A stretch of DNA of 58,534 bases, filler included, from Sphacelaria rigidula (Eukaryota): assembly GCA_964200075.2 (NCBI GenBank). It is 2 parts of 2 records of this genome, joined end to end, with 100 filler letters (N's around TTAATTAATTAA, not from the genome) between each part and the next. Parts side by side here need not be neighbours in the genome. Positions count along the whole stretch, not along the records: positions 1 to 29,245 come from CAXNAA020000085.1; 1 more part is not named here. One strand, given 5' to 3'. Position numbers and translations under genes: made by a program. How positions within the stretch are numbered: the stretch's first letter is position 1; the number at the start of each line of letters is the position of its first letter. The notes beneath the pieces were generated by a model. The model was not told the origin of the DNA. It was given only the letters and a program-made list of their open reading frames with translations, and made no database searches. Positions 1 to 58,534 of this stretch are shown piece by piece.

Positions 1-2237
1 GTGATCGGTGTACCACGATACCGAAGAGAAGCGGGTAAGATGCAGTGGAAAATGCGACTCCGTATTGCCCACGATGCCCATCTGTGTGTACGCAGATCTT
101 GATACGAACAAAATATGCGGCTATGTCACCGTGACGTGAATACTGATATGCGACAAATTCTCGTGTGTTCGAAAGCAGGCCGAGCGCAAACCCCCCAGCA
201 AGCCCACGCTTCAAAAGTACGTGGGTATAGTTACCAACTTCAAGGAGGCGGGGATGAATGTGCTCATGGACGTGACCTACCTCAACGACCGGGATGACAA
301 ACACTCGGACCTCTCCGCCTTCAAGAATGCTCGCGTCCATGTTACACTGAAGATGCTCCAACGACCGGAGTTTCAGAAGGCCAACGAGACTGAACAAGAA
401 GTGTACATCCTGCGGCTCGCCAGGCAAGTGTGCCGCAGAAAAATACACGCGAAGTGTTTTCCTGTGATGGTTTCCCCCCCCCCCAGGCCCCCCCTTCCCC
501 AACCCATTGGCCCCGTACATGTAGGAGCAGGTGGCGAGGGATGCACCTTATTGTTGAACTATGTCGATGACAGGATGAGGGTCGTACCGCACTCCCAGGA
601 AGCGTTCGAAACGAGCTTCATGAGTGACATGTCGAAGTAAAGCGAGGACCGCAAAGACGGATCATTTGTGCCGCGATGCTGCGCCGGCGTCGTTCACAGT
701 GCATGTGTCGTCACACACGAACAGATTTCTTCGCTTGGACTGTCCTTTATCCGCAGATACCGTAGACACAGCGAGCGACAGAGACCACCGCCCTCCCCTG
801 CGACCCATTTGGTGGCTTTTGCACATGTGCTGCGTCTGCAACCCATTTGGTGGCTTTTGCACATGTGACATGAGGAATGAAACACCAGATGCTCGCCCTA
901 TCGTTATGCCATACACGAATGCACTCCGCCGTCACTGATTCCCATCTCCTACGCGCGCCGCATCTTACTTCCCTACCGCATCATTAGCGAGTTCATTACG
1001 CACATGGTCAACCTCACGGATAAAGAGGCTAAGGCGCTCGACGAATGTGCCAAAGATGTCGGACTCCAAGTGTCCAAAGTAGAGGCTATCGCTCCTCGAC
1101 AGGATTGGTCCGCATCTTTTCGAACGTGAGTCCGTCCGCAGTAATATCTATTGACCGTATCAATCTTACCGTTGCCATTCATACGAAGAGCTGAGTAGGT
1201 ATGTACCAAGGTTCTGTTCGGTAGGGGAGGGTTCTTCGTACGCCCAAGGGTATTTTCCAGCGTCAGCATCGTTTCCGACAGTTATGAGAGGTCGAGGTCG
1301 TTCTGCACGGATACGAGGTGCCGGTATTGATGTGTCCGGTTCTCGGAAAGCAAGCGGCCACCGTGCCTGCGGATATAACTGGAGCCTGCTTTCACATGCA
1401 CGCGAAACTCTTTATATTTGGCAGGATCATGTGGAAGGCGATGTACAAGGAACAGCCGTACAAGTTCGAAGTCGACCGCACCACACTCGAAAAGGCAGTC
1501 GACAAATACAAGGAGAAGGTTCCCGCGGGCATGAAGGCATCGGAAGACTACGTGGCCACGATACGCAGTCAACCACACCAGATGTTTTCAACGGTACGTC
1601 GATCATAAAATAAATAAAAGTAACCGCATCCCAAAATACATTTGCAGAGATTTTGTGCAAGGCTCTGCAGAAGGCAGACGGTAATGCCAAAAATAGCGCA
1701 GGAGCCGGTTGGGCTGACAATTGGAACGCGTACGGTAGAAACAAGGAGGAGGAGGGATTTGCTTGTGCGCCTGCTGACGCAAAAGAAAATATGAAGGTCA
1801 ATGACAAACCGCTCCATTTCCCCTCGCCCAACAGGCGATGGATTTGGATTACGGCATGAAACCGGCTCTGCAGATCTACGAGAAAAAGATCAAAGAGGCG
1901 GGAGAACGAGCAGCCAATGCGATCTCCTTGTACCTCGAGGAGGCGAAGAAGAGCGAGGAGAAAACTAAGGCGCTAGACTCGGCGAAGCTAGCAGCAGAAT
2001 CTGCCGAGAAGACGGCAACTCTCCAAAAACAGGCGAACGACGACGCGGCGAAGGTAACGCCGGCGGCATCGACGACAGCCCAATCTGCCGATACAAGTCA
2101 ATCGACCGCTACGACCGAGACGCTACGTAGCACAGATACAGCATCGACGTCGCCACCCGCCAGCACCGACTCATCCGCGAAATCAACCCCTACGCCAAGC
2201 GCTTCAGAAACGACCACCGTTTCCAGTACATCCAAAG
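1..2237 (+). CDS. Spliced gene of unknown function (partial, runs off the left edge) with very short introns and a Ser/Thr-rich region
   Basis: Phase-consistent exon chain by eye: <1-34, 179-423 (GC donor), 574-636, 889-1125, 1225-1317, 1425-~1592, ~1650-1796, 1835-~2237. It reads AERKPPSKPTLQKYVGIVTNFKEAG...RIMWKAMYKEQPYKFEVD... No family recognised, and one junction (~1593/1650) is uncertain. Confidence 0.5.
803..867 (+). repeat. 27-bp direct repeat in an intron
   Basis: acccatttggtggcttttgcacatgtg occurs at 803 and 841. Confidence 0.8.
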
Positions 2238-2295
2238 GTGAAGGTGAGATATCTTCTGGCGAGTCATGCTACGATAGAGGGGGGGGGGGGGGGTG

Positions 2296-4638
2296 AATTT
2301 TGGGCCATTTATCCCGCGAAATCCCACTTGGAATCGTCGTACAAAGCAGCAACGAATGCTCAAACGCGCGGGCCTCTAATTAATAACGCTCTCTCATACT
2401 GCTTCACGCTGCTCCGCCAGTGTCTTCCGTCACCTGACACAACTGTGAGCCCATATTTTCGTGGAATCAAACACCCCCCAATATGATAGCGCGTGCCTGG
2501 CGAGCGAGTAGGTTTCGAAAATATGCTGGAGGGGAGTGTTGTTTCATCTGGAGTCTGACGTTTCTTCCTCGAACAGTATTGTACATTAGATCGGACAAGC
2601 GCAGCACCGCGCAAACATAGGAGTTGGCCCCGGTTACTAACGCGAACGGGATGTTGTGCCCGCTGCATCCCTACGATGTGGCTGGCAGACAAGAATAAAG
2701 GCGGGTCGGCCAAGGCGAGCGCACCGCGGAGGTCGAAGAGGAAGAGGGAGTCCGCCGCCCCCGTCATTACCGCTGCGAAGAAGCACAGCGATCGGCTGGC
2801 GAAGTTGAGGTGAGGAACGCCTCTCGCTGCAGGATCGACGGCGCATTAAGTGCATAAACGACAAGGGGTGTTACTGACTACTGTCGGTCGACGTCGGCAT
2901 ACCAAATCTGTATGGTAATCACATATCATATACAATACTGTAGTGGTAGAAACCCTGTCGCACCTCTTGATGTCGTTACGCAGATCAATGTTTTTGTGTG
3001 TATCCGACCGGGGTGAGGGTCCATCAACATTGCACGAGATTTCGGGGATGACTAACCCCCCGGCTCCGCACATCTTTTGATTGTGATCCTGTTCCTCCCG
3101 CCCTATGCACTCGACCTTTCATCTACCAGGACTGCTGTGACGAAGTCCTTTGTGCAGGACTTGGTGAATCCGGGGGCGGAGAAAGAGCGCAAAATGCCAT
3201 GCTCTCACGAGGCAATGCTTTGCTTTTTTAACGCGGCATCAGACAGTGGAATCCTGAAGGACGATCCCACATCGGCAGGAAAACTGAGGGCGGTCATCAG
3301 CGCCCTGGCCGCTAATATTCACTGCTCGGGCACCCTCATCATTGCGATGGAGAAAATCTGGACGGTCAACGTCCCCCACATCAGAGGTGGGTTTTAGCGA
3401 TGTTCTCTCTACACGGGATCTTTCAAATTGGGGATGGATCATTTATTGTGGATGAGAATCCCTGAGGATTAAAATCTTCGTATCCACACCAATCTTCGAA
3501 ATACGGTTCCATTTCTTCACCTACTGATAGCTATTGACAACTGCTAAACGCTATATAAATTTGGATTTCGATCACCGAAATGTCGGGGCCCTAGGTGGAA
3601 AAAACAAGTTTGAGGAATTTCAGGTGTTCGAACGGACGCCAAAACTGTTCTCAAGTTGTTTTCCCACCTAGGACCCCAACATTTCGGTGATCGAAATCCA
3701 ATTTTATATAGCGTGCAGCAGTTGTCAATAGCTATCAGTAGGTGAAGAAATGGAACCGTATTTCGAAGATTTGGTGTGGATACGAAGATTTTAATCCTCA
3801 GGGATTCTCATCCCTAATAAATGATCCATCCCCAATTTGTGAGATCCCGTGTTTGTTAATGTTCCAGAGGCAGCACTTGAAATCGCGTGCGGTGAAGTAG
3901 GCACACCTTCACTGTTGTCGATAATGCCGATGTGATTAGAGCGCATTCACCCCAGACACCCACAGACCCAGCGCTGCTGAAGTGGACGGAAATCATGTTT
4001 GGATACCGTTGGTCGCCGTACAGATCCTGCATTCCGAAAGCAATGACGCACTCCGGTGCGAGTTCCTCGATGTTTGATACCCTTTCAAGCCGTTTTGTAT
4101 CGACTAACGCCGCCGATGACGTCCATCTTGCCGGCATCACAGGTTCTCCAGAACAGGAGATGCTGTTTTGGTGACGGGCGCAGACCGACAAAGCTTGGCT
4201 GATGCCGTCCTGAGTGCAGGCCGAACCATCATCACCGTCGTCTCCGACGATACCAAGGAGGCTGAGGTTTCTAGAGTGCTGGACGCAGCATGCGAGCAGG
4301 CACTTCAGGGTGGACAGTTCGCTCAACTGACTCAACCGCCGAAACGGGTTGGGCCAAGTCGCCTGCCGAAGTGCGTCCCAACCTCGAACTACTCAAAGTC
4401 TATCCTGGCTCAAGAGCAAACCATCGACATGAACATGGTCGACGACGATGAAAACGACGACGACGATGATTACGGGATGACGAAGGAAAACCAAGATTTG
4501 GCGCTCGAGGTGGCGAGGGACCATTCTCGGTTGTACGGATTGGAAATTAAGGTGACCTCTAACGGCTGTCGGGCTACGACTCATTCTTTCAATATTGCTT
4601 GTGCATATGCAAATACAGACTCCGGGGGACTATCGTAG
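2296..4638 (+). pseudogene. Disrupted coding-like segments, probably the continuation of the left-edge gene
   Basis: ORF fragments 3077-3397, 3932-4174 and 4168-4638. The last two join by a one-base frameshift in ctgttttgg near 4165. A poly-G tract lies at 2279-2293 and a palindromic element is inserted at 3411-3852. Confidence 0.35.
3411..3852. mobile_element. Palindromic MITE/fold-back element, family A copy 1
   Basis: Near-perfect inverted arms of about 205 bp (acacgggatc...gatcccgtgt) around a spacer of about 30 bp. It is homologous to 46935-47385, sharing aaatcttcgtatccacacca and tagctattga. Confidence 0.85.
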
Positions 4639-4821
4639 GAAGTGTCGGAGCGACGATGGCATTAACTCGGAATACCGAGCATAGCTGCCCCCTCGAAAGC
4701 TGAAGAATAAATAGTGGTGTAAATGAATCGTGGAACACAACTGTTCCACTGATGCGGATGACACTGTCAGCACAGTCCGCGTCTGCCCCACGAAATAGTA
4801 CAATCATCGTGATTTTTTTCG

Positions 4822-5550
4822 ATGTACTCGACAACCGGCCCGCAACTGTTCCGACTCCATCCTCACGTCTCCACTCCGAACTCTCTCGCACCCCCTCTCT
4901 GTGCTCGCACGTTTGGTCAGGAATCGAGCAGGGGAGGCCTGGGACTGTTTGCGGTAGAGGCGATGAAGCCCGAAGACTCACCGCCTATGGCGTTGATGGG
5001 TTCCTTTGTGGTGTGCGATTTGCTCCAGTTAGGGCAGGCGATGGAAATAGATGGGGTACCTAGATACGAAATGTGTAAAGCGGCTCAGTTTTCGAAGTTG
5101 TTGCAGCCATGGGAGGTGTCGAACGAGGGATCGACGTTGTACCTGGAACCCGAGCGCAGGAGCTTCCTGTATTACATGAACTCGTCCGAACCTGTCGAGG
5201 GGGACACCAATGTTGTAGCCAGCAGTGTCTTCGCCAAGGAGCACGACACCCCTGTAGTTGACCTTCAAGAAACGAAGTCGATACTGCGAAACAGCATCGA
5301 AGGCATAATGTTCAAAGTCACACGCCCTATTGGTAAGGGGGAGGAGTTACTCTGCCAATATCCAATTTTCGAGGGGAAGGCGGATGTGGAGGGTGCTGGT
5401 TCCCAGGACGGTTCGCCCAATAGAGACGTGGTAGACGGTACGGTTGATGACGAGAGGACACGGGGCGGCGAGGAAGAGTCGAAAGGCGACGACGGTAGTT
5501 CAGACGGTGGTGCGGATGATGATCACGACCTCGATTATGTCCCATCATGA
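4822..5550 (+). CDS. SET-domain protein (lysine methyltransferase fold) with acidic tail; possibly the last exon of the upstream gene
   Basis: SET motifs appear in order: SSRGGLGLFAVEAM (GxGLFA), FLYYMNSS (RFINHS-like), and IMFKVTRPIGKGEELLCQY (ELxxxY). There is no Cys-rich pre- or post-SET region. Confidence 0.7.
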   Translation: MYSTTGPQLFRLHPHVSTPNSLAPPLCARTFGQESSRGGLGLFAVEAMKPEDSPPMALMGSFVVCDLLQLGQAMEIDGVPRYEMCKAAQFSKLLQPWEVSNEGSTLYLEPERRSFLYYMNSSEPVEGDTNVVASSVFAKEHDTPVVDLQETKSILRNSIEGIMFKVTRPIGKGEELLCQYPIFEGKADVEGAGSQDGSPNRDVVDGTVDDERTRGGEEESKGDDGSSDGGADDDHDLDYVPS

Positions 5551-6349
5551 ACGGGATATCCGCCCCCGTGCGATTTGGCTTTTCATGTCGACTTTTTAGT
5601 AACGCAGACATCATTCGTGATCCTCAGGTGATGTTCGTGTGTTGGGCACTTGTTGAACGTCTTCGAGTGGTGGTTGCCTGCCGCCATTCCAGACTTCGTT
5701 GTTGTGTAGGCGTCGATGAATCAACAACGTCGAAGACGACGGCCGCGATAATGCAGGAAATGATGAACGTTTGATTCTGTCGTAGCGGGTGTTACCCTAA
5801 TCCTTGGGAGGGGGGGGGGGGGCATTCGCCGCTAAATGCGTGATCTGCACAGAAAAAAAGGTTAGTTTTTGCTCGAAAATGGGAACTAGCACGATATTCC
5901 CTCGCGACACAACGGGTTGATTCGGAAGACTATCGCTTGCACGTTTCTGGACTGAGGGGTGGTGCTCCGTGAGCGACAGCGGCTACTTGATTCCCGGGAC
6001 GGTTTCAAGACTACTCCGCGTGTCTTGTCGGGAACACTTCGCGAAATTTGTCCTCTTACGGCTGTGTACTATCCACACGAAAACAAGGGTGACGAAGACA
6101 TTTTTACACATGTAGTGAACTCAAACAGTTCCCGCGCCTACATTCTCCCCTAATGTCCCAAGCGAGCGTTTTCGCGTGAAGTAGAGAAATGTCAACATTT
6201 TCAATGGCAGGATTTTGCACCAATGTACGAGATAAGCGTTGTGTCCATTAATGATGCAGGCACAGGCAGGCACAACCCGCCGCAGAAAGCCTTGAAAAGC
6301 CTACTCTCAATCGCACCATCCACTCTCAATCTCACGAAACTACTGTTTT

Positions 6350-6955
6350 TATTGGTATTTTCGGTGGACCGACTCCATCCTGATCATACAAGCCAAGAGT
6401 TACTTTTTTTTTATTCCACCCACTCACTGCGCCAAAGCCGGAAAACTGTTTCTTGGACGAATCATGGTCAATATATATATTACCCTCCTGAATGGAGTCC
6501 TTACTCTGTATCGCACCCTCAACACCAACTTGGGCATAGTAGTTTGAGCACGGTCCGCTTATTTTGCCACAACTTTCAACGCTAGCACGTTCGAGTGCTC
6601 ATGGAAAAATGTTATGCGAAAAAAACGGGAAGAGGCCATCCGCAGAAAATGCTAGACTGGGGTCTGTACAGTTCGGGAGATGAAAGCGATCTCGATCATT
6701 ATTGTGAAGAATTGTGAACGTATTCATCTATCCGAATAATCACCCTTTCGTTGCAGAAAAGCCGGAAACCGGCTCTCATTGGACCGAAAACGGTCAAAAA
6801 CACCATCCTGATAAACGGGGTATCCAGTCCGTATCGCCCCAAAAACACCAACCTGGACACTGCAGTGTGAGCGCGACCTACGCTTCCCCCTAAATCAATC
6901 GGCGCTAGCTTTGTCAAGCACATAATAAAGAATAGTACTTGAGAAAAACTCGAAA
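6350..6955 (+). repeat. Dispersed degenerate repeat family B copy (more diverged)
   Basis: The blocks ggtattttcggt, cctgataaacggggtat and cgctagc match 41580-41860. Confidence 0.5.
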
Positions 6956-8900
6956 GCTGTAACAACTGGGATTTTGAAAACTTCCGATGTTAACCACTAT
7001 ATTCAAGGTTGGAACATAACTCATCTCGTTGTATCAACGTGAAATAAAATTCGCTCGATCACAGAGGGAAGAGAGCGATCGTCTCCCTCTCCACTCCGAA
7101 GTTCTTGCGTCGGTGACTGTAAGAAGCAAATAACATGGTCCCTTATCACCGCCCAGCCCGTATATCATTTGCCGTTGAGTGCAAGGTCATTTTATTTCGA
7201 GATGTGGGATGGACGCCTGGTGTCCTATATTCCTCAAATAATTGTAATATAAAAGTGTTACTGGAATGACGGAAGCTACTCAGATGTGGCCATTACGGCC
7301 GGATATTATGGACAGGTTTTCGACCTACAGGTAGTTCACTTTTGGGACGTTTGAGGGACGCTTTGCATCACCCCACAGAGAGGAACCTCATCTGCTTTTC
7401 GGAGTCGATGGGCTCAGTGGTTTCGAGATTGGCCGCTGAACAAAATCCGTACGCAAAAAACGGTGCTTGCCGGCCCCCGCCAGTTTGCCTTCAACTGTGC
7501 GGAGGTCGACGCGGCTTCTGTTGCACACGGATCCTTGTCCAGCGGCTGCTCTCGAAACCTTCCGGCCGAGCGAATTTGAAGAGCAGACTAGGCTCCTTCA
7601 TGGGGTGATGCAGAATGTCCGTGGCATGTGTTGGCGATTTTCCCTGTTCAAGAATCAAAAAGTGCCTCAAACGTCCCAAAGTGAACAATCCGTGGGCCAA
7701 GAATTTGTGCGCCATGACATCCGGCCCAACTTCACGTCTTCGTGACCGACGAAGACATCTCGAAATGAGAAGATTGCGTGGTATCCTTCACTGATCGTGG
7801 GGCTTTGGGGGGCCGCAGCTTGTGATATTTCTCTCGTGTACATATCATCTTGCCAGGTGCTATCAAGCACCTGTTCATCGACCATCGTGCCCGACGCACG
7901 AGAAAAAAGTTGTCTCTTGTTCAGCGTCTACAAGCGGTATGCACGATTCCTCCACCGCAGACGACACGAATATCGCCAACAAAACATTCACATCCCTCCC
8001 ACACCAGGGCACCGTGTCTCACGCACGCAATTTCATTAAGCAATCTTACTGCGACAATCAATCGACCGCAAGCCATGAGCGCTGACCCGTTGAACGCAGC
8101 ATGCCGACAGTCGCGTCAGGAAATTCATACACACGACTTCCGAAATTCCTGGTGTGTTCAAATCAGATACTGTGCATCAGGACGAACTCGCCATTCAAAT
8201 GCCTTCTTGCATTTATTCACATTTCCACCGAATATCTGTACAACTGCTACACGTCCTTTATCCCCGTTAATTCAATGCTGTGTGCAACGTTTTTCCATTT
8301 CGTGACGGGATGACAAAATCAGCACACCAACGGCTTCAGCCGCTGAAAAGCCACGGAGGTCAAGATATGAACCGGCCAACTGCATAATATTTTCCGACTG
8401 CTCACTCACACACGAAACAATCTCCCGAGTATTCACATTATTTCTCATCTTCGCGCACACCATGGAAACGTATGGAGCAACGAGTGTATCCTTTGCATGC
8501 AACGCCATCTCCCCTACACCCCCATTGAAACACACAATACAAGATCGACAAATTCCAACCTCGGCCTCCCCCGACGGCCCATGATCCGCCCATGCGCGGG
8601 TGCCCCAATAATGCCGCCATTTGCTTTCGCTCATTCTCTTGGCGACAGCCCCTAAGGGTCGTAAAGTGTCCTCGTCAGACTTTCCCAGATGTGGTTGGTC
8701 AATGACTTACAAATATGACCAGCTACCATATTATCACTCTCTTTTTCACCACAGTCAAACTCACTTGGTAAAAAGACGCAAAAAACCACTGAATCAAGGA
8801 TGAAAGAAATACAAAATAATGAAGCCCTTTGGTTTGTGAATCCTATAATTATGACTTCAATCACTAGCGCTTCGAAATAAAAAAAAAACACTTCCGGCCG

Positions 8901-11900
8901 TCACGAAGTTGACTCGGCCAACGCTTTCTCGTACAGTTTCTTTTGCTTGTCCCACTCTTTTTTGAGCTTTTTGATGGCACTTTTGCTCAACGGCTCTCCT
9001 GCCTTGTCCGTTGTAGGCACGCCGTCATCATCAAACGCCGAGTACAGGTCGGTCTGGGACAAGAACATATCCTGTGGTTTCACCTTCTTTTTCGCCGCCT
9101 TCTCCGCCGCCTGACGTGCCTGTCAGGAGTCAAGTCAATTCCAACCAAGAAATGACACACCCAAAAAGGGCAAACGACACGTTTCGTCAATGTCGATTTT
9201 GATACGTCATGAATTTCTCCGGGTCGTGCACAAGGCGAATGGTGGGGGAGGTTGCCATAGCTATTATTGCAACCGATCTCGACTCGTCACGTATGAGGAG
9301 TCCAGATTGTCTACCGGAGATTTCCTGCCGTGATTTGGATTCCGGACCTGCCCGTTGGGCAACGTTTTTCGGAACAAAACGAGGACAAACCCTCACTTTC
9401 ATACAACGTCCCATGGGGAAAATCTTCACCTGTTCCTCCTTCCGACTTTTCCCCGGTGGTGCGGTGCCTTTCCCAGCAGCCTCTCGGAGTGTTACCGTTC
9501 GGTTAAGGACCAACACCTCTGGTGTCGTGTCCTGGTCCACCACGAAGAACCCAATACGCTCCAGCTGCATGTCAGCCGAAACACCCATGTTCACATGAAA
9601 TACGCGGGAGGAAATGGTTGATCGTCACGCTTCATTGATTTCCGACGGAGCCAGCCGTGGTCATTTCGCATATCAAAGACGTACTCAAAACCGAACCGAG
9701 CTGGACCGCTGTCTGAAGGTCACCAGAGTAGAAATCAAAGAAGAAGATAAAAATATTCTCGAGGAACGGGGCGACATCGTAACGCAGGCAGATGAACACT
9801 GAGAAGTGAGTTTGATGCACGAATACAATGAAACGAGAATACAAGGGGGGCACATGTCACCGCAAAAAAACGGTACTACCGATATATCACATAGAGGTGG
9901 ATCCACAGCGATCTTCCCTTCTGCGGGCTCCACACACCCCGTCACCACAAAAGCAAGTCACTAGTGTGGTACACCCACGGTTTGTAGCACAGCTTACATC
10001 TCACCTGCAACGGCGTTCCAGGACGACATTCCTTCACCAGCACCGAAGGGTCCACAAGGGCATCGCCCATCACAACCTCCGATTCTGGGTTGAGCTGGCA
10101 TGCGAAAAGAGGTACGAATAAAGAAATATCTCATGTCACCAAGAAAAAAATGAAGCTGGACGTCGTGTTGAAGCACGGAAGTAATAGTCAGACACTCGGG
10201 AGAAAAAAAAACTTGGGCGTATCTGCTTCTAAATGAATGCCCATCGCGGTCGTCCAAGGATTCAGTTCCGCAACTCAGTTTTGCAAGTGACCGGAGGAAG
10301 GGGTGACGCTGGCCAAGACTTTGGTGCAATCTCATCCTTGATGATACCCATGGACAAACGGGACAAACGCAACGAGGGGGAATGGATAACAACGCCGTAC
10401 TGTACTTTACAGCCCAGCACTGCTGTACTGTGCGTTTATAGAACAACCCGCAGGGCCATCCATGTTGCATCGTCACACTTTGTACACCCCAAGCGTCCGC
10501 AACGACAACCAGACGTCGATCAGAAAGTCTCCATCAAAAGTAGTGTCGTAATCCACCTCATCTCAGGAAGCGAACAGTGCTCACGTGGTATAATTGCAAC
10601 ACGAAGCCTCCACGACAGGTTATGAGGAACAGTCTCACTTTCATCCCGATATGGGCATATACCACAGCGACGAACACGAGACCATCGAAAAACAGACGTT
10701 CAAGCAAAAAACGACATCCTGATGAACCGCTCCTCCGAGACCATCTCACCTGCGCTTCCCATCGATCATCAGGAGAATCCACGGTGAAGAGGTGATTGTA
10801 CAGCCGCACCTCCGTGCGCACAGCACCCTCGCCGGGTACCCACGAAATCGTTCCCTTCGGCTTCGATTGTTTCGTGCCCTCTGGCTCTGCACCCCCATTT
10901 TCAGGAGCTGCGTCGGCGGCTGCGGCCCTCTGCCCCAACGTACACTTGAGCTCGATTGGTGGAGCATTAGCGCCGCCTTTTCCGTTGACGACGTCATCGC
11001 AGCGCATGGTCGCGTTGCAGTACTTCAATCCCACAATCTATTTTTCGTTAATCAAGTGTCATGCAGCAAGAACAGGAACGTTAATTTCAGGCAAGACAGA
11101 GCGAATCGCGGGCATGGGATGATCGGGTGCGGGGAAGGAAAAACCGAGATTGGGCGATTGCACACTTGTGTGACCCCTCAATGACCGGTGAATCTGCAAA
11201 ACTTGCTCAAGGAAGGTTTTCAAACGATTCATCTTCGAACCTGGTGTAGGGTCATCATGTCTCTCCACTCCTCGAGACTGTCACGATGGAACAATCCAAT
11301 CGTCGTGTTCCCTCTCTCCGTGTTCATTGCCCTCTGGCCAATAAGCCAAAGTTGTACGTTACAGGCAACACATCAAACACGACACGAAACCTGAAAAAAA
11401 GCCAGCATCGTAAAAACGCAGCTACAGTAAAACACCCTCCGTAACACACGCCACACGACATCCGACACAACAAACACCAAGAACAAAGTAAAAAACATTG
11501 CGGCTCCGCTGGTGCGCACTCCGTGTTACATCACATCATCCGACCAACCTTGCCCGGCGCCAGGCCGAAGTAATCGGGGGAGTCTTTTCGTCGGAAATCC
11601 GACACATCGATGAAGATCGTCGGGGTAAGGGTTATCTTGTGAGACCCACGCTCGGGGTCAAATGGTACGTCCAACACATCGAACTCCTGGCTGTCGAAGA
11701 CGTTAGTCAGCGTCACCTGCCCTTGAAAGACAGAGCGACGGGAATATAATTCGGAGGGGGTGGAGGTTGGGAATATGATAGTCGCACATGATCTAGTCGG
11801 TGTGTGGAGCAGCAACGAAGCAAAAACAAGTGCGGTTTCCCCTCCATTCCCCCCCGTCCCGACTCTCAGATCTCCCGTAACGCTAAAACAAGACATGTGA

Positions 11901-14900
11901 AAGCGGGGTCCAAGGAGTCAGAACACAACCCTCGCGCTACTTCCCGCGTGCTCGAAGTCAACCCTTCGATAGTAGTTCACGTGCTGAATCGGATTCAATT
12001 TCACTCGAATAAAAAGCATCCGTGATGCAAATGGATCACCCGCATCGCGGTTTACGTAAGGGTTGAGCGCTGTTGGGAGCCCAAATGGGTCATACCATGA
12101 TCTATATCAGTACATTGAATAGGAGTGAGGTTCACCTCAGACTGTTCCTGTTTTGTTTTTATAAGACTCATGGGCTTGGTGGGTCTTGCAATTTTCAGCA
12201 CTGATTGATACCCATCGGTTCGGCGGTGGGCAAGAACACCTACTTTTAGTCGCATCAACAACGATCAACTACTGCCCGTATGGGGACTTTCTTCGATTCT
12301 CAAGGAACTTCACGGAAACACATTTATACGACATACTGAAACACGTACATCAGTTATTATACTAATAATAGAGGCGAGGGATCGACCACGATCGCCAGTC
12401 TTGTTTCAGCGCCATGTACAAAGTTTTCGAAGCTCAACAATGCGACATGTTGGAAATACCCGAGACGCACCTTGATCGGGGTCAACACCCCCATTACCCT
12501 CCGAGAAGTGATATTCATCCCCGCCCTCGCCCAGTGCTCCAGCTTTTCCACCTCGATAATGTTGTCGTTCCTGCGGCCCATTTGTGTTGAAGAGGCCGGG
12601 ATTTTCCCCATGAAGAGGGGACCGATCAAGGTATAACGCACCGCGAACATCGTGCATTCACAATCTTGTTTCTCGTTGTTCCAAGATGAAACTGACGAAA
12701 AATATCTCCTCAGCGGAAAATCAGGACTCGATAATAACCCTGGGCATATATTCAGCCAAATCCTCGAAGGTAAAAGAGGAGGCACTAAATTTATTAGGCC
12801 TAGAGAAAAAGTTGGCCATCACCAGAACTCTCGAAGGTATCCCAGAACCGTCTCAAAAGTAAAGCAGGTTGTTCCGCGGGAACAAACTTCACCTAGCCCT
12901 CTCGGGGGCGTAATACGAAGAAGCTCACGTAAGCATACTCGAGAATTTCATTGTTTGCCTAAAGGGGCGGAATTACAAATGAAAAGACGAAACAAAAATA
13001 TATATATATTAAGAGATGCCGTGGGCCTCACCGCGTGACTCCAATATCCGCGCAAAATTTGTTGAGAATATCAGCCGTGTAACCTCGTCGCCGGAGCCCC
13101 TTAATCGTGGGCATGCGGGGATCATCCCACCCTCGTACCTTGACCGTCTTCACAAGCTTGAGCAACTTTCGTTTCGACAACACCTGCTCCGCATCGCACA
13201 TCAACATAAGCGAACATACACGTACAGATCCGACTGTGATTATTTGACCCGACGGAGCGTTTCTCGCCAATGTTTTGAGCCCATTTCCTGGCCGCGATTC
13301 GATCCGTACAAGTTAGTATATGCCAAGGAGAATGGATCCAGCGTGGAAAAAAAAAAGCCACGAAAAAAAAGTAGTGCTGATTGTACAGGACACACGAGGG
13401 TGTATCGGATTGAAAGGATGACGGACCTTTTGTAGTTCGCAACGCTGTGTTCTGCTGGGGGTATACCCGAGAGTACACACCTGGAAACACACACATACCC
13501 AGGGAGTGCGGAACTTCCAGCTGGGATACTCAACCGTCGCGAAGTGTGTACGGGACACTCCGGTATCGTTCGGCAGAGTATCGAGCCCTGTTGCGGACAG
13601 TCCGGTGAAGGTTGGAATGGCTTTTACCGACATGGTACCCTCGTATCAGGCTGTCTTTGCACATCATTTCAGGATTCAATAAGTGCGGTAGAAAACGAAT
13701 TTCACGGGTCTGATAGCTTATGATATCACCGTTTTCAAAATAGATCGCGTTAGGTGAGATCACGATTGATAAGATTGATGCTATACTTCCCCATCACACT
13801 TTCTCGATTTCAAATATTACGGGCCAAGACACGTCCTCAGCCGACAGACCCCACTCACCTCACTCTCGGCAATTTGCACTAGTGCAGAATGAAAAAAGCG
13901 GCGCCAACAGCAACAGGGACAGCGACGAAACATGTATCTTCCCGATTATGCTCACCCGCACACGGCGCTTGTACAGCGCAAGGCACGGGAAGCATCTTGA
14001 AGGCAAGACTCACAACCGAGAACCGCAGACAGACGACGCAATCCACCCGTCGGCGAATAAAATTCTGCCAAGGCTGGAAACGCCATCGATTGTTTTTGAT
14101 TCCCGTTGCGTTTGATATCGGCGCGCAACGTCCCTGGGAGGCCGCTGGGCTGCGGACCCTCCCACTCTTTCGCGCCTAGTTCAATTTTTTCGAATTCGAT
14201 CATCGCCATCATCACTTGAAAGTCGAAAAAGGCTTCGAATTATCCCTCCTCGAAGTTCCCGGACATTCTTCATGAGGGGAGGGAGTACTAATCGGGTAAA
14301 AACCTATATCATTGTACGATCGACCACACAATCCTTTTCAGACGATGCACTGAGGGGGAGGGGGGGCGTACTCATTTGTAGCTTGCCTTAGTCAGTTGAC
14401 CATTGACCACGCATCCCTTTCGAGACGGAGCACTGAGGGGGAGGAGGGCACGCTCAAAATTTCAAGTGTTTTCATGATGTACGGCGCGAGGAGTCCATGA
14501 AATTCCCGCCACGTCTCTTTAATTTCGGTGGATTTCATTTTACGACTTCGAAAACAACGTGCAAAACATCCCAGACGTTCCACACAAAGCGGACCACCAA
14601 AAAAAATGAGGAGACGAATGAAGAGATTCATATATTCGGGAATTCATACGAGACTCACCGTGCGGGTTATGTTTAGGCGGGCGAATTCGTAGACCCGTGG
14701 CCTGTAAAGGTCTAGAGCCTGGAGCAACCAGTAGTATGACTCCCGCCGAGTTTCGAATTCCAAGGTGCAGATGGAATAGTCGATATCCTCAACGCTGGTG
14801 GAGTACAGGGTCAACGGCAGTACAAGGGTCGGGGTGAGCGATTGAGTTGTCCATCGATAGGTTGCAACATGTTTGTTAACATCAGCACCACATTCATCTT

Positions 14901-17900
14901 GTCGGGTGGAATGTCCTGGAAACTGTCACGGAGAATATTACAAGGTTATGCAGGGTAGGGCATTCCTTTAATTAGGGTATCATGAAGAATCGGGTAGTAA
15001 TGCGATCGTACCCAAATCCACTCAACCCTTTGGTCGAGTTGGGAGATGTGATCATCATGACACAAAATCCGAGAGTGAATACCCAGGTAAATGCCATGTC
15101 CAACACACCCTCGTCTCCACATTTCTTTATTCGCAATAAATGCTCACCATCCCCTCACGAAACAGTCCTTTTTCATTCCCGTCGCGCGCGGTCTTCCCCA
15201 TATATTTGGGGTATGGACGACGCAACAGTCACTCGCATTATCGTCATCGCCCCCGTCACTGACCCATATTCTCCGCAATCATCACCGGATGTGGGTTTTG
15301 AAAAACAACGGAGGTAGATAAGTCTCCCGGGCAAAATACTACCAAGTTGCAACCTCTCCGACAATTTCTTTCTTTCCATGACTCACCTGTCGACAAGGCA
15401 GTGGGTGTAATCATAGGTAGGGTAGATGCACCATGTGTCTCCGACGTGGGGGTGGGAAATATAACGCACTCGGTACGCCACCTGCATTCGAATTGTGGAA
15501 GAGACGATCGGCGACATTTCCAAGACAAGGTACAGCAAACCGGTCAACACTTCTCTTCCTTTCTGGGTTCGGTCGGCGTGCATGATCCCTGTCAAACCCT
15601 CCGAGAAGCCAGTGCCATTTGCTTCTCCTGTTTTGCGATATTATTCCGACGTACACAGACCGAAGAAAATGCCGATCATACAAAATAAAAAGTCAAAACT
15701 GGACTTCTTTTCCCCCACACTTGAAGCCCCCTTCCTGTCTCGGGACGAGTCCGTGGTCTCAAGGGATCAACCCATCTCTCCCCCCGTACGTGCCTTTTTT
15801 TTTATTTCGCGGATTGGGTAAGCACTGGCGCACCGCGTCAACTCACATCACACAACCCCAGTCAACTACTTTGTCAACTCACGTTTTCATGCCTTCCACG
15901 GCGGAGATCATGCGTCACGGAGAAAGAACCCAACGTGTCAGAAATCGAATCCCCGTTCTCTCCACCCTCGAGGCGAAAGTCGGACCATTGCACTACCGGG
16001 GCGCGGCGGCGGGGTTCTCGAAGTTAATGAACGCTTTGATTCACACTAAGGTGTGTACCGAAAAGACAATGATGATGCGGAAAAACGTACTTGACGGTTT
16101 TCACCTCACCTGATCCCACATGTTGGGGTTGGGAGACGTCATGTCCATTTTCAGGCGAAGCGTAGCTTCGCCCTCCGCAACCCTCCCTGTTCGCATTTTC
16201 TCGAAGCATTCTAAACTTTCCTGGACAAATGGCCGACAACATCAGAGGCACGTTCCGTCACGGGCCGGAGCGACGACGTTGGAGGGGCGCTTTGTCCCAC
16301 GTCGATCAGTGACATCATGTAGAACGAAGAACATGGCAATTGTAGGAAAATATTTCTACGCACAGTATGATATCTTTGGTGTATAGCCCTCCTCGATGAT
16401 GTCATCCGGTGTCCAGGGTGTTGACAAAAATTCATGGATTTGATGCATGACTGTCGCGCATGAGCTGATTTTCTTCAAATCCTGCCGGACCAAAGAAACA
16501 TCGTACCCAAGAAATGCGTACCGTTTTTGGAAGAGACCGCCCTACATTAAAATGTCATCTTTTGCGACCGCCGTCTCGGCTCGTTCTCGGTCGATGCGAC
16601 GAAATTGAGCGAGAAGGGAAAAACGAGGCGCCGAAAAACTCGCCGGGTAAGCTCAGGTCAAGTTTCTGCTGTATTGAGGCTCACGAGGAAATCTCCATAC
16701 ATTCATTTGTCCTCATTGCTCATCCCACGAAACCGTTTTCACCTCTCGTCGATCCAAGGGCATCTCTGATCAACGACAGAAGAGGCGGATTTCGACACCT
16801 TGAAACGTCTCCCGCAATGAACACAAGGCTACACCAACACTTTCTCGTATTCAGGGGTGAAAGTTCAAGTCTACGCTCGCAAGGGATCATCACGGCTGAA
16901 CAAATGTATCCACACCACACTCGGGACAACACATGGTCGAAAATGGCCCAAAGAAGACCAATAATTGCAATGGCATTTTTTTTTCGCGTTATATTTAGCG
17001 TTTTGTGCAGCTTTCGAGCATGGATTGTCAAGGGTATCCACGAACCCGAAAGGAGTGCATGGCACTTGTACGTCCAAACTTCCGCGCCATATCGTGCAGA
17101 AAGACCGTTGGAAAAAGATGATGGAGGAAGACACTTTTCCGCAACTCAACATTTAGCAACATTTTCGTGAGATTCAGAGTAGAGCGCTGATTGACAGTGG
17201 CCATGATCGGCCGCTTCAACTCAACCATTTTTTTTTCACTCTGTGCATTTCTTTGCCTCCATCGCTGGCGTGTGCTTACAGGCACACGTTGATATCCTAT
17301 CCAGCGATATCAAGGGTCTCAGTGACAAGCTACTACAAAAATCATATCGGACCTAGTAGACTGGGATCTCGGAACTGAAACATTTCAGTTAGTAGTTGAC
17401 CCCCTTCCACTCCAACTCGTATCCTCTGCTCTCCATCCCCACGACAACACCGTAATTGTGGGCCGTTTGTACATGGCAAACTGAACGATTTGGAAGACTG
17501 CCTGTTGGGAGCTCTCGCATCGTTCCAAAAGCTCCGGGAAAGCGAACTGTATTTTGACACCTCGAAATGTCTTGGGTTACTCGTGAGGACAGACGGTTCC
17601 AGGACCCTGTACCCTTCTTGGTGGCATCAGTTTTTCGTTTGATCGCTCGTTTTTTCGGACTCTCGGTATATACAAAAATACTTCCTAGGCACAAACTTGT
17701 ATGAGACATTCCCACATATCCTCGTGAGTCCTTTTCCACGAGAAGCGGGTTCACGTCCTATTCACAACACTGTCAATACACAAATATGTTACCGGTGACA
17801 ACTGGATAGTAAGCTCAGGTCAAGTTTCTGCTGTATTGAGGATCATGGGAAAGATCTCCATACGTTAATTGTCCTCATTGCTTCATAGTCGGTCACCGTA

Positions 17901-20900
17901 CGAACGTGGGGAAAATGCGTCCGAGAACGAAACACCCCTGGAAAATGACCCAAACTCCATTTCCGTCTCGATGCTGGCAACGGACCGACCGATACCACTG
18001 TACCGTCGTGTACTCGTAAAGCGAACCCTACGGAACGTCATCCACATCACTTTTGTCCAACAGCTTTACGCGATAACGTGGGATGAAGGCTGTTGACCCC
18101 GAGGGAACGATGGAGCAAGTGCTGGGGGGGGGGAGGGGCTCATGCTGGAGTTGAAGGAAATCGTCGGCGTAGTCTCTCAGGTGCTTGGATACATCACGAG
18201 AAAAAACTGAAATCTCGTTTTGTCCAGGCAGCAAAACTCGCGACGTGTTGACAACTTCACAAAGGATAGTCAGACAAAAACGTCCATAAGGATCGGTGAG
18301 TATAGCGTTTTAGAAAGCTCAGGTCAAGTTTCTGCTGTATTGAGGATCACGGTGATTCTCCATACGTTCTATTTCCTCCTCGCCTTCCTGGCCCAAAAAA
18401 TCACTGAGCGCTGAATGATGGGTTCAAAACGTATACCCTACCCCCTCGAATGACTATGCTGCTCACCAACAGCAACATTTTTAGTACATTGCGGCAATTC
18501 ACCTTCACATCACACTCGGTGTTTTTTTTGCGAAACGAATCCGTCGAACTGTAATGCTACGATGAAAAGGAGGGTTAGAGTGTCGGGGCCGGTTCTTCAC
18601 GAAAACATTACACGAAATCATCGTCGGTTGTTCGAACGTGTTTTTTTTTCCCGACAAACGCTCGTCTATATTGCTTCACCTGTTCCTACCCCGATACAGG
18701 CAAACCGCGAGGGCCTCAGGTAATACGAGCTTTTTTTTCGGTGAAATACGTTCCCATTCCGTCCCCTCACCATCATTTCGCATGACTCTCGAGGTAAACT
18801 AGCCACGGCTCAAGTCGAGACTCGATGGACTCTATCGTCACCCTCGACTCATCCGACGACAACCAACTTGAACTGTGAAACGAGAAACACGTGTCCCCAC
18901 ATTCGACCCCGGAACCTTTTTGACCACAGCTTGGTGTGCAGCCACACTGAAAATACAACACGACGGTATATCGGCGACATCCTGTGTACCTGTGCCGTGT
19001 GTTTTTACCTCCACAGGTCTGTTCCTCCACGGACTGCACGGGTCTCCCGCGTTCGCGTTCGGATCGGCTGCATTCTGCTTCGCTATTTCTCGACATCGAG
19101 ATATGTCGTCCTTGGTCTGATGACAGACGTACGCCTTTCCAGCCTGCGACAGGGGCGAAATGAGTGCAACGAATGATATGAGCACATGGATACGTACATA
19201 CATCAATCAAGGTTTCGGAAGATCGGGACCGTGAACGGAAGTACTTTTATATATCACAGACTATAAAAGAGGGGAGAACGCATGTCTCAACTCGAGTTAT
19301 GCCCACCGCCCCAAATGTGGACTACACCCGACGATATAAAAGAACACGGTACATTATGCAACATGATCGAAATATCTGCATCACCATGACGGGTAGTTTT
19401 CGACAGGAAGAAATCGTCGTGGTCACCCTTGCTCCGGTGAACCTATTTCACGTGGGGTCCGACAATTTCACATATCCCCAGTAGCAGGAGCTCGGGCGGC
19501 GATTGGTCAATCACGGTCCGGACAGAATTGTGCATCAAGACGGAAGGTCTCGCCAACATCCATGTTCACCGATGACATCCCATCCAACGGGCAACGATTT
19601 GCCACGACTTGAACGACTCCGAAACGTCGGGAAGTGTCCTTTCGAGTACTTCACAGAAATTTCAGCGTGGACAAAACGCGGTTGAAAAGAGACACTACGA
19701 GAGGCGCGAGAAAAACCGAGCCGCACGCAGCCTCAGACCGATCTGAGATTAGACGACAACACCAACATAGGCTGCGCGTTTTTCTTGTCACTGGTGTCAC
19801 TCCGGCTCATCAATACAATCAACATCTGACCCGATTGTTCAGGGACCCGACTGATTTTGCGCAGCGCAGGGTACACTTGTTCATATTGCTCACATATTCT
19901 TCTCGTTTTCATGTTTGAAGGAAACGACACGCACTTGCCCTGTGGGTCATGGTGCGGTAGGGGTTGAAAAGTGGACCCAGATGTTTCCACGTTCAGGGGC
20001 TCAAGTTCTAAGCTGCACATGAGTAATACGAGTCGGAACATTCGCCTCCTTCAACTCCATTGGGTCTTCGAATTTCCGACGTGCTCCAACATTTCATTCG
20101 TCATATTCGGAAATATGTAGCGCTTCTCAGAAAGTGCACCCAAAGCAATATTCGTGCACTACCGTAGCATCACCCTCGAGTAGATCGTCTCACTCCTCAT
20201 TGCTGCACTGTCGTGAAAAAACCTATTCACGCAACGGATTTTCTTCCTCACCGATCCCAGATATCATCGCACGGGCATCCACCACAATGTTGAACGAGAA
20301 GCTAGGTTGATGGGATGTTTCAAACGCATAAGAGACCAGGGGCTGTCATCTCAATTCTGATTGCCTTCTTTTCTCACGGGTGCTTCAACTCGAATAACCG
20401 ACCCGTGTCTCCCCCGACGCGTGGCAGACAAGTCGGTACCGCGGGTGGGTCAGCACCTCCGCAATGAGCTGACCACCATCTGACAAATGCTGGTTACATC
20501 CTCGTTTCCGAGGACATCAGAAACTCATGAGGATGACGTCAAACGGGAGCATCTGGCGGGAAATTAACCCGCGTGTGTACATATATATTTTGTATATATA
20601 TATATCGCCTTATTGATTTTCGCTGTCGATTTTCGTGGATGCTTCATGAGCTGCGGGGTTCACTGATCGAATGCTCCACAGCGTGCTCCGAAACACTACC
20701 GGAAACAGGACAAAACTTCATGGTACGATAGTGTACGTTAGTGTCGTCGAGAGTGCGAGGGGACATTGAAGAACAACGTAATATGATTTGATTGGCCGGC
20801 AGTCAAATCCTTCTTGATCCATTAGGGATCCAGCCCTAGTCACATGATGAATGATACACGCCTCACCTTGATGAGCTTCACGGCCATCTCGTACAAGGTA

Positions 20901-23900
20901 CCGAAGCGTTCGGAAGAGTAAGTGGTCGCAGCAGGCTTCCATCCCATCCACTCCACGTCGTCACGGATAGACTGAAAAAAAAATGAGACCAACCAACGTG
21001 GACACGAAAAACGAGCTTTTGCAGCGCATCCTCGATAAGCTGTGATCAGTTCCATACCACAGCTGACGAAAAAATGGCGCGGAACACAGCAGTCATATTC
21101 CGGTGTATACATGAAGTTTGAGAGCAAGATGCAGAACGGTCTTCGTTCCGACGTCATCTCAATCAGCGGGAATTCAGCCGTCAAGGCCTTTGCCAATATG
21201 CAACAGGCGCGACCACTTTTCCGACAAAAGCGTCTCCACAATGGGGCGGGATATGTATGGCGATTGACTTGCGAAATTCCGAACGGGTGCTATCCAGAAA
21301 TCAAAGCTCATCCTCGCCCAGGGAGCAAAACATTCATGAGTACGAGATCCTGGTAAGGTCAAAACAATACTCACCACGAAGAAAAGAATACCAACCCGAA
21401 CAACAGGCAACATAGCCAAAAAAATATTATGCGTACCGCATGGAGTATCATGTGTATACAGCGATGGATACATAACAGTCCAAATGTTTACAGTGCAATA
21501 CATTTGATACAAGGTAATCCATCGTCATCATCCATGGTGTGCATGAGATGGTCATGATCCAGGGTGTCATCAAATGGTTGGGCTGAGTATAGGCTCCATC
21601 GGAAATTAAAACATATCAAGTCCTCACGGGGGTAGGCGAGGAGGGGCGTGGAAAAACTCCATGTTATTCCCCTCCTGTGATGCCTAAAAAATGGGCTCGA
21701 GGGTTTTCGTCACGCGGAGATCTCCTCAATCCTACCTCGTTGAACAACGCCACATAGCAACAGGAAAACATCCCGTTGTATCGTCAAGGGCCAAGACGGG
21801 ATGATCACGGTACCATCCGTCAAAATGAGTCGAGCGGAAACGAACAATTCGTAGTCCGGTGGTCATATGAAAAGCCATGGCTCATGCTATTTTCAGACAT
21901 GTTGGCATGTCTCTTTCGCGAAAAGGGAGTTTCCATGTAGGGGGCATGGACGGGAGTAGGGCGATGGTTGCAGGGGAGTTGTTGGACTGACCCCCCAAAA
22001 AACGGCGGTGAATTTTTTTTCCTATATTTTCTCCATCGGTAATTAAAACAAGTCCTCAAATCGAGCGAGACGGGGAAACGGAAAAACTCCGCTGGATTCT
22101 CCGCCTCATGTCGCTCGTGATTGTTGGCTCGAAGTTTTTCGTCACGCAGAGATCTGGCAAAGTATACACTTCAACATATCATCAATGACCATGACCACGG
22201 CGCAAATGATCATGACCGACGGCAGCTGCTTCCAGCGGGAAGCCCGTCAAGACATTGGACAAAAAAAACGGAATGCACTCGTAACCGCATGTTGATACGA
22301 AATGCAACACATGCCAGGTGCACAACTCACATCTATATACTCCCTGCTTTCTGCCTCGGGGTTGGTGTCATCTGTACGGCACAGACAGTATAGGCAAAAC
22401 AGAGGAAAAAGGCAAGGACATGCCCGGCAACATCAGGTGAGTCAAGAACACATCTGCACATCGTTTTCGGTGCAACCAAGCGGTCGAAGGCCTTGGTGTG
22501 CTGATTCCTCTGACGGCGTCATTTCTACTCCTGGAACAACTGACAAGCAAAGCTTTTTCATTTGTGAGCTTTCGTTCGTACGTGGGGTCTGCGTTGCGAA
22601 TTTCATGATCGACACAATGAGGGCAGGTAAACCGTTTCTTTCTTCACCAGTCTACTGCGTTTTCTCCTCACTTTTTCAGCAAGTGTTCCACCTCCATTTC
22701 GTCTTGGGTACGTGTACCGTGTGGATCATGACCACGGCTAGATCCCTGGGAAATCGGTTCAACTGCAAAAGTCACCCCGAGCAATAAATCACTGAAAAAG
22801 TGTACCGCCTACGGTATCGACCATCACGTCACAGTTCTCACGCTGTACGCACAACTGACGATCGTCTTCGCGAAAATAATTACTTTGGTGAAAATGTACT
22901 GCCTACCGTATCGACTTTTGCCTCGTAGTTCTCACTCTTTACGCACTATCGACCATCGCCTCGATCACATGACAAATTCAATCTCATGTTAGGGATGTGC
23001 AGACAAACGATCCTTCCCTCACCATAGCGGAATATCGTCTCTCGTTTGTCTTCCGAGACCCCCTCTTTCTCGAACGCCAGGTGAAAGTTCATATGCATCG
23101 ACTTGGCGTGCCCGATATGCAGGTAGCCATTCGGCTCCGGTGGAAATCTTGTCCGAATCTGTCATCATCCAGTACATTCACGACGGTGGGAGACGAATGG
23201 ATGAAAGCTGGTGTTTTAGTCCTCGAAGATGTCCCGAACACATCTTCCCCGGTCCTGCGCCAAAATAAAAAACACGAGAACAATCCAAAATGCCCACACC
23301 GTCTTCTTAAATGCCCGCACTCGATCAAGGTACACAGAATCAGTGGCCTTCGAACAGACTCTCTCCTCGACTCATTGACAGTGGTTAAGTCAGCCGCGTA
23401 AAACTCAGTGCACCACGCGGGCACAGCAGTCTGTATGTACACCGAAAACCGCTCCTTTCGGACACCGGGCGATTTCAACATGGAAAGTACGGCAGTATCG
23501 TCGATGTGTCCTTGAACGACCGTCTTACGCCAAGGTTCTTTTCACTGTGGCTGACAACAGGTCTGAACGCTTCTGCTCGAACTCGCTCGACTGGTGTAGG
23601 TCCAATCCTCCCGCACGCAAAGTGCGCCTTGGCATCGACTCTTGCCTGCGCACGCTGCGCTTCGGAAACGATCGTTGCCGGCGCCCCCGGCAAGGGGGCA
23701 ACGTCCTTGCAGACTGTACCGTAAGCCACGCTCAAGGACGGCCGACAGTTTGGTGGACCCGGGGCTGGGTACTGTATTACATACGGATATTCTTTTCAAT
23801 ATACCGATTTAGAGAATGGTCGGTAACTGTTGTCACGTTGATTTTTTGGTGGTCTTCTCACTTCTCCTTTGCCAAGGTTCTGGGGAGTACTTGACGATCT

Positions 23901-25625
23901 CAGCAGATAATTTTGAGTGTTCGAATTTAGGATATTTTAAATGTTGAGGCCAACTTTTAAAAGAGCCGTTCGAAATTCCTGTCGAAAACTGCTGTTAGGG
24001 CCTCCCTCCATCGATTCACGCCCGAAAAGAGGGCTACACGGATGTTGACGCCTTGGAATGATTTGCTCTTCTCGTTGAGTCCGTTTTAGGGCAACTCTGC
24101 ATCTCCCGCTGGTCGCACTTCTGTTTCTGGCCAAATGAGGCCAAAACATGGATTTTCAGTAAATAACGGTCAGGTGTTCAAAATTTCCTCCCCGTTTGTT
24201 ACTGAAAATCCGTCTTCGGGCGCAGATGAAAGTGCGACCAGCGGGGAATGCAAAGTTGCCCTGGAGTGGCCGCAATGAGTAGAGCAATTCATTCCAAGGC
24301 GTCAACAGCCGCCCAGCCCTTTTTTCAGGCGTAAAACGACGGAGAAGGGCCAGAAAGGCAGGTTTCGACTGGAATTTTGAACGGCTCCCGTTAGAGCCGG
24401 TCTCAAATTTACAAGTCTGTGTGGATGCTACATCATCACTTGTTTATGATGTATAGAGGGGCCTTCGCTTGTGTAGCTTCGCCGGTTGTTTCGTCGTCAT
24501 TCGTAAGAAGGAGGCGGCCTCACGGTTCTGCGTACGCCACCTGTGACAAACGCGCTTTTGACGGGGGTCCAACCCTCATCTGCGTCCGATTCACGGCAGG
24601 TCTTCATTTTACACACGGCAGTCCGCCCGCAGACGAATACCTCTCACGTAAAGTCAGCGTATTTGAATCACTACATCGATTGCCTCAAGGGCGGCTTCAC
24701 GCCCTTCGTCACTCAGTTGGCCAATGCTGTGCAAATTTTTGGGCCAATCGATCCACGAAGCGTCGAGAACGGCGCTTCTTGTCCGCCTGAACTCACCTGT
24801 TGTAGCGTTGGACCCTGCAGTCAATTTTGAAGCACTTCGTATGCCGTGTGGTCGTTGATGTTGTTCACATCAAGGCGGAATTTGCGCAACATTCATGACG
24901 CTGTACTGCCCGTACTTTGATTATTGTTTTTTACGGGTATAGCGCCTTTCATGCTCGTTTGTCCTCTCCAATCTCCACACGAACCGGTTCGCATGGAAAC
25001 GTGCGGCTACTGTGAACTAAAGTCGGATCCTCTGCGCGTCACTTGTATGTTTGGTGCGCATGGCCACAGCTTGTATCGGCATCCAGAGACAAAAGTCAGC
25101 GCAGGTACAGCATGGCCGCAATACTACACAACGAGCGCACACTAGTCTAGTCCGGGGCATACAGTACAGAATAGGTGCTCTCACGGGCGAGCTGGCGCAC
25201 CATATGAGATTGGAGACTGCAGCAGCAGCTACAAATGCTGCAAGCTCCCACTACGGAACTCAAACTCAACGATAAGGAAGCGAGTCAAGTATGATGTCAC
25301 CTGTCCACATGTTGTTCTGTGCTGTACCGTGCGTGCATGGCACACCGCAATAACGGCACGTGCGCATACCCAACCGAGCACTGCAACAGGGAACAGAGTA
25401 CGCCACCATAGGTGACGCCCTGCAATCAAGGCGAACCCTACCGCCTCTCCTGCCATTCACGAAGACGCCTGTTCCGACAAACGCCACTATGTTTCTCAGG
25501 CGCACCTTGCCTCCGGTGCGCGCAACATGTTCATCCAGCAATTTCTTCGAGTTCACGGCGCTCTCAAGCTCCCTAGCGGCCAGCGCCGACGCGGGCGCTT
25601 TGGATTCCCCCTCGGTGGTAGACAT
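8901..25625 (-). CDS. QARS: Glutaminyl-tRNA synthetase (class Ib), 15 exons, 676 aa
   Basis: Manually spliced exons, all GT-AG and phase-consistent: 25506-25625, 23023-23158, 22331-22371, 20867-20971, 19009-19143, 16110-16220, 15387-15481, 14659-14794, 13032-13183, 12471-12570, 11549-11716, 10750-11037, 10005-10094, 9430-9564, 8901-9119 (2031 nt). The translation has the GlnRS signatures [17 protein letters not shown] (HIGH), [38 protein letters not shown] (KMSKS equivalent), [14 protein letters not shown] and [18 protein letters not shown]. Confidence 0.96.
14356..14435 (+). repeat. Short dispersed repeat family C (poly-G followed by cgtactcatttg..gaccacgcatccctttcgagac)
   Basis: Further copies at ~34618-34676 and ~46286-46365, a diverged inverted copy at ~44775-44838 and a partial copy at ~45725-45760. 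Confidence 0.75.
16645..16726 (-). ncRNA. Box C/D snoRNA candidate, copy 1 (intron 5 of GlnRS)
   Basis: The minus strand reads gggatgagc-a-ATGAGGA(box C)...GTGAGCC...GCAGAAACTTGA-c-CTGA(box D)-gcttaccc. It has a terminal stem and is in the same sense as the host gene. The guide is complementary to UCAAGUUUCUGC, recalled as stramenopile 18S rRNA. Confidence 0.8.
17811..17883 (-). ncRNA. Box C/D snoRNA candidate, copy 2 (intron 5 of GlnRS)
   Basis: The minus strand reads aagc-a-ATGAGGA...ATGATCC...GCAGAAACTTGA-c-CTGA-gctt, with an AAGC/GCTT terminal stem. The guide is identical to copy 1. Confidence 0.8.
17996..18087 (-). ncRNA. Possible H/ACA snoRNA between C/D copies 2 and 3
   Basis: Minus strand order: hairpin (tcaacagc/gctgttgg), ACAAAA (ANANNA H box), hairpin (cgtaggg-ttcg-ctttacg), ACA plus 3 nt. 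Pocket-to-box spacing is slightly short. Confidence 0.3.
18312..18388 (-). ncRNA. Box C/D snoRNA candidate, copy 3 (intron 5 of GlnRS), degenerate box C
   Basis: The minus strand reads ggaaggc-g-AGGAGGA...GTGATCC...GCAGAAACTTGA-c-CTGA-gctttct. The terminal stem is kept with different bases, and the guide is identical to copies 1 and 2. Confidence 0.7.
22792..22963 (+). repeat. Diverged ~95-bp tandem duplication in GlnRS intron 2
   Basis: tgtaccgcctacggtatcgac..agttctcac..tacgcac is repeated as tgtactgcctaccgtatcgac..agttctcac..tacgcac. Confidence 0.6.
23938..24410. mobile_element. Diverged palindromic MITE-like element in intron 1 of GlnRS
   Basis: Inverted arm pairs gagccgttcgaaattcc/ggaattttgaacggctc, tgttgacgccttggaatga/tcattccaaggcgtcaaca, ccgctggtcgcactt/aagtgcgaccagcgg and ggattttcagtaa/ttactgaaaatcc. 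Confidence 0.75.
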
Positions 25626-27548
25626 GTTGTTTGACAGTCAGTGGGTCAGGGCGGCAGCAGACGCTCTCCACAAGCCTCCTAGTTCATGACTATCTAAGGA
25701 TGTTTACGAGATTCAAACCCTACATAGTCATACTTCAATATATCGTTGTAAATAAATGTCATGCAAACGATTGCGGACACACGGTTAAGAGTGATTACTA
25801 AATTGTCATAATCTCGCTTTCAGCGTCGCTTTTCGTCTTACAGTAACATTGTTCTGGCTCAGCCTGCGGAGGTTTTGGAGCGAGCTGAAATAGAGCCAGA
25901 TCCAAGTGAGTGGTACTATGCTGTGAAGGCAAGACAGATTTCGTCCGAGATAGTGTTTTGACGATTTGCAGCAGTGCCTTGATATATTCGCATATCGGAA
26001 CAATATGTTCGTGCGGCAGATCACGTGGGAGATGTGAAATGTGGCATGCCCGTTACGGCTCGGGCTGCTTGCTCTAGAGTGAAGTACCAGAGCTAACGAG
26101 AAGCTAGAGACTACTAGCATTCCAAACGCTAGGGTATAACCACTTCATTCTGTCAAAGACTGTGAGAGTCCGGCCTTGTCGTGCTGAGATTTCAACGTCT
26201 GTACGTCGGCTGACCTGCAAGAAAGATCGCTGTAGCAACTACCCCGGCACCTGTGACCATACAAGCGAAACCACACCTTCGAACTGTCGGCACGACATCC
26301 AAACACTGGTCCGTGAAATAGCTTGATTGAGCGATTGTACGTCGCCCCCTTTGCAACAGACGGGGTGCAGTACAGTAGGGTTGAGTCGTGACCTCTTCTA
26401 TACACCCCTTCTAGGTCTGCGCCTACTTGCGAGTCGGTGCGACAGCCTGTGGGCCATTCGCATTCTTGTTCTCGATACAAAAGCAGCGGAGCGTTTGCAC
26501 AGCGGTTGCGGTATCTTTAGGACCTACCCCGTAACGACCAGCCCCCGGTGGCGTTTGTGGGCTGTCAGTAGCGCGCTTTGTGATGTTATGGCCTCTTGCT
26601 ACGCCACGCCTCCTTGTCTCCCAATCCATCGTCTCAGAGCCACCGCTTGTGCTCCATGTAAATCAAATAATGCAAGGACACATGAGCGGCGAAATGCCAA
26701 GGCCTGGCTCTTCCAGCATTGCAAGCTAACCAACCCTTCGAGGCGGTCAAAGGGTCAACTTCGGAGTATCGCACATCTCGTAGATATAGGCAGGTCATTC
26801 ACCGTTGCATCATAAACAATCCCTTATTTGTGCCTGAGCAGTCCTTCTTTCTTCCGGTGGACTATGACAAACAGATTCATGCGCAGTAGACCAGCTCAGT
26901 AGAGGTTACCACTCGGTGATTTATTGGACCGACAGGGTTTTCGTCTTGACACCGAAATCCGGATCTTTCATAGAGGCTGTGCTCCTAACGTGCTCCTCAT
27001 GGCCTGCGCAGAACGCGTTTTTGTCTAAATCGACGCATGAGAATTAAGGTTGGGTTCAGAGTCATTTGAAGTCATGGATTTCCCAGAAAGTTCTCACCCC
27101 TACATTGTATACAGTAGACTCGGCTGGCTCCATGTAACCAGGGCCGCCGATGTTGGAATTGCATTACAAGTGTGGTGTAGTACTGTGATCGGAAATTGTG
27201 GCAGCACAGTACCTTAACCCTTGTGGAACCGTTAATAGAAAAACGACGATCTACAATTGACGTTTCCTGAGGAAATATATGGTTGTTATTTTTCTTCAAC
27301 TGCTGATGATAGCCCACCGAAACGGTGCACCACTCCAACCTCAAGTATACTAATGTGACAGATTCGTCCACCGCACTCGAAGTGACGCAAACTCGCATAT
27401 GGGAGTTTGCACTGTTTTTCTTGAGTTCCAAAAGGGTTAGTATATAGTGAATCCAACTCACCTAGACTTGTGTCAGATTCCACGCATGATACTACTGTAA
27501 AACTGGAGGCTTTGCTGTTTGTAGGAGTGGATCGAGAATGGAGGCCCG

Positions 27549-27722
27549 AGGTCGTGACATATGGAGACCAAGATGAGAAGCGGGAAAAGGAACAAGCGTC
27601 GAAAAGCAGCATGTTGATCGACCGCCGGGCTGGTCTATGGTTGCGGCGACTAATCAACATGCAGCTTTCGGACGCTTGTTCCTTTTCCTGCTTCTGTTTT
27701 TGGTCCCGATAAGACACGACCT
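27549..27722 (+). ncRNA. Long imperfect fold-back, pre-miRNA-like hairpin
   Basis: AGGTCGTG...GAAGCGGGAAAAGGAACAAGCGTC...GCATGTTGAT...CGCCG pairs with CGGCG...ATCAACATGC...GACGCTTGTTCCTTTTCCTGCTTC...CACGACCT. Several deviations are G.U wobbles on the + strand only. No other copy was noticed in the window. Confidence 0.55.
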
Positions 27723-29245
27723 GAGAAAGCCTGAGTCACCGCGAAGACTCAGACAATCCTTTATGGTAACGAATCTCGACTTTTTTTAACTCCCGATTTC
27801 TTCAAAATCGAGGAGAATTATATTCGCGGACTCAAAATCGGGGGGGGGGGGCGTTTTATGGTACAGTCAGTGTCACGGATTTTTGAAACAGTGTTATACA
27901 CATCCATTTTGTGCATGAGTGTGGTATTGCGTACTTGTTCATGAAGCCGAAGGGTAGGCAGACGGTGAACGATCCTTCGAGTATAGTATCGTACCTTGCT
28001 ACCCAAGGGTAATACAGGTCAGGACACTCGATCATTACAGTACACGATAATGCCGTGCGGTAGTACTGTACATCATGGCACAGTCGGTATTGCGAAAACA
28101 GTGAAGAAACAGTGCGCGAGAACAGTTCAGTAGTGTAGTGCCATACATCACCCTGCAAATATACCGACAACAGACTGGGAGGGTACAGTACCGTGCGTTA
28201 TAGTGATACATATGGCAGCGCAGTGCAGCATAAAATATTACCATCGCCGCAGGATACAACGTCAACACTTATTTTCCGCTTGTCAAACCCCGTGTGAAGT
28301 TGCTTCAGCAGCTGACGCGGGCTGGCATGCCCCGAGTGTCACGAGACTGTTTTCTGCTGCGGTTTCAAAAGTACCAAAATCCTCGTACCCCACCATTGTA
28401 CGTCAATACACGTACGTCACCTCCTCGAAATCGGGGGGAGTCACGATCTCGGAGCGATTTCCCCCGATTTTTTCGAAATATCGGGGGGAATCGTTCTGAG
28501 ATCATGGCACTCCGATTCTTTCTCCCCTATTTGGTCTAAATCGGGGCCCATTAACCCTTTGGGGACTGGACCTTCACTAACACAGGGTTGACCCTGCGTT
28601 AGTGGAATAATAAAAAGTGAGTCAGGGAGCGACCTGCCCAATCACGGCGAGGCAAAATTCATCGACCAGACCCGAACGACCAGCGCGGGGATTGTTATCG
28701 AGTGTGATGCCACTGCAAAGATCGCGTGGGCACCCTATCCCTGGCCCAGATAAGCCTCCCCAGCTTTCCAAGTTTTTATGGTATTACTTGCATTCCGTAT
28801 ACCGTTCCCGAGTTTCCCGGAGTGTTTTTTGGGTCTCAATTTTATACTGAAACGTAGCAATTTTCACTATCAAAGAGTGGACCGGAAAAAACCGGGAAGG
28901 ACTTTACATGCCACAATGTGGTCATTTCCACGAGGCACAAAATCCAGGTGGGCTGTAGAAAGACAACAGGAGCTACCGTCATGAATTCCGCGTATTCCTC
29001 TAGCGATGACTTGCAGTGTGCAGTCCACATGTATGTAGTGGACGGGGATGACGAAGCTGTGTATAGGCAGCTGATTTCGGTAGCCAAGAACTGCCCAGAA
29101 CGTGCAAGGAAGTACGCAGCGGCAGCTGCTGCTTCAGTCGGAGAGGCGTACTACACTGTACTGTACTATATTGTTGTATGCATGCGCGCCGTAACGCTGA
29201 TACCCTTCGAAGAGAATTTGCCGCATGCAACAAGGGGGGAAATGG

Positions 29246-29345
29246 NNNNNNNNNNNNNNNNNNNNNNNNNNNNNNNNNNNNNNNNNNNNTTAATTAATTA
29301 ANNNNNNNNNNNNNNNNNNNNNNNNNNNNNNNNNNNNNNNNNNNN
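29246..29345. other. Assembly linker N44-TTAATTAATTAA-N44 (artificial contig join)
   Basis: A 100-nt block with a six-frame stop spacer centred in N runs. A separate 10-N gap lies at 34677-34686. Confidence 0.95.
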
Positions 29346-29469
29346 CTCGTATAGGGTCTTGAAATGTGCGACCATTCCGTTACAGTCCCAGCAAGGTATC
29401 GAGCCCTCTTTCAAATAATCCAGCATCAGGTGCAGTACTGGGCGCCTAACCTATTTATTTGCAACATTC

Positions 29470-29960
29470 TCGTAACTTGCAATCAGATTAGATTCTTCCT
29501 CTTGCCATCGCTCATCACATGGAGGATCTGAAGATACTTGCATCCGCTCCACATTCAAACAAAAACCATACGCACTCCATGTTGAGTGAAATACGGGCTG
29601 GTCGATCATCGGGGGTCCTGCTACGTTCAAGCCCAGATTATGATTCTTTAAAATGTTGGGTCGATGTAGCCTGTCCCGATAGTATTTGTGAGGAAGTTTA
29701 CATGATTGTTTTCTTCACCTTCACCTACTCATTGCACTAGAGACGAATAACTGTGGTACACGGTCAATAGCCCTCTCCTGATGTAGGTTTATATTCGTAT
29801 CACTCGATGTGTCAACCAACACCAACTCGGGCACTGGGGTAAGGGGGAAGGGAGGAAGAGAGTAGGGAGGAGGGAGGAGGGGGGAGACGATCTCTTCACT
29901 CCACCAACATTTACCGAGGCGGGCGCTTTCGAGCTCTATCGTAGAGTAGTCGCGAGACAC
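29470..29960 (+). repeat. Dispersed degenerate repeat family B copy
   Basis: Colinear similarity to 41410-41860. Confidence 0.7.
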
Positions 29961-30104
29961 GACAGAGAGGGGTCGAGTACTGTTTTGTTCGGAAGGGTTC
30001 CTCTTTTCACTGGGTGTGGAAATACCCCATCTTCAGACGGTGTACACAACACAACTTCACAAAAAAAGACATTTCCGACAGCTACACTACGATCAAGAAC
30101 TCAC

Positions 30105-33100
30105 CAGTGAAGGGCAGCTCATCGTAGTACCCGCTACCGCTGCAGGTTCCATCCACCCACTCGAACGTGTAGTTGTCGCGGTACAGGGGGGACAGCCACA
30201 GGATGTGCATGGCCTTCTCGAACATGGGGTGAAGCACCCAGAAGATGGGATCCATTGGGCTGGCGCCCGTGGACATGTAGCCCACGGATCCCGGTTCGCA
30301 TCCGATCTTGATCAGGTAGCGCATCAGAAGTAGCGTCTGCTCGTCGCTTAATCGCACACCGCCCTGTGATTCCGATCGAGAGGCGGTACATCAAGGGCAA
30401 GGGCAAGAGAATCTGTGGAAACGACGTGGAACAAAGGCTCGATATTTCCGGCCATGATGAAAATTTTCCCCGCTCCTTCGCCACAAGTGACTCCTCCATA
30501 TTCCTGTTCGACCCGACTTGCTTTGATTCCGAGTATATTACAAATCACCAGCGGTACAGCCGGCCAAACACTGAGAAGAACTCGTGGTTGACAGAATGGT
30601 ATGACCCCCCTCGCATCAGGAGTGAGAAAAATGGCATCGAATTACAGGTAAGAGTCAAACAGAGACAGCAGCGAACGGCCACAAGACGGGCCACGAGAAA
30701 AAACGTGGAGAACCTCAGCTGAATCCGTCCCCCGCAGTCAGTTGTATCTGGGCTGCGTGATAACGTCGCACGGCTCCTTTCTCGAATCGTCTCGAGACGA
30801 CTCAAAACTCAAATAAGGTCTGATGACTTCTGCTCGCCTGCATGAAGCCGTACGGGTACTTCGCGTCCTCATCGAGGGTGATGTACTCGTCACCCGTGAA
30901 CTTGCTGATGGCAGCCTCCATGAAGAACTCGACGTACGAGTAAACCTGTTTGGAAACGACGCCGGATAATTAGACAAAAAGCAGTAGAGCAGAGGGCGAA
31001 AAATCAGAGTTGCGGAGGTATGGATAAAATGAACAACGAATGGAACGAATCAAGCAACACCGAATAGTCTTCGTCGTCGCGGTCTCCCATCCATTTCTGT
31101 CTTCATCGTGTTGGACCGTTCGCGGATCCGACGAGTAAAAATTCAACACAACGGATATATACCCCCGCCTTCCCTCTCCTGACAAAAACGCATGACCACT
31201 CTCGAATCAGTTCATCACATCCTGTATATTTTTTACTGTGAGTTGTTGACCTCGCCCGCTCGAGATCGCGGCTCTCAACCCTCGAGGTAGGTGCGGTCGT
31301 TTCGCACCGAGACGAGAAAACGTACCTCATCATCGGATATAGCAAACGCGTCGATGTGGCATGTGCAGCCGCATTTCTCCGTCTGACCCCTGGTGCAGGT
31401 TTCATCGCAGGTGTTGGCCGACGGTATGAATTCGTTCATGGGCCAGTAGTTGAAGGTGAGGTACTCCAGCACGAACGACAGCAGGCCGAGAGAATATTCC
31501 GGGTTGTCGTCCGAAAACTGTTTCATGTCGGTGTTACAGTTGAATCCGCCTCCCAACAGACCGTGCAGGTCGCCATGCACCTGATTAGTGTTTCATTGAC
31601 CGTTTGGTGGCGCACAGAGGGATGGGGAAAAGAGAAGGTGTGTTAGTGTACGGGCTGCAGATGACAAATATGTCGAATCACTCTGCGCCGGTCGTCGCGG
31701 TGGCTCAGTAGCCCACCTCGAAACTTTCTCGACATTTGGGGCGTGACTTCGAGTCGCCTGTAGAGGTCATCAGATTTGGGTTCTCACATCATCTCACGCT
31801 CAACACGGTGGAGAGAATTTATCGTACATTACACGAAGTTCCACTTCGGAGGTCGACGAGGGAAATAGACCGGCGAACAGTTCTCGCCATGAAAACAGTG
31901 ATCGAGATCAAAGGGCAGAGGTGGGGCGGAAAAAAATATCAACTCCTGTACTCATGTGACCTCGACCTTCCTCTCGTGTGTTTCCGACTGATGCGCCCGC
32001 ACGTACCGAACGGTGTAGACACCAGCACATTATCCAACATATATTTTATCGAGGGAGGGGGTGCGGTTAAAATTGGTCGGGTGGTTGATTCCGATGAACG
32101 CGGGTGACGAAAGGGTTGGGACGGGATCCGGTTATTCATAGGGGGAAGGGGGGATGGGGGGAAGGGGGGGGGGTTGTCGAAGGGCAAGACCAAAAAGAAA
32201 CACCTGCAACTGAATTTTGTCGGCGTGTCTGATCGGGCCTTGTGCGCGCGTGTATTTCAATTCAACCGAGTTGCAAAATGCGACTTTGATGGACTGATAT
32301 GCTGGCTCAGCTTTACGTGCCACGGCCCGTTTTGTTTCAAATCGTCAGACTGGGTTCGAAAATATCTCCGCAAAAGACGAGATCCCTCCGCACCTCCACG
32401 TTCTTCGAGGGGCTGTGCGGCACGAAGAGGATAAATACATGAAAGCAGCCTTTCAGTTATGAAACTGGTCCCACGATGTCGCCGCCAATATTTTGGTCAT
32501 GATCCATCCATGTTCAACACTCGTGGCACCTCACCTTCGTTTCCATGCAGGTCTCCCAGTCGTACAGGTTGTTCTCGTTCTCGAAGCAGGCAACGAAAGT
32601 CTCGGCGGTTGCAAAAGTAGCGTGAGAAGTCAGTCCGCAGTACGAGGTGGTCCTCGTCAACCGGGGGAGATCCTGTTTTCAGAATCAAGAATACGGTTTG
32701 CACCAGCTCGTCTTCATACAGACGGGATAACTAGTCCATATCATCTCGAGAAAAAAAAATGAGGAGGTGGAATGTTCACAATTCTCGTTACTGTTTTATC
32801 GACCGCACGTTTCGTCCGTCAGTACACCGAAGACGCGGGGACGTGCTTTCCTCGAGTAAATGATGAAGCTGACAATTTGCCTACCCTAATGTTCACCACC
32901 CACCCCAGGGCATACCGAAAGCCCTCCGGTAAGGAGGCTGCGAAGAGTGGCTGCCCCAGGCGGATGTGGGTTGGCAAGACAATAAATTCAGGGCTTTAGA
33001 CGTTACGTTCATCACGTCAAAAAAGTAACGTTCACGTCATGTTTCGGCCAAACCGGAACATGGACGTAACGTGTAACGCTACTGTATGTCACGTGTAGCG

Positions 33101-36100
33101 TTTTTTGTCCTGATTCAACGGGCACCTGTGACACCGATTTGGACAAGGAACGATATCTGCGCCACTCGAGATTCATAAATGCGTGTTCACACTCAGAAAC
33201 CTTTCAACCCTGAAGACAGCGAGAGTGGGTCGTATTTTAAATTGGCATCCATGACTTGAAAAAGTACGACCGATCCAGATACATCACCCCCCTCGACGTC
33301 CAGGGGCGAAACCATGAAGAAAATGTCGCCCAACTAAAACAAATCCTACTCGGTTCGTCCGGCGGGATTTTAATCGTTGTATGTGGTGAAAGCCCCGAAT
33401 ACAATAAACTCCGGACGCGAGACGTGAAACCATAGCGCGGGAGGTGGACATCACAAAACGTGATTCTATTCAACTCGTTTACCTGGTAGTTCCTGATTGA
33501 CGTGATGTAGCCGTAGGGATTGTGGTTGGGACGAACCCTACTGTCCACCAGCGTGTAATCCGGGTCGTATATGGTGGAGATGTTATCGAAACGGCCTTCA
33601 ACCATGAACGAGTTCTCCGGGTGGCCGAGTGCCGAACCGAACCAGTCGTCGTCGAACAAGACACTGTCGTACCATCTGCATTCCGTGTTGCGTTTTCAAT
33701 TGCACGTATGTATGATAGTCAGGCAAACGAGAAACAGGGGATGTAAACCTCGCTCAAGTCACGAGAAGGTATGATCGATGAAGAAGCGAGCGAGCACACA
33801 TTCTATCAACATCATCTCATTCGAGTTACATGGTACACTCAGGGTAACAATCATCGGAGAACGAGAGAGGCGGTTTCATTTCTTCCTCACTTGTCTCCCA
33901 TGGTCGCGGCTTCGATCATGAAATCCCAGATAGGGAGCGTAACCTTAGGGTCGATCATCTGCAGATATCGCTCCATCATCAAGTCGAAGGCTGCGTGAGA
34001 GGTGAGGAATTGCATTCCGTCGTGGTAGCAGTAGTCCGTGACCTGCGGCAGTACAAGTCAAGGAAAAAAAGTTCGGACGAACGATCGAGAACCATTGAGC
34101 ACTGGCTCCATAGAAGTCATGAGGGTGATGGGGGACGGACCGGCGGCCAAGCGGACAGCGCAACACCAACCTTTGTGTTTCATGTATGGTACATTACTGG
34201 ACCCTGCTGATGCCCCTCGCATTACGCAGAATTACCCTCCGACCGCCCAGCCCTGAGGCGGGTTTCAAGGGCAGGGGGGGAAGGGCGGTCTGAGAAAAAT
34301 ATTTTTGGTGGCCAAAACTAAAAAAATCCTCCGTCATTGTGTTTTATATTAGAAGGGGTCGTGAGTTCAATTTCTTCATCCATGAGCACATATTTTATGT
34401 CCGACACCTTTTCCGACAGCCCCCCCTCAAAACTGCATGGTTTTGGAAGGCAGAATCTCCAAGTCGAAATGGGAAAAGCCGAGCATAACGGGCAGCTGGG
34501 AATTCCCACGCTTGGATTCATTTTGGCCGATGTCGCCGATATGAGGAGCTTCATGCGGCCTGAACCCAAGCATCAGGCACTATATGGCCATTTTTCGTGA
34601 CACTCTTGGGCTGGGTTGGGGGGGAGGGGGGCGTACTCATTTGTTGCTTGCCTTAGTCATTTGACCATTGACCACGNNNNNNNNNNGGGGTGGTTGTTTT
34701 TTGGTTGTTGGTTTTTGTTTTTGGCCTTGTTCCTATCCCCCTTTTTCGGAGCGGCTACGGGTGGGGGGGGAGGGGGGGGGGCTATCGTACAAAGTTTCAT
34801 ATACACATACCTTGGAGTCGTGGTAAGCCGTAATGCGCTGGTAATTAAAGAACTTGGACCCGTACCGGGCCTGGCCGTCCTCGGTAGAGATGGTGAAGAA
34901 AATCTCCATGGCGCTGAAGAACGCCTCTCGATCCTCGTCCGTTAGATTTCGAATCTCACGCCTCACGTACTTGCACGTGACTTGGACTCTCGTGGAACTC
35001 ACCACCTCGCCTCCATCCCCCAACTGATCCACGACCAGCACATAGAGCGTGCCCGGTTTGGTCAGGGTTACAGTCGTGGACGAACCTGTTTTTTCGGGGT
35101 GGCGAGGGAGGTGCGTGTATGATGAGACACGGGGTGAGAGGGAGGGGGAAGGGGGCATTGTTGGGGTGGTGATCCTGCCGCCCCTGCCGACAAGGGATGC
35201 AGTGGACTATAGGAACATCACCGTCCTAAGCGCGCATGTATCAGCAAGAGGTGGTAAGTGATTTCGCATGAATCCTCCTCGGGAAAAAATACTCAGAGCG
35301 CATGCCTCAATTTCATGTGCCTGCTGATAATACAGTAGCGTTCAAACGACCCCCACCTCCATACAACCGTGGCACGGTACACATTTCCCCGCGCCCCGGT
35401 GGTGGAATGGTCCGATTGTCACGCCACCAGGCGGTGTATTCGTCCGACCGTCACACCATCATGGTTGAGGGGAGAATGTGGGTTCGACTCCCGACTTGTT
35501 AGGTTATTCTCCTTCGGAATTAATCACATTTCCACCGTCGAAAGCGTGGGGACACGGGAGTAAACAACATTTCGACATTACTTCGTTGGACGAGAGTTGA
35601 CGCGGTGCGGGAGTGACATCAATCATCCGATCCGCGACACCAAAATGTGAGGCACGTGCTGTACCGGGGGAGAGACCGGTTAATTTAGAGCGCGACTTGA
35701 GAAAAACACCAGCGCGCAGTACGCACCCCCTGTCGTGTCCAAGACGGCGCGAGGGTCCCTCAGCGGCTCTCCATACTCATTCGCCTCCACCATTCTCCAC
35801 TGGAATTTTGCGGCATCGTCAGCCCCCAACTCGGAGGAAGAGGAAGTCACGGTTAGAGTGGTCTCACGGAATGGCTCCAGCACCATTTCCAGGTCGTAGA
35901 GAGTTAGCGCCACCCTGTCAAACTCGCCGTACTCATTCGTTGCTCGAACCATCAGGGGCGGGTTCGCCTTGTCGGCTTCGTTCGCGTGCTCGCCTGCTCT
36001 GTGCACGGCTCTTGGTCCCCCAAAATTCGGCTTCGACGATCCCGACTGCCGTTATCAAGTCAGGCGGGAAAAGCACGAGAATAACATGTTCATTGGCCAA

Positions 36101-38589
36101 GTACACCACCGTACTTCATCGGCTTCGTGAACTGCAAAACTCGCCCACCCAGTACTGCACTGGTGGAGACCGACATAACCTTACCATCCATGCATTATAT
36201 ACCGTACTTCCAGTGTCTAGTACTTCCTGTATCTGTAATGGTGCTCCTCGGCCAGGTCAGACATGTTTCCTTCTAGGTATTTTGGTGTTGAACGCGCTGT
36301 ACCACAGTGCTGTGATGCATCATGCTGTAAGGAAACAGCGCTGTCCTGTACTGACAGTATACACATAGGTCGCACATGTCTCACCCACGGCTAAATATTG
36401 AACCGTGCAGCAAGGCAGTGGTCGCCCCTCATCCCGCTGTCTACGCTGTTCTCGGTCATGTGTCCTTCGTGTCGTAGATTGCTCGGTGCACTCTCTTGGG
36501 CGGCCCATTTGTCAGAACTACTCCACGAGAATTCACCCAGCAACGATTCAACATACCCTCGACACCAGAAGGTATACTTTTCTTGTTCACCAATGGAATC
36601 CGCTGTGTACCAACCAAACCTTGGAAAATACGCAGCATAATCGAAAAGAGCACTGTGTTTATCATAATATAGTTTCTAGTGCATTAGGTGGCATTCCATG
36701 CTGTACGCGGCACTTTCTATTTACCTCGTGACCATCACCAAAACTAGATTGTTCTGAGACAAGGTTGCGACTAAATTGTTCCGAGACGAGGCTGATCAAC
36801 AGGTGAAACGCAGATGACCGCTACTCGTATTTGCATCGAGTTAGCGGCCGGGCTGCCCCATTTCGTCGAGATAGTCAGCGGCACACTGATACTAGCAGAA
36901 GTAGACACCATACAGTGGGTTGAGGGAGTGTGGAATGTACACCAAGGCTTGTTCTTGACCACTGATGAAAATCGTCCGTGTGCACGCATGACTCAAGAAC
37001 GCCACTACTGATGCTAAATCGCTCAGGGGTTCTCTCGTATCCCTTCGACCCACTCTTATGAGAGCACGAATCGGGCAACGCATTACTGCCGTGAGGGTTG
37101 ATACAAAGGCGGTCAAGGACGGTCCTTGCCAGCGATGATTTACGGTGTTTTCTCTGGTAACTCCTGCTGCGGATGCAAAATGGTGAATGACACTCCTTCA
37201 TGCTTCAATTTTGAAGCAGCACCCTGCCCTACATGGCGCCGTCTATCTCTACTCCCTTGCTTCGTGCTTTCAGGACTTCGCAGCACGCGCTCCCACCCAT
37301 ACTCCGTCAGACCCACAACTCGTGTATGGAATGCTTTTCAACCATCGTCGGATGGCTCTACATTTTCAACAAGCTTACAAAGGGTCATGCACACGGTTCG
37401 TGAAATCGTTCACGGGTCTAGTAATCATGTCGCATGTCCAGACTTGCTTCGATTGCACGGTTAACGACGGGGGCAGCTAGGGGGTAGTCTCACAGGCCGA
37501 TCAGCAGAATCTACATGCGAGAAAAACCCAAGCCTCGACCATGCGGAAAATCATACGCTAATTCGCTCGCAGGGAAGCCCAGTGCAAACGGATAATCGCG
37601 CGCCATGTATCGAACATGGTGTTTGTTATGTGTTGCTGAGAAATCGCCACGCACCGCCTGTTTGTATCGTACTGTTCGTGATGCGAGCCCGATGCATGAC
37701 AACAGGGTCACGCGTTCCTCCACAGCCGGACAGTGTAGACTGTGCAAAATTACTACGAGAAAGACTACAGCTGGATCGAATCGCATCGACAAGGATCAAG
37801 GCTGGCACGCGCTACTCAAGCCGTTTTGCCCCCCCGACCCTGCCCCGCATCACGAAATAGTGCCACGTACTCAAGCAGCACAGTTCAGGTGTGACCTATG
37901 AAGAATCAGTGAAGGTAGTGCGGCCCAGTAAACACGCTCTCGGCTTGCTCGAAACACGTGTAGAAAAACACGGGAGATGCCCTAAGAACGCTACATACCG
38001 AGTGACGGGGCCCGTAAACCACTCTACCTCGCACCTTGTGTATGCTAACCTTGTTCTTGCCAAGATCAATAGCAGCAAATTCTCCATCGCCTCCTCGAAC
38101 AGCAGGACTGGCGCCTTCGTCCCTGCCCACCGCAACTAAATCGTCACGACCCCCGCCTGGAGCGACGCCACCACTCCGACCACCGTGCGCGGCCGTCAGA
38201 CTATAATCGTGCACCACAGAAACACCCACAGCGAACATGACCAATACAACAGTAGCTCCGATAGCTCGTCGCAGAGTTGATACTGCTCCCTGTCTTCCGG
38301 GCTCTTGCTGCATGCCATCAACACCACCGAGCAATGACTCGTATCTCCGAGAAGCACTTTCAGTGCTACCGTTGCTGCCAGTCAAGGTCGGGGTGCTCGC
38401 CATCGTACTACCGTACGATCGAATGGCACGAGGTGGTAGAGTGCAGTCTGACGCCGTTGCCGATCCCGCTGCGGCGGGATGAATGGAGTAGCCACCGAGA
38501 CCATAGCAAGCAGCACCACCAGCACCATCGCCAAGGCCATATCCACCTGTTTGCTGCTGCGGCTGCTCCTCGTCACCTTGCCGCACCAT
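30105..38589 (-). CDS. Tyrosinase / type-3 copper oxidase family protein with N-terminal membrane anchor; at least 9 exons, 3' exon(s) not found
   Basis: Phase-consistent exons: 38050-38589, 35727-36045, 34811-35085, 33891-34042, 33483-33675, 32535-32672, 31326-31580, 30838-30945 (GC donor), 30105-30363. Motifs: VRREIRNLTDEDREAF (tyrosinase domain start), CuA histidines (AYHDSK..YHDGMQFLTSH), LPIWDF, CuB VHGDLH..SPMDPIFWVLH. Exon 1 has the hydrophobic segment AIGATVVLVMFAVGVSVV. The last visible exon ends at a GT donor, so the stop codon lies in or beyond the assembly gap. Confidence 0.9.
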
Positions 38590-41045
38590 CCTCACCACCC
38601 CGTGAAGTGAACACTTGGCGTTTCTCGAAGGTGAGTGAAACCTCGGGTCTAGACCGAGTGTTTTTCCAAAACTGGAACACGAGTCGGCCAGCGTCTGCCC
38701 CAGGACTGCTGCGACTCTGCTACTATTGCAGTGAGGTTTTGGTATTCGGGTCTCTTGAACTGCCAGTGGGAGGTGTTCACTGGACCACCGAGGTAGCCTG
38801 CGAGGGGTAGCAGCGAAGAGGGATACGGAGCGAGTGTGTCGAGAGGGGCTGGATCAGGGGCGCTAGAACATCTGATTCCAGACGCAGGCTCGCTTTCGCT
38901 GTCCATCACGTCTAGACAGAAAGCACGGCACGTGCTCCGAATCCTCACTTATGTCACTTCACTTGTTCCTATCGAGAGCTGGTGACAGTCAGTACTTTAC
39001 TACTGTTCCCCTGCCTACATACAGAATTCCGGTGACGTGCAGAGTGCAGGGTAGACCCGAAATATCCAGTGCAACCGTGAAGCACTACTTTTTTTTGCGG
39101 CGAAACACGGTCAGTAAAGAGTGCTGGGTTGAACAATGCGTCATGCGACAGAATCGTGACCTATTTGGGGCTTTGGAGCTTTGAAACTTTGGTGTTGTCA
39201 TCGTGGGAAAACATTTCTACATACCTGTGAACCACCACAAGTGATGCATGTTCATGGTCCACGGCAGGGCCATCATGAACGTAGGAAAATTGTGACCAAG
39301 CTGCAGCGATGTGCCCTTCCTTATGTTTGTGTCGCAACGATCATGTTGAATCACCTACACACTGTGTCATCTCCAAAGGTGCAAGAATACACAGGTGGTC
39401 ATTTTCCGTCCGCGAGACTTTGGAAGATCCGATCTCGATTTCGATTATCTCGCGATCTCGGTATCTTTTCCTTGAGCGTACGCAGCCTCAGGGATACAAT
39501 GCCGTGCCTAGGTTCCCCCAGATGCTCATGCGTTCACGTGTTTTTTCTGTACGCAGGCTATGCATGAGACATAATTGTTCTGTCTCTCGGAGGCCCCTCT
39601 ACTTGTCGAGAGATCAGGGATATCGGGTTCGGGAAACAAATATGCCCACTGGTGGAGATTATGGGCATTCAAAAATATAATGTTCAAGACTGGACGACTG
39701 GACGGAATAGACACAACGCTAGCAGCATACTGTTTCGCGATCGTATCATTCATGTGTCACCCATTTCTACAGAGACCACTCTTCTTTTCGGTATGTTGTA
39801 GCTCACGGGAAAGCCAGTTCGTCCGCGCGGGACGTGCTGAGCTAGACTGCACGCTATCTGGTTCTCGCAACTTGAGTGCCCTGATTTGTTGCAGAGTACA
39901 GTACTGTGCAGCAAAGACACCAGTACAGTTTTCGTATGTATATTGGCGAGCCCACATGCATGGCGCCGTATTCCGGCGAAAATCGGACCGGAATCGCCGA
40001 AATAGGCTGTTTGAGGGGGAAAAAATCACACCATGAGAAGCGGCAGAAGACGTAGCTTTGGGTAGCGGAGCTGTAATAGAGCTAAAGGACTTGCTATGGA
40101 AAAGAGTGCATATAAAGTCGCGACAAGAGTACAGTAGACAGCTGAGTGAGGTGGGACAACAGGAAATTTTTCGGGGCGATACTCGTACACGGGGAGACCC
40201 CAACAACGGTATCTTCTGTGGTCTCCTCAAACGGTAACCGAACGGTATTGTTTTTTTTTTGTCACAAAAAATGAATAAATGTGTATGATGATTGATTGAT
40301 AATAGTGATGCGACATTCGACCGGGTTCAAAATCTCGACGACTTGGCACCTCCTGCTGCTGCTGCTACTGCTGAAAGCTTTGAATAATCCGTGGAAATCT
40401 ACTGTATAGTACTGTGTGATGGTAAATACACTCCGGAGTAATAAGTTTTAAGAACGTTTTGGGCACATGTGTATAGTATTATCGTTCTTTGTCATCATAT
40501 CTATATACATACGAGCTGCGGGCCAGCCAACGCAGTGCGTAGTTTTCTCGCTCAGGCTACGGACATCGTGAAATTAGGAGTTGGACGCGGGAATTTTGAC
40601 AACAGCTCATTACAGATAAGAAGAGGTGTCCAAGTCGACTCCCGGTATCCTGGTTTATTCGCTGGCTCTGAATTGTGTACTATTTATTTGTTGAAGTGAA
40701 AGTGATCGCGATTCATAGGAGGACCTGACCAGCCGGTCTCATCATCTGATGAATTGCCATCACTTTCACTTGAAATAATACAATAAGACAAACCAGGATA
40801 CTGTACCGAGAGAGCAGAATATGACGAGAGCATCAAAGAAAAAAATAGAATGAAGCTATGGGGATTTGAAAATTCAGCAAAACCAAGATAACGAAGTCCA
40901 GCAAAAAAACGAGACTCTGCAGCTGCTCCCATGATGTATCATTATTATTCCTTCGGGTGCAGAGGATCTTCGTGAAATTTCAGCTCAAGAGTCGTTGAAT
41001 TGGCCCGTGTGCACAACGTTTTGCGTGACGCTGCTGCACCCCTAT

Positions 41046-41117
41046 GATTCAAGTGATAGCAGACTCCAATTATGGAGGTCATGAGTTCGAATCCCGACAG
41101 ATGTCTCTTTTTTTTCA
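41046..41117 (+). repeat. tRNA-derived relic / SINE head
   Basis: A-box-like tgattcaagtga, B box GAGTTCGAATCC, then a T9 tract. It does not fold into a full cloverleaf. Confidence 0.4.
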
Positions 41118-41409
41118 TCCGTCGTGAAGGTCATGTATTATGAGGTACATTTTTTCATTCATTTCTTCACTCAGCGGCGGTGCCGTGTGTTACCAGGTTG
41201 GTCTGCACTTTATCGTGATAATATGCTTACATCGGGTTCATTTGGCAAAATGGGAAAGCTGTAGTGTGGACAACGTTTGGCCGCTTCTAAGCTGGCCCAG
41301 CTCATATGCAGCTTCGTGTGCCAGACTGCGTATATACAACAGTAGTGGGCGGTCTACAGCAGTAGTAGCTGTTTTATGTGGCATTTTGTGATTTTTCGTC
41401 ACTGGCGAT

Positions 41410-41860
41410 TTCCTTGGGCTCTTTTCTCTTGCCAACACTTATGACATTGGGGATCTGAAGATATTTGTATCCGCTCCACATTCCAAGGGAAAAAAATCAT
41501 GTGTACTCAATATTGAGTGACCTACGGGCTGACCGGTCATCGGGGGTCCTGCCACGTTTCAGCCCAGATGCTTACTCTTCGGTATTTTCGGTCAATCAAG
41601 CCTGTCCCGATCATATTTGTGAAAAAAAATACAGTTTTATTTTTTTAATTATACCTACTCATTATACACTAGAGCCGAAAAATTATATTTCCCGTTCAAT
41701 AACACCCTCCTGATAAACGGGGTATTTACTCGTATCGCCTGATAATACCAACTAACATTGATTCGGTCAGTGTGTTTCGAGGACGATCTGTTTATTGTAC
41801 TAGAATCTACCGACGCTAGCAATTTCGAGTTTTATCGAAGAGTAGCACGCGAGGAAAACC
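41410..41860 (+). repeat. Dispersed degenerate repeat family B (copies at ~29470-29960 and ~6350-6955)
   Basis: Shares ggatctgaagata..catccgctccacatt and tcatcgggggtcctgc with 29520-29640, and cctgataaacggggtat..cgtatcgcc with 6807-6840. All copies are in the same orientation. Confidence 0.7.
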
Positions 41861-41924
41861 CCAAAACACCCCAGAAAAGTTAGACCGCACCCACTACTGT
41901 GCGGTGTGCCACGAAAAATATCCT

Positions 41925-42140
41925 CAACCCTTGGACCGCGATGCGGGTAGTCCATCTGGTTCATGCCCACTGTTTTCAAGTGAACTTGATGCCGATTCAA
42001 CAGATGATGACGTACTCTCGCAGTATAAGGGTTAATAATCCTTTGACCGCGAGAGAAGGTCACCCGCTGAATCGGCATCAATATCATTCACTTGAAAAAT
42101 TATGCGTCATCCAGATGGACTACCCGCACTGCGGTCTAAT
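41925..42140. repeat. Inverted repeat of an ~85-bp unit, with a third copy at ~42547-42632
   Basis: gaccgcgatgcgggtagtccatctgg...ttgatgccgattca pairs with tgaatcggcatcaa...ccagatggactacccgcactgcggtc. A direct copy of the right arm starts at 42547. Confidence 0.7.
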
Positions 42141-43887
42141 GCATCGATACCCACTCGTACGGAACTGCCAAGTTTGGGGGCGATCTCAGTTTTTTTACGA
42201 CAGATATAAGGGAAATCGTCACGAGGCTCCCCGGTGGGTCTTTCGTGCGTCACCAATGAATGGAAAAAGACGGTGCCGCAGAACCCAAATCACCGAAACA
42301 CCAGGTTTCGGGAATACTTCGGTCTCGTGCTAATCGTTTGCAAGTCTGTTTCCTCCGTTAGATTCCTGAGCTAATGGCGGTTACTACGATTTGAAGCGTG
42401 TTATAGTGAAGATTGGGTGGAAATTGGGCTTGGAATTAATTCGTGTTTTCAATCTCAGAAAAAATTGAAGGGCACTGATTGGTCGAGGTACATTTTCGTC
42501 CTTAGCCCCACCACTATGGCCTTAAACCTTAGACGGCGAGAGTAGGTCACCTGTTGATTCGGCATCAAGCCCACTTGAGAAAGTATGCGCGTGATCCAGA
42601 TCGACTACCCTCCTCGCGGTCTAAGGGTTGAACACAAATCCGGCTATGTCACTCTCTTCAGAAGTCCATGGCGATCAGTATTATTTTTTTTATGTATATG
42701 CAAACCATTCGGTAGGTATTGTGACAAAAGGTATTTGCTGATGATAGAGTTTTGGGTGATACGCGTGAATCAGCCTTTGTTTTATATCCCAAGAGGCCTG
42801 CTGCTACTACAATTTTGGTAATTCAGTAAAGATTTCGGTCTGAGTACTGTAGTATAGGACGTTGCGGATGAATTGTACCCCGTCGGAAATACTTGCTGTA
42901 GTACTCTCCGAAAGGATTGTAGCCCAGTTTTCCTTTATTATGTCGTACACCTAGTTTGACGTTTTGACCGAGAAAGCTATTTTCAGAAGAAAAAATAACT
43001 TCGAGTTCTTGCAACAACACATATACAAGCATAATATTATGCCGATATCAGAGGAACGCGTTTGCTTTGGGAATAATGGTGGGGGAAACGTTTCCTCGGC
43101 CAAAAAGTCAAGCTACTCGGCCTCGGCGCACGAAGGATCGGGGAAAGGCTCTCACATCGTCATTGTTTAACCGGGCACAGGTCTCACATGACAATCATCA
43201 AGCCGAACGGCGAATGAAAGTGGATACCTCAGATGATCATCCCTGAGCCGAGAACAACAAATCCCAAACGACGATCTCTGAATGAACGGCAACGAACGGT
43301 GAAAACCTCACATGTATACGTATCACTCTCTGCATCGGGCAACACCCTCATATGACCGCACCCTTCAACCGGACGGCAATAATAGTGGAGACTTCACGTC
43401 ACCATTTCTACCAACGCCCCAAGACCTCACCTCGTCTTCGACACTAAGGAGAGGAGAACTCATCTATCGATTGATATGTGCATCATTGTTGTTGTTGTTG
43501 TTGTTGTCTTCACATTATTACGACATACTCCCTCTGTCCGAAAATATAATTCCCATTTGGGGAAAAAATATAAGTCCCATTTGGGAATTCGGAATACAAG
43601 GTCGGTTTGTCGTTCAGAGCGTTGCAATCCGTTTTTATGCCTATTTTTTTGTCGTGCTCCCGATGGTAGTACTACTGTTGAAGAAATGGCCTAAAACAGG
43701 GAATGATTCGTTTTCATCCCCTCCCATGGATTTTTTTAGCCCCAGACGGATTTGCCGAAGATCTGGTCAGTAAGAAAAAATACCGTGTCGTTTTCCCTCA
43801 GTTACGTGGCGAGGAAAACTTTTTTTTCAGTCGTTTTTTTTCCGTGGAATCTTGGCTACATGCAGCCACCTGTAGGCATGCACTTTG

Positions 43888-43911
43888 ATATATATATATA
43901 TATATATATAT
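43888..43911. repeat. (AT)n microsatellite (others at ~48852-48872; (TTG)n at ~43486-43506)
   Basis: Read directly from the sequence. Confidence 0.9.
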
Positions 43912-44020
43912 CGTTGATCGGGAGCAAAACTACAGGTTGCCAAAAATTGGGACCTTTAAACAAAAAGAAAGGCATGAAGGAAGAAAAAAAATGAAAAAAA
44001 GTGTTTTTCGAAAAAAACAC

Positions 44021-44075
44021 GGTGTTCAAGGAGGGAATCGAACCCAGCACCTGCTCTTTCGTAGTCTAGAGCGTT
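44021..44075 (-). repeat. tRNA-derived relic / SINE head (tRNA-Arg(ACG)-like 3' half)
   Basis: The minus strand reads ctctagaCTACGAAagagcaggtgctGGGTTCGATTCCCtc, an anticodon-like loop plus B box/T arm, followed by T runs. The D arm and acceptor stem are not intact. Confidence 0.45.
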
Positions 44076-46934
44076 TTATTTGACATAAGGTGCAAATCGG
44101 ACTAAAATTTTCGGGCAGAGGGAGTATATATTTATGCTGATTGAATCGTTGATTAGTTGATTGATTGTTCGATCTGATGGACTCGTTATATTCAAATCGT
44201 CAGCCATTCTTCAGATCCTGAACGATACAGACGATCCAGTCGACGCACTCTGAGCGCACTAAAGGTCAGACACCCTACTCGTGGGAACAATCGATGGTGT
44301 CAATGTTTCGATCCAAAAACAATCAACCAGGCTATTGCATTCGTTCTACAATATGCTCTATGGCGAGCATGTACAAAAAAGGCACCGATGCGAATCGGAC
44401 GATTTTGAAGATAAGCTGCTGTAACGTCACCGAATCTTGTCGAATCGATGGACTAGACACGGCATATTTATTGTTCGTACGAGTGACACCTCCGTCCTTT
44501 GTTCGGGGTGCAGAGGCTGTACAGTTCGCTATCCACACCAGCTCCAGTCTGTAGAAAATGGTCCAAGATCTGAAAAAAATGCATCCATCTGATTCTCACG
44601 AATGTTGTTTGTCATAGAAGCTCTGAATGTGTACCTTCTTGCGTTATGTTTCGCTCGACGGTTGCAAAGCTTAGTTCTAAATTATACCCCTTCAGCAAGC
44701 ACTAGCGCGCCTCCTCCAACCACTCCCCCACTCTCCCACTCCTCTCCTCTCGCGTACATCCTGCACTGAGTGCAGGGATGCGAAGTCAATGGTCTTACGA
44801 CTACGCGGCATGCAGAATCATGGGTACCCCCCCCCCCTCACTAAATGTTGTTCGTTTTGTACGGACGAATCCGCCCGCCGGTCCGCTTTTGTCCCTTCGC
44901 CTGAGGTTTGGGAGGCTAGTGTGTTCCTCGTAGATCCTAGACTCCCAGTTGCCCATCAAAACTCGTCGCGCATGACGGGATGGATTCGACCGTGCCACCC
45001 TCGACCCGATCACCGCTGCAGTAACAAAATCGTCATCAACACTCTCTCCCTGTCGTTCGTCTTCCACTCGCCGAGTGATACCATTACAGTAGGCTCATGC
45101 TAGCTAGGCGAAAATACGACGGTGGTGTTACTATTTGCACTATTTGACTCCGTTTCTTGCGGCAGAGTATATCGCTGCGCGCGGACGTTTCGACGAGAAA
45201 CGGTCCGCGGGCAGGGCTGCTCAGAGACACGGTCATCCACGGCAGTTGTACCAGGGAGTCGCCCCCACAGACACGCTTGCCTTTTCTCACATACACCATG
45301 CATGACATGGTTTCGGATTACAGCTGGGATCACAGTTGCGTGTGAGGTTGAGAATATGTTCGAGGACCATGATCAGGTGTCAGGGCTGGTGTTGGGGCTG
45401 AGGGGAATGAGCATGACTGCGTGGGGGGAGGCTCGGTGTATCTCCTCTTTTTACGGGTGTATCGTGAGAGGATAAAAGTGTACGTGCTTTCGGCCTCATG
45501 CAAACAACTTTTGAGGTGATCGCTCTCAATGCCCGTCCCTGAAGCTGTATGCGATACTGAGAGGATCTCAAAAACAACAGGATTAGGTCAGGTTCAAATG
45601 GATCCTCGGGCAAGCGGCCTCGTGGTAGACATGGGAAGAAAGGGGGAAAGAGAGAGAGAAGACGAATGGAGGGACGGAGAGAGACAGAGACAAAGAGAGA
45701 GACAGAGACAGACAGAAAGACAGAGTTTGCATGCCATAGTCAAAAGACCATTGACCTCGCACCCCCATAAAACCGGGATGGAGCACGCCGGGTTTTCGCC
45801 GGATCCGGTTCGCAATCAATCACCAAGCGCAAAGCGCCGTCGTGTGTTCGGCGAATCGCATGAAGGTTGAGCTGCATCCTGCTAATATTGTTCGGTCCGA
45901 AGCGTACTGACTATATTGCATTTGAATGACAGCCTTCAATGAGTTGCTTCATTTTCTTGTATCGTCACTTCCAGAGACAACCACGGCTTATACACTGCCT
46001 CATTGGTGTCTCACCATTGAAACACTACGTAGTACGATCATCCCCTTTGCGGGGAGTTGAGGTTCTCCCACCCCGCACAATATGATCTACCTCGACTAAC
46101 ATCATGGTTGCCGCAAAACAAATACAAACGCGCGAAAAAAACGGCAACCTTGCTGCCTAGCTTACACAGTGAGTGGTGTATTTTACGGCGTCATTGCCAA
46201 CCGAAGCCAACCCCATAGGGAGTCCGCCACTACAAAGCCGGGACGGAGTACGCCGGGTTCTCGCCGGACCAGGGTAACGCGCACGGGAGGGGGGGGGGCG
46301 TACTCATTTGTTTCTTGCTTTAGTTGTTGAACCACCGACCACGCATCCCTTTCGAGACAGAGCACGAGGCACTGAACAGTTTGGAAAACAATCACCCAAG
46401 TAAGTGCTACTTTTCGCTGTTTTGCGTCTGGAGCATGTATGTTTGCTTTGCCCCACCAGTGTTGTGCGAGTCGAAGCGAAGTGGGCACAGGGGAAAAGGC
46501 GCTTCGTCCTGGAGTTGGTGAACATGAGCGATGCCAACGGTATGTCTCAAGTCATTTTACATATCGATCCCCCTATCTTGATCGCTGTAGATGATGTTGC
46601 CCAGCACCTGAGAGACCATGGGACAGCAGTAAACTTACAGTGCGTGAAGCTATGCGGCCAAAAGTACTTGTGAAAATAAACGCCACGCGAAGTTGGCTGC
46701 AGCTGCGCTTAATGCCAGCTATGTCAGTGTTTAAGATGAGGGTAAGTAAGAACCCGTCCTGCCGTATTATTTCGAGTGGAGTTTTGTCTAAACGGAGAAC
46801 ATTGGGGATACGACTTGGCGAGCAGTGTCTGCAAGTTCAGCACCATCCCTTTCTCCCCTCAATACTGGAGAAGATACGCTGAATACTGGACAACAGTCAC
46901 AACCGTGGCGTTGCAGCTGGAGAGACGTATCAGA

Positions 46935-47385
46935 AGCTAACAGCCGATCATTGGACTTGAGGATGGAGCTTTTCATTCAGGATGAGAACCCGGAGGATTG
47001 AAATCTTCGTATCCACACCAAATCTTCGAAATATGGTTCAATTTCTTCTCCTACCGGTAGCTATTGAAAACTGCTACACGTCCTACAAAATTGAACTTCG
47101 ATAACCGAATTTTCGGGGTCCTACATGAAGATTTGGGGGGGAAGGGCATTTAGCTGATCCGATCACGTCGCCGAAATACCCCAAAAAGAACTTCATGTAG
47201 GAGCCCAACATTTTGGTTGTCGAAATCCAAGTTTGTATGACGTGTAGTACTTGTCAATAGCTACCAGTAGGAAAGGAATGTGACCATATTTCGAAGATTT
47301 GGTGTGGATACGAAGATTTCAATCCTCCGGGTTCTCATCCTCAATGAAAAGCTCTATCCTCAATTTCAATGATCGGCTGTTAGCT
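46935..47385. mobile_element. Palindromic MITE/fold-back element, family A copy 2
   Basis: Inverted arms agctaacagccgatcatt...aatgatcggctgttagct. The inner part of the arms is homologous to 3411-3852, while the outer parts differ. Confidence 0.85.
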
Positions 47386-50300
47386 GGCTTCACAACAGAC
47401 GACAAACACATTCCCACGTCTGACGTCTGTCGTCTACGTACACATTTTTTTGATCGGTTAAAACAAGTAACTCGTGAAATACGATTGGTCAATATTCCGT
47501 CGTCAACGGCTGACGTCATCATCCACGACCCTTCGGAGCGCACGGACTGTTTGACATGGATGATGTCGCACGGCATCATGGTATATAGACTTTACTTCAA
47601 TAACACGCACCAGCAACGTCGTCAGGAGCGACCGCGTCTTCCAATGAAGAGGTATGCTGGGCGACGTGTGTCCGTGTTTCGGCGCTTCTCGTCGTCTGGG
47701 TCGAGCAAGGCCTGTGACGATAACGCCGGTAGAGCCGAGTGTCCTGTGCTTTGTTGCAGGAACATAAACTGTTATGTAATCAAGTATTACGAATTGTTCA
47801 CCGTCGAATGGTGGACAGTGGCCACTAAATATCAAGACGGCAGTTCACTGTAATCGCAGCTGTACTTGCTTCGGAAGGCCCAGGATATATCTGTATCTGG
47901 GTGCTCTCGTCTATTGTTCCTGCGCGCCTTCTGTCGCAGGCAAGGAGCCCAGCCGTGGCGGAGGGAATAGTGGATACCTATTGATCCTCCTCCAAGTGCT
48001 CAAGGGTGTGCAGGTGCTTGGGATCCCCGCTGCTGCTTCAAAAAGTGAGATACGGGTATTTATCGATGCTTCCACTTTGCTCCCCGCCGACGTGGGTGAG
48101 TGAGAGCAGCTTGTTCTCGAACCTACCTTTCCGCAGAAGATTCCGCGCCGTGGTGTTCGCCATTGCTTTCGTGCTTTCGGGTGCGGGTTGGATACCCTAG
48201 GGAGGGCCGCTTGTGGAAATTGAATGGAAAGGTTACTCCATACTGCTTTTTTTCTTCTTCTTCTATTTGCTCAGTACTGCTTTTTCATATTTGCGGTCCA
48301 GCAGCAGTACTGTATTTCTTGTCGAATTAACGACACGTGCGCGGTAGTCGTGAACCGGTAGAAAGAGAAGCGCCATCATCCAGAGGCGCGACGAAACGAT
48401 GTAACCTGCCCGGTGAGATACTGCAAGTACGAACGACTTGGTGAGTTAAATCTACACACCAAACACCGACGAAGATGAGCGAATGGATGCAGGGTAACCA
48501 GCAACGTTCAGACACAGCATATCTCAGGTTGTCTGGGAACTCTGCCGCGTTACCGCAGTGCCAGACGGGAATGAAATGGGGCCCCCCTTTTTTCCCTTCT
48601 GGGTTGGTACGATATACGCGTACCGATATTTCGTTTGTTCGGCCCCCGCAACGTTTTACCTGAACAAATAGTACATCTCAAACATGCCTGTTCTCACATT
48701 GTTCTCCTTTGGAAGACACCCACGCTCGCACAATTCATCTTGCAGCTTACTTTAAATAACACACACATTGAGCCATGATAATACCACTAGTAGAGCGGTG
48801 CACGTGCACCATTTGGCAGAGACAACGCTTCGCTGGTTAACGCACACACACATATATATATATATATATATAATTTATTTTCATGAGGTACAAACGGGTT
48901 ATTTTATCAGTTTGTCGTTGGAATTTCACCGGGTACCTGCTCTCCTCCTCTGCACGCGCGGTAAATAGCGCATTCTATTCGGGTACGCCACAGCTGGAAG
49001 TTTTCTAGCTTCGATACGCGGACGACTACACCTGTGCACGTAACCCTCTGCATCCGTCAGGCGGATCGTAGACTCCACTGCTGCGAATAGCAAGACAAGT
49101 GCATAACTCCGGATCGCCGTCATGAGCCCAGCCGCTGTCCCCGCAACCAGACAAGCCTCTGCGTGTTCACGCGCGCCCGCTCTTTACTCTTGTCCGCAGG
49201 CGGAGTACGCACCCTGTGAAGTTGGATCGAAAAGCAGAGACGAGGCGAAACCTTGGACACACACCTGAGACCCGCTGTGAGTGGGCACGTCGCACTTTCT
49301 GTGAGCTCCATACGGCTCATGGCGACAGGGTCATGTTTGGAGCGGGGTATCTCTCGCCTCAACCCGTGGATGTTGTACTGTTCTCCGAATTTCGGACCTG
49401 CAAGCGTAAGGCACAACGCAAAGTGTTTGTTGTCGCTCCGTTTTCATCTCCAAGTGGTCAAAAGACCATGCGACGTACGCGTCTCAAGGGGTAGAGCGAC
49501 GTGGGTAGAAGAGATGTCTATCGATGCCTGTAGCGCGGATGATCTTTGCCCTCCAAAAGGCCAAGGTGCCCCGACGGCTTGCATGACGTAGCCGTCGATA
49601 TGTATAACGCATGTCTCGAAAATGCCACCCCAAGCAGCAGGAGGGAAACGCGAACCTCCTTTGGGAAATGGCGGAAAGTTTATAACGCAACACCTGCGCT
49701 TGCGCCTCTTGGCTGAGACCGACCCTGTGGCAATGATATCCACGATCGGTTGTCTGATTTTTTATTGATTGTCGCATTTTAACTGATCTCCCAAGGATCC
49801 AGACGTGGTCACACGATAGGCGTGCCCAAGGGAAAACAAAACTGGAACACTCGCTGGAGAAAAATAAGAAACAACAGGAGTAGAACAGAACATCATAGTA
49901 GACTAAGACTTCAAAAAAAAGAAAACTCGGGCCCTGCCACATGGCTTCGGCGTACAAGATCTTGCACAGAACCACACTGATACCCAGTTGTCGTAATAAA
50001 AGGCCGTGGGAGAAAAAATATTGTCGCTCATCTACTACAAACGCTCTATTTCGGGTATGGACCCTCTCACCCAAAGCGAGTGAGTGATGCTACGGTAGGG
50101 GTGCACAAATATTTTCTGAGGTCAGAATTGTGAAGAGCCCTTTTTCTCGTGCAAAACACGACTTATGAAATATGTGAGAGCATGCCAGGATTTCTACTCC
50201 AATGTGCTAGGGATATCCCGAGCGAATGTGCAAACGGGGATGCCCTGGCCCATATTCTTATGCATTTGGAATCGTTAGGAGCCCCTAAACTAGACAAGGT

Positions 50301-51002
50301 TTCGCGCAAAAAGTGCACGCCTACCGTAGCATTGCTCGAGCATATACAAATATAAGGAGTTCAGCCCTAGGTTATTTGATCCGCGGGCTGGGTTTTCGAA
50401 CCCTCAGTCCCACGGGGAATCTTTGCCGACGGGCTGGAAGAGAGAGAGCTCAGCCCATTTCCCGACTTTCTGGACACCGAGTTTTGTTTCGTTCACAACT
50501 TCTGCTCAAACCTGTAAAAATACTAGATACATGGGTGTGAGCGGAAAATTATCTTTCCCGAACACACTTTTTGTTCACACACGTTTGTGGTGGCAAATAT
50601 GTGAACGGTGTGGTAAAATATCACAAATCGACGTACAGACAATCGGACAACTCGCGGGCCAACAGCGCCCCCAAGAAGGCTGAAGTTCCCACTTGTATAT
50701 AGCTGCATATTTTCCCCGGAAAGGTTGCCCTCAATCCATTCAGCCACGGAAACCTCCAAACACGGCCGATGGTTCCGTTCAAGACTGGAGACGTGAAACT
50801 TTAAACAAACGGAAGCAAACTGAAGATTCACGGACGTACAACACCTGATGTACCGTCAAACTCAGCCACATACACATGCCTACGTCACACCAAAAATCGT
50901 TACATCAATCCACCTCGTGAAAATCGAAAAAATGTTTTTTTTCACCAAGCAGAGCGCTCTTTTGAATGCGTCAGGACCCAATATAATCTTCTTACATTCT
51001 CC

Positions 51003-51416
51003 GCACACGCGGCCACTGGGCTACCCCCAAAAATCCCTCCACACTAAAATTGACTCCTCTAGTGGGAGAAAAAGTTCGGGAGGTGTATAATCCCTCTAGA
51101 GGCTGAACAGTAAACCCCTCCAGAGGGATTATACGGCCGCTGCAGGAATAACCCACCAAAGCCACTCGGGAGGGAGGGAGATGGAGCCCCCCTAGAGGGG
51201 TTATGTACAGTTTGGAAGATTCGACACAGTATGAAATCCCTCTAGAGGTCACAAATTCCTCTACTGTAGTGGTGTTCAATCCTTCTGGATTTCTGGAGGG
51301 GTCAAAATTGACCCCTCCAGACGGATTAAACACCTGCACAGACAAAGTTGCCCCCTCTGGAGGGATCAATTTTCGTGTGGAGGGATTTTTGGGGATAGCC
51401 AAATGGCTGTGTGTGC
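51003..51416. mobile_element. MITE-like element with long inverted termini and internal CCCTCYAGAGGG palindromes
   Basis: ggctacccccaaaaatccctccacac pairs with gtgtggagggatttttggggatagcc. The motif ccctctagagg recurs several times inside. Confidence 0.7.
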
Positions 51417-53461
51417 AGTGTACAGTCTACAATGCTGTATTGTTTTGGGAAGTCTAAGATGAACCGATCACATCGGCAAAAGATTAACCGACCAAGCTCG
51501 TAGGAACCTGCCCGCGAACGAGCCAGTCAGCACACACATAGTACAGGTGCGGTACCTTATATTTATAGTATCGCCGAACCCACGAACGCACAACACATCT
51601 GTCTATATACCACAAGTGTTGCGTTCACTGGCCCTCAGCAGTCTATCGCGCTTCCAGAACCCGGAAGTGCCCTCCTTTTCTGTAGATCCAGGAGAAGAAT
51701 GAATGCAGTATCAAGCCCAACATTTATTCTTACGGTAGAAATGCCAACATAATGCCAATTCAACAGACGGACACCCCCGGGCGGTCGAAAGGGTTCATAA
51801 GCTGGTGATGCATGTCAAATGGTGGATGATAATCTATCTCCCATATTGTCCCAGCAGTGTACGATTTGAGGTAACTACGTGGGGCAGGGTTTAATTAATT
51901 GCGCTCGATAAGGACACTTACACAATATATGATTGTGAAGATATCTAGAGGGAAGCTGGGGAAGATGACGTAAACTCGAGCAGAAGTTGAGGGGGAAAGA
52001 AGGAGACAGCACCTGCAAGTTAGCTACATGGCGAGACTGTCGCCGAGCAAACGCGCTCATGTTGATGTGTACTGTAGAAATCTAAGAACTTGGCGTTATC
52101 GCCGCTGCTGATATGAGTTGGTGTGTAGGGACAAGCTGAGACGAAAGGTGTAAGTGGAATCGTTTCTGTACAAATTTTTTCGGTCTTCAAAACAGTGCAG
52201 TATACAATGTTCTCATGAGATTGAGAAGGTAGGATACGATTGACAGTGGGAAGCGGTCTATTGACGAATGAAATGGTTTCATTTTCGAAATACCCCTCCG
52301 GGCCTTATACGAGGCCTGACACACCTTCTGTCGTAGCTTGCCACTGAAGCTCTTGATATCCCTGAGTAGGATATCGACGTGTACAGTAGCAGCTGTAAGC
52401 ACACGACAGTGTTGCAGGCAAAGAAAAAAGCACACAAAACTCATAATTGGTCAGGTTAAAGAAAATACGAAAACACACTCCCAATCAACGCTAGACTCTC
52501 AATCCCACGAAAACATTTGTCAGTAGTATACCTCAGTCTTCAGCACGTATCTCAATCGATAGGAGATGTGTGTTTCTTCTATCTCTTGCATCTTTTATCG
52601 CCGTACTGTACGCTCTCTGCTTCCCGCCGCTTGATACCTTTACTACATCTACGTGGTACGGTGCTCTCGTGGTGCCGTTCGCACGAAACAATGACTTATG
52701 GCTGGTTGTAGTAGCGCATGATTATAGGTGTGTTTGCGCGAACCCGTCGCCACACATCCCACGCACACGTCCGCGTAGACTCTGTTACGGCTGGAGGTTT
52801 GTCTATTCGAAGTTGTTGGCACGCGAATGTTATATATTGAGCAAAACTCATGTCTAAGTTGCTGAGTCACTCGAGATGTACTTGTGTTCACAGTATACCA
52901 TACACCGTTGTGTACTTCCGCGGTCGTGCAGACCAAAATCTCGGGGGCGCAGTGATTTTTCACCTAAATGTGGAACACGGGTATCATGCAAGTGCCCCCC
53001 CCCCCCCGTTCTGACGCATTTGTCTCCCTTTCCTCTCTGGCCCTTATTATTGCAATTTTGTATCTTCTAGGTGTCACGTGGGAGCCGGAATATGCGGCAT
53101 AACGGGCCACCAAAGCTGTGTTCTCGCTGCCTACCTCGCGTTTACTTTCATGAGTAAATGCTTCGAAATTGAAACCTGTCGTGTCGTTGGCAACACTGAA
53201 CGTCAACCGCCACGCTTGATTACGCCAGTAAGTTGTATCCGTTGGGTTTTGTGTATTCATCTATGCTATTGGGATTAATGCATATCGGGTGGTATCTGGG
53301 CGTGTGTGTTGGTGCGTGTTCTCCCGTACGGGCCTTGATTGGTGTTTATCTTATTTCCAGCCGCATATGTTATTAACTTATCCCAAGGGATCCAGCCGCG
53401 GTCACAAGATACACCTACGCAAGGTGAACAAAACGAAAACACTCGCCGAAGGCAGAAAACC

Positions 53462-55190
53462 CAAGGGCAGATCGGTAGGGTATATATTCAATACTCGGAT
53501 TTTTTTTAAGTCATACTCTTAGTACCCGAAATTTGGGCAGAGTGTTTGAGGTCATGTTCAATCTACCAAACATTTGGGCAGAGTATCGAGTATTGAGTAT
53601 TGAGATCATACCCGAGTGATACTCCATACTCAAATATTACTGAGAACACACACCCAATACTGGGTAGAGTATTTGAGGTCGTACGTAATCTAACCAAAGT
53701 TTGGGTAGAGTATTTGAGGTCGTACGTAATCTAACCAAAGTTTGGGTAGAGTATTTGAGGTCATACCCAATCTACCCAAAAATTTGGATCGAGTATTGAG
53801 TATCGAGGTCATACCCAAGTGACACTCGATACCCAGGTGTTGCTGAGAGTGCTTGCCCAATATTGGGTAGAGTATTCGAAGTCGTACCCAATCTCCCCGA
53901 ACGTTGCGTGTAGTATTTGAGGTCGTACCCAATCTACCCGAACGTTGCGTGTAGTATTTGAGGTCATACCAAATTTACCCAATTTTGGGTAAGAGTATCT
54001 GAGGCCGGACCCAATGTACCAAAACTTTGGGTATTACCTTAGTATTCGAGTTTGTACCCAAGAAACCCAAGCCGCCCGTACAACACGGACCACCGGGGCC
54101 TGTTTCGGGGTCAGGTCTATCACTCCTGACCCCGTCGCGCCTTTTTCTGTTGTTTCCCCCCGCGACTGTTGCGGTGTTTCCACATCTTCCACCTTTCTCA
54201 CCGCTGGGTCTCCCGTAGAGAAATCCGATGTGCGAGCGGTAAAGTTGCTCATTTCAACAATACCTACTCGACTACCCGCCTACTCGATTACCCAATGATG
54301 ACGAGTAGCGCATTGTACTGAAACTGATATCGAAGAGGATGCGAAGTATAAAGTATGGGTGTCTGTATGTACTGCCAGGGGTGGGGCAGGTAGGCTCATG
54401 CACACCTGCACGCTTTTTTGTTTTTTATGGCCACCGTTCGCTCATACTCATTGTAGCCTGTGACGTGACGTGACGTCACTCATCTCATTAATGACCACCG
54501 TTCGCATATATATTCGACATAGACTGTGAAGTGAAGTCACGAAGTCGCCAACAGTCACGGTTACTCATCATACCCAAGTGATCCTCTGTACCTGGGTGTT
54601 AATGAGATGACTTACCCAATCAATATTGTGTTCCCTTTTTCCAAAATAATAACAATTCAAACCATCCCACCCCAAAACAGCTCCAACCCCCATTTCCCCC
54701 AATTAGCAACGGGTCAGTTTTGCGTGCTGCATCTAGTGAGGGATAAATAGTGGGTAGAGTATTTGAGGTCGTACACAATCTACCCAATTTTGGGGTAGAT
54801 TATTTGAGGTTGTACTCAATCTACCCAAAATTTGGGCAGATCATTGAGATCATACCTGTACCCAAGAGATAGGATACTCTACATACCTAGGTATTGCTGA
54901 AAGTGCTTGCCCACTATCGGGTAGAGTATTTGAGGTCGTACCCAATCTACCCAAAATTTGGGTAGAGTATTGAGTATTGAGGTCATACCCAAGTGATACT
55001 CGATACTCAGGCATTGCTGAGAGTGCTTGCCCAATATTGGGTATAGTATTCGAGGTCGGACTCAATATACCCAAAATTTGGGCAGAGGATTTGAGGTTGT
55101 ACCCAATCTACCCAAATGTTGAGTAGAGTAAAATACCCGGGTATTCTACCCGAATTTTCCAAAGTACATACCCTACCCGACTTGCCCTTG
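53462..55190. mobile_element. Non-autonomous hAT-like DNA transposon with subterminal ~41-bp tandem arrays
   Basis: TIRs CAAGGGCAGATCGGTAGGGTATATA / TACATACCCTACCCGACTTGCCCTTG. The 8-bp flanks agaaaacc / aaaaaatt may be a degenerate TSD. Arrays of gggtagagtatttgaggtcgtacccaatctacccaaaattt lie at ~53520-54050 and ~54750-55130. No transposase ORF. Confidence 0.7.
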
Positions 55191-57894
55191 AAAAAATTGA
55201 GAAAGAGAGAAGGCGGAGAAAGAAAGTTTGACCAACGGAAACCACACACTACCGAGGCGGTGAGACGAATATATGGTTCTCGGCGATAGACACATTTTAC
55301 GATCGAGCCGAACCCACACCAACTCCTCGATGCTCTCCATCCATGCTACATGTCGGACAAGACGGCATCACATGCTCGTAACCAGATCATAGATGACGCA
55401 TGCATACACGATCACCCGACGATGACGGTAAAGACTGATCAGCCAGTCCTTGACCTCGACCCTGGCCGCTATTGGCACAATATCGCTACCGTTAGTCTTC
55501 ACACAGGCCAGATGATTAAAAAATCTACATGCAGCAGGTCTCCACTGGTTCGTACCTATGTCATCATGTAATCATCTGGGTTGTTGTGCTGTGTGCGTGC
55601 GAAGGTAAGATTTGAAGACTTTGTGAACCGGCAACAACCCCGCCGCGCTTCTTGCCGTTACAGTTTATTCACGTAATCGTAGCCATTTTCTAGCAAAGTC
55701 GGTTTGAAAAATGGGAACAGCTTCAGGCAACGGCGTTGGCAATGTGACGATGACTCGCCTGCAAGCAATGGGGTGAGGTCTTTCAAACTGCATTATAGTC
55801 TAAATGTGTTGACCGGGCTAGTTTGTGCCCAAGTCGTGGATGAGATTTTGTGTTTTCGGGACTCGAGTAAGGATGAAATGGAAGAAAATCGCGATGACCT
55901 CGGCAGCTTGGTACTCGGTACTACCGTACCTGTACCTTGTTTAAACACACTCTGGTGCAAGTGTTTCTAGCCGCGAGTATCTCCATAACTACCATGCTAC
56001 TGGCCACCAAAAATGTTCCACTTGGAAGACCTTGCGATGATGTATGAGTTGACCTATGTTTCATCGTCAGAACCACTGGAGTTGTTGAGAACATCGCATT
56101 CAACAGACATTCGCACCCCGGATCGTTTTGCGGCACAGCACTGCGGTCTGTACTGTTATACTACAGTAGGACTGTTGTATATCCTGTTGCCTGTACAGCA
56201 TGATGAAAGCGTCGAGTATGCATTACTGTACAGTAAGTACTACAGTACAGACAAGAAGTGTCGCCCCGAACCACGATGTATTTGACAGGACTGTTCTCAT
56301 ACCGTGTACACCTCTACTTGAGAGCTCTACTCGTAACGTCACGACTCTCACTTTCCCGTGCGGCCGGTCAATGTTCCGCCGGATTTAGTGTCACGTTCGC
56401 GAACACCCCTTCAAAATCGAGGCGATGTTACCCTACTCCTATAAACGCTTTCAATTGGCGAGGTTTGTGTAAGCCCCCCGACGTTTTCAAATACAATGTA
56501 AATAGAGTCAAGATTGCGTACATGGCCTCAGTGGCTTTCATACCCATGTAGCACGAGAGAGGCTGTCACTTGCAACACCATGAAGCTGGTCCGCGAGGGG
56601 GTTATAAGGAGTTAACACAGCAGCTCCTCCCCCCCCCGCGGCAGATCATCGTATTCTACTTGAAAACATCGTATTCTACTTGAAAACATCGAATAAACTT
56701 AGCCTTACTTATAGGGCATGTTGCAATCGTTCTCGCAAACAGTCGTGCTCGCTGTGTGCCTTTGTTTTTATCTGACGGAATGGGGGTAAAGTGTAGAGCG
56801 TCCAGCCCCCAAACCGGCGATATTTGTCACCATCTAACAAATACGGAGGCGTTTGGAAATGCACGAGGCAAAAAATAGCCGGCACAACCCTACGGTGAGA
56901 TTAACAGTGCTGCCGTAGGCGAGGAAGTATGCTTGCCTCCCCCCCATCACCATGAGCGACAAGTGTCAAGGTTTTCAACCTTGATTTTTTCCAGAGAAAC
57001 GGGCCCCAAACTCACAGCAATGGTGAGGGATTGCGTTTATTCACCCAGATCTCGACGAGATTTTCCCCAGTCAAGACAATTTCCGGCGATGTCAATCGCG
57101 CAGTCTTGTAGAAAGTAAAGGTTGAGAAGACGCGTTTATGTGCTTATTAATTTTCTTTTCATGCTTTCACCCCTTCCCGTCCTCGGGAGGGGTCCGGAGT
57201 GCCAAGAAATCAGCGCTCTCTCCCCTCCGTACATCCCTGGCTTTTTGGTATCGCTTATTGATCGGCACTCATGCACCCCGTCGACTCTCGTCAATTTTCC
57301 CCCCCGATAAATTGAAAGACAAGCACCGCAGAAGAAAGCTGGGGTACTAAAGCAAAAATTAGAAGAATAAAACTCTTCTGTTGACCTTCCTCCTGTGTGA
57401 TCCCGGCTGATGCGCCCACGTGGACTGAAAGGTGTAGACTGGCGTGCAGAACAGACGGGATGACAACACACACATAGACACGCACGTCATCACATCTTCA
57501 ACTACGGAAACGGGATTCCGTCCCCGCAAACGTCATCTGTTTGGATTAAAACAAGCATCCTTCCGCCTTATCTAGCTTTTGGTGTATCGATTCGTCCACC
57601 GGGACGCGGTGACACATGTTGTATACTGCAGGTGGTACTACACATTCCCATCACTTTGGCGCACAGTACGGTACAGTGGGTGCCTTGGGGTGCTGCTTTT
57701 GAGTCATGATACCGTACGTCTATCGACGAGTAAGGTTTTGATGTATTGTGCTGTGCACAAGGGCAAGGAAAGGACGGCACGGCATCGCAAGACCTTCGCT
57801 TATCATACCCAGGTTGAGGATACTGTATGATACTGTGTTGTTCGCTATGATACGCTACGAGCTGGGCCAGCCTAGAGGCGGATTTGAAGTTTGC

Positions 57895-58163
57895 AGGCCC
57901 ATGCTCTTTTATACATTAAGAGTTGGACCCTGAAATTTGGTATGGACAATGCATAGGGCATGAAAAAAACATCACCTCGGTACCAAAAGTTTTTTTTTTC
58001 TTCATGAGTTGAAGGTATTTTACTGATACCTGAAAACTGATCATTGCCCTTTACTCATGAAGAAAAAAAACTTTTGGTACCGAGGTAATTTTTTTCATGC
58101 CCTGTGCATTGTCCATACCAAATTTCAGGGTCCAACTCTAAATGTATAAAATAGTATGGGTCT
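57895..58163. mobile_element. Palindromic MITE/fold-back element
   Basis: Near-perfect inverted arms of about 115 bp (agagttggaccctgaaatttggtatggacaatgca / tgcattgtccataccaaatttcagggtccaactct). Confidence 0.8.
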
Positions 58164-58534
58164 ATCAAAAACCGGGTCGGTAGAAATTCGGAACAGTATT
58201 TCGTACGCCACTCACCGGCCCACGTTTGGTTTTCGTGTATTGAAATTTTGTGCAGGCGCTCTCTAGGGCATAATTAACAAGAAAAAGTGGGTCAGGTTGA
58301 TTTTTTTCATTTTTTTTCACCGGTTTAGGGCGTTCTACCATGGTAGAGACCATTTCTTCACGAGAACGCCCTAACCTCTCTGCAAAATAAAATGAAGGCC
58401 CATTTTATTTATTTATTCGGCACTCTTTTGTGGTTTTCCACACCAAAATTCGTCGTCATCCGCTAAATGCATCGATCGGGAGTTTCATAGAAATTTTAGT
58501 ATTGGCGCTATCTCCTTTAGGTATAGGAATTACC

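What the first reader, a model, noticed from the sequence alone, without database searches (positions are those of the whole stretch)
16645..18388. Three paralogous box C/D snoRNAs hidden in one GlnRS intron, with an invariant guide against 18S rRNA
Seen: an ~75-nt unit occurs three times (16645-16726, 17811-17883, 18312-18388) in the 2.8-kb intron 5, with unrelated sequence between the copies. On the host-sense strand each copy has a box C variant (ATGAGGA twice, AGGAGGA once), a C'-like RTGAKCC, an invariant CCTCAATACAGCAGAAACTTGAC and box D CTGA. The terminal stems differ in sequence yet still pair (gggatgagc/gcttaccc, aagc/gctt, ggaaggc/gctttct), which points to selection on structure. Known: C/D guides direct 2'-O-methylation of the target base paired to the 5th nucleotide upstream of box D. 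Inferred: the guide GCAGAAACUUGA pairs over 12 nt with UCAAGUUUCUGC in the 18S motif CAUUCAAGUUUCUGCCCUAUCA (recalled for stramenopiles), predicting Am at the second A, near yeast position 300. I do not know of this site being methylated in yeast or human, so this may be a lineage-specific snoRNA family and modification. Several snoRNAs in one intron would also require endonucleolytic (polycistronic) processing.
Basis: partly seen in the sequence, partly recalled or inferred. Interest (0 to 1): 0.85.

Follow-up and report, generated by a model that had tools for sequence, protein, structure and literature searches.

The report
Three intronic box C/D snoRNA copies
One intron of a brown-alga-like glutaminyl-tRNA synthetase gene carries three conserved copies of what is most likely an ordinary box C/D guide RNA aimed at one adenosine near position 300 of 18S ribosomal RNA; this is a new member of a well-known class, not a new kind of system.

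Summary
Three 73-82 nt units lie on the minus strand at 16645-16726, 17811-17883 and 18312-18388. They share an invariant 23-mer, while their flanks show no similarity. All three lie in sense orientation inside a 2788-nt intron (16220-19007) of a GlnRS gene, and RNA-like contigs show this intron spliced out.

Each unit has this order of elements:
- terminal stem
- box C variant
- C'-like box
- guide
- box D (CUGA)
- terminal stem

Guide positions 2-13 upstream of box D are perfectly complementary to UCAAGUUUCUGC. That motif sits at Rfam SSU model positions 299-310 in 7 of 7 tested eukaryotic 18S loci that carry it. In three surrogate rDNAs it is the single best target. A roughly 1.4% diverged relative has 36 differences in the rest of the intron and none in the units.

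Not shown:
- this species' own 18S sequence
- a stable ~75-nt RNA
- the methylation itself

Stem covariation is not significant with three sequences. Several snoRNAs in one intron are already known from plants and Plasmodium.

Verdict: probable new member of a known kind, of modest interest.

The parts
16645..16726 (-). Unit 1, putative box C/D snoRNA (82 nt as delimited). Box C ATGAGGA 16710-16716; conserved 5' block GTATGGAGA 16692-16700; C'-like GTGAGCC 16678-16684; 12-nt guide 16658-16669; box D CTGA 16653-16656. Terminal stem has 5 contiguous pairs, an A x C mismatch, then 2 G-C pairs.
   Evidence: (101.1 bits); weak Rfam snoU2-30 hit at 23.2 bits, E 0.21
17811..17883 (-). Unit 2, putative box C/D snoRNA (73 nt). 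Box C ATGAGGA 17872-17878; 5' block 17855-17863; C'-like ATGATCC 17840-17846; guide 17820-17831; box D 17815-17818. Terminal stem is 4 bp (AAGC/GCTT).
   Evidence: (97.5 bits); weak Rfam snoU2-30 hit at 24.2 bits, E 0.12
18312..18388 (-). Unit 3, the most divergent copy (77 nt). Box C AGGAGGA 18374-18380, lacking the U of RUGAUGA; 5' block 18357-18365; C'-like GTGATCC 18344-18350; guide 18324-18335; box D 18319-18322. Terminal stem is 7 bp including 2 G-U pairs.
   Evidence: (96.6 bits); no Rfam hit at E up to 10
16220..19007 (-). Host intron, 2788 nt, GT..AG. It is intron 5 of the GlnRS gene if the exon at about 25628-25494 is the first. Unit 3 starts 619 nt below the 5' splice site and unit 1 ends 425 nt above the 3' splice site.
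   Evidence: splice joint 16219->19008 in contigs of runs X4 and X7 (depth 288 and 357) and absent from DNA-like runs X1 and X9; tblastn exons; splice-site letters
8913..25628 (-). Host gene: glutaminyl-tRNA synthetase (PF00749/PF03950 type) with many large introns.
   Evidence: tblastn with P0009, P0011 and other homologues; homologue list
17130..17340 (.). Unrelated high-copy dispersed repeat lying between units 1 and 2. It is not part of the snoRNA units.
   Evidence: summed contig depth about 1e5 against about 65 baseline in DNA-like runs; a partial copy at 52326-52426 with 77% identity

Best explanation
The three units are paralogous, intron-encoded box C/D snoRNA genes, with unit 3 possibly weakened.

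Proposed mechanism:
1. They are transcribed as part of the GlnRS pre-mRNA.
2. Each unit folds so that its short terminal stem brings box C (AUGAGGA) and box D (CUGA) together into a kink-turn, which recruits the Snu13/Nop56/Nop58/fibrillarin set.
3. The mature ~70-80 nt RNAs are released from the excised or unspliced intron by endonucleolytic cuts and exonucleolytic trimming, as in plant intronic clusters.
4. The 12 nt at positions 2-13 upstream of box D pair with 18S rRNA UCAAGUUUCUGC, so fibrillarin 2'-O-methylates the second A. That A is at Rfam SSU model position 302, about position 300 of 18S, on the 3' strand of a long-range helix.

Shown: the repeat, the conservation against the flanks, the motif order, the host intron and its splicing, and the complementarity to the 18S motif in other eukaryotes.

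Inferred: kink-turn formation with U5->G in box C, release from the intron, presence of the G-variant motif in this species' 18S, and the methylation itself.
For: 1. Conservation confined to the unit. The units align at z 11.5-13.1 while the 100-nt flanks give z -2.4 to +0.9. A 23-mer plus box D plus GCTT is invariant in 3 of 3 copies.

2. Constraint within the species complex. Run X9, about 1.4% diverged, shows 28 substitutions and 8 indels in the 2577 nt of intron outside the high-copy repeat, and 0 in the 232 nt of the units. About 3.2 would be expected; my arithmetic gives P about 0.03.

3. Low copy number. Depth in the DNA-like runs over the units is about 1.2 to 2.5 times baseline, consistent with the three copies overlapping. 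Compare about 1e5 for the true dispersed repeat next door.

4. All 3 of 3 units lie on the host-sense strand inside a verified spliced intron of a translation gene.

5. The element order is stem, box C, C', guide, box D, stem, with 62-64 nt from box C to box D in all copies. The only Rfam families that touch the units at E up to 10 are C/D families, matched full length on the correct strand: snoU2-30 at 24.2 and 23.2 bits, and snoZ266 at 17.9 bits.

6. Target. Guide positions 2-13 give 12 contiguous Watson-Crick pairs with the 18S motif in surrogate rDNAs L009, L050 and L053. The next best sites reach 7-9 pairs including G-U. A given 12-mer is expected about 4e-4 times in 6.6 kb (my arithmetic).

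7. All 7 of 7 loci carrying the G-variant motif are RF01960 eukaryotic SSU rRNA. A printed microalgal 18S and a ciliate 18S primer carry the motif; a Babesia 18S primer carries the 13-mer but reads differently after it.

8. The host is a stramenopile. The best named GlnRS hits are Hapterophycus canaliculatus at 83% and Phaeothamnion confervicola at 79%. From recall, not from a call, 18S in this group carries the G variant.
Against: - No stable ~75-nt RNA is shown.
- The species' own 18S was not available. In the truncated scan of 55 eukaryotic 18S fragments, only 7 carry the G variant that the guide needs. The other 48 carry AAATTT, which would place a C x A mismatch next to the target.
- Box C deviates from RUGAUGA in all copies (U5->G), and unit 3 also lacks U2, a residue I recall as important for Snu13/15.5K binding.
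- No Rfam family reaches its gathering score.
- Covariation is not significant with three sequences: 1 double change, matched or exceeded in 352 of 500 shuffles.
- Fold energies are unremarkable, with z about -1.
- A generic box C + box D + 4-bp stem pattern arises about once per shuffled window (mean 1.03, maximum 3, in 30 shuffles), so the boxes alone are not beyond chance.
- The invariant stretch of 23 nt is longer than the 12 nt that pair with 18S, so something else also constrains it.
Confidence: 0.7

Rival explanations
1. The units are real box C/D snoRNAs, but the 18S site is not the target or not the only one. They could be orphans. They could use the conserved 5' block (AA[C/U]GUAUGGAG) as a D' guide against LSU rRNA. 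Or this species' 18S may not carry the G variant.
For: The 5' block is invariant over 9 nt in 3 of 3 copies. It is complementary over 14 nt (12 WC + 2 GU, unit 2) and 11 nt (unit 3) to the LSU of one unnamed eukaryote, L050, at about Rfam LSU model positions 2210-2225. Only 7 of 55 18S fragments carry the G variant. The invariant region extends 10 nt beyond the 18S duplex.
Against: The other 4 loci that cover this LSU stretch (L031, L038, L041, L056) carry CUCUGAAUGUCAAAG, which does not pair. The complementarity runs into the only GA-ending D' candidate (GAGA), so the register is wrong for a D' guide. The same block also pairs inside the snoRNA with CCUCAAUAC (7 pairs and one mismatch) in the MFE folds of units 1 and 3, which explains the invariance of both segments without a second target. 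The 12-nt perfect match to 18S at the correct register is unlikely by chance.
Confidence: 0.12
2. The units are a conserved intronic repeat that is not a snoRNA. For example, it could be a cis-acting element for host pre-mRNA processing, another small RNA, or decaying copies kept alike by gene conversion. The C/D boxes would then be fortuitous.
For: Box C is non-canonical. There is no Rfam hit above threshold, no expression data and no significant covariation. C/D-like box-and-stem patterns occur by chance about once per window.
Against: The boundaries of conservation coincide with the terminal stems. The segment directly upstream of CUGA matches a conserved rRNA segment over 12 nt at the canonical register. 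Gene conversion alone would not explain 0 of 36 polymorphic differences falling in the units.
Confidence: 0.12
3. The units are a U2 snRNA A30-type guide (scaRNA-like), as the weak Rfam snoU2-30 hits suggest.
For: snoU2-30 (RF00493) gives the best Rfam scores. They rest on the boxes plus ACUUGACCUGA, which matches the family consensus CACUUGAcCUGA. In Arabidopsis, U2 A31 is methylated by dedicated C/D guides (Table 3, seen).
Against: The scores of 24.2 and 23.2 bits are far below the gathering score of 60, and unit 3 has no hit. With the U2 5' sequence as I recall it (not tested here), only 6 contiguous pairs form (UCAAGU). That is below the 7 Watson-Crick pairs used as a minimum in the Arabidopsis survey. 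The rest of the invariant guide would be unexplained.
Confidence: 0.03
4. The units are fragments of a dispersed mobile element (MITE or SINE).
For: A true high-copy element lies between units 1 and 2.
Against: The units are low copy by depth. All are in one orientation. There are no further copies in the 58.5 kb. The repeat finder reports no inverted repeat at or around the units, and the flanks are unrelated.
Confidence: 0.02

Closest known systems
Box C/D methylation-guide snoRNAs in general (fibrillarin snoRNPs)
   Same: Size of about 75 nt. Element order of 5' stem, box C, C', guide, box D CUGA, 3' stem. Guide directly upstream of box D. Intronic and host-sense location in a translation-related gene.
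   Different: Box C reads AUGAGGA or AGGAGGA instead of RUGAUGA. D' is not recognisable as CUGA. No expression or methylation data exist for these units.
Intronic snoRNA gene clusters of plants (Liang et al. 2002, rice) and PFS15/PFS16 of Plasmodium falciparum
   Same: More than one snoRNA gene in a single intron of a protein-coding gene, implying release that does not depend on one-snoRNA-per-intron debranching. I saw this described in passages of PMC2656528. The rice paper itself I saw only as a reference entry there.
   Different: Here the three genes are paralogues with the same guide (isoforms), not different guides. They are 430-1080 nt apart in a 2.8-kb intron of a stramenopile gene.
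Rfam RF00493 snoU2-30
   Same: C/D architecture and the guide 3' end ACUUGAC next to CUGA.
   Different: Scores of 24.2 and 23.2 bits against a gathering score of 60. The remaining guide differs, and the predicted target is 18S rather than U2. Not a member.
Ectocarpus snoRNA predictions (Tarver et al. 2015, PMC4513859)
   Same: Brown-algal snoRNA loci were predicted with CDseeker and ACAseeker and total 88,311 bp (passages seen). An orthologue could be among them.
   Different: The main-text passages I saw give no loci, guides or targets.

Membership tests
Box C/D snoRNA | Box C (RUGAUGA) near the 5' end | tested here: inconclusive
   AUGAGGA in units 1 and 2 and AGGAGGA in unit 3. The GA dinucleotide needed for the sheared pairs is kept. 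U5->G would replace the U.U pair with G.U, which is my inference. Unit 3 lacks U2.
Box C/D snoRNA | Box D (CUGA) near the 3' end | tested here: met
   CTGA is invariant in 3 of 3 units, 62-64 nt from the start of box C.
Box C/D snoRNA | Short terminal stem joining the nucleotides 5' of box C and 3' of box D | tested here: met
   Unit 2 has 4 pairs. Unit 1 has 5 pairs, a mismatch, then 2 pairs. Unit 3 has 7 pairs. In this helix 81.8% of cells are paired, but covariation is not significant.
Box C/D snoRNA | Guide of about 10 nt or more, complementary to rRNA or snRNA, ending 1-2 nt upstream of box D, with the target nucleotide opposite the 5th guide position | tested here: inconclusive
   There are 12 Watson-Crick pairs at guide positions 2-13 with the 18S motif in surrogate rDNAs L009, L050 and L053, and this is the unique best site in each. 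These loci were chosen because they carry the motif, and this species' own rRNA was not available.
Box C/D snoRNA | Accumulates as a discrete 60-100 nt nucleolar RNA bound by fibrillarin, Nop56, Nop58 and Snu13 | not testable with these tools
   No run on record as RNA holds the stretch. Only contigs could be laid, and contigs cannot show RNA ends.
Box C/D snoRNA | Target nucleotide is 2'-O-methylated | not testable with these tools
   This needs RiboMeth-seq or primer extension.
Rfam RF00493 snoU2-30 | Score at or above the family gathering threshold (60 bits) | tested here: not met
   24.2 bits (unit 2), 23.2 bits (unit 1), and no hit for unit 3.
Intronic snoRNA gene cluster (plant type) | Two or more snoRNA genes, sense-oriented, within one spliced intron of a host gene | tested here: met
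   Three units on the host strand lie within intron 16220-19007. The splice joint is seen in runs X4 and X7. This holds only if the units are accepted as snoRNA genes.

The most novel reading that the evidence does not exclude
This is a stramenopile-specific (possibly SAR-wide) snoRNA family that installs an Am at 18S position about 300 (Rfam SSU model position 302). That site is unmodified in Arabidopsis, and, from recall, in yeast and human. The guide reads the lineage-specific G next to the target (UCAAG rather than UCAAA), so the modification would have arisen with, or after, that rRNA substitution. The family is kept as three isoforms processed from a single long intron. The invariant 5' block may give it a second activity, either an LSU domain IV target or an internal helix that organises C'/D'.
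Probability: 0.45. Interest if true: 0.4.

Novelty: new member of a known kind. Interest (0 to 1): 0.3.

Why it matters
In what I searched, I found nothing on rRNA modification maps for brown algae and their relatives, and snoRNAs only as computational predictions in Ectocarpus. A well-supported guide with a precise, checkable prediction (one Am near 18S position 300) is a useful anchor for annotating snoRNAs in these genomes. It is also a useful anchor for testing how lineage-specific methylation sites arise.

It would also extend the plant-type arrangement of several snoRNAs in one intron to stramenopiles. However, lineage-specific Nm sites are common in protists; 26 predicted Nm sites were specific to Tetrahymena among the four organisms compared in PMC3273799. 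Intronic clusters are already known. The finding is therefore incremental rather than surprising.

Tried and rejected
- **Own genome.** None is held, so no search of this species' rRNA, U2 or genome-wide copy number was possible.
- **Sequencing runs.** No listed holder is on record as RNA. X4 and X7 are only guessed to be RNA. They behave like RNA, with exon depth about 290-470 against intron depth about 5-10 and a splice joint. Over the units their depth (12.6-14.3 against 5-10) is no more than the overlap of three copies would give, and X7 has no cover at all over 16512-16717. Contigs cannot show small-RNA ends, so this says nothing either way.
- **Metagenome scan** for box C + gap + guide + box D. 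It gave 1 hit (L001), a G+C-rich stretch without the stem or other unit features, which I take as a chance match.
- **Spurious ORFs across the 18S motif** as a way to find named brown-algal rDNA. The only long frame (60 aa) reads AAG and AAA both as Lys, and the informative frames are only 23-24 aa. Abandoned without a search.
- **Literature string searches.** The 13-mer target occurs in 5 papers, none on snoRNAs. Guide and target strings as RNA or DNA gave 10 papers, all unrelated primers or siRNAs. 'UGAGGA' + snoRNA + 'box C' gave 1 paper, where it is an siRNA. The RiboMeth-seq search combined with protist names was badly designed and returned nothing useful.
- **Tetrahymena SSU modification map.** It is in a supplement that I could not see.
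- **Generic C/D scan of the window.** It found only units 1 and 2 and no other candidates.
- **tRNA, miRNA-hairpin or TE readings.** Rejected on structure, copy number and orientation.

Full report
**1. Observation**

- The repeat finder reports a 3-copy, 44-nt direct-repeat family (100/91/89% identity) with an adjoining 17-nt family.
- The 23-mer CCTCAATACAGCAGAAACTTGAC, searched with up to 3 mismatches, occurs exactly 3 times in the 58.5-kb window. All three are on the minus strand without mismatch, and 0 of 100 shuffles give any match.
- Aligned over 84 columns, the units have 86% mean column identity.
- Similarity stops at the unit borders. Unit pairs score z = 11.5-13.1 against shuffles, while the 100-nt upstream and downstream flanks score z = -2.4 to +0.9.
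- A covariance model of the three units, run without filters over both strands of the window, finds only the three units (96.6-101.1 bits). The next hit is 13.1 bits with E 0.55.

**2. Context**

tblastn with full-length homologues places a glutaminyl-tRNA synthetase gene on the minus strand from about 25628 to 8913, with many large introns. The units lie between the exons at 19152-19009 and 16226-16107.

Contigs of two runs that behave like RNA (X4, X7) have exon depth of about 290-470 against intron depth of about 5-10. They carry the joint 16219->19008, which skips 2788 nt with GT..AG on the minus strand. The DNA-like runs X1 and X9 do not carry it.

The best named GlnRS relatives are the brown alga Hapterophycus canaliculatus (83% over the exon used) and Phaeothamnion confervicola (79%), then oomycetes. 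The organism is therefore a stramenopile, probably a brown alga or a close relative.

**3. Anatomy**

Each unit reads, 5' to 3':
- a stem strand
- box C: AUGAGGA in units 1 and 2, AGGAGGA in unit 3
- a variable stretch
- an invariant GUAUGGAGA block
- a short variable loop
- a C'-like RUGAKCC
- the invariant CCUCAAUACAGCAGAAACUUGAC
- box D, CUGA
- the other stem strand, GCUU...

Box C to box D spans 62-64 nt in all three.

The terminal stems have 4 pairs (unit 2), 5 pairs plus a mismatch plus 2 pairs (unit 1), and 7 pairs (unit 3).

MFE folds of units 1 and 3, and the centroid folds of both, also pair GUAU.GAG with CUC.AUAC. This gives an internal helix that would hold the C' region in a loop and leave about 14 nt upstream of box D single-stranded. 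It offers an explanation for why the invariant stretch is longer than the guide. Both strands of this helix are invariant, so it has no covariation support (7 of 7 pairs never vary).

Fold energies are unremarkable, with z about -1. From recall, that is usual for C/D RNAs.

**4. Is it more than chance?**

The boxes alone are not. A generic search for [AG]TGA[TG]GA ... CTGA with a stem of 4 bp or more finds 2 hits in the real window (units 1 and 2). Shuffled windows give a mean of 1.03 and a maximum of 3 over 30 shuffles. What exceeds chance is that this architecture coincides exactly with a conserved, triplicated unit.

One pair changes on both sides (U-A against A-U) and three change on one side (A-U against G-U). 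Of 500 shuffles, 352 reach the same covariation score.

Better evidence of constraint comes from run X9, an 'algae metagenome' whose contigs differ from the window by about 1.4%.
- Outside the high-copy repeat, the intron has 28 substitutions and 8 indels in 2577 nt.
- None fall in the 232 nt of the units, where about 3.2 would be expected. My arithmetic gives P about 0.03.
- One further X9 difference within 16100-16676 was not printed. Because the overlapping contig accounts for 16650-16676, only 5 nt of unit 1 remain unchecked.

Depth in the DNA-like runs over the units is about 1.2-2.5 times baseline. That fits three overlapping copies and no large dispersed family.

**5. Known families**

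Rfam gives no hit at gathering thresholds anywhere in the window. At E up to 10 the units are touched only by C/D families, matched full length on the minus strand: snoU2-30 at 24.2 bits (unit 2) and 23.2 bits (unit 1) against a threshold of 60, and snoZ266 at 17.9 bits. The snoU2-30 alignment rests on the boxes and on ACUUGACCUGA. It is a resemblance, not membership.

**6. Target**

The complement of guide positions 2-13 upstream of box D is TCAAGTTTCTGC. The fifth-nucleotide rule is restated in the methods passage of PMC8053127 that I saw. By that rule, the nucleotide to be methylated is the second A of UCAAG.

I could not read this species' rRNA, so I used three kinds of stand-in.

(a) *Papers.* The 13-mer occurs in a printed microalgal 18S, at about position 300-312 by my hand count. 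It also occurs in a plagiopylean ciliate 18S primer named plagi_289_F and in a Babesia 18S primer.

(b) *A scan of prokaryote assemblies* for TTCAARTTTCTGCCCTATCA. Seven carry the G variant and 48 the A variant. All 7 G-variant loci are RF01960 eukaryotic SSU rRNA. In L053 the motif aligns to model positions 299-310, with the target A at 302, on the 3' strand of a long-range helix.

(c) *A register-aware scan of the guide* over the SSU-5.8S-LSU of L009 and L050 and the partial SSU of L053. It finds the motif with 12 Watson-Crick pairs as the best site in all three. The runners-up have 7-9 pairs including G-U.

These loci were selected for the motif. They therefore speak to location and uniqueness, not to its presence in this species. 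That stramenopile 18S carries the G variant is my recollection only. If this species had the A variant, a C x A mismatch would sit next to the target, and the reading would fail.

**7. The 5' block**

The block AA[C/U]GUAUGGAG is complementary over 14 nt (unit 2) and 11 nt (unit 3) to the LSU of L050, at Rfam LSU model positions about 2210-2225. The other 4 loci that cover this stretch carry the consensus, which does not pair. The match also overruns the only plausible D' (GAGA). I treat this as unexplained and probably chance, unless this species shares L050's variant.

**8. Mechanism**

The most likely reading is ordinary. The units would be intron-encoded C/D snoRNPs assembled on a C/D kink-turn, released from a long intron far from both splice sites. 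Unit 3 starts 619 nt from the 5' splice site and unit 1 ends 425 nt from the 3' splice site. Release would therefore go by endonucleolytic and exonucleolytic processing, as described for plant intronic clusters.

Kink-turn formation with G in place of U5 of box C (G.U instead of U.U) is inferred. Unit 3 also lacks the looped-out U and may be weaker or decaying.

**9. Novelty**

Several snoRNAs in one intron are reported for plants and for P. falciparum PFS15/16 (passages of PMC2656528).

Lineage-specific Nm sites are common in protists. In PMC3273799, 26 predicted Nm sites were specific to Tetrahymena among the organisms compared (passage).

Arabidopsis Table 1 lists no 18S Nm between G246 and G392. 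That yeast and human lack this site is recalled.

Ectocarpus snoRNA loci were predicted computationally (passages of PMC4513859). Their list, if given, is in supplements I could not open, so an orthologue may already be among them. My string searches found neither the guide nor the target in any snoRNA paper's main text.

**10. Verdict**

It still lacks the three decisive items: this species' 18S, a stable small RNA, and the methylation itself. This is a probable new member of a known kind. Its interest lies mainly in annotating brown-algal snoRNAs and in offering one sharply testable lineage-specific Nm prediction.

Noticed in passing
window 17130-17340 (partial copy at 52326-52426): A high-copy dispersed repeat lies inside the same intron. 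Summed contig depth is about 1e5 against about 65 baseline in DNA-like runs, with many variant copies and loose ends. It folds into palindromic hairpins and so looks MITE-like. A 77%-identical 101-nt partial copy lies elsewhere in the window.
   Followed up: partly
window 16692-16700, 17855-17863, 18357-18365 versus L050 about 6982-6995: The invariant 5' block of the units is complementary over 11-14 nt to LSU rRNA domain IV of one unnamed eukaryote (L050). It is not complementary to the consensus carried by the 4 other loci covering that stretch. The same block can pair internally with CCUCAAUAC.
   Followed up: partly
The 7 checked with Rfam are eukaryotic rDNA; the other 48 show 18S-like flanks but were not checked. 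This points to eukaryotic rDNA contamination in these assemblies. L050 carries three group I introns in its SSU/LSU region.
   Followed up: partly
window 8913-25628 (minus strand): The GlnRS gene spans about 16.7 kb, with at least 14 tblastn-visible exons and introns of up to 2.8 kb. Run X9 differs from the window by about 1.4% in this intron, so a close relative or another strain exists in public data.
   Followed up: partly
window 18148-18225 (+): A weak Rfam hit to plant snoR71 (19.5 bits, E 1.1, threshold 40) lies on the strand opposite the host gene, between units 2 and 3. It is probably noise.
   Followed up: no
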